Below, one piece after another: positions 1 through 64,000 of a stretch of DNA of 64,000 nucleotides. Positions within the stretch are counted from its first letter, which is position 1; every line of letters begins with the position of its first letter. The notes under the pieces were generated by a model. It did not search any database. It was not told the origin of the DNA and saw nothing but the letters and a program-made list of their open reading frames with translations. Origin of the DNA: Candidatus Thorarchaeota archaeon (GTDB taxonomy: Archaea > Asgardarchaeota > Thorarchaeia > Thorarchaeales > Thorarchaeaceae); NCBI GenBank assembly GCA_019057475.1, contig DXJO01000018.1, forward strand, positions 66,348-130,347, read 5' to 3'. Position numbers and translations under genes: made by a program.

Positions 1-901
1 CGTTCACGTAGCGATAGGCCTGATAGGCAGCATGGACTCCTTCAGCCACGCCAGTTATCGCCTGCTTGAATTCAGTATCTACAACATCGCCAGCTGCAAA
101 CACACCAGCCACATTCGTGCGGCTTGATCGGTCAATGATGATTTCGCCCTTCTTGTTGACCTCTACGCCCACCTTCTTCGCCAAGCCGGACATCGGTATT
201 CCTCCAATTGCTACGAATACCCCGTCCAGCTCAAGCGTATCCGAGCCGTTATGAGGACGATCGAGCTTCACACCTGTGACTCGGTCATCGCCCATGATTT
301 CAGTAATGTTGGTCTTCGTGATGACCTCTATCTTTGGCTCGTTTGCAATCCGTTTTGCATTGACTGGTTCAGGGCGTATCTTTTCTTTTCGATAGATGAG
401 GTACACCTTGTCACTATACTTCGCAAGCAGTAGAGCCTCCTTTGCTGCACTATCACTTCCGCCTACGACAGCAGACACCTTGTTCTTGAAGAGCGGGCCG
501 TCACAGAGAGCACAGTAGCTCACGCCCTTGTTCTTCAGCTTCTCATGACCAGGAACCTCTAGTTCCCGTTCTTTCATTCCGGTCGCCACAAGAACGCTCC
601 TGGCAAGGTAGGTCTTCTTGTCAGTAACAACATAGAAGCAGTTCTCTTTGCACTTGAAGAGGTCCTGAACAGTTCCAGTTTCAAAGTAAGCTGGATAGTC
701 AAGAGCATGAGCCTTGAGATTCTCAGCAAGCTCTTTGCCTGTGAGTTGGCTGAATCCAGGGTAATTAGAAACATCATCCGTGAGAGTAATAGTTCCTCCT
801 TCCAAGTCGCCAATAACGGCTACCTCAAGCTCGAGCCGTGCTGAATACATGGCAGCACTATACCCAGTGACTCCGGCTCCAATGATAACTAGATCGTACA
901 T
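1..901 (-). CDS. trxB: Thioredoxin reductase (3' end runs off the window)
   Basis: Manual translation from ATG at 901: MYDLVIIGAGVTG (FAD-binding), NYPGF, SYCALCDG redox motif, VVGGSDSA, GVFAAGD. Absent from the ORF track because it is truncated. Confidence 0.95.
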   Translation of the reverse strand, partial: MYDLVIIGAGVTGYSAAMYSARLELEVAVIGDLEGGTITLTDDVSNYPGFSQLTGKELAENLKAHALDYPAYFETGTVQDLFKCKENCFYVVTDKKTYLARSVLVATGMKERELEVPGHEKLKNKGVSYCALCDGPLFKNKVSAVVGGSDSAAKEALLLAKYSDKVYLIYRKEKIRPEPVNAKRIANEPKIEVITKTNITEIMGDDRVTGVKLDRPHNGSDTLELDGVFVAIGGIPMSGLAKKVGVEVNKKGEIIIDRSSRTNVAGVFAAGDVVDTEFKQAITGVAEGVHAAYQAYRYVN

Positions 902-905
902 CTTG

Positions 906-1148
906 CTAACCTCCAAGTCTGCGACCTAGCCGTCGCTCTACGCGTCTGTCAAACCCGACGAAGACATCCTCACCCACTACAGTCACGGGGATTGCCTTAT
1001 GCCCAGTGACCTTAGCAAGCTCCTCGAAGGTTTCAGGATTTGTTAAAACGCACTTCTCTTCATATTGCACACTCTTCTCCTTCAAGAACTCCTTGAGTTT
1101 CTTCGAGTGGGGGCATTCAGGTGCAGTGTAAATTACAGCCGTTGCCAT
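906..1148 (-). CDS. Glutaredoxin/NrdH-like redoxin (CPHS)
   Basis: MATAVIYTAPECPHS...AIPVTVVGEDVFVGFD; start moved to ATG 1148; directly upstream of trxB. Confidence 0.85.
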   Translation of the reverse strand: MATAVIYTAPECPHSKKLKEFLKEKSVQYEEKCVLTNPETFEELAKVTGHKAIPVTVVGEDVFVGFDRRVERRLGRRLGG

Positions 1149-1430
1149 TGTATTGAGCCTCACGAAATCGCTGTTGCGCAGCGGAAACAGCGAAATGCGA
1201 CTAGAAACCAATAGGGAAAGCCCACCCACATATAGATTGTGAAAGGACTCTGAGAGCGCAATTGCAGAACGAAGAATCCCGACCAAGTACACATAATAAA
1301 GCTCCTAGCCATCCTAGTATGGCCCAAAAAATTCCCTACCACTCATTAGCATGCCCCCCAGCAAACGTATCGATATCAGGACTGTCAACAATTCAAGAAC
1401 CGATAGCTTGGATTCAAAGGAGACGGTGAA

Positions 1431-3992
1431 GTGGCAGAAGACGCTAAAACACAGGCTTCATTGAGGGAGAGCGAGGAGAAGTTCAGACAGCTGTTCCATC
1501 ACTCCAATGACGCAATCTTCATCCATGACCTTTCTGGGAAGACTATTGACGTGAATCAGAGGGCATTGGAACTCTTTGGCTACACAAGAGAAGAAGCCCT
1601 CAAACTGAACGTTTCCGCATTCGTGCCTCCAGAGTACATGAACGACTCAGAAGACCCTTACGAAGAGATAGCGAAGAAAGGATTCCTGAGAATCGAGGCG
1701 AACTTCAGAAAGAAGAATGGAGATGTTTTCCCTGGAGAGCTGTCTGCAAGTCTGTTTCAGATTGCAGGCAAACCTGTAATCCAGGGGATTGTACGGGATA
1801 TATCTGAGAGGCATCAGTCTGAACTAGCACTCCGAGATAGTGAGGAGCGGTACAGGACTATCATAAGCTCGATGTCTGATACTGTGTTTGTCTACGACAA
1901 AGAGAATCGTCACGCCCAGATTTACGCTTCCGAAGAGAGTCTACTTTATGCCAAACCGGAGGACATCCTCGGCAGGCGCGTTGATGAGGTGTTACCAGGA
2001 GAAGTAACCAGTCTACTCGTAAGCTGCTTGAAGAGAGTAAGAGAAACGGGCGATAGTGAGAGTGTTGATTATTGTCTTGAGTTGGAAGGAGTAGAGCATT
2101 GGTTCTCAACACGCATGAGTCTTCATGAAGACGGTGAGAGCGTTGTTGCAGTCGCGCGAGATATAACGAAACGAAGACAGGCGGAAGATGCTAGAGGTGA
2201 ATCTGAGAAGACGTATAGAACTCTCTTTGAATCCGCCAACGATGCCATCTTTCTAATGAGGGATGACATCTTCATCGAGTGTAATGACAAGACCCTTGAG
2301 ATGTTCGGTTGCACTAGGGAACAAATCATTGGTGAACCACCATACAGGTTCTCCCCAGAACACCAACCTGATGGAAGGAACTCAAAGGAGAAAGCATTAG
2401 AAAAAATTGGTGCGGCCTTCCATGGAGAGCCTCAGAGATTCGAGTGGCAGCATATCAAGTACGATGGCACTCCCTTTGATGCTGAAGTTAGTCTGAATGT
2501 TATTGAAATTGAGGACAAACCCGCGTTGCAAGCCATTGTGCGAAACATCTCGGAACGAAAGCGTGCTGAAATGGCTCTTCAGGAGTCAGAAACGAAGTAC
2601 AAGTCGCTACTAGAGCAGGTGACTCTCGGAATAGTAATTCTCCAGGGGACTCCACCACGTGTCCGCTATACTAATCCAGAGATATTCAGAATAACTGGCT
2701 ACGCGCCTGACGAATTACTCGAATTCTCGGACAAAGAAATGGCCCGCGTTATCGACCCCACGGAATTGCAGCACCTCTTCCAGCGCTTCGAAGACAGATT
2801 AGACGGAAAACCAACACCTCAAAGATATGAGATTCGCATGACTCGGAAAGACGGCAAAGAGATTTGGGTCGATTTCACTGCAAGCCTTATCGAGTATGAT
2901 GGACAACCGGCCCTTCAGGGAACGCTTATCGACATAACAGAGAAAAAGATCGCCCAAGATGCTCTAAGAGATAGCGAAGAACTATACCGGCTCCACTTCG
3001 ATAATGCATCCGACGTAATTCTTTCGCTCGGTCTTGATGGAACAATACTGGCTGTTTCTCCTTCTGCAGAGGTCCACGTGGGCTATGTTCCGGATGAGCT
3101 TGTCGGAAAGAAGCTCCAGGACATCGACATTCTAGCTCCTGAGTATTCGGATACAGTCATTTCAGACATGGCCAAGGCCATCACGAACCGGCAAGGCGCT
3201 CGTGCTGTGTACGAGTTCATTCATAGGAATGGGAACAGGTTATGGGGTGAGGTAAGCGCATCACCACTTATCGTTGATGGCAATGTAATTGCCATCATAG
3301 CTGTCATCAGGGACATAACGGACCACATCGAGTCGGAAAGAGAACTGCGAGAGTCAAGCAGAGACCTCGAGCTCTATACATCTCTTCTCCGTCACGACCT
3401 GGGAAACGATCTGCAAGTGATACTTACTCAGACGAAAGCAGCTCAGGTGCTGCACGCAGATGATATTCGGCTCACAGAGCTAGCTGAAGCTGTCAGCGCA
3501 TCTGCACTTAGAATGTCACAGGTGCTTGCCCTCTTTGAACCCCGAGAGAAGAAGAGTGAAGAAAACATCGTGGCAATGCTAGAAACCTGCGCGCTGCAAG
3601 CAATGAAAGCTCACAGGGGTATGGAAGTCATGATCCAAGCCAATCCCTTGGCCCGGAAACAAGAAATTGCTGGTGGCAGATTACTCCCGATGGTCTTCGA
3701 CAACCTGTTGCGTAACTCTGCGCAATTCACAGAAACAGATGTCAAGGTCCACATCGCAGTCACGCGAAAGAAGGACTACGTGCAGATTGACGTGTCTGAT
3801 GATGGGCCCGGAATTCCTAAGGAGATTCAATCGAAACTCTTTGAGCGGGGCACCTCGACGAAAGGAGGAGGACTTGGGCTATACCTCAGCAAGCGTGTTA
3901 TTGAGCACTATGGCGGATCAATAGAACTACTATCTAGACAGAAGTCAAAGAAAGGGGTAGTTTTCCGCATCAAGCTCAAGAAAGTCCAGTGA
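1431..3992 (+). CDS. Multi-PAS (about 5 PAS/PAC) sensor histidine kinase
   Basis: Repeated SEERYR...RDI(T/S)ER PAS units; H-box LRHDLGN; [13 protein letters not shown] and GGGLGL ATPase boxes. Confidence 0.93.
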
Positions 3993-4067
3993 AGCCAACC
4001 TCCATTTGTGAACAGTCTTAAGCGAAAAACTCGTCAGCTCGCACAGCCATATTTGGGAGATATCAAG

Positions 4068-4544
4068 ATGGACAAGAAAGAAACTCTCGAATTCATTGAC
4101 AAACAAATCAAACTAGAGATGCGCATTATTGAGTTGGTCGAGGAGAACACGTCAAAGCTTGGCAACGCATTCGTGAAGGATTTGTTGCTTGGAATCTCGC
4201 AAGACTCGAAAAAACACGCAGCCCTGCTCAAATCTCTGAGGAAAGCCGTAGATGGGCCAACTCCATTCATCAGCGAAGATGAGAGGGATAAGATTGCTGA
4301 GGGCATCAAGGAGCATATCAGACTTGAAGCAAGTGCAGTCAAGACCTATGGCGAGCTAATTGAGAAGAGCGACAATGATCAGGTAAAGACTATAGCGGCC
4401 ATGATTCGTGAGGATGAGATACGACACCACAGCCTTCTTCATGAGTTTCACAAAACAATGATCGAACCAGAAACACTGACTGAGGACATGATTTGGGATG
4501 TTCTTTGGAAGGATTCCCCTTGGAAGGGCAGTCCAGGCGGTTAG
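4068..4544 (+). CDS. Ferritin-like/rubrerythrin-type four-helix protein
   Basis: DSKKH and EDEIRH di-iron-type motifs in two repeated helical halves. Confidence 0.75.
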   Translation: MDKKETLEFIDKQIKLEMRIIELVEENTSKLGNAFVKDLLLGISQDSKKHAALLKSLRKAVDGPTPFISEDERDKIAEGIKEHIRLEASAVKTYGELIEKSDNDQVKTIAAMIREDEIRHHSLLHEFHKTMIEPETLTEDMIWDVLWKDSPWKGSPGG

Positions 4545-5255
4545 TTCCATCGTATCAAATGGCAACCGGCGTCCACAAGATGCTCCTCGCATCACTCCTT
4601 TCAAGTCCTACAGCACAGGCTTTTTAGCCATAGTTATCATTGATTTTTTGGCTTCATTTCGTCAATAGACGCATTTCCCAGCACATAGGGACAATTTGAC
4701 GAATTTCAGAGTTATCATAGGTACGCAAGTTATCATTCCATCTACAATGAGAACTATTACTGCGCACAAGCATCAATCCTCAGGAACACGCTTGCGTCTT
4801 AGAAGCCTTCGTAACAAGCGTTCTGTTGGACTGATCTTGATTCTGAAGCTTTACATCTTGTTCAGAATGTAGAAAATGAAGCACATAGGTTTGCTCAGCG
4901 CCATCATCACAAGCTGAGAGAGAAGAAAGTGAGATAAAGGAAACGATGTCAACACCTAGTACATCGCGAAAGACTCTGAGAATTGACAAGAAGAAGGAAA
5001 TCGTTCGGATTGATATTTTCGATGATTCTGATGCTAAGCAGACAAATTCTGAAGTAACGATGGAGCCTTATATGATAAGAGGATACGAAGAAGGGACCAT
5101 GCAGGAAGAGAAAGCAAGTTTCAAGGAAATCTTAGATTGGATCCATGACGAGCCCAAAGACGAGATTGATCATTCTCATCAAGCCGCTCTTGGTCAATCT
5201 GTGGATGTGGGAATCGCTGAGCGTAGGGAACACTACTATTTATGAGGAAATGATA

Positions 5256-6560
5256 ATGATAAAAGATTTCAAAGGAAAGGTTGCAGTCATAACAGGAGCA
5301 GGGAGTGGCATTGGGCGAAGTCTTGCTCATGCCTTTGCAAAAAGGGGAATGAAAATTGTAATTGCAGATATAATTGAGAATAAATTGAATTCTGTTTCAC
5401 AAGAATTGGAGAAAATGGGAGCTGAAGTATTATCTTTGGTTATCGATGTATCCAATCGTGATGATATCAATAAATTAGCAAATACTGCCTATGAACGATT
5501 CGGCAAAATAAACATCTTGTGTAATAATGCTGGTGTTGGAGGTGGTAGCCATATGCAACTTTTAACCTTAGAGGATTGGGATTTTGTGTTAGGAATTAAT
5601 CTATTTGGTGTTATTTATGGGACTAAGGCTTTTTTGGCTCATATGTTAGCACTTGGAGAACCATGTCATATTGTAAATACAGCTTCAGTTGCAGGTTTGG
5701 CGCCAGCAGAAAGTGGTCCATATTCTGTTTCAAAATTCGGTGTAGTAGCACTTAGTGAAATGCTTCTAATACAGAATTATAATACAAATATTGGTGTGTC
5801 AGTTCTTTGTCCAGGTTTTGTTGATACAGATATAATCAACAATTCAGAGATTATTGCACAAACACGTTCAGGATTGTTTCAACCTACCCCCGAGATGGTT
5901 GAAGCAGGTAAAATTCAGTCAGAGAACCTTACAAGACTATTCAAATTTGGTATGTCTCCCGATACTGTTGCGGAAAAAGTGATTAAAGCAATTGAAGAAA
6001 ATATCTTTTATATAATTACTCACCCAGATTATTTACCTCATATACAAGAAAGGTTTGATAGAATTAATTCTGATTCGGTGCGATTGAATAAACATTTTCC
6101 TGAAAAAAAGACAGGAATTATAACAAAAAGATTTGATCAAATCACACCGACATTTTCAATCACTTATCCTGATAAATGGATTGAAATGAAACCACCATTG
6201 ATTTTTTACCCAAATCTAATTTTCGCCACTTCATTTCCTGGACAGAATCTAGAGGTCTGGGTTAGAGATGTTCCACCCAATATGCTTTTAGAAAATGCAA
6301 CAAAAATTTGGTCTGATGCGTTAAAGAATTTTGTAAAAGAAGTAAAAATTATTTCTGATAACCAGACAAAATTAAAGGATGGAACTCCAGCTAACGAAGG
6401 ATTAACTGAACATCTAACATTTGGATACAACATTAAAATGAACGGTATACATCTTTCAACATTCAAGGAAAATAAATGGATTAGTGTATATCTATATACT
6501 TTAGCCAGTATCTATAACGAAGATCTTAAAAAAATCGTATATTCATTAGAATTTAAATAA
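5256..6560 (+). CDS. Short-chain dehydrogenase/reductase with an extra C-terminal (PsbP-like) domain; AT-rich
   Basis: TGAGSGIG, NNAG, YSVSK; GAGGA upstream of the ATG; C-terminal FSITYPDKW domain. Confidence 0.88.
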   Translation: MIKDFKGKVAVITGAGSGIGRSLAHAFAKRGMKIVIADIIENKLNSVSQELEKMGAEVLSLVIDVSNRDDINKLANTAYERFGKINILCNNAGVGGGSHMQLLTLEDWDFVLGINLFGVIYGTKAFLAHMLALGEPCHIVNTASVAGLAPAESGPYSVSKFGVVALSEMLLIQNYNTNIGVSVLCPGFVDTDIINNSEIIAQTRSGLFQPTPEMVEAGKIQSENLTRLFKFGMSPDTVAEKVIKAIEENIFYIITHPDYLPHIQERFDRINSDSVRLNKHFPEKKTGIITKRFDQITPTFSITYPDKWIEMKPPLIFYPNLIFATSFPGQNLEVWVRDVPPNMLLENATKIWSDALKNFVKEVKIISDNQTKLKDGTPANEGLTEHLTFGYNIKMNGIHLSTFKENKWISVYLYTLASIYNEDLKKIVYSLEFK

Positions 6561-6744
6561 CTGATTAGAATTCTTTTTCTTCCGACCGGATACAGATATC
6601 CAACCTGAGCCGCTGACGCCTTCAGATCGTATTCTCGTTTTTGTTTCTTTGATTTGCTCATGTCAATCAACTCGATGTATCTGCGTTATACAGCGACACA
6701 GGCACACCTAAGGTCTCTTACCTAGTCATTGCTTATTTGTCCGG

Positions 6745-6810
6745 TTGTGGGTGATAACCACGAATGACAATCTTGATGCGCTGCGCTTCTACCAAAGGCG
6801 GGGCTTCAGA
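6745..6810 (+). pseudogene. GNAT acetyltransferase C-terminal fragment
   Basis: VWVITTNDNLDALRFYQRRGF is a GNAT C-terminal motif; no N-terminal part present. Confidence 0.65.
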
Positions 6811-7108
6811 CGGGAATCAAATCAAACGAAACTCTGGTTCAGATTGTTCTGCACATTCAACAGGCTAGTTGCTCGCCTTCGTGGTTCTGTCGGTTGGGGT
6901 CCTATGGGATACCTGTTCAATCGCACCTACAATGTTCAGAATCTCTTTAGTGCATGGTGGAGGCATTCATGTTCAAATGGAAATCATTATAGATGCTCTG
7001 ATGCAGCGTTATCGCCAGAGCAGCAAGAAACTGCGGAACGGGTTAGTTCATGGCTGATAGTAACACTATAATTCAGCCATAGTTAATTATGACAACTAAG
7101 GTGACATC

Positions 7109-8122
7109 TTGGCTTCTTCAAAGACTTATGACACGATAATCATTGGCGGTGGTCCCGCAGGTGCTTCAGCCGCGCTGCATCTTGCATATCACAAACGGTC
7201 AGTCTTAGTTCTGGATCGCGGGACAAGCCCCATGCATTTCCATACAAACAGCATCTACAACTTTGCAGGTTCTGGCACATACAATGAGGGCAGGTCTCTG
7301 CTTCGTCAGATGGAGGGAGTTGCGCAATCCGCAGGAGCAAAACTCAAGGCAGCGAATGTAGTGGAGGTGTCCGGTCGATACCCGAAGTTTAAGGTCACCA
7401 CAGACTGGAGTCCTCGAGCCAGGGATAAGTCTGAATACATTTCCAGGACCCTGATATTCGCAACCGGAACTGCGCGCAAACATCCACTCGTAAACGGCGA
7501 ATGGATGAATTGGCTGCCTGTCGCCAATGTCGGAAATGGTGCATACTACTGCCCAGACTGTGAGGCACCACTATGCAAAGGTAAGGATGTTCTGGTGGTC
7601 AATGCTGGGACGGTGGGTAGCGCTCTTCATGTTGCCAACACACTGACACGGTTTGCCAAGAAGATTCGCATCCTGATGACCGAAGATGCCTATGCACCGA
7701 TAGAGGGTCAGGACCTCACTAAGCTAGACAAGTCACCGTTCGAATGGGTCAAAGGCACAATCAAGTCGATAAGTTTTCTGCGACCGAGTAGAGTGCAATC
7801 AGTTACCCTAACAAATGGTGAAAAAATACGAGCGAATGTCTTCTTTGTGGCTCATGTGGCAGTTCCAAGGTCTGAGCTTGCACAGCAGATTGGAGTGGAA
7901 GTGGACCCGCGAGGGAACATTCTCACTGACAAGCGGGGCAAGACCAACAAAGAAGGAGTCTGGGCAGCTGGTGACTGTCGCCCAATAACACAACAAGTGG
8001 CAATGGCAACAGGAACTGGCAATTACGCAGCACTCATGATAAACCAGTTCTTGGGCAATGAGTACGAGAAGGACCGATTATTCGATCATCCTGATTGCCG
8101 CGGACTCATTCATCCCGATTAG
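7109..8122 (+). CDS. TrxB-like FAD/NAD(P) disulfide oxidoreductase
   Basis: IIGGGPAG, FATG, YCPDCE, GVWAAGD. Confidence 0.9.
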   Translation: MASSKTYDTIIIGGGPAGASAALHLAYHKRSVLVLDRGTSPMHFHTNSIYNFAGSGTYNEGRSLLRQMEGVAQSAGAKLKAANVVEVSGRYPKFKVTTDWSPRARDKSEYISRTLIFATGTARKHPLVNGEWMNWLPVANVGNGAYYCPDCEAPLCKGKDVLVVNAGTVGSALHVANTLTRFAKKIRILMTEDAYAPIEGQDLTKLDKSPFEWVKGTIKSISFLRPSRVQSVTLTNGEKIRANVFFVAHVAVPRSELAQQIGVEVDPRGNILTDKRGKTNKEGVWAAGDCRPITQQVAMATGTGNYAALMINQFLGNEYEKDRLFDHPDCRGLIHPD

Positions 8123-8205
8123 TCCAATCTCGACCCCAAAAGATATGCTTAAAAACAAGTTGCTTCACTATAGTTAATAGTGTGAATCTTTTTGGAGTGC
8201 TTAAT

Positions 8206-8682
8206 ATGACAAACAACGACAAACTCCTAGCAATACTAGAAAAACAGATTGAGGTGGAGAAGCGCACCCTCGACATGCTCATTGAGGCCGAAGAGAGCTT
8301 TGGGGAAACTGCAGTACGTCTCGTCTGTATGGAACTTCGCCTAGACACTTTGAAACACGTGAAGTTTTTGGAAGGCATGACAGAGATGCTAACGACTGCT
8401 CCGTGCAATACATGGTCTGCAAAGATACAGCGCTACGTGGACAGAGTCAAGTTGGAAAGAATGATTGGCAACCTTGTCCAAGAAGAGGATATGATGGCTG
8501 ACCTTTATGGGGAAGCACTCGCTGAAATCAATGACCCGATTGCAGAGCTGCTTCTATTGCACCTCAAGGAAACTGAAGAACGGCATAGTCAAGATCTGAA
8601 GAAGATTATTCGCATTATTCAGACGGCCCCATTGCAGTCAGTGAAAGCTGAGAAGGGAAGTGACATTGTCTGCGAGGATTGA
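8206..8682 (+). CDS. Ferritin-like four-helix protein
   Basis: DTLKH and ETEERH motifs; same architecture as 4068..4544. Confidence 0.7.
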   Translation: MTNNDKLLAILEKQIEVEKRTLDMLIEAEESFGETAVRLVCMELRLDTLKHVKFLEGMTEMLTTAPCNTWSAKIQRYVDRVKLERMIGNLVQEEDMMADLYGEALAEINDPIAELLLLHLKETEERHSQDLKKIIRIIQTAPLQSVKAEKGSDIVCED

Positions 8683-8722
8683 GAGGAAGCCACATCCAAA
8701 CCATTAAGGAGAACCATGGAAA

Positions 8723-9232
8723 ATGCAGGCAATTGAAGTGAACCCAATGCCAACACTCAATGATGTGACAAAAGATGCCCCGACTGTGAATCAATATATC
8801 GACAGAATGCCGATAGGTCATCGCGGCGGCTTCGTTAGACAGCGTGATAGCTATGAGCTTGACATGAGCATTGTTGAGAAACTAAGGATACATGCTAACG
8901 ACCACGAGGTTGTGGCCCTGTTCGCAAACTGGTGCAGTGACTCGCGCAAAGCCATACCCGTGCTTGCTCACCTAGAAGACAAGATAGGGCTGAAGGTTCG
9001 TGCTCTTGGGGGAATGACAAAGCCATCCTGGGAGGAGAAGAGAAAGAACCCGGGCATGAACTGGGCGATTCCTCCTAGTCCAAGAGAGGTTGAAACACTA
9101 AGTGTAACAAGTAGCCCGACTATCATCATCTTCAATAGCTCCGGAGAAGAAGTGGGCAGAATCAAGACAAGGCCCAAGGTTGAGAAGACCGTTGAAGCAG
9201 AGATTCTCAGAATCATTGAAGATAGCGAATAG
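8723..9232 (+). CDS. Thioredoxin-family protein (WCSDS)
   Basis: ANWCSDSRKAIP, SPTIIIFN..GEEVGRI. Confidence 0.8.
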   Translation: MQAIEVNPMPTLNDVTKDAPTVNQYIDRMPIGHRGGFVRQRDSYELDMSIVEKLRIHANDHEVVALFANWCSDSRKAIPVLAHLEDKIGLKVRALGGMTKPSWEEKRKNPGMNWAIPPSPREVETLSVTSSPTIIIFNSSGEEVGRIKTRPKVEKTVEAEILRIIEDSE

Positions 9233-9317
9233 AGGGTAGTAAACAGCTGGTGCAAAGTTGGACATACCTGGACAATTCCATTGAGGGCTTTATATAGACC
9301 AATACGACATTGATTTC

Positions 9318-9404
9318 TGAGGAATACGACATACCTGTAAAGGTTCCTCACGGAGTAGTCCAGTGCCGTTTTCTGGACGTACTAGACTTCGGTGTCCAAC
9401 TTTG
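9318..9404 (+). ncRNA. Candidate small structured RNA
   Basis: TATA-like TTTATATA (9289-9296) between convergent genes; stems tgaggaa/ttcctca and agta-gtccag/ctggac-tact; GTAA (GNRA) and cTTCGg tetraloops. Confidence 0.4.
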
Positions 9405-9411
9405 TACAACC

Positions 9412-9421
9412 TACAATGAAC
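9412..9421 (+). repeat. Putative attL core TACAATGAAC
   Basis: Identical to 42512-42521. Confidence 0.5.
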
Positions 9422-9512
9422 CGCAACCTAAAGTTGACAGTTTACATTTTGAACTGATATCATTGTTCGCGTAGTTCTTTCCTACTCGCTACCACTTCTT
9501 CTCACGCTCCCT

Positions 9513-9674
9513 CTACTCTACATCAAGAACCTCAAACTTGACTCTGCCGCACTCCGGACAGCGCCAGGTTGACGTAAGACTCGGCGGATCATCCATTGTT
9601 TCAGTTGACTCTCTTTTCATCTGTACTCTGCAGTCGTCGCAGAGGAACGCCTCGGGATCAGAGGCATCTCTCAC
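9513..9674 (-). CDS. Small Zn-ribbon protein (53 aa)
   Basis: Manual translation: VRDASDPEAFLCDDCRVQM...WRCPECGRVKFEVLDVE, two CxxC motifs. Confidence 0.65.
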   Translation of the reverse strand: MRDASDPEAFLCDDCRVQMKRESTETMDDPPSLTSTWRCPECGRVKFEVLDVE

Positions 9675-9693
9675 TTCCAAGGCATATTGAGAA

Positions 9694-10434
9694 CTAAAGC
9701 TTCAGATCATGCATCTCTAACCATTTCTTTCCAAGTCGCTCTCCTGTTTTCTCAACTTCTTCTAATGTGGGTTCCCTGCCGGACCTACGGGCATTTCTTT
9801 GGAAGGCCTGCCGAATGAGAACTGGAATTGTCTTTCTCCACAAGTCAATGTCTGAATGATACTTGAAATCGGGGAGGGCTTCTGTCTGGAAATTCTCAGA
9901 CAAGATGCGAGCCGCGTGCCATATTTTGCCAATATTCTTTATGTCCTCCTTCTCATCCCGACCAGTGCTAAAATCTGTGAAGCCAATCATGTATGGCTCT
10001 GCTAGCTGCATTAGAATGAAGTTCTTACCATCATATACAGCATAGTTTGAACAACCAATCATGACTGTGTAATTGTATGCTTGCCTAAGATATGCGCCAT
10101 AACTCACTGATAATCTTGAGAATTTTCTAGTCTTGATCTCTATTACAAGAGCTGGTTTGATCTTAACGCGGTCGAATTCAAGCTGTAAACTTGTTAGTAA
10201 GACAATATCTGCTTCCTTGGTTTTGCCATCATCACGAATTGTTGCCTCTATTAGCACATCCTTTGCGCTCCAGGCAGGAACAGGCCCTCTGGGTATTATG
10301 CGTTGGAGGTGTATTGCTTTGTTACGAAGCAACCGATACAACTCTGCTTGTATGTAGATCTCTTTGGCCTTTGTTGCGCTTATGTCTAGCAAGTTTAATC
10401 CCCTCTGATTGTTCCCCCGTTCATTGAAACTCAT
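9694..10434 (-). CDS. PD-(D/E)xK nuclease, HsdR N-terminal-like
   Basis: EADIVL...VIEIK...QAYNY...YAVYDG. Confidence 0.7.
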   Translation of the reverse strand: MSFNERGNNQRGLNLLDISATKAKEIYIQAELYRLLRNKAIHLQRIIPRGPVPAWSAKDVLIEATIRDDGKTKEADIVLLTSLQLEFDRVKIKPALVIEIKTRKFSRLSVSYGAYLRQAYNYTVMIGCSNYAVYDGKNFILMQLAEPYMIGFTDFSTGRDEKEDIKNIGKIWHAARILSENFQTEALPDFKYHSDIDLWRKTIPVLIRQAFQRNARRSGREPTLEEVEKTGERLGKKWLEMHDLKL

Positions 10435-10631
10435 GATTCATCACGGATTTACATTAATATGTCTTCATGTTCTAAGACTCACTTCTGGGTTGGTTACATG
10501 AGGAGGTTGCGGACCAGGTTAAAATTGAGAAAGCTCTCGTCACAGAAGAGTTTGGTGAGTCCCAGGAGTCCATCACAACTGTTGCCGTCGGGTGAGACGC
10601 TCTCCTAGAGGAGCCGGGTCTTGACTTTTGT

Positions 10632-10844
10632 CTATCTCCTCTCTTCCTCTCTTTCCCTCAAGGCCTTTCTGAGTTCCTCTAAGTCTAAGTTGACTCTTTG
10701 TTCATCGTACTGCGGCTCAGGCTTCTGACGAACACCAGTCCTTAGTCTGGTGTTGAGGTGTCTGAGTGTGAGTCTTCTCCTCTAGCGCCTGAGTTCCCTC
10801 TTGAACTCACGCCAGACTTCTCTCTGTCCCTCGAACCTCATCAT
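10632..10844 (-). pseudogene. Arg-rich 70-codon ORF with an internal TAG
   Basis: ATGA overlap with the upstream gene; TAG at 10782-10784, then the frame stays open to 10632. Confidence 0.5.
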
Positions 10845-12151
10845 GCTCTGCCCTCCTCTATGAGTCTGTCAAGGTCAGCTGCCAGAGTTTCGGGACTTGT
10901 GTTGGTTCCCTTATTGGAATTTAGGTGCTGAGTCTCAGAACCGTCCAATGGAAACAGGACCATCCTTAGAGACTTGGATATGACCAGCAGAACCCAAGCA
11001 AGGCCGCCAGCTCTGACGACCTCGTTCTCAGGCGTGACCTCATAGATCCGATTGACGTGGGGCTCTGAAGAAAACTTGACGTTTAGTGCATAGAACGAAT
11101 CAGGATCATCTCCATTCATTCCAGCAATGTCATTGACTCGACAACTCTTCCAAGATGAAATATCGCAGTGTCCCTTGCCTGAGCTTGACCCGAGATACCA
11201 ATCACCGCGCCCATGTAGAGAACTATGCGTGAACTCTTCGACCACTCGGCCGATGTCCGAATTCGACAGTTGTCTTGTTCTGGTCCTTATGCGTTCGTTG
11301 AAGGTCACTATTAGCATCTCCGGGATAATGGCAGCTTCAACCATACAGAACAACAGGTCAGTCCTTCGCATCCTCGACTCCGGTGGAACTAAGTTCCAAC
11401 TCACGAGGTGCGCGTCACGTTCGGGAATCCCTTTTCTTATGCAGAGGTCATAGAACATCTGACGCAGACCCAACCATCCCGATGATACTTTGACAGCCTC
11501 TTCACCGGGCTCTGGTGGCAGACCGAACGGGGCCAGCTCCCTGAACGCCTGCTTAATCTCCTTATGATACCGCATGATTCGGCGCTGACTTGGCTTAAAG
11601 TGTACGATTCCTTTAGTCTCCACGGGGTTGCGCTTCCATAGTAAAACATCAGATTTACCATCATCAATCGGCGTCAGCAAGGCATCATCTACTTGAATCA
11701 CCACGAGGTCACTCCAGTCAATGAATTTGACAGACTCCTGAGTCGAGGCCTGTCTTGGCCGCTCACCTATCTCAAAGAGATGTCTTGCTACTTTCATCCC
11801 GATATACTCAGACAGAGCACTGACATCACCCCAGTCAACAGACATCCATCTGAGATTTGGTCGTGGTGACTTGGACTGACTTGACTCCATTGTGAAGTAG
11901 TACCCTACGTCAAACGCAACCTCGTCTTTGACCATATCTGACCAAGTACATATCTTCTTTGTCGCCTCGGTCACGACCTCTTGAACGCCGGGGCCAGTTG
12001 ACTTCACGAACTTGACCCAAGGACATCCTGCCTCTATCTTGAAATGTTTTGCATTCGGCCCGGTCACGAAAATCTTGCCTGATAGTGCATTTTTGTTATA
12101 ACCCCAATAGGGGAACTTCCATGTCCCTTCTACAAACCGCTCTGAGCTCAT
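10841..12151 (-). CDS. Hypothetical protein in the replication operon
   Basis: 436-aa ORF translationally coupled (ATGA overlaps) to its neighbours. Confidence 0.7.
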   Translation of the reverse strand: MSSERFVEGTWKFPYWGYNKNALSGKIFVTGPNAKHFKIEAGCPWVKFVKSTGPGVQEVVTEATKKICTWSDMVKDEVAFDVGYYFTMESSQSKSPRPNLRWMSVDWGDVSALSEYIGMKVARHLFEIGERPRQASTQESVKFIDWSDLVVIQVDDALLTPIDDGKSDVLLWKRNPVETKGIVHFKPSQRRIMRYHKEIKQAFRELAPFGLPPEPGEEAVKVSSGWLGLRQMFYDLCIRKGIPERDAHLVSWNLVPPESRMRRTDLLFCMVEAAIIPEMLIVTFNERIRTRTRQLSNSDIGRVVEEFTHSSLHGRGDWYLGSSSGKGHCDISSWKSCRVNDIAGMNGDDPDSFYALNVKFSSEPHVNRIYEVTPENEVVRAGGLAWVLLVISKSLRMVLFPLDGSETQHLNSNKGTNTSPETLAADLDRLIEEGRA

Positions 12152-12354
12152 AGTCCAGCCTCCTCTATCATCTTGATTGCTTCCGGAGTTAGGAATAATA
12201 GGTCGCCCTCACGGAGCACATATCCTTGGAACATCCCGTCGCTGAACTCAAGTAGTTCTTCGAGTCTGTCAAACAACTTCTCAAACAAGTCCCTCAGGTC
12301 GGGGTGTATCTTTGGGTCAACGACTCTGCGTATGGTTGTTATTGTATCACTCAT
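12148..12354 (-). CDS. Small hypothetical protein
   Basis: 68 aa, ATGA overlaps on both sides. Confidence 0.65.
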   Translation of the reverse strand: MSDTITTIRRVVDPKIHPDLRDLFEKLFDRLEELLEFSDGMFQGYVLREGDLLFLTPEAIKMIEEAGL

Positions 12355-14405
12355 CTGGCCGCCACCTCCTTGCCTTTAGTGGTCAGCACAATCCACATTG
12401 GATTGCCCCGTTCCACGACCCAGCCCTTCGACATGAATTCAATCTTCAACATACGGTCTTCGCCTGTGAGTCGTTTCACTTCTATTGCATCATCTAGACT
12501 CTCAGCATATCTGAACCAGAACTTAGCCAATCGGTGTGTTTTCTTCTCAGACTTCTGGTCAGTGAATCTATCCAGTTCTAGTGAAGCAGGTGAAACGACT
12601 GAAGCAGCCTCTTCGGAATCCTTTTCTTGGTGAGTCTTTTTATCCTCATTTTCACTCCCAGAACTACTCCGTGAAAAGGATTCCAGAACAGGTGCTTCAA
12701 CCGCTTCACCTGCTTCAGTTTTCACATCATATTCGTCTAATCTAGTCTGAGTATCATCATACTCATACTTGAATCTGATGTTATCTATATCAACGCCGAG
12801 TGCCCTGAGGCCTACAAGGTCTATATCCAGACCTGAGTACGCTCTGACCTGTTTCCCTCCCTCAATACGAGGCTGACTCTCATTAATGAATGGTGCATAT
12901 CTCTTGAGCTGTTTATGAAACCATGAGGTTGAGATGGGTTTCAAATCCTCAGCAACGCAGTACTTCAAATGCAAGTCGTACAATGAACTCTTCACGAATA
13001 GATCAGACTCGTGGTCCGGCATGATGAATTTCTCAACCATATACTGGACCGGGTTGCTCACTCGTAGATACTCAAGTCGCTCGACCTCCCAGCCTCTGTC
13101 ACCGGTCAGCTTACCGTTCTTCCTCAGTCTTGACCATCCATCAAGTGCCTGATTCAATATACCGCTTAGCTCTGTCGACGTTGTCAGTCGAGAGAGCAGC
13201 TTGTCACGCGGAACCGTGCCCTTCTCGCCCTTGAGAAAAGTATTTGGAAAGTTGAACACACGGAGTCTGCGCCACACGCCTGTAACGTCGTCATAAATTG
13301 GTGGTGGATTGTTGGATGAGAATATCAACACAGCTACGCTGTAGAAGCTAAAGCTCTCACGGAACTTATACTCCCCCTCTATGATACCTCCGCCTGTCAA
13401 ATCTTTGATTCTGTTAGTATGGATGATAGGGGTATTCGGAATCTCCCCGGCTATGTTCGCCAGTTTGCCACGGAGTCGACTTGACGCAAACCTGTTCTCA
13501 GCAAGTTGCTGAAGCGTCACGGCTGATACATTGGTCTTGCCCAAGAATGAGGTCATGACATCCAGCAGGACTGACTTACCGTTTGCTCCGGCCCCGACAA
13601 GAATGACCATCATATCGTACGGCCAGCCCTTCCACAGACAGTATCCAATCAACTCGAAAATCGATTGAATGTCTTGGTCGTTCTCCAATACCTCTGACAG
13701 GAACTGCTTGAACGCTGGACAGTCTGCATTTGGATCATAGTCAACTGGAATAGCTGCAATCTGATATTCCTCAGGGTCAAAACCCTTCAAATGTTTCTTG
13801 GTGGTGAGGTTCAGGCGACCGCCCTTGAGGACCAGAATTTCTGCTGGACCTCCAAGCTCAATGCTCTTGTCATACGAGAGGTTTTGAATCATATTGACAG
13901 TTTCGTTGCAGATATGCGACCTGTAGTCAGCATTTGTCATCTGGGTGACAATCCTGCGGATGAAGTCCTCACCGTCCTTTGTCCAGACCCCTATATCTGG
14001 GTCATACCGCCAGAGATGGAAATGTTTGCCCTGTGTGTGGAATCTTTGCTCACTCTGAAGCCACTCTGCTATCATTGACACCTTCCTAGGTGTGCCTTTC
14101 GTTTTCTGAATGGCAGTCGTAAGCTGTTCCAACGTCATACCAGTGACCTTGACTCTCTCATGCTCTGGTTCCTTCTTCTTGGTCTTGACCTTGCCCTTCA
14201 TCGATTTCTTCGGCGTTTTGGCTCTTGTCATTTCTAACACAAAGTCAACATGCATTTTCTTACAGGCACCTCTAACAAGATGATTCTGAATCTGAAGAAA
14301 ATGCTCTGCGTTAATCTCGGACTGAATCGGTTTTCTGTAACTCTCGATTGCGTCTATGATCTCACTCATGGAACACAACCATAATTCCGGGTCAAGTTCG
14401 TCCAA
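12351..14405 (-). CDS. P4/D5-family SF3 helicase (phage/plasmid primase-helicase C-terminal type)
   Basis: D5_N-like region (YDPNADCPAFKQFL), Walker A GAGANGKS, KLANIAGE, IKDLTGG, FSSN, WRRL. Confidence 0.9.
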   Translation of the reverse strand: MDELDPELWLCSMSEIIDAIESYRKPIQSEINAEHFLQIQNHLVRGACKKMHVDFVLEMTRAKTPKKSMKGKVKTKKKEPEHERVKVTGMTLEQLTTAIQKTKGTPRKVSMIAEWLQSEQRFHTQGKHFHLWRYDPDIGVWTKDGEDFIRRIVTQMTNADYRSHICNETVNMIQNLSYDKSIELGGPAEILVLKGGRLNLTTKKHLKGFDPEEYQIAAIPVDYDPNADCPAFKQFLSEVLENDQDIQSIFELIGYCLWKGWPYDMMVILVGAGANGKSVLLDVMTSFLGKTNVSAVTLQQLAENRFASSRLRGKLANIAGEIPNTPIIHTNRIKDLTGGGIIEGEYKFRESFSFYSVAVLIFSSNNPPPIYDDVTGVWRRLRVFNFPNTFLKGEKGTVPRDKLLSRLTTSTELSGILNQALDGWSRLRKNGKLTGDRGWEVERLEYLRVSNPVQYMVEKFIMPDHESDLFVKSSLYDLHLKYCVAEDLKPISTSWFHKQLKRYAPFINESQPRIEGGKQVRAYSGLDIDLVGLRALGVDIDNIRFKYEYDDTQTRLDEYDVKTEAGEAVEAPVLESFSRSSSGSENEDKKTHQEKDSEEAASVVSPASLELDRFTDQKSEKKTHRLAKFWFRYAESLDDAIEVKRLTGEDRMLKIEFMSKGWVVERGNPMWIVLTTKGKEVAAR

Positions 14406-14480
14406 CCACCTTACCTCCGTCGCTGTCTGTTTCTTCCTTATTCATTCTGATTACACTCCTAATAATGAGAAAAACAGTCA

Positions 14481-14540
14481 GACCCCCCATTGTCCGATTG
14501 CAAGGGTTAACCCTATCCCCGATTGCAATGGCTAATGGTC
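14481..14540. promoter_or_regulatory. Candidate origin/operator: direct repeats plus palindrome
   Basis: CCGATTGCAA at 14494 and 14519 flanking the palindrome AGGGTTAACCCT, upstream of the helicase. Confidence 0.4.
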
Positions 14541-15037
14541 ATTACAGCTTTTTGTGCTCTCTCGTTGCTTTCGCAACAACGATAATAACATCCATTTAAA
14601 AACTTTCCTTTTTCGACGCTGTTCAGGATTTTTCGTGACCCCATCAATCATGGCTCGCAGTCGATAAGGAGTTGGCCTTTATGCTGGTAAAATGGCGAGC
14701 CAGCCGAAAATAACCAAGGAGAATAGTCTGAATTCACCCAGCTCAAGTGACAGGAAATAACAACCAACTAACGATGGCCACTGAGTTTACACCAAGGTGT
14801 GGAATCCAGCTAGTCAGTCATGTGCACTTCTTTGTAGTACGGAGTCAGCCTAAGAATACCCCTAGAATGCAAGGCATTCGGCATATCTACTCCCAATCAA
14901 GTGTACTGAGAGCCATTAGATAGATACAGAGAGCCAGAGCTTAGAGGCACACGTGTTCAATGAACAGTGGCGAAGGTAGTGGCAATTCAGTTGGGATGGT
15001 CTGCATCAGTGCTCACCAGCAGTCTTCAATACTCCAA

Positions 15038-16147
15038 TCATTCCAATTTCCAGCTATAATCAACCATATCCAGTAGTTCAATCATATTTCCCATCCAAAC
15101 TACCAATGCAATTACCACTCGATCGACCATCCCTTTCGTTGCATATTTTATATCGGGTTCATGAATGGGTTTGTTTACAAGTTTCAGCAGAGTTGTTGTA
15201 TGAGAATCGAGGAAATCCAGTGTCTTACGGATTGCTTTTCGTTCTACTTCATATTTTCTACCGAACTTTTCTTGTGAACGCTGCTTTATCCACTTCAGAA
15301 TCTTATCCAACTTCGTTTTTACAGCGCTTTCACCTGGCATAGCTTCACTATCCGAAAGCATCGTAGATCTCAATACTTCCCCAGTGAACCTTCGGATGAT
15401 TGTTCTAACATTATCTAGAACCTGTTTCCACTCTAGAGGATCTTTTCCTCTTTCTTGTTTACTAACTGTTTCCTTTAGTAGTTCTATAAGAACAGGATTT
15501 AGATTTCCAAGTTTGATGGCAATCAGATTCTGGGTTTCATCAAAAATGCTTGCAAAAGCATTCCCAAATTGGAGCGCAACGAAATGCCAAGTAGCGAAGT
15601 CATGAACTTTGGCTCTAATGGAATAACTCATTCCTCTCATTTTCTCTACTGGAAGAATAGCTTCGAGTGACACTACCATATCTTGCTTTTCTCTGAAGTA
15701 TGATGAGGAATCACTTTCATTTTCAACTACTTTCGAGAAAACTAGCTTCTTGGGTTGATTAGCCGTTTCAAGTTCCATACAAGGATAGGTAATCAAGAAG
15801 GGAGTTGGCAAAGGTGCTGCTGAGAGTTGTAGTTGTAGCATTGTATGGGGGTATCTTGGATCTGCAAATGGCGGCCTGGGCGATTTGGCTGGTAGAATCA
15901 CATGTCGATACGCTGGAACTCTGAATTTCTTATTTAGCTTCATTTCTTCCTCTATTGGGATTTTTGGGTATCCAACTAGCTCAAGATTTATCCACAGAGT
16001 TTCAGACTCATCCAAGTCTAGTAATTTTGATGCTTTCTGACACCTGTACAGAAGCGCGGTTGTTGTGACATTGGAATCTTCAATATCATTGAGTATTGAT
16101 TCGAGTATTTCTAAAGCCTTCTCTTTTCTTGATGAGATGTCAATCAA
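15038..16147 (-). CDS. AbiTii-like domain protein
   Basis: N-terminal pattern ALEILESILNDIE...LLYRCQKASKLL...WINLELVGY...YR. Confidence 0.65.
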   Translation of the reverse strand: MIDISSRKEKALEILESILNDIEDSNVTTTALLYRCQKASKLLDLDESETLWINLELVGYPKIPIEEEMKLNKKFRVPAYRHVILPAKSPRPPFADPRYPHTMLQLQLSAAPLPTPFLITYPCMELETANQPKKLVFSKVVENESDSSSYFREKQDMVVSLEAILPVEKMRGMSYSIRAKVHDFATWHFVALQFGNAFASIFDETQNLIAIKLGNLNPVLIELLKETVSKQERGKDPLEWKQVLDNVRTIIRRFTGEVLRSTMLSDSEAMPGESAVKTKLDKILKWIKQRSQEKFGRKYEVERKAIRKTLDFLDSHTTTLLKLVNKPIHEPDIKYATKGMVDRVVIALVVWMGNMIELLDMVDYSWKLE

Positions 16148-16353
16148 CTCCGTTGATCTTTATAGATTCAATACATGATTTCAACTAGTTTTCTATAAAA
16201 GGTTACAACATTATGTATCGTCATGGAACGGGAGATATTTGGTCCTGAGTTCCTTCCTTACCGTCAAGAGAAGCAGAAGTAGTTCTAACTTCATTTCGAG
16301 AGAGGCCAGTCCTCTCTCCATCTCTCTTTTTCCCACCCACCCCAGTACTAATC

Positions 16354-16998
16354 TCATTGCTTCTCGAAGATCTGCTTCGGCGTGTATGATTGTGGATGAT
16401 ACAGTGGATGTGCAATGCATGTAGTTATGCCTTCTAGCAACTTCTGTTGATTCCATGATGGTTGTTGTGCACCTTTCGTTATTGGCATCCACATGAGGTA
16501 GATATTGAAAGCACTATCTCTATGCTTGGTCTTATGTGTAACACTTATTGATTCCAATGCTTTGAACCCAGGTTTTTCCATTTGCTCTTTTCTAAACCAT
16601 GGACTCCAATGTTCTGTCAAAGCTATAGTAGCGAAACCATTAGCTTCTCTTTCGCTTTCTATCATATCCTTTACAAGCATTCTCCCAAAATCGTGTCCTT
16701 TTGCTTTTCTTAACACCCAGATGCAATTCATCACGATTACACCGTCACCAACTATGGGATAATAGGAAACTTCTGAAGGTGAATACTCGATCGTCCCAAT
16801 GACGTTTCCCTCGAAAATGAGAATCTTTTTGTGGAATCCTTTCGGGATTGCTCTTTCCAAGTATGATGTCCTTTTCTTGTAGCGTTTAGATGGCGGACCC
16901 GTCAGACATCTGTGAAGATATATCTCGTACTTACTGCTTTCTGTAATGTCAACGATTCTAGCCTTAGAGGAAAACTGCATGTGTAACATTCTTTCCAT
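16354..16998 (-). CDS. GNAT acetyltransferase (YoaP-like)
   Basis: GTIEYSP, MNCIWV, KGHDFGRMLV. Confidence 0.8.
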   Translation of the reverse strand: MERMLHMQFSSKARIVDITESSKYEIYLHRCLTGPPSKRYKKRTSYLERAIPKGFHKKILIFEGNVIGTIEYSPSEVSYYPIVGDGVIVMNCIWVLRKAKGHDFGRMLVKDMIESEREANGFATIALTEHWSPWFRKEQMEKPGFKALESISVTHKTKHRDSAFNIYLMWMPITKGAQQPSWNQQKLLEGITTCIAHPLYHPQSYTPKQIFEKQ

Positions 16999-17041
16999 TC
17001 CCGATATGTACCTTGCTCAGGATGATCATGTATCTTCGAGG

Positions 17042-17129
17042 TACTAACTAAATTCTATTCATGACACGCGAAACATTTGGGCCAGAGTATCTGGCCCAAA
17101 GTTTAGTTAGTAGTGTGTTCAGACATGAA
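17042..17129. repeat. Nested inverted repeats (hairpin)
   Basis: TTTGGGCCAGA-gta-TCTGGCCCAAA nested inside TACTAACTAAA/TTTAGTTAGTA. Confidence 0.75.
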
Positions 17130-17149
17130 TGTCATGCTGAACGATGTCA

Positions 17150-17887
17150 CTACTTCAAACTACGTTTCAGCACCCGCTCACAGGCCGCTAGCATGAGAAA
17201 CAAGAACACGACCATCGCTCCGACATTGGCCAGGGGACCCAGCAGTCCGGATGCTTCAGTAGTAGCCATTCTCAATGCGTTCACTGAGTATGTCAGAGGC
17301 AAGAAATGCGCGACGACTTGGAGGACCAACGGCATGGCTTCAATAGGAATGAAAACTCCGCAGAGAAATATCATAGGAAACCGGAAGAAGTTCGAGAGAG
17401 TCTGAGCCTCGAAAACCTCTGTTACCGATACTGCTACCAAAGCGCCAAGCGCCGATAGTGTCAGGAGGGTTAGAATAAGCGTACCTAAGAACAGTAAGGG
17501 GTCGACAATCTCCATCCCGAACATGGTAGTCGTAATGAGCACCATTACTCCTGAGATCATTCCCCCAAAGATTGTTCCGCCCAAAATCTTTCCTGCCAGA
17601 AGTGACCTGATCGATATCGGAGCCATCAGGAGGCGTTCAAAAGCACCATTGCGCCTCTCGAAAGTTATGACTATTGCTTCCATGCTTGTTGTGCCAAAGA
17701 CGGCAGCCATTGCGATGAGACCAGGGGCGAGTTCAACAAGCCCTGTTGGGTTTCTAAGCAAGAACGCAAGAGTGAGAACGAGTGGGAAGAGGATGCCCCA
17801 GCTGATGTTAGGCGGCTTGAAATAGTATGCTTGCAGGTCCTTCCTGAGGATGTAATAGATCCCACTGAGCTCATTCCTCAGACTCAT
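17150..17887 (-). CDS. ABC-2 type exporter permease
   Basis: ERRNGAFERLLMAP, FLCGVFIP, LPLTY; about six TM segments. Confidence 0.9.
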   Translation of the reverse strand: MSLRNELSGIYYILRKDLQAYYFKPPNISWGILFPLVLTLAFLLRNPTGLVELAPGLIAMAAVFGTTSMEAIVITFERRNGAFERLLMAPISIRSLLAGKILGGTIFGGMISGVMVLITTTMFGMEIVDPLLFLGTLILTLLTLSALGALVAVSVTEVFEAQTLSNFFRFPMIFLCGVFIPIEAMPLVLQVVAHFLPLTYSVNALRMATTEASGLLGPLANVGAMVVFLFLMLAACERVLKRSLK

Positions 17888-18849
17888 TCTCGAGATCCCC
17901 CCTTTTCTGCTCGCATTCTATCTGGCGACATTCCTGTCAGCTCCATGAAGACCTCCTCAAGCGTCGGTCGTCCTGTCTCCAGTGCTTCCACAGATACCCC
18001 CTCACTAGATGTGAGGTTGATCAGGGCACTCAGGGACTCGCCAGGGTTTTCAACACGTAGGTGTATGAACCGGCCCTCATGTTCTAGCTGTCCAATCTTA
18101 TTCAGCCCGTGAAGCAGTGGTCCGTCTGGCACACGAGAAAGCTCAGCCCGAATGATCGGCTGGGCGCGTACTCGTTTCTTGATATCCTCAGGTGTGTCTA
18201 GTACTACAATCCTCCCCTGCACGATTATGGCAATCCTATCACAAAGACGGTCAGCCTCCTCAATATAGTGCGTTGTCAGGAAGACCGTTGTATCGTGAGT
18301 GCCTAGTCGCTCGATGTACTCTCTCAGGGAGTGAGCACTCACAACGTCGAGTCCGACGGTTGGCTCATCTAAAAAGAGAATCTCTGGGGAGTGGACTAGC
18401 GAGGCAGCTATCACTGCTCGCCGTTTTAAGCCCTTTGAGAGCTTGCCGAACTTCGTTCCCTTCCTGGACATCAGGTCAAAGGAGTGGAGGACTTCTTCAA
18501 TCCGGTTGGCACGCTCATGTCTTGAGACATGATAGAGTTGGGACATGAAGAGCAGATTATCCCATACGGAAAGCTCGTCGTACAAGTTTGAAACCTCGGG
18601 CACCAGACCAACACGGCGCTTGACCTCCACGATGTCATCCGTGATGCTGTAGCCTGCTACTGTTGCGGTGCCATTGCTGGGTCTGGAGAGGCCAACAAGC
18701 ATCCTAATAGTAGTCGTCTTCCCAGCCCCATTTGGCCCGAGAAATCCAAAGACCTCCCCCTTGTTGACTTCGAATGAAATGCCATCAACCGCTAGAAAAT
18801 CATCGTAGTACTTGGTAAGCCCGTTAATCTTAATGGCTGGCATATTCAT
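17884..18849 (-). CDS. ABC-2 type exporter ATP-binding subunit
   Basis: GPNGAGKTT, LSKG signature, LFLDEPT, TTHY. Confidence 0.93.
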   Translation of the reverse strand: MNMPAIKINGLTKYYDDFLAVDGISFEVNKGEVFGFLGPNGAGKTTTIRMLVGLSRPSNGTATVAGYSITDDIVEVKRRVGLVPEVSNLYDELSVWDNLLFMSQLYHVSRHERANRIEEVLHSFDLMSRKGTKFGKLSKGLKRRAVIAASLVHSPEILFLDEPTVGLDVVSAHSLREYIERLGTHDTTVFLTTHYIEEADRLCDRIAIIVQGRIVVLDTPEDIKKRVRAQPIIRAELSRVPDGPLLHGLNKIGQLEHEGRFIHLRVENPGESLSALINLTSSEGVSVEALETGRPTLEEVFMELTGMSPDRMRAEKGGSRE

Positions 18850-19295
18850 CTCAACTCCTTCAGGCAGTGTCAGATTGGGTGTGCTGCTTAAAACAAATTC
18901 CAATAGTACAAGAAAGGATACTGGCACCACCTAAACGCAGGCTCGCTCTCAGCCAGGAAAGCTAAGGAGTCCATTCTCTCTGATTAAGCTTGGCACCTAA
19001 TAATCTAAGCTCAATGGTGAGATATCATATCTCGTGCTCATGGCCTGAGAACCTGCCGTACAGGCAAGAGAAGCAAATGTAGAACCAATCCTCAAATTGA
19101 GAGATGCTCGTCCTCCATTATCTGCAAAGTCAACTTGGAGACAAAGCTCAATTGATGGTTTGTGTTTAGTCTTGGTGTTGCATTCGTCTGTTTCAAGACG
19201 AGTCCATGAGCGCGACAAATGTAGGGGACTATCGGGGATCTAGCTCAAGACCGATAGTAGAGTGTTGTTCGAGATGTGTATCAGAAGGGATTATC

Positions 19296-19778
19296 ATGAC
19301 CAATGATGAAGCTTCACCAACTCTAGTGCCAACCTCTGGTGTTCGATTCCAAGATCAAATAAGAGTCGTCAGGGCTTATGTTGTACTGAGCAACAATGGA
19401 AATGAACCTGTTCATCTCAAAGAGGTTAAGGGGATAACGAGATTGGCACGGTCCCAAATCTCTGGTCTCAATTCATTCATGGTCATGCTTGGTTTATTAG
19501 AGCATGTGAGTAGAGGACACTACAAGCCAACTACGGCTTCAGTGAACTTATGCAGCAGTGACCCTGGCGAGGAGGATTTCGGTCAAATCACAACAGTCCT
19601 TGAGAGATCGGCCCTTTTTTCATTTGTTGAGCAGTACTTGAGAGTCCATGGTGGCGGGTCATGTCAAGGACTGATTGAGTACATTATGGAGAAAGCAGGA
19701 ACAGAGGAAACATATCGAGTACAGAGCGCAGTGGAATGGCTTATCAGATCCGGGTTGGTTGAACGGGGCCAAGACTAG
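19296..19778 (+). CDS. Winged-helix-like protein, paralog of the N-terminus of 19928..20920
   Basis: Shares LVPTSGV, RAYVVLSN, QISGLNSF, RG.YKPT and A.EWL with the convergent gene. Confidence 0.75.
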   Translation: MTNDEASPTLVPTSGVRFQDQIRVVRAYVVLSNNGNEPVHLKEVKGITRLARSQISGLNSFMVMLGLLEHVSRGHYKPTTASVNLCSSDPGEEDFGQITTVLERSALFSFVEQYLRVHGGGSCQGLIEYIMEKAGTEETYRVQSAVEWLIRSGLVERGQD

Positions 19779-19846
19779 GACTTCAGAATGGAGGATTGCT
19801 AATCCCGTAGACCTTTCATCGAACTATCTATCCCTCGTACTTTGAG

Positions 19847-19894
19847 GGCCAATCACTCTTGGTATAGTTGAACTATACGTCTAGAGAAGCTGAT
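19847..19894 (+). repeat. Direct repeat copy 1 with palindrome GTATAGTT-N-AACTATAC
   Basis: Matches 22019-22066. Confidence 0.8.
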
Positions 19895-19927
19895 AGAACC
19901 CTTTGGATTAGACGGAGGTCTGATTCT

Positions 19928-20920
19928 CTATTTCTCATCCTTCTTTGCTTGCTTCAATATCATGTTCCAGTCGTCTAACAAATCAAGAGCAGAGTCCCAC
20001 CATTCATCAAAAGGAGGGTGATACTCAGTATCCTTTATTTCCGCATACTGTCCTATCAGAATCGTGTCTACGGAGGGTAGGTTCCAACAAGCATCCTTGG
20101 TGATAATCCAACGGTCATGAATGCTTCCAAGAATCTCTTTGTTCACAATCACCCTTAGCGAAGTGGATTTCCCCAAAGCGTCCAATTCGGATGCAAAGCG
20201 ACTGAAGTCTTTGCGAAAGCGTTCGTTTATCTTATCACCCATGCCAGTTAGAATCTTTATCATCGAAACCGAGCTCTCTTTCATTGAGTCAATTGTGTAC
20301 TCCAGTCCTGAAATGCTGAAGTACTTGTCAAACCAGTAAACATAGTCCTGACATCTGAGAATGATACTTCGTAACTGTATCACATTGCTGAACGGACGAC
20401 CGGGACTTATTGCAGTGTCTTCCAGTTTGTGATGTCGTTTTGGTTGGGATTTGATGCTTAATGTGTTGGATAGCGTCAGCCATTCCAATGCTCTTTCAGC
20501 TCTTGAGGATACACTCGTATGCGTCTTTCTGAGAAGAAAATCCACTAGCTCTTCCCAAGTCTGTTCACCATGGATTAGTACGTGATTCCGTATTGCAGCA
20601 TTGAGTAGTGAGTTCTCTATCGCGGGCTGAAGCTCCTCAAAATGCTCTTGACCAAGCAAAGGATCAAAGAACCTCACGGCGACCTCAGTTGGCTTGTAGT
20701 TCCCTCTCTCCTGTAGTTCAAGAAAATTGAGTGTGGTGAAGAAGGAATTAAGGCCTGAGATTTGTGTTCTCGATAGTCCAGTTTCCTCCATTACTCTCTT
20801 ATAATGCACAGGCACGTTGCCGAAATTGCTCAACACGACATAAGCGCGTAGAACCAGCACTTGGTCTCTAAAAGCAACTCCAGAGGTTGGTACAAGAGCA
20901 GATTCAGAGTCCTCCCCCAA
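19928..20920 (-). CDS. wHTH-like domain fused to a PLD-like (HDR motif) domain
   Basis: C-terminal YWFDKYF...IKILT...IHDRWII pattern. Confidence 0.7.
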   Translation of the reverse strand: MGEDSESALVPTSGVAFRDQVLVLRAYVVLSNFGNVPVHYKRVMEETGLSRTQISGLNSFFTTLNFLELQERGNYKPTEVAVRFFDPLLGQEHFEELQPAIENSLLNAAIRNHVLIHGEQTWEELVDFLLRKTHTSVSSRAERALEWLTLSNTLSIKSQPKRHHKLEDTAISPGRPFSNVIQLRSIILRCQDYVYWFDKYFSISGLEYTIDSMKESSVSMIKILTGMGDKINERFRKDFSRFASELDALGKSTSLRVIVNKEILGSIHDRWIITKDACWNLPSVDTILIGQYAEIKDTEYHPPFDEWWDSALDLLDDWNMILKQAKKDEK

Positions 20921-20935
20921 TCTAGTCTACCTCTC

Positions 20936-21688
20936 CTAGTGATTTGCTTCCACTTTGAAGCTAAGTGATTCGAGCAAAGTTCGGATGTCTGCAAGGATTT
21001 GTACTCTCTGAACTTCATCTAGAAACCCCTCTATTGTAAAGCTCACGTGGATTGTCACACCCTCATCTTTTTTCCCACCTGTCTTCTTTGCACTCATGAA
21101 ACCGACTTGGATTTCTCGTGATTCTTCCGGAGCGATCTCATCTGCGGCCTCTTGGCCCAAATCAATTTGCTTATTGAAGCTCACGACATTGTCAGGGTCA
21201 ATCGAAACAATTTGAACTAGTATTAGGAGTTCAATCAGAGTTGTTGCACCCATAACTGCATTAGTCGTATCCACCGACTTTCCCGAATCCTCAACGACGC
21301 GTCTGATCACGTTCTCTCTAGTTTCCTGTTCAACGTGGAAGAGATAATCGAGTAATGGACGCCCTTCGGTCCATTCTAGAAGAAGGCTTCGCAAGATTTC
21401 ATTGAACTTCTCATCTTTTCGATAGTCAATCATCTGCGCCGCCTTCTGCCCAATATCGGTTAGACGATTCTGTTGTCCTTCTTTCCTAAGTATACCAATC
21501 TGGGTAAGGAAGGAACTCTGGTTGGATACTACCTTCGCCTTGCTTTCGAGTTTCGCATCACTACTTATTCGAGATGCCACCTCTTTGGTCGTACGTGCAC
21601 TCTCATGACCCCTAGCACGGTTCCATGCGGCAATGACATCAAGTAACCCACTCAAAGAAACACCATATGGGATTGCCATTTTGTCCAT
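20936..21688 (-). CDS. wHTH-like protein (DUF5343-like), distant relative of its two neighbours
   Basis: SFLTQIGIL...RLTDIG wing motif; similar helical layout. Confidence 0.6.
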   Translation of the reverse strand: MDKMAIPYGVSLSGLLDVIAAWNRARGHESARTTKEVASRISSDAKLESKAKVVSNQSSFLTQIGILRKEGQQNRLTDIGQKAAQMIDYRKDEKFNEILRSLLLEWTEGRPLLDYLFHVEQETRENVIRRVVEDSGKSVDTTNAVMGATTLIELLILVQIVSIDPDNVVSFNKQIDLGQEAADEIAPEESREIQVGFMSAKKTGGKKDEGVTIHVSFTIEGFLDEVQRVQILADIRTLLESLSFKVEANH

Positions 21689-22018
21689 GCTTTGCTCTCC
21701 ACCTCGTACTCCTGTTGTTCATATTCATTTTCTATGATTTCTTAATAGCATTGCGGAACTAAACGAGCCCAGATATGGCTAGTGATACAATGGCTGCATT
21801 TCTGCAATAAGCGTTTCTCTTGCAGGGCGCATGCTCCAAGTACGGTATGCTTAACTTGACTATTAATCAATTATAGTTGTAGGCCTTGACTCAAAGGTGG
21901 AATCAGGAATCTGTTTCGACCAGAAACGCATGAATATGAACATGACATGCATGGCCAATTGACTTGGATTGATACCTTCAGTGAAAAACGGCTCTGAGGT
22001 TTCAAAGTATCTGTGGAT

Positions 22019-22066
22019 GGCCAGTCACTGCTTGTATAGTTCAACTATACATCTGGAGAAGCAGAT
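22019..22066 (+). repeat. Direct repeat copy 2 with palindrome
   Basis: Matches 19847-19894. Confidence 0.8.
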
Positions 22067-22141
22067 GTAGTTCTGACCATCAGACGATGAGAGGCTCATC
22101 TTCTCGCCCACTCTTTCTTTCCAACGAAGGGAAAGTAGGGC

Positions 22142-22483
22142 CTAATCCTTCGCCTTTTCCGAGAAGTAGCCTTCCCTCGTCATTATCTCTTTTGTAGCTC
22201 TGCTGCTAGGTCCATCACCTCTGGCTACAAAGACACCAACATCCTTGCCAACCTCTTTAGCTATCTCTGCAACATCAGCGTGCCTGAACCCTGGGCAGAG
22301 GAGGATCGAATGAATACCCTCTTCTTTCACAAGATTTCTACTCACTTCGACCGCCTGAGCCTGATTTCTGACCACCCTCACATGAAGGCTGTACATGGAT
22401 GTTTCCACTTTGCATTTGTGTTTCCCTGGCTCTGCATCAGGAGCATGGGCAAGAAAGAGCACTTTGAAAGCCAAATTCATCAT
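22142..22483 (-). CDS. DUF6506-like protein
   Basis: FLAHAPDA...EGIHSILLCPGF. Confidence 0.65.
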   Translation of the reverse strand: MMNLAFKVLFLAHAPDAEPGKHKCKVETSMYSLHVRVVRNQAQAVEVSRNLVKEEGIHSILLCPGFRHADVAEIAKEVGKDVGVFVARGDGPSSRATKEIMTREGYFSEKAKD

Positions 22484-24306
22484 CTCCTCCTGTAATCTAC
22501 TCGTTCAATCCAATGGATAATGGAACTGATGATATAAAATAGTCTATGCAGCAATCCCCGATAATGGTGAGTTGTCAAAGAAACGAGTAACTTGCAGATG
22601 CAAAAGCTTGATCTCATCACATTGTGATTGTGTTTCTTATGAAGACTAACCGAATTTTCGGTCCACCCACACGACGAGCGGATCCCACGCACCATCAGGA
22701 AATTCAGCGTGTTTCGCACCTTCAGCGACATAGAACTCCTTCGAGTCCGAGGGAATCCCCTCATGACAACCAACCATTGAAGATTCACAGTAGTCACGCC
22801 AATGGAGTCTGTAGCAGCCATTAAGGGTTATTGGGCCTTGTTTCCCTTTTCCTTTCTTTTCTCTACTTGCTTGCCAGTCTAATCTTTCCCGCGATTCTGT
22901 GTCTACTGATTGCCTGGCCAGCTGTGGTTAGTGGTACTCAGCAATATGTCGGTCCTCTGCCACATCAATTCATCTTGGGGATTTTGCTTGTGTGGTCAAC
23001 CAATCGACGGCGAGAAACCTCCACCTGGAATGAATCGAAGGAAAAGGAATCATGGTGGAAGAAAGACAGGCGGACATTCTCTGAATAGTGGATAGATCGT
23101 ACGGCGTCCGAGTATCAGGCACATTGGTCAGTCAGTGGAAGGGTGAATCTTGGTGGGCAAAGCGCACAGTTACGAACGGTCAGTAAGGGTGTCTATTGGC
23201 GGGTTAGTAAGCGTGTTGTTAGAGTGATAAGTCGTGGATGGTCATGAGATTCATGGGGGTGCTCTAACAGACACGCCCTCTTCGAGGGTCTTGTGGGTTC
23301 TCGGAGCATAGACCTCCCCGGCTGGGCCATATCTACATTGGCGTTGATGCCTCGTAGTACAATGCTCGGTCTGACGGATTCTTCTTATTGGACTGACTTG
23401 ACATTTGCGAGCCCATGAAGTTTCTACCATGAGGCATAGGAAGCCGTGAGCCTTATCATGATGTGTTTGGTCGCGGGCTTCATTGTCCTCAGGGCTCGTG
23501 TGAACTCCCCATATCATGTCGCTCGAATAGCATCGACCAACATAGTTGATACTCACGCGGGACATCATTCCCTTTGGCGAGAAACAAAGAGGAAGAAGGG
23601 CAGGAAGAAGAAATGAATAAACATGCTGTACCTGCTTGAAAACTATAGCGTATGCATGCTTGTGTAGGGTATTGTAGAACTAGTGAAAAACGCGAAAACC
23701 GCGAAAAACAAATGATATATGATATCTAAAAGTCTGGTCGCGATGGGGACTACACCCTCTATCGAGAACGGACACGCGCAGACGGCCTCAGAAGATGTTA
23801 TCTCAGAGTCGCGATCACGCTACACAGCAATGTTGCTGTGTCCGCCGCGACTCGCCAAGAGTAGGACTTTATCAACTCTTCAGAAAGCGAGTCTGATAAA
23901 GCATTTTTCCGGCGGCGACAGTGTAGTCATTGGATTCGTGTCTGTGATACCCCAAGTCTTCGAGCCAGTTCTGCTTGACCCGACTTAGATGCCTTCAGGA
24001 ATTGAAAAGGCAATTGGATAGTCGTGCTTGATTAGTTTGAATAATTGCACATCAAATTTCAAATCAGCAACTCTAGCACTCAGGCTTTGAGGAAATCCAG
24101 TATCAAGCCACCATCGTTTCTTTCGTGGAAGGTCTTTGACAAGTTCAGTTTCAAGAACCTCACGAACTGGACAAGTTGCTCAGCGATGGCCTCGATGTCA
24201 GTCTAATGCATCTCTTCTATGGCTTCACACTCCTCCGTGACGACCTGTTGGAAAACGAAATAAGCAAAGAAGAGAGATAGAAAACACCGAACGGAGAATT
24301 TCAAGG

Positions 24307-25500
24307 ATGCATCAATACAACCTCCTAGCTACTGTAGATATTTCCAGAGTAGCAGACACCTTCGCCCGAAATCAACTACCTAACATAGTTCTTGTTGGAA
24401 GAGAGATTCTATTACTTGAAAGGATGCGTCGCAGTGAGAAAGATGCAACCCTCTCGAAGAAAATGATTAGTCTTCACGCAAGTCATTTGAATTTAGACCA
24501 ATTGCAATATCGACTAAGCTTGCAGGTTTTCCAGGACTTTCGAATGATTTCCTCATATGATGAATCAAAATTCCAATTAGAATACACAATATCCAAAGAA
24601 GTCTATGATTATGGCTACAAACGATTAGAAGGAATCGCTTCTGCAAGAGAACTAAGATTGGTTGATTATGTTGCTAGATCAATGAAGAAGCCCCAAGATA
24701 TGAGTGAATTGGATGAGATTATTGATACATTCGACAAAGAATTCAGAGCGGGTTTGAAAGCTTTTGTCATTGAAACAGTAATGTCCCCGATTTTTGCAAA
24801 GAAAGAAGAGTATGCTGTGTCTTCAAGAATTTTCCGTGAAAAGAAAATCTTCAAGGAAGCAATGGATATTCTAGATGCAAATGAAGTTGGGACAATAATA
24901 TCAACTCTTCAGAATAATCCTGGACTTCCTGCCCAAGAAACAGCTAAACGATTAAACCTTAAACCTTCTGATCTAGATTTACTTAGCAAATCTGGAGTAA
25001 TCGATCCTTTAAATCTCACTATCTCTGGAAACACCAAAACCTATCTTTTCGGAGCCGACCTTCTTTGTGAGAAGACCAATCAAGATCATCTTGATCTTGT
25101 AAAAATGACTCTTGCTAATTTTAGGTATGCTGAACATTACTCAATGATTGCTCGCCTTCGGAGTTTGGAGAAGTTTTTCAGCTATCTACTTGATCATGGA
25201 TACGCAGGAAGAGCAACCCCCATTTTGACGGATTATACTAATTTGGAAACAACTGGTGTTCTTAGAGTGCAGAAGCTATCTGATGGGAAAGGCAGATTCT
25301 GGCTACTAAAACGTGATGTGATTCAGGATGCGTTGGATGTAATCGAAGGTTATACCCCTTTTCACATCGGTCCCCGCGAGGAGGGTCTATCAAGATTGGA
25401 TGATGTAATTACATCTCGTATTGCTATCAAGGTGAAAGAAAGGGACACTCAGAAACGTGTAGCTGATGCAAAGCGAGAGATTGAGGAGGGTATGGTATGA
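24307..25500 (+). CDS. Hypothetical protein with an internal HTH-like segment (AT-rich)
   Basis: 397 aa; ATGA overlap with the next gene. Confidence 0.75.
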   Translation: MHQYNLLATVDISRVADTFARNQLPNIVLVGREILLLERMRRSEKDATLSKKMISLHASHLNLDQLQYRLSLQVFQDFRMISSYDESKFQLEYTISKEVYDYGYKRLEGIASARELRLVDYVARSMKKPQDMSELDEIIDTFDKEFRAGLKAFVIETVMSPIFAKKEEYAVSSRIFREKKIFKEAMDILDANEVGTIISTLQNNPGLPAQETAKRLNLKPSDLDLLSKSGVIDPLNLTISGNTKTYLFGADLLCEKTNQDHLDLVKMTLANFRYAEHYSMIARLRSLEKFFSYLLDHGYAGRATPILTDYTNLETTGVLRVQKLSDGKGRFWLLKRDVIQDALDVIEGYTPFHIGPREEGLSRLDDVITSRIAIKVKERDTQKRVADAKREIEEGMV

Positions 25501-26555
25501 AATCACACGAACTGCTACAGGCACTAAAACCAGAGTTAGAAGTAGCAGATTTGTTCAGACGGCTTGGCTATTTTACGCGAGCCCATATAGATCTCTATCC
25601 TTCCGATACTTTTAGTAAGGTTTCAGATATTGATGTTTTTGGAATCCGATTTGATGCACAACTCACCCCATCAAGAATTGTTGCTGAGGTTAAGAAAAAC
25701 GAATGTGGTACAACTAATATTCTCAAGTTACATGGATTAGGGTCATATCTAGGTCGCTGTGATTGCTACTTTATTACCGGGGGAGGGAGTACGCACTGTC
25801 GTAGGGTTGCTCGTGAACTTGACATTCGGGTCGCTTCTCGTGAGAAAATTATCAGCGTAGTTGGAAAAGCACCAAGTGGATTTATTGCATCAAATCCAAA
25901 ATCAATTGCCACTACATTCTCCCATCTCGAGGTGCTTAAGAAGAAAATTGATCGAGATCTCTATTGGCGGTATTTCTATCTCTGGCTTGAAAAAGACCCA
26001 TATCAAAGATTATACCATCAACAAGATTTGTTTGAGTCCGCTTTAGAACATTTGGAATCTGATGAAACCCAAGCAGCTGCGAAATGGTTCAGACGCGAGT
26101 TGTTTTTACTATCTCAAATCAGCATTATGGAAGTTGCATCGGATTGCGTTGGAGTCCCTGATACAATAATTAAAAGCTATATTGAAGGCAGATTCATGAA
26201 TTTAGGAACTCCAAGAAAAAGCAAGGAGAAGATTAAATCTGGAGTTGAAAAACTGCTTTCTATCATTGATGAATTAAGTGGGAATAAGATAGAGTTTCCT
26301 GAAATTGAGATATTACCTCGATATCTACCAACATTGACAAAATTAATTCAATTTGTTTTAACCTCAGCTCGTTTTGCTCAACAATATTTACTCAGAAACA
26401 ATGAACTAAACCTGCTTATGCTAGATGGAAAAGATATCGACATATCAAAAATGGTTAGCCCAGAACAGATAAAGTACATCCGCGAGTTCAATGATTTACT
26501 TGGACGAGTTATGCATAACGGACCTATCAAAGATGATTTTCGAAATTTCCTTTGA
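25497..26555 (+). CDS. N-terminal PD-(D/E)xK nuclease with a helical C-terminal domain
   Basis: E..VADLFRRLGY, SDIDVFG, AEVKK. Confidence 0.7.
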   Translation: MKSHELLQALKPELEVADLFRRLGYFTRAHIDLYPSDTFSKVSDIDVFGIRFDAQLTPSRIVAEVKKNECGTTNILKLHGLGSYLGRCDCYFITGGGSTHCRRVARELDIRVASREKIISVVGKAPSGFIASNPKSIATTFSHLEVLKKKIDRDLYWRYFYLWLEKDPYQRLYHQQDLFESALEHLESDETQAAAKWFRRELFLLSQISIMEVASDCVGVPDTIIKSYIEGRFMNLGTPRKSKEKIKSGVEKLLSIIDELSGNKIEFPEIEILPRYLPTLTKLIQFVLTSARFAQQYLLRNNELNLLMLDGKDIDISKMVSPEQIKYIREFNDLLGRVMHNGPIKDDFRNFL

Positions 26556-26582
26556 TATTGTCCCGTCAGCAATTGGGCTTGC

Positions 26583-26861
26583 AATGTAGTACTGGTTTCT
26601 GAATGCACTATAGGTAGTCCACGTCACAAGATCGGATTGATGAAGACGGCTCTATCGAGTCTTTCCAATCGTGCCAAAGGACTGAGATTTGTAGGCGTTG
26701 TATTCACAAGTAAGTCGACAAGTGATCCAGAGCGCCAAGGAGCTCTCAAAGATCATGTAATCACAAGGGATGCATCGGATATCAAGTCGCTAGTGCAAAT
26801 GGCCGCTGAAGCACCTAATCCAAGAAAGGTATATGCTTGGTTAGGACTTGACGTAGCCTGA
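26583..26861 (+). pseudogene. C-terminal remnant of a paralog of the 30321..31721 nuclease
   Basis: VLVSEC...GVVFTS...DASDIKSLVQMAAEAPNP vs ILIVEC...GIVFTS...DGNNLKQLQEIAARSPNP. Confidence 0.65.
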
Positions 26862-26916
26862 TTGGAATAACCGAGTCAAATTTAGTCTGTCCGCTGAGAT
26901 GTCAAGGAATGCAATT

Positions 26917-27701
26917 TCAATGGGTAGCATTTCTTAGTAGGTGCTCAATCCTGGAAATAAGCCCTTCATAGTCTGCTATTCTGTCCTCTGGCTCCTCCTC
27001 ATCTCCGAAGTACGCCTTCACAGTTCCTCTGATCTGTCTTTCAGCGTAATCGAGTGTTTCTTCAACGTCATTTCGAGTGGGCACTGTCACCAGTATCCAG
27101 CTGTATACCTGATCGCCTGTCTTATCAGATCGAGCACTGAGCTGAATCTCTGGCTTGAACTTCAGTACAGGACAGACCAACTTTTCTTCATCCATCTCAA
27201 GATAGCTGCCAGCTCGGATTGCCCTCAGGCCTAGCTCCCTCGCGATTTGTCGGCTCTCTCTGAACACTATGCCCTCTCTAGTCGTGGGGTCTGGAACGAA
27301 CTCAAGCGTGAACTCGCACCATGTATTTCCGAGAGATGCGCTTTCTGCCGACAACATTGCAGATATTTCCGAGTCGCCAAGCCCAGTCCAGACTAGATCT
27401 CTTCGGATATGATGACCTCTAGCACATCAGAGGTTGTGGTTCCGCCAGTTGACACTATATTGAGTCTGCATTCCTCTTGTTGAAGGCGTTCCAGTAACTC
27501 ACGAGATACTGTTTCCTTCTCGCACACGAAGATAAGGCTGCGTCTTGCAGTGACCTCTTTTTTGGTATCTCTGCCGACTAGAAACGGTCTGTCCGCTCTC
27601 TCACACACAGCCTTTGGTTTTGCCCATATGTTCAAGGTTTCGCTTTGGATTCCGTCGTAACTAAATAACACGAAGCGGACTGATGAGGGAGAATCATGCA
27701 A
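26917..27701 (-). pseudogene. Probably one frameshifted gene (weak PIN-like motifs)
   Basis: The two ORFs overlap in different frames at ~27393-27430; GLGDSEISAM and RQIARELGL motifs. Confidence 0.35.
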
Positions 27702-27719
27702 CTAGATCCTAGAGCGCGA

Positions 27720-27794
27720 AAGACATATCTGGTCATCACTGACAAGGGGCGACGTGTGGCGCAGAAGATCAGGGAGATTCAGGAGATCCTCGAG
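27720..27794 (+). repeat. Junction repeat copy 1 (segment A: wHTH gene 3' end)
   Basis: Encodes KTYLVITDKGRRVAQKIREIQEILE; near-identical to 37598-37672. Confidence 0.9.
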
Positions 27795-27864
27795 GATCCC
27801 TAGCAAACGATAACACAGAAGAAAGACGCCTGAGTGTCAATATGGGTTCTGTGGGAGTGATCAT

Positions 27865-28533
27865 GTGAAAGATACCGTCGAGATGGACTCACTCGGATTC
27901 CGTAGATGGCAGGACGAGTTAAGGCAAAGATTGTTTTCAACAGAGAAGGGAATCCGAGTCCTGCTGGCGTTTGCAGGCCTACTAGGGTTTGTAGCAAGCT
28001 CGAGCGAGTTGTGGCTGACATCTTCGCTTTCATTCTTCTCTAGAATTCCTGATTTGCCAGATGGGCTCTTGACCCCGGTCATTCTATTCTTTGTGCTCGT
28101 TATTCTCTATTGTGAGAACTGGAAAAGGATTTGTGAGCGGTGGGATTGGAAATCAGGTATTGGGTATGGTCTGATCAGTGCAGGAGGGGATGTTCTAATC
28201 ATGTGTCTGGTGACTTATGGGCTCTATCTAGGCATCGGAGAGTTGACGAGTGTGACTCTCCCCATATCATGGAAATTGTTATATCTTGCAGTCCCGCTGT
28301 CAATAGGGGAGTTCGCCTTGACCTCGATGATTTCTAACCTCTTGCAGAAAATCATCTCTCTTGAAAAGGAAATTGATGAGGCTGGTAGAAGTTTGCAGGA
28401 GTTAGGTCAACGGGCAAGTAGAATCCCTCAGGAGGATCTGCGTACTTCTGAGCGCAGCCAGATAATCCGCGATTTTGTGAAGGACACTTCAGAACAACAG
28501 GGGGGGGAAGATGATGACAAAGAATCAGGCTGA
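27865..28533 (+). CDS. Four-TM membrane protein with a C-terminal coiled coil
   Basis: Four hydrophobic segments followed by a heptad-rich tail. Confidence 0.75.
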   Translation: MKDTVEMDSLGFRRWQDELRQRLFSTEKGIRVLLAFAGLLGFVASSSELWLTSSLSFFSRIPDLPDGLLTPVILFFVLVILYCENWKRICERWDWKSGIGYGLISAGGDVLIMCLVTYGLYLGIGELTSVTLPISWKLLYLAVPLSIGEFALTSMISNLLQKIISLEKEIDEAGRSLQELGQRASRIPQEDLRTSERSQIIRDFVKDTSEQQGGEDDDKESG

Positions 28534-30028
28534 AGAAATCGAAGAAACGATTGCAAATTTGGTGCGAATGGTTGAAAAGCTGAAGAGTCAAGGCATTACG
28601 ATCCAAAGCGATGTCATGGCCAAGATCCTCTCACGTATTGAGATTCTAGAGGGCAAGTTGAGATCTCTTGATACGTCTAGCGTTGATATGCAGAAGGCGA
28701 TGGAGGAGATTCTTCCCAGGTTCGAGAAAATGGAAGTCGACTTCGGGAAATGTAGGGCCGTGTGTGAGCTAGGACAGGTGAAAAGGCCCTCGGGGAAGAC
28801 CAAGAAGCTCTTTTCGAAACTGGATAAGCTTGCGAAGAAGGGCTCCATAGCCAAGGCTATCGATCTTGCCCAGGAATATCGTATCGAGTTTAAACAAGAC
28901 CCTACTTTCTGGTACTATTTTGGGACCCTACACCTAGCCAATGACAATCCAACGGAAGCTCTCAACTTCTTCGACAAGTCGGTGAAGCTAGACCCGGAGA
29001 TGTTTGAGCCTCATTGTAGTTCTGTTATGGCATTGGCCGATCTTGACCGCCTAGACGACGCCAAATCGTACATTGTCAACTTGATAAAGAGCCATCCGAT
29101 TCCGCCCTGCCATGGATTCTATAGTTTCGTTGGAAACATCCTGTGGAGAAAGGGATCCGTTGATGATGTGAACCAGATTGTTGAGAGTGTTACTCATCCA
29201 CTGAAACCAGGCTGCACTCCATGTATCAAGGCCTTTCTGTACCTCAGTGTAAAGGAGGGGCAAAAGGCCCTTGATGCGTTGAAGGACGTCGAGGGAGTAA
29301 AATGTCCGGAATACAGACTGGTTCGTGCTGCTGCGCTAGGTAAGGCCGGACATGCTGATGACTTTGTCGCTGAGATTGAATCCGTCAAACTGAAATTCGA
29401 GATTGACCCAATGATGTACCTTGTTCTGACACAGGCCATAAAAAGCTTCGATTCGAAAAGCCAGTGTGAAACCTTGAAGACCTTTGCAATGAAGATTATG
29501 AAGAAGATCAAGTGGAGAAAGGTGCTTGAGCCAAAAGGCAGACTGTTGGAGGCCGCAGCATACAAATCCTACAATCTGCGGTGTCCTGATGTGGACTTTC
29601 GTCTTCGTTTGCTCAAAGAAGCCGCAAAGCATCACGATTGTCCAGCCCTGCGCAATAACCTGATAATCACCTTAACTGACATCGGAAAGCCCGAGGAGGC
29701 CAAGAGAACTGCCAGGGAGGCAATCCGGAAGTACCCTGAAGACAATGACCTATTGATTGGAGCGGCATGGGTTTTCTCCAAGGTTGGCGAAAGAAACCTA
29801 GCGTCAAAGGCAGTTGATGATGCGTTGAAGCGAGAGAAGATTGCAGGTGACTCTGATGACTTGGTCAGGCTTGCCGCAATAGCGAGAAATTTACAGCTTG
29901 GCTCCTATGACAGCATTGTTAGAAGTCTATACGACATCGTTGAGAAGGAGCAGCCGGAGATGCTTGAGTCTATGCGAGAGCGATTTCCGATGGGCGAAGA
30001 TGAAGACATTAAGGCGTCAGAACCATAG
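28511..30028 (+). CDS. Coiled-coil plus TPR-repeat protein, Cys-rich
   Basis: FWYYFGTLHL..EALNFFDKSVKLDP; GKPEEAKRTAREAIRKYPED. Confidence 0.8.
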   Translation: MMTKNQAEEIEETIANLVRMVEKLKSQGITIQSDVMAKILSRIEILEGKLRSLDTSSVDMQKAMEEILPRFEKMEVDFGKCRAVCELGQVKRPSGKTKKLFSKLDKLAKKGSIAKAIDLAQEYRIEFKQDPTFWYYFGTLHLANDNPTEALNFFDKSVKLDPEMFEPHCSSVMALADLDRLDDAKSYIVNLIKSHPIPPCHGFYSFVGNILWRKGSVDDVNQIVESVTHPLKPGCTPCIKAFLYLSVKEGQKALDALKDVEGVKCPEYRLVRAAALGKAGHADDFVAEIESVKLKFEIDPMMYLVLTQAIKSFDSKSQCETLKTFAMKIMKKIKWRKVLEPKGRLLEAAAYKSYNLRCPDVDFRLRLLKEAAKHHDCPALRNNLIITLTDIGKPEEAKRTAREAIRKYPEDNDLLIGAAWVFSKVGERNLASKAVDDALKREKIAGDSDDLVRLAAIARNLQLGSYDSIVRSLYDIVEKEQPEMLESMRERFPMGEDEDIKASEP

Positions 30029-30045
30029 TGACGATTAGGAATTCG

Positions 30046-30251
30046 GAAGATCAATGAGATCTAGGAAATCCTCGAGAAGGACTAGCGGATGAACCAGGTA
30101 CGAAGGCGCGTTTCAGCAGCCTCATCCATCTCGGTCTCGAGAGCCTTCTTCACTTTCCTGGAGAGGGCTTCGACATCTTTGCCCTCGGACATCGTTCGAA
30201 TGACAAGCTCATCAATAGCATTCAGAGTATCAATGCGCACCTGATTGGCAA
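30046..30251 (+). repeat. Junction repeat copy 2 (A tail plus full segment B)
   Basis: B encodes on the minus strand ANQVRIDTLNAIDELVIRTMSEGK...RLRTWFIR*; about 93% identical to 40187-40360. Confidence 0.9.
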
Positions 30252-30320
30252 AAGCTAATGAGCAACATCTTCTAGAGCTCATCGACCTTGTGCTATCAGT
30301 CTTGCAGTAGGTGTGGGTAG

Positions 30321-31721
30321 ATGAATGAATCTGAACCTCAAGTACCAGATATATCAGAAACAAACCAAGAACTGATTGATCTAATGAGTACATTCTACAA
30401 ATCCTATAGGATGCGTTGTCTGGCTGTTCTCCACGAGGATAGTTATCACAGTATTCATCTTTCAAAAACCTGGCAACCATTCGAAGTAATCGACTCTGTC
30501 ATGGGAGAGTACAAAACCAACTCTTTGTTATTCATCGAGATGGAAGTTAATCGAAGGAACGATGAGCCGAGAAGCATCTTTGCAGAATCCAAGATTGAAA
30601 TTGGGTCCCATGAAATATCACTCAAAACCTCAGGACACCCTCAGACGCTTCGAATTGACCAGCTGTATCGAAATTCAAGAGTAGCTGCAGTAGGATATCT
30701 CTGTGAGTCACCAGGAATCGTATTGAAAACAACGGAATCTCTCCCGCCCTCATTGAAGGATACAACAGAGAGAATAGATGAGGAAATAAGATACCATCCA
30801 ACAGTGCCTTTTCAGAACCTAGAGCACTTTCTTCGCGGCTTGGGCATATATGGAACAAGGGATCTTAAACAATCGGGCGTTGATGAGTACATACCATTTT
30901 GGGCATGGATTGATGAAATGGAGGTTGAAGGAATGAGAGTGAATGTCAGATTCAAATATCATTCCAGCATGGAACCTAGACTTGCCGCCTATCTCTCAAT
31001 TGAAACAGTGGATGGTCATCTTGAAACACAAGAAAAGGGCATCACAGGATTAGAGAGAGAGGAGATTGATCGAGGTATTGTTGTTGCAGCAGGAACATAC
31101 ATGCTACCCACGACCAATTCGCCAGCAGCCACCGCACGGATTGCTTTGGCAATTGACAAGAAATACTCGTTGCACTATGATAGTCAAGAGATAAGTCCAC
31201 CAAAATTGGATTTGTGGTCCATAATACATCGACTCGAGAAGAAAGAGGGACGACTTCTTCAAATGTTAGAGGGGGAAACTGGTCAAGTTAATGTTGACAA
31301 ACTTGAATTCAGTGTGGGGATACTTTTGGCAAGTTTAGGATTCAGGACTCTATACACAGGTAGAATTCTGGAACCTGGTCCTGACCTTCTCGCGATAGCT
31401 CCTAATGATAAAGACATACTTATTGTGGAATGTGGACGGGAGAAAATTGAGCAAAAACTGTCTGTTTGTGCAGAGAGAGTTGACGAATTTGGGAGGGAAT
31501 TTTCTCAATACAAATATACTGGAATCGTTTTCACATCCTCTATAGTCCCTGATCAAAGAAGATCGAAGCTAATGACTCCTGGAGTTGTCCTACTAGATGG
31601 AAATAATCTAAAGCAGCTACAGGAGATAGCAGCAAGAAGTCCCAATCCTGCGGCCATACTTAACACTCTCCTCCGAGCTAGAGGTACTGGATGGCCTGTT
31701 TCTTTTGAGAGTAAATGGTGA
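30321..31721 (+). CDS. Hypothetical protein with a C-terminal Mrr-like PD-(D/E)xK-type domain
   Basis: LEFSVGILLASLGF...GPDLLA...IVEC. Confidence 0.7.
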   Translation: MNESEPQVPDISETNQELIDLMSTFYKSYRMRCLAVLHEDSYHSIHLSKTWQPFEVIDSVMGEYKTNSLLFIEMEVNRRNDEPRSIFAESKIEIGSHEISLKTSGHPQTLRIDQLYRNSRVAAVGYLCESPGIVLKTTESLPPSLKDTTERIDEEIRYHPTVPFQNLEHFLRGLGIYGTRDLKQSGVDEYIPFWAWIDEMEVEGMRVNVRFKYHSSMEPRLAAYLSIETVDGHLETQEKGITGLEREEIDRGIVVAAGTYMLPTTNSPAATARIALAIDKKYSLHYDSQEISPPKLDLWSIIHRLEKKEGRLLQMLEGETGQVNVDKLEFSVGILLASLGFRTLYTGRILEPGPDLLAIAPNDKDILIVECGREKIEQKLSVCAERVDEFGREFSQYKYTGIVFTSSIVPDQRRSKLMTPGVVLLDGNNLKQLQEIAARSPNPAAILNTLLRARGTGWPVSFESKW

Positions 31722-31793
31722 TTAGAGACACCTTCGAGAAACTTGGGTAGAGAAAAAGTTGTTCGAGTGCGCGCGAAAAGCGGAGGAATTGAA

Positions 31794-32420
31794 ATGGAGA
31801 ACAATGGACTTGAAAGGATAAGTAAGATGCTAGAGATAGCACATACTGACGCCGCTGTATTTCCACCTACGGACCTTTATAATGAGGGTTGGATGCTAAG
31901 GATTTTACTATCAATCCAATCAGAAGGGGTAGAATGCTTCCCTTTTACTTTTCAGCCTGGAGCAAGATGGTTTTCAGAAGCACAAATCGGTTCTCCGTTT
32001 CTTCCTCGTTTCCGAGGAGATCCACTAGCTGAGCGTCATACACATCTTGATGGAGCAATTGGGCATTTTGCTTTTCAGTCTGGAACGAAGACAGGGTTAA
32101 CACTCACAGCTGATTCAAAGCAATTCGTGGTTACTGAAGCGAAGATGTTCAGCCCCTTATCCAAGGGAACAAAGAATGCCAAGTACTATGACCAAGCCAC
32201 TCGAACAATTGCATGCATCGCTTGGGCAATTGGCCTATCAAACAGGTTTGTGGATGATTTCGTGTCCCTTGGCTTTTATGTTATTGCCCCACATGAGCAA
32301 ATTACAGGAGGCATTTTCTCATCGCAGGTCAATAAGTCAAGTATTAGAGAAAAAGTCAAGCTTCGCATCAGTGTTTACTTAGACGACGATAAAAAATACG
32401 ATGAGTTGCAGATGTGGTAG
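31794..32420 (+). CDS. PD-(D/E)xK-type hypothetical protein, probably prematurely terminated
   Basis: THLDG...TEAKMFSPLS...DQATR; the frame continues after the TAG. Confidence 0.55.
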   Translation: MENNGLERISKMLEIAHTDAAVFPPTDLYNEGWMLRILLSIQSEGVECFPFTFQPGARWFSEAQIGSPFLPRFRGDPLAERHTHLDGAIGHFAFQSGTKTGLTLTADSKQFVVTEAKMFSPLSKGTKNAKYYDQATRTIACIAWAIGLSNRFVDDFVSLGFYVIAPHEQITGGIFSSQVNKSSIREKVKLRISVYLDDDKKYDELQMW

Positions 32421-32459
32421 AAGGATTTCTTCATTCCCGCTCTTGAACATATTGATATC

Positions 32460-32630
32460 CGCAGGTTCTCACTGGTCGAAACGGAATTCGAAAAGAAGGC
32501 GCGTGGGGGTAAGAGAAGAAGAGAAATCGGTAAAACTGACTATCAGGCTAGAGGAGTGATGTACCTCCCAGAAGAGTTTCGATTCTCATATCTGATGAAA
32601 TTGCCTGAGAAGAGCGATATTGGGAAGGAG
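32460..32630 (+). pseudogene. hsdM: Type I RM HsdM N-terminal fragment
   Basis: RRREIGKTDYQARGVMYLPEEFRFSYLMKLPEKSDIGK resembles HsdM N-terminal sequences. Confidence 0.6.
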
Positions 32631-32808
32631 TTTGGTGTTACTTCCTGCAGCTTCATGATTCTCAGAGAAGAAGTGTAACTGCATTAGGACCCCTCTTTCC
32701 CTCCATGGCATTCGGTACTTCAGTTGCCAGTAGTGCCGTTCGACATTGATGGTAGTAAAGAACAGAAAAGCTCAAATCTTGGGTGATGGATGCTCGCACG
32801 AAGGAACC

Positions 32809-34479
32809 ATGGTCCACATCACGGCTGACTACATCAAATCCGTCTTCAATGAAACAATACGCAAGAATGTTTTTGTCGATCTATCAGGCAGGACATCTCT
32901 TTTAATTCCGACATATCTGATTCTCAAGATGATTGGCGTCAACAAGCATAGCGCTGTGCCGTACAATGAAAATACCGCCAGAGACGCAGCGTTTCTCTTG
33001 CATACACCCTATCTAAGTACTGAGGCCCATCCGCTAGAGAAGTACCTAATCAATCCATTCCACAAGTCCTACCTGAAGGCATTCGGAAGTAAAGCCTTTT
33101 GGCGGGCTGAATCTCTCGACGATTATGTGAAGTTGGGAAGACACGGGCTCTGCAACAACTACGTTGGTGGTGGCACAATCTGGGATCGGATACTTGCAAC
33201 AAGCGAGAAGACTCCTATTAGATTCCGAGCGAACTACATCGAAGCAATCAAGAAGGAGTGCGGGATATCCTACTCGAATCGGATTGACATCACCCAACTA
33301 GCTGCTTGGTGCTTCCGGGAGCTCGATTTCGACGGCGCACCTTCTGCTTCGAGGACAACGCAAGACGTAATTGAAACGTTTCTTGGAACATTCAACATAA
33401 CGGAAGAAGAGCAAGATGCGCTCTTTGAGATAACAGGAGAATCGATTCAATTTAATTTGGCACCCTTAGACATGACCGAGGTACGAAGGGAATGTTTCAA
33501 TCTCGATTCAAACGCGGATATTGTCATGGAGCCCCTCCTTCAACAGAATGAAATCAACATAGAAAGGCGAGTGCATTTTATGAGTATCAACCCAAGCATC
33601 GAAGTCATAAGCGAATTACTCAGGATTAAGAAACAGATTATCCTTTTCGGACCTCCGGGTGTCGGAAAGACATGGATAGCAATGGAAATCGCAAAGGTGT
33701 CGGAATGGAACGGAAATGTAGAAGTCGTTCAATTTCATCCAACATATGGGTTTGAGCACTTCATTGGCGGATTCTTCCCTGCAAGTGACACCGAGATTAC
33801 AAAGGCAGACGGAGGAGAAGTGGCTGCTGATACGGGAGCTCCACTCAAAATCATCTACAAAGAAGGGGTCCTACCTAGGCTTGCCAAGGTTGCGGAAACT
33901 AACCCAGCTCTCCTCATCATTGATGAGATTAACCGCGGCAATTTATCGCAAGTATTCGGGGAAACCATCATGGCACTTGACAGAGACTACAAAGTCGTCA
34001 TAAGTTCCCACCCACGAGAATGCGAACTGCAACTCCCAGAGAATCTACATATAATTGGCACAATGAATTCGACCGATAGAAGTATCGCAATTGTGGACTT
34101 TGCAATTCGTCGGAGATTCGCGTTCATTAGGCTGGAACCAGATGCTAGGATCATTCGGGAACACTATAATAACAAGACAAAAATCGAAGAGGATAGTCAG
34201 AGTTTTGATCTTGTCGATCTGTTCGAAAGGATCAACTCCAGAATCTTGCGGAGCCCTGCACTGGGGAGAGACTTCTTGATAGGTCACTCCTACTATTTGC
34301 TACCTGACAAGGATTTTAGGTCGCTCGAGCGGACATTCAACTTCTCGATTCTACCACTAATTGAAGAGTACTCTTATGGGAATCCATCACTTCTAGTTGA
34401 GCTGCTTGGGGAGAACCTGCCAAAGAGACTGACTGGCGAAGTCCTTCTAGGGGCGATTATGGACTTCCTGGAGGAGTAA
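32809..34479 (+). CDS. mcrB: McrB-family AAA+ GTPase with an unrecognised N-terminal domain
   Basis: GPPGVGKT, VQFHPTY, IIDEINRGN, MNSTDRS, RRRF, IGHSY. Confidence 0.92.
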   Translation: MVHITADYIKSVFNETIRKNVFVDLSGRTSLLIPTYLILKMIGVNKHSAVPYNENTARDAAFLLHTPYLSTEAHPLEKYLINPFHKSYLKAFGSKAFWRAESLDDYVKLGRHGLCNNYVGGGTIWDRILATSEKTPIRFRANYIEAIKKECGISYSNRIDITQLAAWCFRELDFDGAPSASRTTQDVIETFLGTFNITEEEQDALFEITGESIQFNLAPLDMTEVRRECFNLDSNADIVMEPLLQQNEINIERRVHFMSINPSIEVISELLRIKKQIILFGPPGVGKTWIAMEIAKVSEWNGNVEVVQFHPTYGFEHFIGGFFPASDTEITKADGGEVAADTGAPLKIIYKEGVLPRLAKVAETNPALLIIDEINRGNLSQVFGETIMALDRDYKVVISSHPRECELQLPENLHIIGTMNSTDRSIAIVDFAIRRRFAFIRLEPDARIIREHYNNKTKIEEDSQSFDLVDLFERINSRILRSPALGRDFLIGHSYYLLPDKDFRSLERTFNFSILPLIEEYSYGNPSLLVELLGENLPKRLTGEVLLGAIMDFLEE

Positions 34480-34504
34480 CGCGACTTGCAAGAGGGACAG
34501 TTCA

Positions 34505-35743
34505 GTGCTGAAAATTGACACATACCTAGACAATCAGACAATTCCTTTGACTGAGGCGGAATCGCAGGAGCTCAGAGAAATCGGCAGAAAGCTTGAGATT
34601 AATCTGACCTTAGAGAATACGGATCAAGGCGTTGTCTTCTCACCTAACGGTCTGGTTGGTTCTGCGGCCCTTTCGACTCGCACAATAGTCATAGCTCCGC
34701 GCTATAGGGTTTTTGATTTCGATGTAATACTCCGGATGTGGCATTATGTTGGCTTTGGAAGGCTTGATGTGCCCAAGTCAGAAGTGGGTGCCACCATCAG
34801 CGATTTCTCCAAGTACGTCGTTTCCCTGTTCCTTTCCGAGCTTGACCGCTTGGTTAATCTGCGGGGTAGTTACATACAACATCAAGAGGAGATATCACAT
34901 TTCAGAGGTCGAATGAAGTTCCCTGAGCAAGTAGTCATTAGATCGCTAAACCCCTCTCGCTTCTTCTGTGTATTCGATGAATTCACACTTGATAATCCAA
35001 TGAATCAGCTACTTCTTCTGGCCCTAGAGAAGGTTTTCCTCTCTGGTCTGGCCGATGACAGGCCGCATGTGATCGCTAGACTTCTCAAGCGATTCGCCTT
35101 CATCAGAACGAGCGCACTACCCTTCAGCAGGGCTGAGATTGATGCTGTAATCAACCAGGCCAAGAGTTCCGCGCTGGATCGGCACTATGAATTCGCGCTA
35201 TCACTGGCCAGGATTATAGTCTTGGATATGGCCTCTGCTGCAAGGGGTGAAGGGGGCCTAACACAAGCCTTTCTACTGAACTACAATCTACTCTTCCAAG
35301 ATTTCGTCACAAGAATCCTAGTTCACTTCACGAATCTCGATCTCAAATCCGGTCCCGACGTGGACTACTCATATTGGACAGACGAGAACGATGTTGATCA
35401 CAGGCGTTTCATACGACCCGATATCGTTCATGGCTACAACGCAAAGGAAAAGGTATGCCTGAGTGTCTTGGATGTTAAGAACAAGGTCCCACCTCAGAAG
35501 GGGGATTACTTCTCGCCAAGCGACATCTATGAGGTTTTTTTCTATTCCCGTATATTGAAGGCGGAAAACATACTCCTAATCTACCCCATCAACATGGCAC
35601 GTGACCATTACACACTCAATCTAGTAATGGATGATCAAGCAGTCAGAGTAACGGCTGTTTTTATTAACCTGCGGCAAGACACATCGGCCAACTTCCACCA
35701 TGAGGTTAAGAGATTCTCTAGCGCGGTTGAGGCGCTGCTATAA
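34505..35743 (+). CDS. mcrC: McrC-family nuclease subunit
   Basis: FDEFTLDNPMNQLL, LFQDFV, IRPDIV...LDVKNK; follows mcrB. Confidence 0.88.
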   Translation: MLKIDTYLDNQTIPLTEAESQELREIGRKLEINLTLENTDQGVVFSPNGLVGSAALSTRTIVIAPRYRVFDFDVILRMWHYVGFGRLDVPKSEVGATISDFSKYVVSLFLSELDRLVNLRGSYIQHQEEISHFRGRMKFPEQVVIRSLNPSRFFCVFDEFTLDNPMNQLLLLALEKVFLSGLADDRPHVIARLLKRFAFIRTSALPFSRAEIDAVINQAKSSALDRHYEFALSLARIIVLDMASAARGEGGLTQAFLLNYNLLFQDFVTRILVHFTNLDLKSGPDVDYSYWTDENDVDHRRFIRPDIVHGYNAKEKVCLSVLDVKNKVPPQKGDYFSPSDIYEVFFYSRILKAENILLIYPINMARDHYTLNLVMDDQAVRVTAVFINLRQDTSANFHHEVKRFSSAVEALL

Positions 35744-35763
35744 TTCATTGGCAGCAACTGAAA

Positions 35764-35943
35764 CTAGGTCTTCTCCAAAACTCTAAGGACAGACTGGATG
35801 CTTCCTTCCAGCGACTTCACCCTTAGCTGAAGAGCCAATACTTCCTCCATTAGGTAAGTCAGCTTCTCTTCAATCTCCATTATCCCGTCAGAAGTCATCG
35901 GGAAGCCACTTGAATCCCTGTCAGCTTTCTTCCACTTTGGCAT
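35764..35943 (-). CDS. Small coiled-coil protein (59 aa) downstream of the methyltransferase
   Basis: Manual translation MPKWKKADRD...IEEKLTYLMEEVLALQLRVKSLE; ATG 11 nt after the MTase stop. Confidence 0.55.
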   Translation of the reverse strand: MPKWKKADRDSSGFPMTSDGIMEIEEKLTYLMEEVLALQLRVKSLEGSIQSVLRVLEKT

Positions 35944-35954
35944 TTTCTTCCGTC

Positions 35955-37376
35955 CTACGTTTCTTTTTGGAAATAGAGAATGCTCTCTCTAAGGGCAAAT
36001 GTGCGTCTGATTCCAGACCGTCTTGTGCGGTCAATCTCTATGCCAGTTGGGCGGTATCCAATCTTCTGCGCTATCATCATGGTAATCAAATCGGTTGGAA
36101 CATAAACGTCGAGGATTAGCGAGTCTCCTACGACCCACGCCACTCTGGCACCGTCATTAATGGACTTGTACATATTGCTGAGAACCAAGTGGATATCCTC
36201 AAAGTACTTCCTAAGTAACATCGGATAGTCCTTTCTTCTGATACCGATTCTCTCTCTCATTCTTGGTTTGCTGGCTGCAATAATATAGTCGAGCCAGTCA
36301 ATCGAGAGGAGGGGGGGTTGTTTTGCGTATGACTTCATCATTGATCTGGAAACGTTGTCACACAAGACCATACGGTCGCGGAGTTTGCTAAGGTCCTTTG
36401 TGGAAACAGCATCCTCCATCCAGCCTATCTCTAGCTTGTAGTTTCCAACGTAGTCGAAGCTATTGAGGTACGGTGGTGAGGTTATGACTGCATCAATTGC
36501 GATATCCTCAGGCAAAGCAAATGCCTTAGAGTCTTCACAAAACGAAATGGACCTTCCCTGTTTCTCCACCTTCGTCTGCACGAACTGAAGATCTCTGACG
36601 ATTTCCTTGATCTTCTCTCTGAACAGCTGGAATGGTAGGTCTGGGTACAGCTTCTTGGATTTCTTCTTATCGTAGCCGATTGACGGTGATCTTCTCAAGT
36701 TGCTTGATGGCAGAAGGACACTCGCAAACGCCAGCTCGAAGTAGCATCTAAGGCGTGGGTCATCCACCAATCCTACCTGTTCCTTTATCCTTAAGATATT
36801 CTCAAGTATCTCAGGCTGAAATTGCCTTTCTGTTTTGAGGAAGGCAGGAGGTTCCACTGACGCCTTCTTTGAGAAGTCCATCGCGTCATACTGGCGCTGT
36901 ATCTCTCTCGGATCAGTATCCCATGATGTCTTTGTCAAGAGCACTCTGAAGATTGTAGGATTGATTTCGATACCAACAGAATCTATGCCTTTCATCATGG
37001 CAGCAACGTTGACGGTGCCAGATCCAGCAAAAGGGTCAAGTATCCGGTGATCGGAAGATAGCCCGAACTGCTCGATTATGTCATAGACGAAGCTCTCAGA
37101 GAAGCCTTCTAGGTAGCTGGTCCAACGATGAATTGGCCTCTGTTTGTTGTTTGCGAAATTCAAACCGCGGTTCAATAACCGATGAGATATCTCAATGTCA
37201 GGAAATCTAAGCTTGAACTCATGGAGGTAAGTGTCAGGCGTCTTGAAATGATGACCGATTTCCTTCCAAAGGGTGTAGTTGCGACTGTAGAACGACATGA
37301 CATCTCTAACTATCGAGCTCGTTTGGCCCTGTCCTGTGTCCATGAAATCCTCCAGCGTTTTCATGTTGCTAACCAC
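35955..37376 (-). CDS. Amino-DNA methyltransferase (SPPY, probably N4-cytosine)
   Basis: LDPFAGSGT followed by ITSPPY. Confidence 0.9.
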   Translation of the reverse strand: MVSNMKTLEDFMDTGQGQTSSIVRDVMSFYSRNYTLWKEIGHHFKTPDTYLHEFKLRFPDIEISHRLLNRGLNFANNKQRPIHRWTSYLEGFSESFVYDIIEQFGLSSDHRILDPFAGSGTVNVAAMMKGIDSVGIEINPTIFRVLLTKTSWDTDPREIQRQYDAMDFSKKASVEPPAFLKTERQFQPEILENILRIKEQVGLVDDPRLRCYFELAFASVLLPSSNLRRSPSIGYDKKKSKKLYPDLPFQLFREKIKEIVRDLQFVQTKVEKQGRSISFCEDSKAFALPEDIAIDAVITSPPYLNSFDYVGNYKLEIGWMEDAVSTKDLSKLRDRMVLCDNVSRSMMKSYAKQPPLLSIDWLDYIIAASKPRMRERIGIRRKDYPMLLRKYFEDIHLVLSNMYKSINDGARVAWVVGDSLILDVYVPTDLITMMIAQKIGYRPTGIEIDRTRRSGIRRTFALRESILYFQKET

Positions 37377-37597
37377 GGTGTTATTCTACTAAGCTACCTG
37401 TCCTATATGATGTTTCGAAAAATGGCATTTAAACCCATAAGTCGCACCAGCAGATAGCGATTGCATACGATTTATTACATGCAGGTAGTGTCTGTGCTTT
37501 GGTGGGTTGAAGATGGCAACTTCAAGGATTGAAGCTCTACGGAACAATCTATTGGATTCTACGACAAGTTTGTACCTTGAGAAACCTGTCTGCCCCC

Positions 37598-37717
37598 AAG
37601 ACATTCCTGGTCATCACTGACAAGGAGCGACGTGTGGCGCAGAAGATCAGGGAGATTCAGGAGATCCTCGAGAAGGACTAGCGGATGAACCAGGTGCGAA
37701 GGCGCACTTCAGCAGCC
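37598..37717 (+). repeat. Junction repeat copy 3 (full A plus the start of B)
   Basis: A matches 27720-27794; 37674-37717 matches 40187-40230 at 43/44. Confidence 0.9.
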
Positions 37718-37774
37718 ACATGGAGCATGACGATTCATAGACTACATGCTGATAAATCATTTAAGTAAGGGCAA

Positions 37775-38896
37775 ATGATGGCGGAACGGGACTGGGCCGT
37801 GTCGTATGATCATGCTGCATTCTCAGGAAGAATACACACAGCCTACAAGCATAAAATCCTGAGAAAGTATTTACATCCGTGGATGGTGATACTCCGTTCG
37901 ACAAGCCCCACGATTGCTTATGTTGATTGCTATGCAGGTCCAGGAATCTACCCTGATGGGACTGAGGGGTCCCCTCTCATTGCACTGCAGATAGCCGATG
38001 ATGTCATGTCGAAATACGGTTGTAGAATCTGGTGCATATTCAATGACCGGGATGAGAGGGTCATGGAGCAGCTACGGAACTCTTTGCGAGATCGCTATGA
38101 ATGCGAACAGGTGCTAGTATTCTCATCTCAGACTGATGCGAGAGATTGCGTGGACCAAATACTCAATGATGAACGGTTCGCAAGTAACGGAAGACTCAGT
38201 GTACCGATGTTCTTCTTCATAGACCCTTTTGGATTGAATGTACCCATGCAGATGCTCAAGAGGATCATGGAGCAACCAAAGACAGAGATACTTGTCACGT
38301 TTATGGTCAAGGACGTAGTTCGATGGGGAGAAACTCATGCGTACGAACAGACTATGAAAGAACTCTTCGACCATCCAAGTCCACTAGATTTGATTGAACA
38401 GGCTGATGGCAGGGACTTCGAGCAGCAGGCAATCAATGCGTTCGTAGGCAGGCTGCATACTCATGCTGGCGTCAAGCACGTAATCAAATACAGAGTCTTC
38501 AATGAGCAGGAGCGCAGGACTCTGTTCTATCTTGTTCACGGGAGTAACCACTTCAAGGGCTTCAAGTTGATGAAAGACATCATGTACAAGATTGGACTTC
38601 TTGGTGCTTTTGCATATCTCGGTCCAGACCATCCAGACGAGGCGCAGACATTCTTGGTGCCATCGTTTGGAGATCCAGAGCTTGAGCAATTGAAGAGGCT
38701 TCTGGTAGAGAAGTATCCTGGCATGAGCACATCCTTTGGAATAATCCTTGAAGACATGTACGCAGAGGTCCCGTTCATTGAGAAGCACTTCCGTGCTGCA
38801 CTTCTGGGTCTTGAAGAGGACGGGAAAGTTGAAATCTTCGGATTCAGACGTCGTAAAGGGACTTTGAAGAAAGGCCACGGAGTGAATTTTCTGTGA
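37775..38896 (+). CDS. tcmP: Three-Cys-motif partner protein (TcmP; MTase-like fold plus wHTH)
   Basis: HTAYKHKILRKYL, YVDCYAGPG, FFFIDPFG, YLVHGSNH.KG..LMK. Confidence 0.85.
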   Translation: MMAERDWAVSYDHAAFSGRIHTAYKHKILRKYLHPWMVILRSTSPTIAYVDCYAGPGIYPDGTEGSPLIALQIADDVMSKYGCRIWCIFNDRDERVMEQLRNSLRDRYECEQVLVFSSQTDARDCVDQILNDERFASNGRLSVPMFFFIDPFGLNVPMQMLKRIMEQPKTEILVTFMVKDVVRWGETHAYEQTMKELFDHPSPLDLIEQADGRDFEQQAINAFVGRLHTHAGVKHVIKYRVFNEQERRTLFYLVHGSNHFKGFKLMKDIMYKIGLLGAFAYLGPDHPDEAQTFLVPSFGDPELEQLKRLLVEKYPGMSTSFGIILEDMYAEVPFIEKHFRAALLGLEEDGKVEIFGFRRRKGTLKKGHGVNFL

Positions 38897-39012
38897 CCGG
38901 AACGAACAGAAGCCCTGTTGGAATAACTGGTAGTCAAGAGAATCCGACACATCTTTGGGTGAAAATGGGTGGTTCAAGTACGCTGCAGATACACGAGGAT
39001 AGGGTGTCCTGA

Positions 39013-40089
39013 ATGAAGGCCGTAGAAACGAAGGAGAATCCCGACCATGAGAGTCTGGCTGAAGACCTCATGGAGCAATACCATCATCAAGGAGTTCCAG
39101 TCATCGACCTGATCAAAGACTTGGCCAAGTCAGTCGAGTCACACATCATTGCAATGGCAGTTGTACTCTTGGAGCAGCAGGCGCGAGTCTATGTGGAAAG
39201 ACATCCTGTTCTTCATAATGGGAAGCTCCGACGCGACCTTCTCTCTTCAGACATCGTATACTTCGATACGTTCCCGAGCATCCGTCGGCGCACGCTGCTA
39301 TACAAAACTGCAGTCGAGTACGGCGATTTCACCATCAACCATGTGCTTGGCTGCATGCATGGGTGCCAATACCCATGTTATGCAATGCAGATGTCCAAGC
39401 GCTACGGGAGAGTCAAGAATGAGGAAGATTGGATGCATCCCAGGATTGTCGGGAATGCACTGGACCTGCTTGAGAAGGAGATTCCGCGTAACAACCATCA
39501 GGTTCGATTCGTTCACTTATCCTTCATGACTGACCCATTCATGCATGACCCGGTCAACTGCAGAGTAATCCCCTGGATTCAGGAGCTCACACTGAAGATC
39601 ATCGATAGGTTGAATCAGGAGGACATCAAGGTGACAGTGCTCACGAAGGGTCTGTTACCTGAGGTCTTGAAGGAATCTTATTTCAACACCGACAACGAAT
39701 ACGGCATCACACTGGTTTCCATGGATAGAGAGTTCCAGGATAAGTATGAACCATTCTCAGTGGATGCCACCAAGCGTCTTGCAGCCTTGAAGGAACTCCA
39801 TGATGCAGGACTGAAGACATGGGTGAGCATTGAGCCGTATCCAACACCCAACATCGTGAAACAAGACTTTGACGGGTTGCTTGAGAAGATTTCTTTCGCT
39901 GACAAGATCATCTTTGGCAAGTGGAACTACAATCCGATAGTTAACGGCTACTCGGGCCAGACGGAGTTCTACACGACTTGTGCTGACAGAGTTATTGAGT
40001 TCTGTAATGAACGTGACATTCTCTATCACATCAAAGAGCGCACGCCAAGAAGCAGCATTGAAACTCAGGACTTGTTTGCTGAGGAATAA
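39013..40089 (+). CDS. Radical SAM protein (spore photoproduct lyase-like)
   Basis: GCMHGCQYPCYA, FMTDPF, VLTKG, WVSIEP. Confidence 0.85.
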   Translation: MKAVETKENPDHESLAEDLMEQYHHQGVPVIDLIKDLAKSVESHIIAMAVVLLEQQARVYVERHPVLHNGKLRRDLLSSDIVYFDTFPSIRRRTLLYKTAVEYGDFTINHVLGCMHGCQYPCYAMQMSKRYGRVKNEEDWMHPRIVGNALDLLEKEIPRNNHQVRFVHLSFMTDPFMHDPVNCRVIPWIQELTLKIIDRLNQEDIKVTVLTKGLLPEVLKESYFNTDNEYGITLVSMDREFQDKYEPFSVDATKRLAALKELHDAGLKTWVSIEPYPTPNIVKQDFDGLLEKISFADKIIFGKWNYNPIVNGYSGQTEFYTTCADRVIEFCNERDILYHIKERTPRSSIETQDLFAEE

Positions 40090-40186
40090 CCCGTACGCGT
40101 CAGTTCTGGTGTTCAGGCAGTGGACAAATGATCCTGTGATATCTCCATCCCATTGCTCGACCACGCCATCATTCTTCAAGCCTTCT

Positions 40187-40360
40187 AGGACTAACGGATG
40201 AACCAGGTGCGAAGGCGCACTTCAGCAGCCTCATCCATCTCGACCTCGAGAGCCTTCTTCACTCTCCTGGAGAGGGCCTCGACATCCTTGCCCTCGGACA
40301 TCGTTCGAATGACAAGCTCATCAATAGCATTCAGAGTATCTATCCGCACCTGATTAGCAA
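40187..40360 (+). repeat. Junction repeat copy 4 (segment B)
   Basis: Matches 30078-30251 and ends at the same nucleotide. Confidence 0.9.
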
Positions 40361-40624
40361 TTCACTGTAGATGCTCGAAATCGATGATCGGTTTTCTTGT
40401 TCGCAAAGTACTCAAGGATGATTCCTGCACTGGGCTATTTGGTTTCATGCTGACGAGTCCGTATGCCTTCCTCGTGGAAAGTCTGGACATTCAAGAGTTA
40501 GCGCACGCGAACTTCTAGGACGCCACATTCACTTCCAAGGGCCATGTCTGCCCGAACTAATGTTGGAAATCAAGATTAGAAAAAACAGATTAAGAACTCA
40601 GGACGATGAATACAAGATGTATTC

Positions 40625-41176
40625 ATGACAGAGTTCTATCTTGATTTCGAAACGGTTGGGCTTGACCCAACTCACCACAAGATCATTACAATCCAGTTTC
40701 AGGAGCTCGACACAAGAACAGGGAATACTCGAGGACCCTTGCAAATTCTGAAAGAGTGGGAATCTTCGGAAGAAGAGATTCTGAAGAGCTTCATTGAGAT
40801 TCTGAACACAGCCGATCCTTGGAACTTTGTTCCAATAGGCTATAACCTACGGTTTGAGCTCTTCTTTCTGCAAGTTCGAGCCAAGAAGGTGCTTGGACAT
40901 GAACTAGCAAACAGATGGTTGTACTATGACCTGGCTAGGTTGGACATCCAGAGTGTCCTTGTAATGATCAATCATGGGATGTTCCGGGGGGCGACACTGG
41001 ATTGGTTCACTAGAAAGAAGGCATCTGGCAGAGATGTGCCGAAATGGTATAATGAGAAAGATTACGAAACGATTGAGGAGTACATTGCCGATGAAGCGAG
41101 AAGATTCATCCATGCTTACCAATTCCTGAAGAAAGCGCTTCCTCCGCTGATCAACGAGTATACACCACTGCCATAG
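40625..41176 (+). CDS. DEDD/RNase H-like 3'-5' exonuclease
   Basis: YLDFETVG, IGYNLRFE, YIADE. Confidence 0.75.
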   Translation: MTEFYLDFETVGLDPTHHKIITIQFQELDTRTGNTRGPLQILKEWESSEEEILKSFIEILNTADPWNFVPIGYNLRFELFFLQVRAKKVLGHELANRWLYYDLARLDIQSVLVMINHGMFRGATLDWFTRKKASGRDVPKWYNEKDYETIEEYIADEARRFIHAYQFLKKALPPLINEYTPLP

Positions 41177-41302
41177 CTGTTTACCTCCACTGCTGGGTAC
41201 ATGTCATGGTCGAAATTCCTAATGGCACATGATGTCCCAAGGATATAGAGTTCCGTGAGCGTGTGGCTTTCAATGAAAAGAGAGAGAGTCCCAGACTTGA
41301 CT

Positions 41303-42472
41303 CTAGGACTCATCATTCATCTCGGCGTATACTTCTTCAGCTGGTTTTCCTTCTGCTGACTCGACGATATAATCAACAAACTTACGAAGGGTCTTGACCT
41401 CATCCCGCAGTATCGCTATATCTCTCTTATGAGCAGACTCGGCCTTCTTGATTCCCTCTACAGTCAGTGGGAATCCACACGAGGGACAGAATGATGCTCC
41501 CATGTCGATACCATCCATGCCGCAGCTCATACAGTTCAGATAGTCGAGCATCTGCCTTCTCGGGACCTCAACCTCCTTGCCGTAAATCTTTTCCGCGACC
41601 TCGTTCTCAACGTCATGAGTCGAGAGGTGGACATAGACCGGCTGCATGATTGTGGCATCCTTCCAGCCGACAAGTTTGGCGAGGGTCATACCCAAAACTC
41701 CTAGCTTGACAAACTCAGTAATCCGAGTGTGTCTGAACATGTGGACAATCCGTTTCTTCCCCGTGATGCCAGCGTCCTTCAAGACTGTCTTGACAATCGA
41801 GTACAGATGCGACTTGGTCAGAGGAGATACGTCACCCTGCATTGTGGTCCAGAGTGGACCCTTGCCAGTGGGATGGATGTTGAGCCAAGCCTGTAATGCC
41901 CTCAGTGACTTGCCCATAGGAATCACGCGGACGCCTGTCTTACCCTTCACGACTATCTTGTAGTCTGCGGGTCCGCCATTGATTGTGACGCCCTCGCAAG
42001 TCATGCTGAGTATCTCTCCCTGACGGCAGCCTGACTCATATAGGACTTCAAGTATTGCCCTGTCGCGGGTGTTCTTTGTTGCATTGAACATCCGCAGTAG
42101 TTCGTCGGCTGTGTACAAGTCCTCTACTGTAACGGTAGAGCTCTTCCTGTCAATGCGTGGCATCTCGACCTCATCCAAGTCGTGCTCGATGCCATAGTGC
42201 TCCAGAGCACGCTTGGCAATCCCGTACCTCTTCCAGAGAGTGTAGGGCGACAGCGTCTTCATCAGACCTCGGAAGTACTTTGCATTCAGGCTCTTGATTG
42301 GTGGAAAGTTATTAAGAATCAGGCGAACATCCTCCTTGGTGGATTCCGCCTTCATGCTGTCCTCGTACTTGTTCTGGAAAAATTCCTCATAGTGGATGAT
42401 TGTTTTTCTCTTCTCGTCCGACCCTTGCGTATTATTCGAGTCTTTCACGATTATACTAAGGGACTCAATCAT
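41303..42472 (-). CDS. int: Tyrosine recombinase/integrase with a C-terminal Zn ribbon (SNJ2-like)
   Basis: YESGCRQGE, KGKTG, HMFRH, LVGW, VYVHL; CMSC..CPSC. Confidence 0.93.
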   Translation of the reverse strand: MIESLSIIVKDSNNTQGSDEKRKTIIHYEEFFQNKYEDSMKAESTKEDVRLILNNFPPIKSLNAKYFRGLMKTLSPYTLWKRYGIAKRALEHYGIEHDLDEVEMPRIDRKSSTVTVEDLYTADELLRMFNATKNTRDRAILEVLYESGCRQGEILSMTCEGVTINGGPADYKIVVKGKTGVRVIPMGKSLRALQAWLNIHPTGKGPLWTTMQGDVSPLTKSHLYSIVKTVLKDAGITGKKRIVHMFRHTRITEFVKLGVLGMTLAKLVGWKDATIMQPVYVHLSTHDVENEVAEKIYGKEVEVPRRQMLDYLNCMSCGMDGIDMGASFCPSCGFPLTVEGIKKAESAHKRDIAILRDEVKTLRKFVDYIVESAEGKPAEEVYAEMNDES

Positions 42473-42511
42473 TTATAATGCTTGTTAAACTGTACAATTT
42501 GAAATACCGTT

Positions 42512-42521
42512 TACAATGAAC
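42512..42521 (+). repeat. Putative attR core
   Basis: ACCGTT-TACAATG-AACGGT; TACAATGAAC is shared with 9412-9421. Confidence 0.5.
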
Positions 42522-42671
42522 GGTTTTGAAAGACAATGGTAGCTCGGCCGATGATTCAGATAGACGAGTAGAAGTGCAATAGCTGAATCTGGCAAGAAGA
42601 TACCAGTACGAACCTACATCATCGGGGTGCGAGGCGCGACTAAGGCCGTACTTTAGATATCTGGGATGTTA

Positions 42672-43556
42672 CTAGAATCCCATCCGATGCAGTTCCTGCT
42701 CAATGAAATGCTTAGTTTGGTTGAGATTGTGCCAGCGCTCAGCGAAATTCGCCGCGTCAATGTTTCGCTTCTTATACATGAGCTGAAGGTCTGAGATCTC
42801 AATGTTAGTCTCTGCCAGTCGGTCCTTGTACATTTGCGCCATCAAGGCGGCACTGGCCGCTGCTGATTCGCTTGGCTTCTGCATGGATATGATTGCGCCA
42901 TCCATGATGCGATAGATTCTATCGGTCTGTCTTGCAGTCGAAGGATCGTGTGTGACAACGAGCACTGTTTTGCCCATCTCCTTGTTGACCTCGTGAAGAT
43001 ACCGTACTATCTTGGCGCCCGTTTCAGTATCCAAGTCGCCTGTAGGTTCATCACATATGAGAATCGGTGGGTCATTCGCAAGTGCTGCAATAATCGCAAC
43101 GCGTTGCTTTTCACCGCCGCTGAGTTCATCGGGTTTGTGCTTTGCTCGGAGGGTGAGACCAACACGTTCGAGAAGGTCCGTGGTTCGTTTCTTCCGTTCG
43201 TTTGCAGGTGTATTGACTGCAAGCATTGGAAGCTCCACATTCTCGTACGCGGTCAGCGTTGGAATAAGGTTGAGTGATTGGAAGATATGCCCAACAACTT
43301 TTTGTCTCAGCTTGCCTAGCTCCGCATTGCTCGCATTAGTGATATCTCGACCAGCGACCCAAGTTTTTCCAGCTGTTGCTCTCGCGAGACCTCCGATGAT
43401 ATTCAACAGCGTAGTCTTGCCTGATCCCGAGGGTCCGACTATTGCAATCATTTCACCTTGTTCGATCTTCATGGAGAGACCACGAAGTGCCTGTACTTCG
43501 AGGTTACCGAGCTTGAAAACTTTCATGAGATCGTCACATTGAATGTAGCTTACCAT
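42672..43556 (-). CDS. ABC ATP-binding protein (LolD/MacB type) with a C-terminal extension
   Basis: GPSGSGKTT, LSGGEKQR, CDEPTGDLD, VTHD. Confidence 0.93.
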   Translation of the reverse strand: MVSYIQCDDLMKVFKLGNLEVQALRGLSMKIEQGEMIAIVGPSGSGKTTLLNIIGGLARATAGKTWVAGRDITNASNAELGKLRQKVVGHIFQSLNLIPTLTAYENVELPMLAVNTPANERKKRTTDLLERVGLTLRAKHKPDELSGGEKQRVAIIAALANDPPILICDEPTGDLDTETGAKIVRYLHEVNKEMGKTVLVVTHDPSTARQTDRIYRIMDGAIISMQKPSESAAASAALMAQMYKDRLAETNIEISDLQLMYKKRNIDAANFAERWHNLNQTKHFIEQELHRMGF

Positions 43557-43566
43557 CTTTTACACC

Positions 43567-46347
43567 TCATTCGCGTAGAACGTCCACCTTATCTTCCGTA
43601 AATCTTGATGTCATTAGCACCGGTATAAGCGCTGAAATCAAGACAGCAATCGCAATTGCCGCCATGCAAAGGATAGCAAGCGGTGACAGGACAATTTGCG
43701 GCCGGACCAATATCTGAGTGTTCTCGCTCACATTGGCAATATCACCAAATAGCTGGATGAAGCCAGTGAGCAGACCTAGTAGAAGGGAGAACAAAACCAT
43801 AACCAGCACTTCGCCTGCGAGCACCTTGAGGGTCTGTCCACGAGTGAAGCCTCTTACGCCAAGAAGCGTGGTTTCGTACTCCTTTTCCTTTAGCGTAAGC
43901 CCTACTATTAGCAAGGTTCCAACGACAGCGAGCACGCCGCCGAACAGTATACCTACCCATCGTGCACGGGTACCGCCCACTTCGAATGTATTCTCTTGCG
44001 ATGCCGCAACTCTTGTCGTCGAGGAGTCCGTATCAACAACCTCGGGGAATGCTGTGAAGATTTCCTGTTCAAGGAGCGTGCCGTTGGTGCCTGGAATTGT
44101 TTGTAGCAACAGATGCCCAGTCGATATGTCTTCGAGGCCGGTTTCCTTGAGGTAGTCGGAAGGCACGTACGAAGGGTAGGATCCACCGAAGGCAAACTCC
44201 CCGACCATATCCGCCATCAAATCCTCTATTGGGCTCACATAACCAATCAACGCCACAATATCCATCCTGTGGAGGTCACTTGAACCGGTTCCCCTGAGAG
44301 TTATGGAGTTTCCAACACGAAGTTCTAGCTGTCTTGCTAGAGAAACTGACAATATGATCTTGTTGCCAGTGAAGTTCGAAAGAACATCCTCTAGAACCGC
44401 GCCGGAAAACCAACTGGTTTCGTAGAAGGCCGCTTCAGTCCAGGTTGCGGGTTCTATTCCTCTGACGTCAATCCCGCCCCGAGTGCTAGTCATCGTGAGT
44501 CGGTATTCGACAGTCAGGTCTGTAACCCCCTCGAAATTCTGCACAGACTCCTGGATTTCTGTCATATTCGATCCAGTGAGGAATGATGCGCTCACGTCAG
44601 AACCCACATAGTAAAGGTTGGTCCTTTCAAGCCTATCCTGCTCCGCAAACAAGCTGCCTACGCTGAATACGCCATAAGACACAATGAGGGCCACAGTAAA
44701 GACGAGTGCCGCATTTCTTACAGGATTCCGTTGGACGTTGCGAGTAGCCAGTGCTCCAAAGGGCCCAAAGAATCTCCCGCCAACACGAACTACAAATTCC
44801 TGAAACTTCTGAGAGCCACTCAGCAGTATCTTCGTCAGGCCATACAGAAACAGTATTGGTCCTATGAAATTGAGAAGGGCATCTATGGGGGTCCAGAGCG
44901 CAATTGCAATAAGAACGATGAACCCAGAGCTCATGGCAGTAGCTAGCATGGTCTGCATGCTGATTCCCAAGAGCCACACTATAATTTTGTAAGTGCCCAA
45001 TAACAGAGCTATCCGAGGCAAGAGATTCTTGTATTCGCGCTGCTCTTCGATGTAGATATACTGCTTGAGACTGTCTAGAGGGTCCAGTTTTGCTGCACGG
45101 TCCGCAGGTCCACGCACTGACCATAAGGCGATGATGAGACCAAAGCCGATGATGACAGAAGTATTGATTGGGTTCGCACTCAGCGCGATGAACGGGGTTT
45201 CCATGCTCACATCAAGAATCAAATGGGCAATGGTCGTCCCAAGGAATAGGCCGGCTACCCCTCCAATCAGCCCAATTATGGCTCCCTCGAACATCAACAT
45301 ACGTTTGATTGTCTTCGGACCGAATCCCTTGGTCTGTAGTAGGCCAAATTCCCGTCTTCTTAGATTGTAACTAACATCACTCAGCATCGTTGAGGAGTAC
45401 CAGCTCATGAAGATAATCGGTGCTGCCAAGCTCACAAACGCCAGAATTAGAATTCCTGACATTAATGATAGCATCTGCAAGGTAGAACCAATGAGGTTGG
45501 TAACCTGAGTGTTGAAGTGAGCTGTTCTGTCCTCCACCCTTGCTAGGGTATCAGCGATGTTCGCGGCTGATGCTCCTACATCATATGGATTTACTAGAAC
45601 ATCTCGGTCCAGTCTGCATAGGAAACCGCTGGACATGACCATGCTGGTCACATTCTCCTGCTGGTCGAACCACTGAATCACAGGTCGTATCGTCGACTCC
45701 CAGTCCACAATCAACAGGTCATAAATTCGCCAATCACCTATCGGAATCTGAATGAAGCCTAAATCAATAATTTGCGCAGGATTAAGCAACTGGGCGGTTC
45801 GCGATGGAATGTCGATGAATCCAGCAATCGTTAGATTGATTTCCACTGATGAGAAGTACGGAAACTCCGTGGTCATAATAGGTATGGATGTCTGAATGAT
45901 CTCACCAGCTTTCAAGAGCGATGCGTTCGCAGAACTCGCAACTACCCATGTTTCATTTGCAGCCAGTGACACTGACCCATTGATATGTTCGAAAGTATTC
46001 CAAAGCGTACTCTGTGGATCAGCCCCCACAATGTCAAAGGTTTCACCTCTACTTGCATTACGGTTGTATGTGTACTTGCTATAGACATCTACGCTCGTGA
46101 CATCAGGTATATCCTCCATGAGCGTTCTAAGATCGGTGAAGTTCTGGTTCGACCAAGTGACGTTGTTTGCCGAAATTCGTGCATCATAGTCAAGCTCGTC
46201 AAGCGCGTTCAATAGAGCCTCCTTGGTCATAACATCAGCGGAAACAATCATGCTTGAGAAAAACGTGGTCGCAATGAGCACTCCGATTGTGAGTGCAATG
46301 AACAGCTTATAGCCTCTGAGAACCCTCTTGATGGCGTACTTGAACAT
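43567..46347 (-). CDS. FtsX/MacB-like ABC permease (duplicated)
   Basis: RRREFGLLQTKG, RNVQRNP, LLGVRG; two extracytoplasmic domains. Confidence 0.88.
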   Translation of the reverse strand: MFKYAIKRVLRGYKLFIALTIGVLIATTFFSSMIVSADVMTKEALLNALDELDYDARISANNVTWSNQNFTDLRTLMEDIPDVTSVDVYSKYTYNRNASRGETFDIVGADPQSTLWNTFEHINGSVSLAANETWVVASSANASLLKAGEIIQTSIPIMTTEFPYFSSVEINLTIAGFIDIPSRTAQLLNPAQIIDLGFIQIPIGDWRIYDLLIVDWESTIRPVIQWFDQQENVTSMVMSSGFLCRLDRDVLVNPYDVGASAANIADTLARVEDRTAHFNTQVTNLIGSTLQMLSLMSGILILAFVSLAAPIIFMSWYSSTMLSDVSYNLRRREFGLLQTKGFGPKTIKRMLMFEGAIIGLIGGVAGLFLGTTIAHLILDVSMETPFIALSANPINTSVIIGFGLIIALWSVRGPADRAAKLDPLDSLKQYIYIEEQREYKNLLPRIALLLGTYKIIVWLLGISMQTMLATAMSSGFIVLIAIALWTPIDALLNFIGPILFLYGLTKILLSGSQKFQEFVVRVGGRFFGPFGALATRNVQRNPVRNAALVFTVALIVSYGVFSVGSLFAEQDRLERTNLYYVGSDVSASFLTGSNMTEIQESVQNFEGVTDLTVEYRLTMTSTRGGIDVRGIEPATWTEAAFYETSWFSGAVLEDVLSNFTGNKIILSVSLARQLELRVGNSITLRGTGSSDLHRMDIVALIGYVSPIEDLMADMVGEFAFGGSYPSYVPSDYLKETGLEDISTGHLLLQTIPGTNGTLLEQEIFTAFPEVVDTDSSTTRVAASQENTFEVGGTRARWVGILFGGVLAVVGTLLIVGLTLKEKEYETTLLGVRGFTRGQTLKVLAGEVLVMVLFSLLLGLLTGFIQLFGDIANVSENTQILVRPQIVLSPLAILCMAAIAIAVLISALIPVLMTSRFTEDKVDVLRE

Positions 46348-46622
46348 CTCTGGTCACTCTCTTTGTCGCGATTAGAATTCAATAAAAGTTCCTTGTAGGA
46401 TTCATCCAGCCATTCCGAAACCCGCAAGGAAGAAAGTAAGAAGATTATCACCTGTAAGTCTAAGACTTGTCATTATGTCGTCAGTTATCGTGTTGAAATT
46501 AGTCTTTGAGTTTGACATTGTCGTTTCACCATGTGATTGTTTCGTGAAATCGGAAGTGTAACCTATACAAAACACAAGCGAGTCTGCCTATAAGTAGTTT
46601 GGTGTTTGCCAAACAACAAACA

Positions 46623-47237
46623 TCAAACATCAGATGATGCGACTTGTCCTTCATCTGGCGCGGACTCAGTGGGCTCGAGTAGTTCCTCCCAAGCCCTCCT
46701 CTTGTCGTACACTACAGCCACGCATATTACCATTGCCGTCAGAGCAAGGCTAGATGACACCACAGTTGGCATCGTCGCCCAAGGATCGATTGGCGTATAG
46801 GTGGACTCAATCAAATTCACTGTCAGGTGGTAGGTTGTAGCCGAATTGTTCGCCATGTCATAAGCCAGAATCCAGAGCTCATGACTCCGATTAGATTGTA
46901 GCCTGTCAATGGATGCCACATAGTAGCTCCCGTTGTGAAGCAACTCATATTCGGTACGATTCATAGCCGAATCCTGAATTGTTAGTGAAACATTTCTTAC
47001 GCCTGAAACCGGGTCTCTTACGTCGGCCCATGCGGTGAAAGGCGCGCCCTCATAGGCGGACCTTGAGATGTTCCACACTTCTATTGTAGGGCGGAGGGTA
47101 TCTTGCAGACTTGCAATTCCCCGTTGCTGCGGATTCGCCGCCGCTGATGTTTTAACAACGACGCCGTGAGCGAGAACCATCACTGCAACCAGAATGACAA
47201 CCATATGGAGAACCTTTCTGCCGCTCATAGTAGTCAT
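46623..47237 (-). CDS. Membrane-anchored protein with an Ig-like domain
   Basis: Signal peptide, D.LRP, AYDMANN, C-terminal TM. Confidence 0.65.
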   Translation of the reverse strand: MTTMSGRKVLHMVVILVAVMVLAHGVVVKTSAAANPQQRGIASLQDTLRPTIEVWNISRSAYEGAPFTAWADVRDPVSGVRNVSLTIQDSAMNRTEYELLHNGSYYVASIDRLQSNRSHELWILAYDMANNSATTYHLTVNLIESTYTPIDPWATMPTVVSSSLALTAMVICVAVVYDKRRAWEELLEPTESAPDEGQVASSDV

Positions 47238-47829
47238 TCAGGTCACTCATTCGACCTTAATTAGGTGCTCTGTTAATGCATCCCATCTGGATAACGCGCA
47301 GCAGACGTGGACCAACCATGCGAAAATGAAGAAGGAAAAGGTGGGCACAGTGATCAACAAGCAAAGCGACGCTTGCCGCGCCACCACCATATCTATTTCG
47401 CGTCGCCTTCCGATGTACTCATTTTGGAGTACGCGCAAGACTCTCAACCGCACGCCATAGTTGATGAATCGGCTTGTTTACGATACCTGTGCCCTTGCTA
47501 GAATGCACCTATGTCATTGCGCTTTATGTCCTTATAGCTTTTGGTTCCTGCCTGGTTCCCCCATTCTTGATGGCGGCGCTAAGCTCAGGGTGTCCGTCTG
47601 CAATGAAAAACTATTAGGATATATTATGTTTGGCCTCTATTGTATAAAAGTCATCCGGGGGTATGCAGGTTCTGGGGAAATTAATTGGTTTCACAGTCTG
47701 CCGACACATTGCCGCCATTATCTGGCAGAGGAGGCAATAGAGGAAGTACGGAATCGAGAACGCACGAGTGAATGGAGAGCATGACGCGGATTCGTGCCCT
47801 TTCTATATCCAAAGTAAGCATTATCGTGT

Positions 47830-47985
47830 ATGACTGAATGGACATCAGCAAAGCTGATTCGTTTCGTCCGGAGCCAGCTCGAGAACAACCAAGACCTTGA
47901 TGTCAGACCGAACTTCGAGGTCCATACTGGGATCCTGATTCGTCAGGGCAACACCGAGTGGAGACTCAACCTGGAATCAATTTAG
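47830..47985 (+). CDS. Small hypothetical protein (51 aa)
   Basis: Manual translation MTEWTSAKLIRFVRSQLE...WRLNLESI. Confidence 0.4.
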   Translation: MTEWTSAKLIRFVRSQLENNQDLDVRPNFEVHTGILIRQGNTEWRLNLESI

Positions 47986-48068
47986 TGACCCTTGGCAGAT
48001 CGATTACTAAATCACTTCATTGCCGCTTCGAATCGACGTTTCGGATATGAGCTCTAGCACAGTACTAG

Positions 48069-49505
48069 CTAGATTCTCCGAGAAGACAGTGTTTCATAGT
48101 ACTTGCAGACCCCAGAAAGTGCACCAACTGCCTCACTGATGTTTCTGAAGACGGGCAATCCTGCTTCAACGAACTTTTGCCATGCCGTTTCTCTTGCCTC
48201 AGGGTATGCTACTTCCGGTATTGCCACCAGAACCGGCTTCTTCTCTTTCTCCACGACTTCGCTTCCTGCTTCAGCCATGATTTCCCACAGACCCTCAACA
48301 ACGTCAGCGGCTCCCATGATTGAAGCAACTTGATGGATGTTATGAACGTCCGCCTGCAAGATGATTGAATCGAACGCGGGGTCTGCACCAGCAACACGGA
48401 TTGCTTCTGCCATTGTTTGGTCGTTGTAGTAGTCTGCGGCGAGATCAATAGGATTCGCTACGGAATTACCAACGCCTCTTACCAGGGTTCGCAGCTTTTC
48501 GACAGTTTCGGGCGAAGAGGGGGGTACTCGAAGTCCACGATCTACACACAGGTCAGTGTAGATTACACTGGTTCCGCCGCTTATTGCAATGATGCCAACG
48601 TTCGATGAGCGTGGTTGAGGACTTTTCGAGAAAACACTGAGAGTCGCTTCTAGGTCTTCCAATGTGTTAACTGCGACAACGTTTGCCTGACGGAATGCCG
48701 CGTCCCAGATTTCGTCCCTGCCAGCCAAGGCGCCTGTATGAGATGAAACCGCTCTGGACCCCTCAATCGAACGTCCGCCCTTAACAGCAACAACAGGCTT
48801 CTTCTCAGTAATTCGCTTGAGAGACTCAAGAAGGTGTTTTCCATCACTTGTTCCCTCAATGTACACGCCCACGACATCCGTTTCTTGGTCTGTTTCGAGG
48901 TAGTCGAGAAGCTCAGAGGGAGAGATATCCACTGCATTCCCAAAGCTGAACATCTTGCTGAAGCCAACGCCCGCGTGCACAGCTGCTGTATAGACTGTAA
49001 TCGCAACACCGCCGGACTGTGAAACGAATCCAACATTTCCTGGAAGTCTATCCACTGTTGGCATGAACGCAAAGCCAATCTTTGGATACATAAGCCCCAT
49101 GCAATTCGGTCCAAAGACTCTGAATGGCATTGAGTGAATGAGGTCTTTGACTTCCTTCTCGCGCTGCCTACCCTCCTCCGTGCCGAGTTCTGAGTAGCCG
49201 CTTGTGAAGATAGTCGCTCCTTTTACACCCTTCTGGGCGCATTCCTTCAGTACTACAGGGACTGCTCTCAACGGCACTGCAAGGATGACATAATCAACAG
49301 GTTCCGGTATATCCAGAAGGCTCCGGTATATCTTATGGCCCAGAACCTCCTCCCCCGACTTCGAAACCAACCATACCTTGAGGTCGTGATCCCATTGAAG
49401 CATGGAATGGGGCCAATAGTAGCCCATCTTGGCTGAGACACCAACAATCGCGACTGACCTGATCTCAAGCATCTCTGATATTTTGGGCCGAACTATGGAG
49501 TTCAT
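48069..49505 (-). CDS. acdA: Acyl-CoA synthetase (ADP-forming) alpha subunit
   Basis: SVAIVGVS, FGPNCMG, VSQSGG, SHTGALAG, NPIDL. Confidence 0.9.
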   Translation of the reverse strand: MNSIVRPKISEMLEIRSVAIVGVSAKMGYYWPHSMLQWDHDLKVWLVSKSGEEVLGHKIYRSLLDIPEPVDYVILAVPLRAVPVVLKECAQKGVKGATIFTSGYSELGTEEGRQREKEVKDLIHSMPFRVFGPNCMGLMYPKIGFAFMPTVDRLPGNVGFVSQSGGVAITVYTAAVHAGVGFSKMFSFGNAVDISPSELLDYLETDQETDVVGVYIEGTSDGKHLLESLKRITEKKPVVAVKGGRSIEGSRAVSSHTGALAGRDEIWDAAFRQANVVAVNTLEDLEATLSVFSKSPQPRSSNVGIIAISGGTSVIYTDLCVDRGLRVPPSSPETVEKLRTLVRGVGNSVANPIDLAADYYNDQTMAEAIRVAGADPAFDSIILQADVHNIHQVASIMGAADVVEGLWEIMAEAGSEVVEKEKKPVLVAIPEVAYPEARETAWQKFVEAGLPVFRNISEAVGALSGVCKYYETLSSRRI

Positions 49506-49752
49506 GAGGATATCTCCGAGCTAAGCCTCGGGGACTGTCAATGCCGATTTAAAGACTACCGTCGAGGGCTATTCACCTGCTGCAGCACAAGGCTTTTCTT
49601 TGATTGAAACTCCGCAGGATTCGGTTGCTGAAAGAACCGCTAGCGAAAGACCTTAATGCTAGGTGAAATAAACTGGCAGTTCTGTAGGGTTCTGCGGGTC
49701 CTCAAGCGTTGCCCTTAGCTGTAGCATTGCAAAGAAACGGAGATAAAACTAC

Positions 49753-51564
49753 ATGCGCATATATCTTGATGCCAATTTCTTCATATCCGGATTCAGTGAC
49801 AGACCTAAAGACGTACACGAGATCAAGAAGGCTGCCGATAAAATCGGGATGGAGCTCTGGATTAGCAGACAGGTCTTCCATGAGCTTCGTTGGTATCTTC
49901 GAAGAGAGGTTGAGCAAATGATCCAGATAGATGAAACTCTATCGAAGGATATCAAGGCGCTTATCGCAGACATCAACAGACCTGAGGGAGCACTCCCTCA
50001 ACCCAATGATATGTCCCTCATCCTTGCTGCCATGCGCGTCAAAGGTTCCAAGATTGTGACCAGTGACCTCAAACTCTTGAACACCATCGAGGACCTCAAC
50101 ATCGAGGTTGAAGGAATAGTTGGATCTGCTTTCGCCTTGCAGCTAATGGAATCGGTTGACGATGAAGGTCTTGTGAAAAAGCTCAGCACAATACGTGAGC
50201 GAATCTACACACAAGAAGTCAGATACAGCATATCTCGTCAGGAAGCCTACGATCCAGTAACCAGAATACGCATTATCGAAGAACATGCTATGCGAGTTCT
50301 TAGAGAAGTGAAGCGGCCAGCTCGGGTCGATAAGTCTCTCTCGCAGGGCCAGCCCCTCTTTGTGCTCGATTTCCTTGAGGACATCAAGGCAGGTATTCCT
50401 ACGATGTTCGATGACTTCAGAGAGATGAAGTACGATACACTAGCAAAAGAAATCGAAGCTGTTCAGAACGAGATTGAACGCCTTCTCATTATGTCAACAC
50501 TGACTGAATCCAGTGAAACCCACAAGCGACTTGTCACACATGCCGCTGACATCACCTTATTTCTGTATTATTTAGAGATGCTGTGTCACCTGTACCGTGG
50601 AACCAGAGAAGGCATCAACGATGCCCTCGGAATCTCAGATGAGTCTTTCAGGCTGTTGATGTTCACAGGTGTGGAGAACGACGCTCTCAAGGCATCAGTT
50701 TTCTTCGTAAGAATCATCTTGGCACTCATTCTAGAGGATTATGAAGAGATTGACTACTACTACAGTCTGTATGATTCAATGTTGGAAAGAGTGGGACTTG
50801 ACGACATGAAAGAGACCTCAGAAGGGTTCTACATTACAATGCAGATTCTCAGGAAGTTCATGGGTGGATTCTCTCTGACACAGTCCAAGCTGCGATATCC
50901 TGATGTTACCATAGCCATGTTGAATGACATAGCAAAGTACAGCCTGTTGTTCGATGACCATGATAATGCTTGGCAGCTCTCAGTCAACGCGTACAAAATA
51001 GGGGTGGCTTACGGAAAAGAAACTGGAGCATTGATGTCATTCTTGCAGCTCTACAAGGTATCGTCTTCATCACACGATCGACTAAACCCCGCATTGGAGA
51101 AGATAGCAGAGCATGCTCTCAAGGTATTCGTAAAGAAGGGCTGGAAAACTGCACAGATTACTCCGATACTGAATGAGATTCAGGGGAATATGCCTCCTCT
51201 TGAGGAGATGACAACCGAGAAGCCAGTTCCACTGGAGAAATTGCCTGAGTCACTTCGAGGACGAATGGATGTTCTTGCGGCTTACGAGATTGATGGCGCG
51301 GATATCCTAGTTGTTAGGAACGATACACTCCAGGGGCGAGTAGGCATCCTTCTCGAGAAACACCCTAGCTTGAAGAACCTGAAGACTGGTCACAAGATTG
51401 CGCTAACAAAAGGTGATTTCAAGATTAGTAACGCTTCTCCGAATCTTGTCAAGAAACACTCTATCGTCCTAACTATTGTACCAGATGAAGGTTCAGAAAT
51501 TTCTTACGAGGGCGAATACGGGTTTAGCTGCCTGAAAGTAGCAGCGCCCAAGGTGGAAGTTTAG
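49753..51564 (+). CDS. PIN-domain protein with a long helical/OB-like C-terminus
   Basis: IYLDANF...ELR...NDMSLI...IVTSD. Confidence 0.7.
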   Translation: MRIYLDANFFISGFSDRPKDVHEIKKAADKIGMELWISRQVFHELRWYLRREVEQMIQIDETLSKDIKALIADINRPEGALPQPNDMSLILAAMRVKGSKIVTSDLKLLNTIEDLNIEVEGIVGSAFALQLMESVDDEGLVKKLSTIRERIYTQEVRYSISRQEAYDPVTRIRIIEEHAMRVLREVKRPARVDKSLSQGQPLFVLDFLEDIKAGIPTMFDDFREMKYDTLAKEIEAVQNEIERLLIMSTLTESSETHKRLVTHAADITLFLYYLEMLCHLYRGTREGINDALGISDESFRLLMFTGVENDALKASVFFVRIILALILEDYEEIDYYYSLYDSMLERVGLDDMKETSEGFYITMQILRKFMGGFSLTQSKLRYPDVTIAMLNDIAKYSLLFDDHDNAWQLSVNAYKIGVAYGKETGALMSFLQLYKVSSSSHDRLNPALEKIAEHALKVFVKKGWKTAQITPILNEIQGNMPPLEEMTTEKPVPLEKLPESLRGRMDVLAAYEIDGADILVVRNDTLQGRVGILLEKHPSLKNLKTGHKIALTKGDFKISNASPNLVKKHSIVLTIVPDEGSEISYEGEYGFSCLKVAAPKVEV

Positions 51565-51581
51565 AAACTCTCTTGGAGGTG

Positions 51582-51998
51582 ATGACCGTGGACCCATTCA
51601 TCGGGTTCGTAATTGTAATTGGTGTACTGATCGCAGCTGCGTTCAACTACATTTTGAATCGGGCTCCCGGTTCAGACCCTGAAGATTTTCAGGTTGGCCC
51701 TCCGCAGTTAGGAATCAGATGCGATTGTTTTCTTAATACGCTCATCATTGGAAGCATTCTGGTTCTCGCTCTCTCTGCTTCCTCTTATGTCTTCGAAACC
51801 AGAACTGAACTCCATATTGTAGGATTCATTGCATTTACTATCATCACTGCAGCGGGCATCTATGGGCGAACCATACGACATCGCGAGTGGAGAGAACTCG
51901 GGGAGATCCTTGAGAGAGCAGTCCCTAAGCCTCCAGACCGCCCTTATCCTGAATCGTTTGATATTTTGATTGAGGATGAAGACGAAGAGTATGACTGA
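51582..51998 (+). CDS. Three-TM membrane protein
   Basis: Hydrophobic segments, acidic tail. Confidence 0.6.
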   Translation: MTVDPFIGFVIVIGVLIAAAFNYILNRAPGSDPEDFQVGPPQLGIRCDCFLNTLIIGSILVLALSASSYVFETRTELHIVGFIAFTIITAAGIYGRTIRHREWRELGEILERAVPKPPDRPYPESFDILIEDEDEEYD

Positions 51999-52729
51999 TT
52001 CTAGAGAGTGTAGGCATAGTCCACTTCATTTTCTGCCTTCTCAATATACAGGAAGTTTTTGAAATTCTATAGGGCATTTCCTATATCACCTCATATTGAA
52101 CGGAATTGCGTGAAGCCTTTGGACGGAAAAGCGTACAAAAAGACAATCGTGTTTGAATTGTTTTCATTTGTGTCTATCTTTTTTCTCTCTTCTTCTTGGC
52201 TCCTTAAATGTAGCAGTCCTCTTTCTCTCTTGTCGCAGACCTACTGGATATGCTTTTCCACGATTCACGTAGGAATAATCATAAGCTCGAATACCACCCA
52301 TCCCATCAACGTTCTTCTCTGATGGTCTAGTAACTGTCGTTTTACCAGAAGGCCGACCACGACCATATGTTATACCCGCACAAAATACTATAACAAGAAC
52401 AAGCAAGGCCAACTCGATCATCAGGATTCCCTCAATTCGCTATCTTGTAAACATTCGTTGCCTCCTGCAACTCTTCAAACTTATTATGTGGTGACAGCCT
52501 ATACAAGAGATAGGCAGGATAATATACGCGATAAACTATGTAAGTTTTGCCTTCAAATTCCAAAAACTCTGGAACCTTGGATGCTTTCTTATTCTAATAT
52601 CCTTCCTATATCTAACACCCAAAAAATAGCCATTTGTAAGTAATCACTTAGAAAGCGTCCGTTCTCAGACATAGTTTCAACGCGTATATGAAAGTCCTGC
52701 ATAGAAGAAGACGCATAATCTGTCAACCT

Positions 52730-53104
52730 TTACCTTTGGAAACTTGTCATCTTGTCGTCTTTCAGGTTCGGGAACTTAATTGCTATTACGACCACATCGT
52801 CCCCCTGGGGGGTCTCAAACCAATGAGCCTCTCCGGGCTCCACAAGCACCACATCTCCTTCATCGACATCAAGGAGCTGATCTCCTACTCCCATCTTTGT
52901 CTTATTCATGATGATGAAGATCTCTTCAAGCGTTCCGTGTGCGTGGGGATCTGTCTTCATTCCTCCTGGAATCCTTACATAGATGAAGCCACCATTTTGC
53001 AGGGATTTCTTGAACTTGACATCTGCTACATACTTCCTGCCGTAACCTGCCAGTCCAATCATCTCAACATCCGATGCACGCCAAACCTTGACCAAGAATC
53101 TCAC
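52730..53104 (-). CDS. Cupin-domain protein
   Basis: HAH..EEIF, GDVVLVEPGEAH. Confidence 0.85.
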   Translation of the reverse strand: MRFLVKVWRASDVEMIGLAGYGRKYVADVKFKKSLQNGGFIYVRIPGGMKTDPHAHGTLEEIFIIMNKTKMGVGDQLLDVDEGDVVLVEPGEAHWFETPQGDDVVVIAIKFPNLKDDKMTSFQR

Positions 53105-53498
53105 AACCGTACATTTGAGTCTAATAGAATGCCACGAGTAGAAAGGAAGCTCACCAGTATGCTCAGGAGAGGTTTTTGTTGCCGGGGTCTATCTTCTGCT
53201 GATCGAGTTCGATAATCTCTGGAAAGTCATTGAACTTCTCACTCGCTGTGGTTCCTACACGTAGTATGTGCTTGTTGAACTTACTCTTCAACTGGTCTTA
53301 CCTCCCGGCGGTAGACATTCCTCTTCAGGGAGGGTCGATTGCAGCGGACTGCCTATATCACTTGCGGAAGAATTGCGATAGAGTTGAGAGCTGCGGAGAC
53401 CCCAGCTCAACATAGTAGCCTATTTAGCCTCCCTTTGAGAAAGGAGTTGATGTAGTTCAATGTACCAGACATCAAGGCGGTGACACTTGGTTATGGCG

Positions 53499-53996
53499 AT
53501 GAGAATCATATCAGTGATTGGCGGGGCGGACAGCAATCAGAAAACCCTAAAGCTTGCTGAGAGCATTGGAGAAGAGATTGCGAGGAGAGGTATCGTTCTC
53601 CTATGCGGGGGTCTCGGAGGAATCATGGAAGCAGCATGCAAAGGCGCAAAGAAGCACAATGGGCTCACGATTGGAATCCTGCCAACAGACGCCAAAGAAC
53701 ATGCGAATCAGTACGTCGATATTGCTATACCCACAGGTCTGGGTTATGCTCGCAATTTCTTAGTGGCCAAGGGTGGGGACGGAGTAATAGCTATTGATGG
53801 CTCTGCCGGAACGTTAAGTGAGATAGCCATCGCGTGGTTCTCTGACAAGCCGGTTGTAGCGCTAGCTCCAACCGGTGGATGGGCTGGAGAACTTGCAGGC
53901 AAGAGAATCGATTCGCGTCGTTCTGACGTCATCCATTCCGCATCAACTCCTGAGGAAGCAGTCAACGCTGTGTTCAAAGCCCTTGGCTGGGACTGA
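53499..53996 (+). CDS. LOG-family protein (TIGR00725-like)
   Basis: GGLGGIMEAA, TGLGYARN, GTLSEI. Confidence 0.85.
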   Translation: MRIISVIGGADSNQKTLKLAESIGEEIARRGIVLLCGGLGGIMEAACKGAKKHNGLTIGILPTDAKEHANQYVDIAIPTGLGYARNFLVAKGGDGVIAIDGSAGTLSEIAIAWFSDKPVVALAPTGGWAGELAGKRIDSRRSDVIHSASTPEEAVNAVFKALGWD

Positions 53997-54005
53997 TTCG
54001 AGGGG

Positions 54006-54854
54006 ATGCGTTCTGTGAAACTTGTCAAAGATGTTCTTGGAGGAAAGAAGGACATCTCGGCAGAGAATGTCAAACAGCTTGTCGGAATGATGTGCGATTT
54101 GTATGATTCCCAGCCTAATGTGATAGAGATTCCTGAAAGACGCGTGATCTTTGTTGGCGACCTTCATGGAGACCTCGATTCTGCTTTGGCGGTCCGAAAC
54201 TACTTCCTAAAGTCGAAGGACTACTCCATGATCTTCTTAGGGGATTACGGCGACCGGGGACCAGCTCAAGTTGAAACGTTTAATCTCGTTATGGCGCTTG
54301 CACTGCAATTTCCGGACCGTGTCGTAATGCTCAGGGGCAATCACGAGTCAGATGAGGTTGCTACAAGGTACGGCTTCTATATGGACATCAGTCGTAAGTA
54401 TTCTCACTCCATGTACGAGCATTATCTGAACGTGTTCACGGTTTTACCTCTTGCTGGATTTAGCAGCAATGGAGTCTTCTGTTGTCATGGTGGTGTTCCA
54501 GAAAATGTCACCAGTCTGAGCCAGATTCTTGCAATCGATAGATGCTTCCCCAACTTCCCGGATGATATCGCCTTTCAGATGGTCTGGAATGACCCCAAGG
54601 ACCGTGACTTCGATTTCAGACCAAGCTGTAGAGGTAAGAGAATGAAGTACTTTGGCCAGGTCGCCTTTGATAGGTTTGCGGCTGACCTAGGCATAGAGCT
54701 CATGTTAAGAAGTCATGAGGTTTTTGAGGAAGGTTTCAAGATCTTCTTTGGAGGAAGGCTATTCAGTGTATTCACTGCAACAGCCGGAGGGGCAGTGAAG
54801 CCGAAAATGGCACGACTGAAGGATGACCTCATAATCAAACCTGTTCCGATATGA
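54006..54854 (+). CDS. PPP-family Ser/Thr protein phosphatase
   Basis: GDLHG, GDYGDRG, LRGNHE, HGG, WNDP, RSHE. Confidence 0.92.
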   Translation: MRSVKLVKDVLGGKKDISAENVKQLVGMMCDLYDSQPNVIEIPERRVIFVGDLHGDLDSALAVRNYFLKSKDYSMIFLGDYGDRGPAQVETFNLVMALALQFPDRVVMLRGNHESDEVATRYGFYMDISRKYSHSMYEHYLNVFTVLPLAGFSSNGVFCCHGGVPENVTSLSQILAIDRCFPNFPDDIAFQMVWNDPKDRDFDFRPSCRGKRMKYFGQVAFDRFAADLGIELMLRSHEVFEEGFKIFFGGRLFSVFTATAGGAVKPKMARLKDDLIIKPVPI

Positions 54855-55005
54855 GCGCTTTGAAAGATAGACAGCAATCAGTGCGAAGGAAAATCCCCGG
54901 CACAGGCATTGTTTATCGGCCCGCAGAATTTACTGAAACTATGGGCCGCGTAGAAGATACTAGTAATTAATGAAATAGCTCAATTGAAGACGGGTATGAA
55001 GTCTT

Positions 55006-55599
55006 ATGGAGTTTTCAAAACAAAAGATAGGAGCTCTTCTGATCTACCTCGGTGGAATCCAGTGGACTCTAGGATTGCTTCTTGCAGAAGCTTGGCATCC
55101 GACGTACAATAGCCGAATTGATTATGTCAGCGACCTTACTATAGGCCCTACAGCTCTAATATTCAATGTAACTGTATTTTTTCTCGGATTATGCATTGTT
55201 CTTGGGGCGTATCTCCTAACTGATTCATTCAGATTTCGGCTACTGACTTTGTTTCTGTACTTATCAGGAATTGGTGCAATGGGCGTTGGGCTGTTCTCAA
55301 TAGACACGCAACCTATACACAGTATCTTCACACTTCTTGCGCTTCTCTTTGGAGGGCTTGCAGCTCTTGTTTCATTCAAGGTTCAGAAACCTCCCATCTC
55401 ATATGTTTCAGTCATTCTTGGTCTTGTTTCATTGGCTGCAACATTTCTATTCATGCCTTACTTGGGTCTACCAGTTGGATCTACTGAAACCTTTCTAGGT
55501 ATGGCAAAAGGTTCAATGGAACGATGGGTAATCTTCCCGGTCATAGCTTGGATTATTGGATTTGGAGGATATCTTTCAAATCAAGATCCTGAGAGCTGA
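55006..55599 (+). CDS. DUF998-like membrane protein
   Basis: YVSDL, IFN, GVGLF..H, MERW. Confidence 0.75.
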   Translation: MEFSKQKIGALLIYLGGIQWTLGLLLAEAWHPTYNSRIDYVSDLTIGPTALIFNVTVFFLGLCIVLGAYLLTDSFRFRLLTLFLYLSGIGAMGVGLFSIDTQPIHSIFTLLALLFGGLAALVSFKVQKPPISYVSVILGLVSLAATFLFMPYLGLPVGSTETFLGMAKGSMERWVIFPVIAWIIGFGGYLSNQDPES

Positions 55600-55761
55600 T
55601 TCATGGCTTTGCCAGTGTTTCCTACACTTCGTAAGAATAACCTTCAATATGACGATGGTTCACATTGAGGAAACTTCTTAACGTCTTCAAATGGCAAACA
55701 TATTCGTGGGTGTTTTATAGGCCGAGAGTGCCGTGAGTCTTCGCCCTAGGATGATACAGAG

Positions 55762-56844
55762 ATGCCAAAGGTAGCCGTCGTCAAGACCTCTCCAAAAACA
55801 GTCTATGATGACATTGCGCGGCTTATGGATTTCGCGGACTATGACAAATTCGTATCAAAGGATGTCATGACGACAATCAAGCTCAATCTCTCTTGGAGCA
55901 AATTCTACCCAGCATGTTCAACGAATCCCTACATCTTCGATGGTTTGTTAAGAAAGCTCATCGCAGATGGCTTTGATAATCACAACATTCAAGCTGTTGA
56001 GAATGAAACAGTTGTGACCAACATCTATGCAGGGACTAAGGGGAATAACTGGTACCCGGTTATGAAGAAACACAGGATCAAGTTCCTGCCGCTAATCAAT
56101 GCAACTTACGTTGATGTAAAGCTTCCAAGGAAGACACTTGTTCTCGAGGATATCTTCGGTGAAATTATTGCTCCTAAGGAAATCTTTGGCACAAATATCA
56201 TTCATTTACCAACGATTAAGACTCATGGTCATACTCAGATTACTGGCGCCCTCAAAGATTCCTTTGGCCTATATTTAACCAAGAACCGACATCTAGCTCA
56301 CTTGAAGATACACGAAGTTCTAGTTGACCTTCTACTGCTGCAGAAGACGATTTCACATTCTGAGTTCGTCATTACTGATGGCAGTGTTGTTGGCGATGGA
56401 CCAGGTCCGCGCACCATGGTACCCAAGATCGGGAACGTCCTTATAGCAACCAGTGATATGGTTGCTGCAGATACTGTTCAGACCCGCTTGATGGGCATTG
56501 ACCAAAGATTGGTTCTCAAGCTTCAGATGGCCAAGGAGCTTGGCCTTGGGGAATCTGACCCAGAGAACATCGAGCTTACAGGCGACTTTGAGTCATGGGA
56601 TGACCTCCCGAACTTTCACCTTAGTCCGGGTAAGAGTCCTGTCATAACTTGGAATCGAGGCTTCCTGAAGTTTCCAGGGATGGAAACATTCCTATTCAAG
56701 TCCCCGTTGATGTGGCTGCCCACTCAGCTGTCGGGTCTATATCACGACGCGTTCTGGCTGCCAATAAAGGGCAAGAAGTGGGTTCGTTGGTTCCTTGAGG
56801 AAACGGAGTGGGGTGAACTCTGGAAGTCTTACTCAACAGAATAG
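55762..56844 (+). CDS. DUF362-family protein
   Basis: IKLN, LPTIKTH..TGALKD, GDGP, DMVAAD. Confidence 0.8.
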   Translation: MPKVAVVKTSPKTVYDDIARLMDFADYDKFVSKDVMTTIKLNLSWSKFYPACSTNPYIFDGLLRKLIADGFDNHNIQAVENETVVTNIYAGTKGNNWYPVMKKHRIKFLPLINATYVDVKLPRKTLVLEDIFGEIIAPKEIFGTNIIHLPTIKTHGHTQITGALKDSFGLYLTKNRHLAHLKIHEVLVDLLLLQKTISHSEFVITDGSVVGDGPGPRTMVPKIGNVLIATSDMVAADTVQTRLMGIDQRLVLKLQMAKELGLGESDPENIELTGDFESWDDLPNFHLSPGKSPVITWNRGFLKFPGMETFLFKSPLMWLPTQLSGLYHDAFWLPIKGKKWVRWFLEETEWGELWKSYSTE

Positions 56845-56856
56845 GAGAAGATTGGA

Positions 56857-57810
56857 ATGGCAGTAAAAGATTACATCCGGCTTATGCGACCTCATCAGTG
56901 GTACAAGAATCTCTTGGTGTTCCTAGCGATAGTCTTCGTAGAGATACCATCTGAATGGCCATGGGAGACCTTGCCGGCGGCGTACAACATTTGGAACTAC
57001 CCCCCGCTGATTGTGGGATTTCTGGTGTTCTGTGCTGTTTCCAGTGCGGGGTACATATTGAACGACATTACAGATCTAGAGCAGGATGCAGTACACCCAG
57101 AGAAGAAGGAACGGCCATTGCCATCTGGTCGCGCATCGAGCAGGCCCGCCAAGGGACTAGCTGTCATCCTTCTGGCAATTGGTTTTACTGTGGCATATCT
57201 TGAGAATGGATTTTTCTTCATCATCGTCGTAATGTACTTCGTCAACTCACAACTCTATAACTACTTCTTGAGGAAGTGGGCCGTTGTTGACGTTGTCGAT
57301 ATCGCTTTTGGTTTCATCTTAAGGGCTATTGCTGGAACCGCCATCCTACTAGTGCCATTCACATCCTGGCTAGTGATTGGGGTCTTCTTCTTTGCTCTTA
57401 TCCTAGGATTTGGTAAGCGAAAGAACGAACTTCAATACCTTGGAGAGGATGCTGCAAAGCACAAGCCTGTTTTCAATCAATACACTGAAGCGATGCTTGA
57501 CCAAGGTATAACAATGTCAGCCACTTGGCTGGTTCTCTTCTATGCACTCTATACGTACAATAATTTCCCCGGGGAGATGATGGTGTACCAGCCAGTGATG
57601 ATGACCGTGCCGATTGTTGCGGGGCTCATCCTTCGCTATGTCTACCTCATCCAGACAGGCAGTCCTGTAGGCAGAAAACCGCACCTTGCTCTAAAGGACA
57701 AGGGTATTCTGTTCGGCGTTGTGATTTTCGTCATAGTGCTTGGTGTAGCGCTATTCTTCTGGCGAGGAATTCTTGAGTTACTCCTGACTATGTTTCCGCC
57801 AGTTCCGTAG
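56857..57810 (+). CDS. UbiA-family prenyltransferase (polyprenyl-phosphate phosphoribosyltransferase-like)
   Basis: RPHQWYKN, YILNDITD..D..HPEK..RP..SG, GKRKNE. Confidence 0.88.
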   Translation: MAVKDYIRLMRPHQWYKNLLVFLAIVFVEIPSEWPWETLPAAYNIWNYPPLIVGFLVFCAVSSAGYILNDITDLEQDAVHPEKKERPLPSGRASSRPAKGLAVILLAIGFTVAYLENGFFFIIVVMYFVNSQLYNYFLRKWAVVDVVDIAFGFILRAIAGTAILLVPFTSWLVIGVFFFALILGFGKRKNELQYLGEDAAKHKPVFNQYTEAMLDQGITMSATWLVLFYALYTYNNFPGEMMVYQPVMMTVPIVAGLILRYVYLIQTGSPVGRKPHLALKDKGILFGVVIFVIVLGVALFFWRGILELLLTMFPPVP

Positions 57811-57819
57811 GTGCTTACT

Positions 57820-58500
57820 ATGAACGACAGGCTTTCCGCCTTTGACTTACACTTTCACACCTATTACTCTAAGGACGGCCTGAACAACCCCCGAATGCTC
57901 TTCAAATACATGAGGCGACACGGTCTCAGAGGAATCGCCCTTACAGAGCATTGGAAACCATCCATCCTGAAGGTCATCGAAAGAAATGGGCGATTTCTAT
58001 TGCCAGCTTGCGAGTACAAATGCTCTGACTATGGAGAGCTCATTGGATTGTTCATATCCGAACCAATTGAGAACCGGTCATTTGTCGAGATTGCAGAAGA
58101 TATCCATGCACAAGGCGGAATAACGATTCTCCCACATCCCATGGATCCCTTGAGAAAGCACACCGCGCTAAGGCGTGGCTTGCCTGAGGAGCTTGTAAAG
58201 AAACACGTGGATCTGATTGAGGGAATAAACTCCCGATGTGTGGTGAACCTGTTCAATACGTGGGCGCAGAAGCTAGCTAAGCGCCTTGGCAAACCAATGA
58301 CTGCAGGAAGCGATGCCCATTCCTTCCTAGAGATAGGACATGCAAGAACTTGGCTTCAAGATGTTGAAACGGCAGATGATATCTATGGTGAGCTGAGGAA
58401 AGGTAGGACTCAGATTGCCGGCTACTGCTCATTTCCCTTGGTCCACCTTCCTTCCGTATTCTGGCAAAGAGTGAGGAGAATTGCCTATGACGAATGGTGA
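57820..58500 (+). CDS. PHP-domain phosphoesterase
   Basis: DLHFHT, TEH, HP, GSDAH. Confidence 0.88.
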   Translation: MNDRLSAFDLHFHTYYSKDGLNNPRMLFKYMRRHGLRGIALTEHWKPSILKVIERNGRFLLPACEYKCSDYGELIGLFISEPIENRSFVEIAEDIHAQGGITILPHPMDPLRKHTALRRGLPEELVKKHVDLIEGINSRCVVNLFNTWAQKLAKRLGKPMTAGSDAHSFLEIGHARTWLQDVETADDIYGELRKGRTQIAGYCSFPLVHLPSVFWQRVRRIAYDEW

Positions 58501-59527
58501 GGAAATTTCAACACAGACAGGAAATGAATTCATCAGTATCAGAAAGCTGATAGCATTCGTACTCATAGGAGCTGTCGTCTATCTTGCTATACTATTCTAT
58601 GTTCAGATCGACCCGGTAATTGCTGCGATTAGCTCCCTTCCGTACTGGATTCTGCCTGCTATGATTACCCTGTCGTTCTTGAACTACTTGATTCGGTATG
58701 TGAAATGGCAGTACTACCTGCGCCGCATCGACATCAACCTTGGTCACGCTGATAGCCTCAGCATTTTCCTGGCTGGTTTCTCGCTCACAACAACTCCGGG
58801 CAAGATGGGGGAGGCCGTAAAGGGCGTCTTCATCAATGACATAGACGGAACACCCCTGGCTAAGACCGCTCCTGTAGTAGTTTCAGAGAGAGCGACCGAT
58901 CTCATCGCGATGGTTATTCTGGCGCTGGCAGGTTTTAGTATTGGTTTTGCAGGCGGAGATCAGCTTTACCTTGTTGTGTTGCTTGGAGCTGCGGCAGTCG
59001 TAGGCGCAATAATTCTGGGTCGTAGTGAATTCTATAACGGAATCCTGCAAAGACTCACTTCTTTTGGACCACTAAAGAGATTCTCGAATAACAGCAATTT
59101 GATTGTCGATACTATGACTAAGACGATGTCTCCGAAGCCAATGGCAGTAAGCACGGCGATTAGTGTTCCGGGGTGGTTCATGGAATGCATAGCACTATGG
59201 CTACTTCTCAGCATTCTATCTGGTGCGGGGTTTCCATCGCTTACTCAAGCCTCGCTGTTTCTGCTTTTGCAGGCAACGTTCATTCACGCAACAGCGTCCG
59301 CCATCGGAGCAGTTTCCTTCTTGCCAGGAGGGCTCATTGCCTATGAGGGTACAGCTGGCATACTCATTCCACTCTTGCTCGGTTTCACCGAAAGCCAAGC
59401 CGGAGTTGCAATAATCATCATAAGATTCGTAACTCTCTGGTTCAGCGTCATAGTTGGATTCGTGGCTCTTGCAGTTGTCGAGAGAAGACGTCGTGTGCGG
59501 GAGCAGCGTGGTTCCCACCAAGCTTAA
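58487..59527 (+). CDS. Flippase-like (LPG-synthase TM/AglD2-type) membrane protein
   Basis: RYVKW, TPGKMGE, ERATD, PGGL..YE, IRFVTLW. Confidence 0.82.
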   Translation: MTNGEEISTQTGNEFISIRKLIAFVLIGAVVYLAILFYVQIDPVIAAISSLPYWILPAMITLSFLNYLIRYVKWQYYLRRIDINLGHADSLSIFLAGFSLTTTPGKMGEAVKGVFINDIDGTPLAKTAPVVVSERATDLIAMVILALAGFSIGFAGGDQLYLVVLLGAAAVVGAIILGRSEFYNGILQRLTSFGPLKRFSNNSNLIVDTMTKTMSPKPMAVSTAISVPGWFMECIALWLLLSILSGAGFPSLTQASLFLLLQATFIHATASAIGAVSFLPGGLIAYEGTAGILIPLLLGFTESQAGVAIIIIRFVTLWFSVIVGFVALAVVERRRRVREQRGSHQA

Positions 59528-59563
59528 AACCGAAGGAGAACAAAGCTCCGGCTGTGAGTCTAG

Positions 59564-60580
59564 ATGAGCAGTCCACTCGAAATGGCAGAGAGTAACGCCG
59601 AAGAAATAGTTACCAATGAGGAATTGAAGCACATTCTCGAATCCAAGCCCGGCTTTAATTTCTACTATGGGACAGCTCCCACAGGTCCATTTCATTATGC
59701 ATATCTGATACCTCTCAACAAACTGGTGCAACTGGCGAAACTTGGCGGAAAGGGCACCATTCTACTTGCGGACTATCATGCACATTTGGACAGCCAGAAA
59801 ACATCTTTTGAGCTGATGGACCTAAGATCGAAGTACTACGAAGAATGCATACGAGGTGTTCTCGGTTCTGCCTCCAAGAAACTCAAATTTGTTAGGGGCT
59901 CCACCTACCAGCACAAGCGAGAGTACGTTGAAGATCTATACAGGATAGCAGCCCGCGTGACGACGACGAGGGCGAAGAGAGCTGCGAGCGAAGTCGTTCG
60001 GATGCGAGGTGATGCCAAGGTTTCTGAACTCCTCTATCCACTGCTACAAATATTGGATGTGAAATATCTTCAAACTGATATCACAGTAGGCGGCATTGAC
60101 CAGAGGAATATCTACATGCTTGGGAGAGAGCATCTAGAAAGTATCGGGTACCAGAAGGGAGCCTACATCTTCATGCCACTGCTACCTTCACTGAAGGGCG
60201 GTGGTGGTAAGATGTCAGCAAGTGATCCTTCCACGCACATTAGGGTGACTGACAGTCCTGAGAGTATCAATTCCACCATTAGGAAGGCTTACTGTCCAGC
60301 GGGAGACCTTGAGCAAAACCCCATCACAGCCACCGTGAGATACATCCTAATGCCGCGACTGGGCGAGCTCCTTATTCCAAGGAAAGAGAAGTTCGGGGGC
60401 GATGTTGAGTTCAAGTCTGTTGAAGCCTTTGAAAAGGCGTATGTGGAGAAGGAGCTCCACCCAATGGACATCAAGCAAGCGGTGACAGAAGCACTGATTG
60501 ACATTCTCAAACCTGCTCAAGAGTACTTTGAGAGTCATCCTGACATCCTGCAACAGATCGAGGAAAGCTTTGAGGCGTAA
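59564..60580 (+). CDS. tyrS: Tyrosine--tRNA ligase (archaeal type)
   Basis: YGTAPTG.FHYAY, LADYHA, YPLLQILD, GGIDQR, KMSAS, LHPMDIK. Confidence 0.95.
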   Translation: MSSPLEMAESNAEEIVTNEELKHILESKPGFNFYYGTAPTGPFHYAYLIPLNKLVQLAKLGGKGTILLADYHAHLDSQKTSFELMDLRSKYYEECIRGVLGSASKKLKFVRGSTYQHKREYVEDLYRIAARVTTTRAKRAASEVVRMRGDAKVSELLYPLLQILDVKYLQTDITVGGIDQRNIYMLGREHLESIGYQKGAYIFMPLLPSLKGGGGKMSASDPSTHIRVTDSPESINSTIRKAYCPAGDLEQNPITATVRYILMPRLGELLIPRKEKFGGDVEFKSVEAFEKAYVEKELHPMDIKQAVTEALIDILKPAQEYFESHPDILQQIEESFEA

Positions 60581-60624
60581 AACGCCTGGACAATAACTGT
60601 TACTATCCAGCCATTTCGCTAGTT

Positions 60625-61017
60625 TCATTCAAGACGAATACCAAGACTGTCCAACAGCGCTTCAAGGTCTGCTCTTGAAAGATACTTGGCCTGCTCTACG
60701 ATGATGTCAACCTTATCGGTACCCATGCCTTCTGTTGGAGCTTCTTCCGGAGCTCGTCGAGTTCCTCGGGTAGATCTCCTAGAAGCTCAGGCTTGGCTAT
60801 CTCCAGTTCCTTGCATCTCTGTCGGAATGTCTGACAGAGAATACGTACGTAATGCTTCATCAGGTCCCACTTCAATGAACTGACCATTTCCCACATCAAC
60901 CAGCGTGAATCCATTCCCATCAGGAATGGCGCTCATCGTCTGCAGGTCTGACGACAGACTACCGACTATCAGCGGCAAGAGCACAAGAACTACGTACTAC
61001 AGCTTCCTAGCATTCAT
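60625..61017 (-). pseudogene. Decayed secreted/membrane protein gene
   Basis: MNARKL*YVVLVLLPLIV... signal-peptide-like start with in-frame TAG and TGA. Confidence 0.4.
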
Positions 61018-61207
61018 AGACCGGTCTCCGAATCCGGCGAACAGTGTCTTATTGGTTCACTGAATCCGGATATCGAATCCAGTGATTGACGACCTCTCAA
61101 GCGGAACCTCTGCAGAACCACCCTATAAGAACATGCTCGCTGTACTCGATTTCGTTATTCGAAAATCCTTCGATTTATGGAATGGCCAAGCCTGCGATCT
61201 GTCAGAC

Positions 61208-63373
61208 CTACACGCTTTTTCGACGAGTGTATAGCGTCCAGATGACGACCACAATGGCGATGGTGGATATGGCGCTAACCACTGCTACGACAACCGGATC
61301 CCAGAGAAACGACCCGCCCTCAATATCCCCGTATAGAACGCGTTGCTGCGTTGAGGCTCTGTTCATGCCCCAGTCGTAGGCTTCAATCCAGATGACGAAG
61401 CTTATGTAGTCGTCGAAATCGGGAACCGTGGCACTCCACTCGCTGCCATCGAATTCACAGGGGTATTCCAATTCAACACTGTCATTCAGCAGGATATGAA
61501 CCGTTACGTTGTCAACCCCTGCCAGGTCATCCGTTACCTGTGCCCACGCTGTGAATGTGTCGAACTCGAACTCAGTCGGGATTGTACCCCAGTCAGTAAT
61601 CACTGGCGGAACTGTATCATGCATTGAGAAGGTCAGCCTCTTCAACCAATCTTGGACCTCATTGAATGCCTCGTAGCATGCCTGCCAGTCCATCTGATGA
61701 TAGATCGCCCCAACTCGGTCGAGTGCATTTAGGACGCCCCGCTCAGCAATGAGGGTCTCTGGACGCGGACTTGCAGGCATCTGACTGCGGCGGGAATCGA
61801 GCTCCTCTCTTGCATCCACTTCCATCTGATCAAGGTACGTTCCTTGAACCCAGTTTCTATCGAACGTAGCAGTGCCGTTGTGCATTCCATAGTAGCCCAT
61901 CGGACCGTAACTGAAGTCACCCACGTAGTGGTCATAGCCCCATGTATGCATGAGGCCAAGAGCATGTCCGGTTTCATGAAGCTGAATATGCGAGATGCCC
62001 GATTTAGGAGTCACCTCATCTGACCTGTAGTATCGCTCCCAGCTCTTCCAAATCACTGTCTGCCCGAGACTTGGACTGCCCAAACCGGTGTAGTACTTGC
62101 CATAGACGTGCATCAACATCTCTTTCTTGATGAAGATCACACCGAATAGCTCCACATCACTGGAGTCCACATTGATGTACTGAGGTCTCATTTGGTCAGC
62201 TATGGCGGAAAACAAACCACCTCCGTCAACTATCGTCTTTCCATCAAGCACAGCATAGTCCCAGAATAGGTTATTCCAAGATGGATAGTTATCTATGTCA
62301 AGGAAATCAACCTCAACATCCCACGATATGAAGGGGAGCAATTCTTCAAGGTGTGCAGTTTGCATCTCAGCATTTGTCACCCAACGAAGGCTGTCAACAG
62401 AGACCCCGTCTTGAACATCCATGCAGAAGACGAGCACTCGCACTTTAGCCTGAGTCACATACGAGGCCGGGTAGTGCTGGAACGGCACACATAGGTAAGC
62501 AATAGGGTCATACATGTACTCTTGAAGATAGGTATTGAAGAGCTCTTTTCCGTAGGGAGTGCTAAGGTTCAGAGAGTCAACAACATCTTCCAGATCGTTT
62601 GTCCAGTGCGTAGGGTCGCCCGTGTTCGGCCACCACAACCTTGCCCATCTCAAATACCATTGGTCAGCGCTTGGATCGAGGACATAGATGTTGTGCCGTC
62701 CACCAAATCCAGGATACATGAAATGCACATCTTCGTTAAGATCGTTATCCCATTCCAATCGGAACCAATCCTGAGTTTCTCCAGTGTCTGAATCCATTGC
62801 ATGATAGTCGTACCAGTGTTCTAGCCCGTGGCCAGGGGTATCAAACTCTGAGAAGTTCAGCAAGTAGAAGACATATCCAAGACCAGGGGGTTCGACGGCA
62901 GGATTCTCATGAAGCCAGTCCTCTACGGCGTAACCATCAATTGACATTCCAGCGCGAGGATAGAAGATAGTCTGAGGTTCGTCTTCGTGGTCAATCTGGT
63001 ATCCCAGTGCAGTCTCGTTGAGGCTAGTTCCCATGGCAGACCCATTGACAGAGTTGGCCAGCATCAACGACCTAAGATTATCAACATAGGCTTCATCCGC
63101 GTGGGAAATCTCGTAGTCCACGTTGTATTTTACCAGGGCATCGCCAATATCGTATGTGCGCTGCGTTGGGAGATTCTCCAAGAGAGCCATTACATCCACT
63201 ACATCCAGATCATAATTGACTAACACTACGCGAATTGTCCAATTGCGCACTACCTCAATCCCCCTTTGGGCAAATGTGTATGCAGGCGTGGTCATGGACC
63301 GGTCTGCAGGGCTGATTGTTGGCATTGGAACAAAAAGCAAAATGCAGAGAATCACAAGTAGTGCAGCGCGCAT
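61208..63373 (-). CDS. Secreted, membrane-anchored zincin metallopeptidase-like protein
   Basis: Signal peptide MRAALLVIL, HETGHALGLMH plus Met-turn, Ig-like domain, C-terminal TM. Confidence 0.8.
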   Translation of the reverse strand: MRAALLVILCILLFVPMPTISPADRSMTTPAYTFAQRGIEVVRNWTIRVVLVNYDLDVVDVMALLENLPTQRTYDIGDALVKYNVDYEISHADEAYVDNLRSLMLANSVNGSAMGTSLNETALGYQIDHEDEPQTIFYPRAGMSIDGYAVEDWLHENPAVEPPGLGYVFYLLNFSEFDTPGHGLEHWYDYHAMDSDTGETQDWFRLEWDNDLNEDVHFMYPGFGGRHNIYVLDPSADQWYLRWARLWWPNTGDPTHWTNDLEDVVDSLNLSTPYGKELFNTYLQEYMYDPIAYLCVPFQHYPASYVTQAKVRVLVFCMDVQDGVSVDSLRWVTNAEMQTAHLEELLPFISWDVEVDFLDIDNYPSWNNLFWDYAVLDGKTIVDGGGLFSAIADQMRPQYINVDSSDVELFGVIFIKKEMLMHVYGKYYTGLGSPSLGQTVIWKSWERYYRSDEVTPKSGISHIQLHETGHALGLMHTWGYDHYVGDFSYGPMGYYGMHNGTATFDRNWVQGTYLDQMEVDAREELDSRRSQMPASPRPETLIAERGVLNALDRVGAIYHQMDWQACYEAFNEVQDWLKRLTFSMHDTVPPVITDWGTIPTEFEFDTFTAWAQVTDDLAGVDNVTVHILLNDSVELEYPCEFDGSEWSATVPDFDDYISFVIWIEAYDWGMNRASTQQRVLYGDIEGGSFLWDPVVVAVVSAISTIAIVVVIWTLYTRRKSV

Positions 63374-64000
63374 GATGCACGACAGGGACTCTACCGATAT
63401 TAAGAGAACGGTCGATGTAGTTCGAAACTTTGCCTGCTGAGCAATTGATACTACACCCCCAATGCATATATTAACTAATATTAACGAATACTCATTAAGC
63501 GTCGGTTTCGACATTCAACGATTGCTTGAATTCCCACGACAGCCATATCTTCCTGAGATATGGAGACTAACCCCAATCCCTTGATTCCTGCCGACGCAAT
63601 CTCTCTCCTCCTTACTGAAAAACAGTGAGGCGATCGGTGGCTCTTTCACCGGGTCACCACCGCCTTCACGCGCATTCCAATGGTCGGAATTGGAACCTTC
63701 TTTCTACGATTTCGATGGCTACGCGTGGGGGTTTTTTCTCTCGTTGTCTTCTGAGCTGCTGGAACCGTGAATCGTCAACAAATTAGTTCGCAAAGGGCAA
63801 AATTCGCGTGTTTGCTAGTCACAAGATGTGACTCTATTCTGTGACCCTCAGATGTGGCTCCGCATTATATACTGATTCCGAGTGTTATTCCTTGTGAAAT
63901 ATGATGGCTCTGGCAACAAACAACCGGAACTCGTCTGTGCTGAAGAACAAGACCGTGGTCAAGACTCAGTCAACTGATGCTCTTAGCTACGCCTACATGA

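Follow-up and report, generated by a model that had tools for sequence, protein, structure and literature searches.

The window is a 64,000-nt stretch of a Thorarchaeia metagenome-assembled genome (MAG G000, from a short-read sediment metagenome of 2015; source run X1), part of which holds cargo genes separated by pieces of two small genes, A and B. Gene A encodes a PadR-like wHTH protein of 95 aa, and gene B a helical-hairpin protein of 71 aa. The order along the window is A, [TM+TPR], a'B, [two unknowns, an HsdM_N-like piece, McrB/McrC, MTase], Ab', [TcmP+radical SAM], B, and both internal junctions hold an A arm and a B arm. This is the order given in the initial annotation, save that the two proteins it called nucleases (466 aa and 225 aa) match no family. 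It had also placed neither full gene in the window, which is correct for A, present as fragments only, but not for B, which occurs at full length at 40191–40415 with an in-frame TGA at 40362–40364.

The leftmost A tail (S1; 27720–27804, plus strand) comprises the last 28 codons of A and ends in EDP and the stop; no B follows it, and cargo 1 starts past a CTCGAG. Its counterpart S3 (37578–37682, plus strand, ending in EKD and the stop) consists of 85 nt of A tail preceded by a diverged lead of ∼20 nt, the lead being common to copy 1 of genome G045; the two tails are 92% identical over 85 nt (27720–27804 versus 37598–37682). At the right end of S3, a single CTAG (37679–37682) is the stop codon of both A and B. 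The B tails are 93% identical over 174 nt (30078–30251 versus 40187–40360), and a 48-nt B piece at 37674–37721 matches 40187–40234 at 46/48 positions (96%). This 48-nt piece, b', contains 5 nt past the B stop and 43 nt of B tail, and is the left copy of the duplication around cargo 3; the right copy opens S4 (40187–40415, minus strand), which continues into the full-length B. Tail S2 (30082–30251, minus strand) retains 56 of the 71 codons of B. Directly before the B piece that starts at 30078 lies a' (30046–30085, plus strand), a decayed A tail of ∼40 nt with five mismatches and a TAG in frame; of the two duplicate stretches around cargo 1, it is the right-hand one. The A and B repeats, their translations and the shared CTAG all agree with the initial annotation. 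It had taken the four junction copies to have arisen by duplication in place at a single hotspot; the B tail from 30078, however, is of another allele, the type found in copy 2 of G045.

Intact genes, which the initial annotation had proposed to seek, do exist in the same genome, on contig C22 (full A at 15961–16248, full B at 20163–20378), where they enclose an N6_N4 MTase, a GmrSD_N protein and a HEPN protein. In all, the source genome has six A-tail and five B-tail copies. Gene B is rare, with only seven relatives among 5.8 billion proteins, and belongs to no Pfam family; its predicted structure consists of two helices folded as a hairpin (pLDDT 88), for which the PDB offered no match at E ≤ 0.001. 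Viral contigs yielded no relative of either gene, and a metagenome scan with the A-tail pattern returned only two short contigs.

Two of the three intervals in the window (TM+TPR and TcmP+radical SAM) are true insertions bordered by a duplicated junction, in keeping with the earlier proposal that cargo enters where the A and B stop codons meet. Cargo 1 (27865–30028, plus strand) encodes a 222-aa protein with no family match and an overlapping 505-aa TPR protein, and has no PADLOC match. Cargo 3 (37775–40089, plus strand) encodes TcmP (TIGR04474, 174.7 bits) and a radical SAM/DUF5131 protein, matches the PADLOC candidate system PDC-M30, and contains these two genes only, with no mobility gene. 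Direct repeats from the target 3' end flank both, ∼40 nt for cargo 1 and 48 nt for cargo 3. When cargo 3 is deleted in silico, the restored junction matches an unoccupied G045 junction at 96% over 141 nt. The two copies around cargo 3 are more closely related to each other than to any other copy and have an allele-specific T in common, which fits duplication in situ. The duplications vary in side and length (in the window, 40 nt for the A-side one and 48 nt for the B-side one; 57–85 nt in genome G059), and A-side and B-side duplications have only ∼8 nt in common, around the stops. The duplicated copies are decaying, a' by its stop codon and b' by indels in runs X16 and X18, and look like scars, not maintained sites.

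The middle interval (30252–37577) is of a different kind. The initial annotation had treated it as a cassette; it proves to be a spacer of composite make-up, set between two junction copies that derive from different alleles. It contains the 466-aa and 225-aa genes, a fragment weakly matching HsdM_N (32421–32672), a McrB-like AAA_5 gene (32746–34479; PF07728 at 2.7e-17) and McrC (34505–35743; PF10117 at 3.4e-30); the McrBC annotation is sound, since the GTPase and nuclease subunits are both present. A type II MTase (35955–37376, minus strand; 91% aa identity to the C40 locus) and a 5' fragment of a glycyl-radical enzyme gene (37389–37582) follow, together forming a segmental copy of the C40 locus. 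Parts of the interval segregate in other populations, with breakpoints at 26569/32728 and 31745/37601, neither of which is at A or B.

An array of repeats in a short-read MAG invites the suspicion that strain variants or separate loci were joined through those repeats, and the Logan contigs of the source run are indeed interrupted at each one. We nevertheless regard a chimera as scarcely credible. The unique segments of the window all have a depth of 34.5–36.6 in the source run, save two short contigs (30.7 and 39.4), and the order of cassettes given here is that of the MAG assembly. The longest exact repeats between junction copies are only 32–53 nt, so that reads of at least 100 nt could span them. 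Moreover, a contig from run X18 independently spans the A tail, b' and TcmP, and similar arrays occur on unrelated contigs. One contig joint (27796 to 37674) is uninformative, falling inside 46 nt common to S1 and S3.

Other populations were compared through the Logan contigs of runs X2, X16 and X18, which drop rare variants. Cargo 3 differs from its neighbours in depth (14.6 versus 82 in X16, 69 versus ∼5 in X18), which we count in favour of a cargo slot. A 6.2-kb indel common to X16 and X2 has ends that are not at A or B, and counts against it. No circular or excised form appears among the Logan contigs, which as contig data give no evidence either way.

Profile searches of 87 Thorarchaeia genomes found B in 9, and in 7 of these 9 it faces A or an A tail no more than 4 kb away, with 0–3.9 kb of varied cargo between. 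The insertion hotspot is real and recurs in related genera; as the initial annotation had anticipated, copies of A and B elsewhere adjoin differing cargo, both within this genome and across other genera and metagenomes. An empty paralogous pair (G007:C51) has full A and B genes with a 21-nt 3' overlap, and intact A-tail/B junctions occur twice in G045, in G059 and on one JGI contig. G059 has single-gene cassettes between A tails: one contig reads Schlafen, tail, 267-aa gene, tail, and a second reads tail, CyanoTRADDas_TM gene, tail and then B with the shared CTAG. About a dozen A pieces are C-terminal only, as compared to at most three that are N-terminal only. Small elements in G009 and G012 have A as their terminal gene and also encode a tyrosine integrase and a D5 primase or ParB; no att repeats were found around these elements. 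Beyond A and B, the window has no backbone synteny with C22, C32 or C43. Among weaker candidates, the A-like pieces of G011 and G007:C22 do not repeat those genomes' own A genes at the DNA level, and a piece in G007:C4 is a diverged paralog fragment.

Ordinary homologous recombination could also have exchanged cassettes: paralogous slots or related mobile elements would have paired through A and B as arms of homology, and unequal crossovers would have left the fragments behind. Several A and B copies within the source genome are 88–97% identical; C22 and G011:C25 have the same RM cargo after A; C22 and C32 have B-side neighbours in common; and G045, a member of another genus, has near-identical modules, on a contig of only 7.3 kb that may be binned wrongly. 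A double crossover in full-length arms, however, gives no partial duplicates around inserts, and random unequal exchange would not give tails so short (40–85 nt) or breakpoints so sharply clustered. We hold cassette exchange of this type to be very unlikely.

A tyrosine recombinase lies close by, 0.9 kb from the last B of the window. This Xer-like protein with a C-terminal zinc ribbon (41303–42472, minus strand), a candidate enzyme only, is separated from B by a gene for an RNase H-fold (DEDDh-like) exonuclease (40625–41176, plus strand). An integrase fragment also lies ∼1 kb from the A tail at C51:10414. The initial annotation had proposed an integron-like system, in which cassettes without an integrase of their own enter the A/B junction by way of the adjoining recombinase, the tails are maintained as recombination sites and cassettes stack beside the integrase. 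Besides the position of the enzyme, such a dedicated platform would be in line with the insert closest to the integrase having the best-kept duplication (46/48), with the paired A and B arms of the internal junctions, and with the tail-flanked cassettes of other genera. Yet the protein scores 15.5 bits against the integron-integrase model TIGR02249 (cut-off 265), and its best match, archaeal XerA at 78 bits, is far below that model's cut-off of 220. Folding of the junction (91 nt, both strands) gave z-scores of +0.14 and −0.58 for the window and −0.6 and −2.3 for G045; an attC-like fold is absent, and only a 6–7 bp GGTGCG/CGCACC stem forms. Contigs from X16 and X2 have DNA unlike the window's directly past the integrase 3' end (41185, 41299), and the middle interval is no cassette, with junction copies of different alleles that are decaying. 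A platform of this type is accordingly improbable, and we are as doubtful of the proposal that defence cassettes lacking an integrase are put in and taken out at the overlapping A/B stops by the zinc-ribbon recombinase working in trans, with the gene tails as its recombination sites. No DNA repeat couples the integrase flanks to any other site in the window, and the window contains no tRNA. A quick aragorn scan of the genome called only 30 tRNAs and showed no tRNA-tail arrays. Loose contig ends at 42522–42585, considered as an island border, proved to be a divergent intergenic stretch. No integrase was found in the available sequence around most A/B loci (C22, C32, C43, G045:C361 and G099:C9), which lie on short contigs, and only the locus in the window has one nearby; we count this against a cargo slot.

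Insertion could also have proceeded with no recombinase at all, by illegitimate or homology-facilitated events with long target duplication, selection retaining only those that duplicate the overlap and leave both genes whole. The mutual kinship and common T of the cargo 3 copies agree with this, as does the microhomology of only 2–5 nt at the three breakpoints with known parents. There is bacterial precedent: Furuta et al. 2010 (PMC2853133) described RM gene insertion with long target duplication (46 bp in Haemophilus) over gene 3' ends, in a screen that kept no archaeal case. Two observations are left unexplained by a recombinase-free process. In several genera, unrelated DNA repeatedly adjoins A tails whose left ends are alike (−57 to −105); and on the JGI contig the A tail shares 90–98% DNA identity with those of G000, against only 45% protein identity for the adjoining B, which indicates that the A tail travels with mobile DNA. 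We consider this account fairly unlikely.

Repeats, duplications, a conserved slot and variation among populations are directly observed, and together they have the look of scars from ordinary integration, not of a novel integron-like apparatus. As the full explanation we lean, with some reserve, towards a conserved cargo slot where A and B meet, marked by att-like or target-duplication scars. A and B would be an old convergent gene pair of Thorarchaeia with overlapping 3' ends, and the few bases where they meet would serve as the slot into which DNA, mostly defence-type genes, has repeatedly entered. Each insertion would duplicate part of the A tail or of the B tail, whereby both overlapping genes stay intact. 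Campbell-type entry of a circular piece bearing a tail copy would yield such duplications; entry may be site-specific if a tyrosine recombinase acts in trans, or otherwise proceed via short homology, and it is in this sense that we infer circular intermediates and an enzyme. The integrases near A or B pieces in the window, at C51 and in the G009 and G012 elements speak for this reading; the decay of the duplicated copies, their unequal lengths and sides, the microhomology of only 2–5 nt and the lack of any repeat coupling the integrase flanks to another site in the window weigh against it. The window would then comprise two separate A-tail/B modules of different allelic origin, one split by cargo 1 with its 40-nt duplication and the other by cargo 3 with its 48-nt duplication, and the 7.3 kb between them would have been assembled by illegitimate rearrangements.

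Several known systems resemble the locus in part. In tRNA-gene element arrays (tycheposons of Prochlorococcus; bioRxiv 10.1101/2020.12.28.424599), as here, pieces of the target 3' end recur through the island, newcomers displace older elements along it, decayed remnants and broken integrases are strewn across it, and the cargo is adaptive or defensive. Those arrays target tRNA, whereas the target in the window is the overlapping 3' ends of two protein-coding genes, and the window's cassettes, in an Asgard archaeon, lack an integrase or replication module. The long-target-duplication insertions of PMC2853133 share repeats of >30 bp over a gene 3' end, an insert without a mobility gene and a single repeat copy at the empty site (here the G045 junction); unlike in those cases, insertions have struck one site again and again in several genera, the genome holds multiple copies of the repeat, and neither of the two clear events brought in an RM pair. 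Integrons likewise have serial integrase-less cassettes, short conserved separators and a tyrosine recombinase at one end, but the window lacks an IntI-type integrase, attC hairpins and common promoter logic, conserved adjacency of an integrase is doubtful, and the separators are decaying coding-gene tails. Hotspots of P2/P4-type prophages and satellites hold variable defence cargo between conserved genes and are not known to leave duplicated tails around each insert. The likeness lies in variable defence cargo between two conserved small genes and, for A, in its place as the end gene of integrase-bearing elements in G009 and G012; the inserts of the window differ in carrying duplicated gene tails.

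The slot provides a handle for finding Asgard accessory and defence genes, recognizable by facing genes for the PadR-like 95-aa and the helical 71-aa protein, and several of its cargoes, the TM+TPR pair and the 466-aa and 225-aa proteins, have no known family. It points to a mode of archaeal gene gain in which serial insertion at a 3'-overlapping gene pair leaves duplicated tails behind. Were the integrase responsible, it would offer a compact archaeal tool for cassette capture, and dedicated capture, if true, would amount to an archaeal, double-stranded, coding-sequence-based analogue of the integron. If no integrase is responsible, the locus would extend insertion with long target duplication, so far bacterial, to archaea.

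The initial annotation described a cassette array punctuated by copies of a convergent gene junction, and its central observation is confirmed, including the gene order. The 85-nt 3' end (tail) of A, a PadR-like winged-helix gene, occurs at 27720 and 37598 (92% identical), and a 174-nt tail of the convergent gene B at 30078 and 40187 (93%); at 37674, a B piece of 48 nt matches 40187-40234 with 96% identity, and a decayed A tail of ~40 nt at 30046 lies directly ahead of B. A single CTAG at 37679-37682 holds both stop codons, as reported. In the source run, unique segments show even depth (34.5-36.6, except for 30.7 and 39.4 on two short contigs), and the longest exact repeats between copies are 32-53 nt; a chimeric assembly is thus unlikely to have produced the array.

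The interpretation placed on these repeats is only partly supported. The window was said to hold gene ends alone; the last B (40191-40415) is full length, though interrupted by an in-frame TGA. Two genes labeled as nucleases have no family match. The four junction copies were taken for in-place duplicates at one hotspot; because the B piece at 30078 shares allele markers with the second copy of G045, a genome of another genus, and not with 40187, and because the two B copies in the window show 12 differences, 7 of them synonymous, they were not made that way. Rather, cargo 1 and cargo 3 are genuine insertions, each in its own A-tail/B module. Cargo 3 (37775-40089), encoding TcmP and a radical SAM/DUF5131 protein that match PADLOC candidate system PDC-M30, is flanked by a 48-nt duplication (5 nt past the B stop and 43 nt of B); its removal in silico restores a junction 96% identical over 141 nt to an unoccupied G045 junction, 20-nt lead included. 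Cargo 1 (27865-30028) encodes a 222-aa protein without family match and a TPR protein, bordered by the A tail at left and the decayed 40-nt copy at right. The duplicated copies decay like scars, since the 48-nt piece carries indels in two other metagenome runs (X16 and X18) and the 40-nt piece contains a stop codon. A G045 contig (C361; L047, 7258 nt) bears two A-tail/B modules with 89-98% DNA identity to those of the window, reflecting either recent transfer or mis-binning.

The middle interval (30252-37577), previously read as one cassette, is instead a composite: an HsdM_N-like fragment and a segment derived from contig C40 of the same genome lie in it, and other populations show breakpoints there away from A/B. 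The fragment, an 84-codon open stretch at 32421-32672 with a weak, below-cut-off match to the HsdM N-terminal domain (E 0.0019), is probably a type I methylase gene remnant. Window 35955-37582 is a segmental duplication with G000:C40:68766-70351 (L070); its methylase shares 91% protein identity with the C40 gene, and it includes the first ~190 nt of the adjoining C40 gene for a 790-aa glycyl-radical enzyme, ending at the A-tail module via 5-nt microhomology (TGAGA). Contigs from X16 (an independent study) and X2 (a cold seep) join 26569 straight to 32728, a 6158-bp indel relative to the window with 2 nt of common sequence at the joint, omitting the junction copies at 27720 and 30078, cargo 1, and two genes. 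A second X16 contig runs from 31745 into the A tail at 37601, and in X16 the sequence ahead of 30252 differs from the window. Cargo 3 depth is 14.6 against 82 for its neighbors in X16, and 69 against ~5 in X18, where a single contig spans the A tail, the 48-nt B piece, and TcmP.

The window (G000:C51:66348-130347) comes from a marine-sediment MAG. This source genome, G000, has six A-tail and five B-tail copies in total, and the intact genes sought outside the window are both on contig C22, convergent across 3.9 kb that encodes an unknown protein, an N6_N4 methylase, a GmrSD_N protein, and a RiboL-PSP HEPN protein. The A product (95 aa) gives weak PadR/HxlR winged-helix matches. The B product (71 aa) has no family match and only seven relatives among 5.8 billion proteins; its predicted structure is a two-helix hairpin, for which no PDB match was found. 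A has a divergent partner of ~80 aa, conserved in four other genera, and B has as conserved neighbors a membrane zinc-ribbon gene and a MORC-like ATPase set. On C22 (L066 14729-17936) and C32 (L067 450-3615), paralogous sets of three genes, for a MORC-like HATPase_c_3 protein and two unknowns, adjoin B and its membrane zinc-ribbon partner, and may be another defense system. At G000:C43:13285-15958 (L068), a decayed A with a TGA is fused, at GGAGG microhomology, to a copy of the membrane/zinc-ribbon protein gene at C29:141064.

Profile searches found B in 9 of 87 Thorarchaeia genomes; in seven of these, a contig bearing B also has a convergent A, complete or as a tail only, no more than 4 kb away. 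The spacing is empty in G045 (twice), G059, and G007:C51, the last with two full paralogous genes overlapping by 21 nt; 1.6 kb separates A and B in G054 and 2.8 kb in G099. G059 also has single-gene cassettes with A tails on both sides, ordered Schlafen gene, tail, 267-aa gene, tail on one contig, and tail, CyanoTRADDas_TM gene, tail, B (with a common CTAG) on another. About 12 A pieces, from six genera, are C-terminal only, versus at most three that are N-terminal only. On a JGI contig, a 54-nt A tail has 90-98% DNA identity to the source-genome copies whereas the adjoining B has 45% protein identity, so that the tail, regardless of its neighbor, is either conserved or imported again and again. 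The first 99 nt of a JGI contig (L072 1-99) are an uncharacterized dispersed repeat, matching short repeats on source-genome contigs C42, C19, and C14 at 79-95%.

Tails duplicated around inserts, unoccupied sites in relatives, the excess of 3' fragments, and the mobile tail together point to Campbell-type integration, by which circular DNA carrying a tail copy would enter. Tyrosine recombinases integrating at the 3' ends of genes classically leave such a pattern. Two integrase sequences lie near the repeats: a Xer-like gene at 0.9 kb from the final B copy, and a fragment ~1 kb away from a different A tail. Small elements in G009 and G012 have A as terminal gene and encode a D5-type primase-helicase or ParB plus a tyrosine integrase, that of G012 having a C-terminal zinc ribbon like the window integrase. 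In G009:C27 (L041 18587-18674), the integrase ORF of an A-bearing element overlaps at its 3' end with a tRNA-Ser gene, resembling archaeal elements whose att site falls inside the integrase gene. Window genes at 12351-16147 encode a D5-type primase-helicase (DUF5906, D5_N) and an AbiTii-domain protein, which, taken with the 41303 integrase, suggest a decayed mobile-element and defense island at 9.6-42.5 kb, although no att repeats bounding that region were found.

The tyrosine-recombinase reading is weakened in that the available flanking sequence of most A/B loci contains no integrase gene, the duplications around inserts are of unequal length and not always on the same side, microhomology at several breakpoints is only 2-5 nt, and one population indel has ends unrelated to A and B. 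Recombinase-free insertion with long target duplication therefore stays a serious rival: as A and B overlap, both remain whole only when an insertion duplicates the overlap, so selection alone could enrich such scars. A precedent comes from bacterial restriction-modification genes, where repeats of 46 bp extend over the ends of genes (PMC2853133).

An integron-like system, as first proposed, is unlikely, the integron features tested for the integrase and the junction fold being absent. The closest known pattern is the accretion of tandem elements at tRNA genes that leaves partial-tRNA remnants, tycheposons being an example; here, however, the target is two protein-gene tails and the host an Asgard archaeon. 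The main use of these results is that A/B provides a recurring, readily recognized cargo slot in Thorarchaeia.
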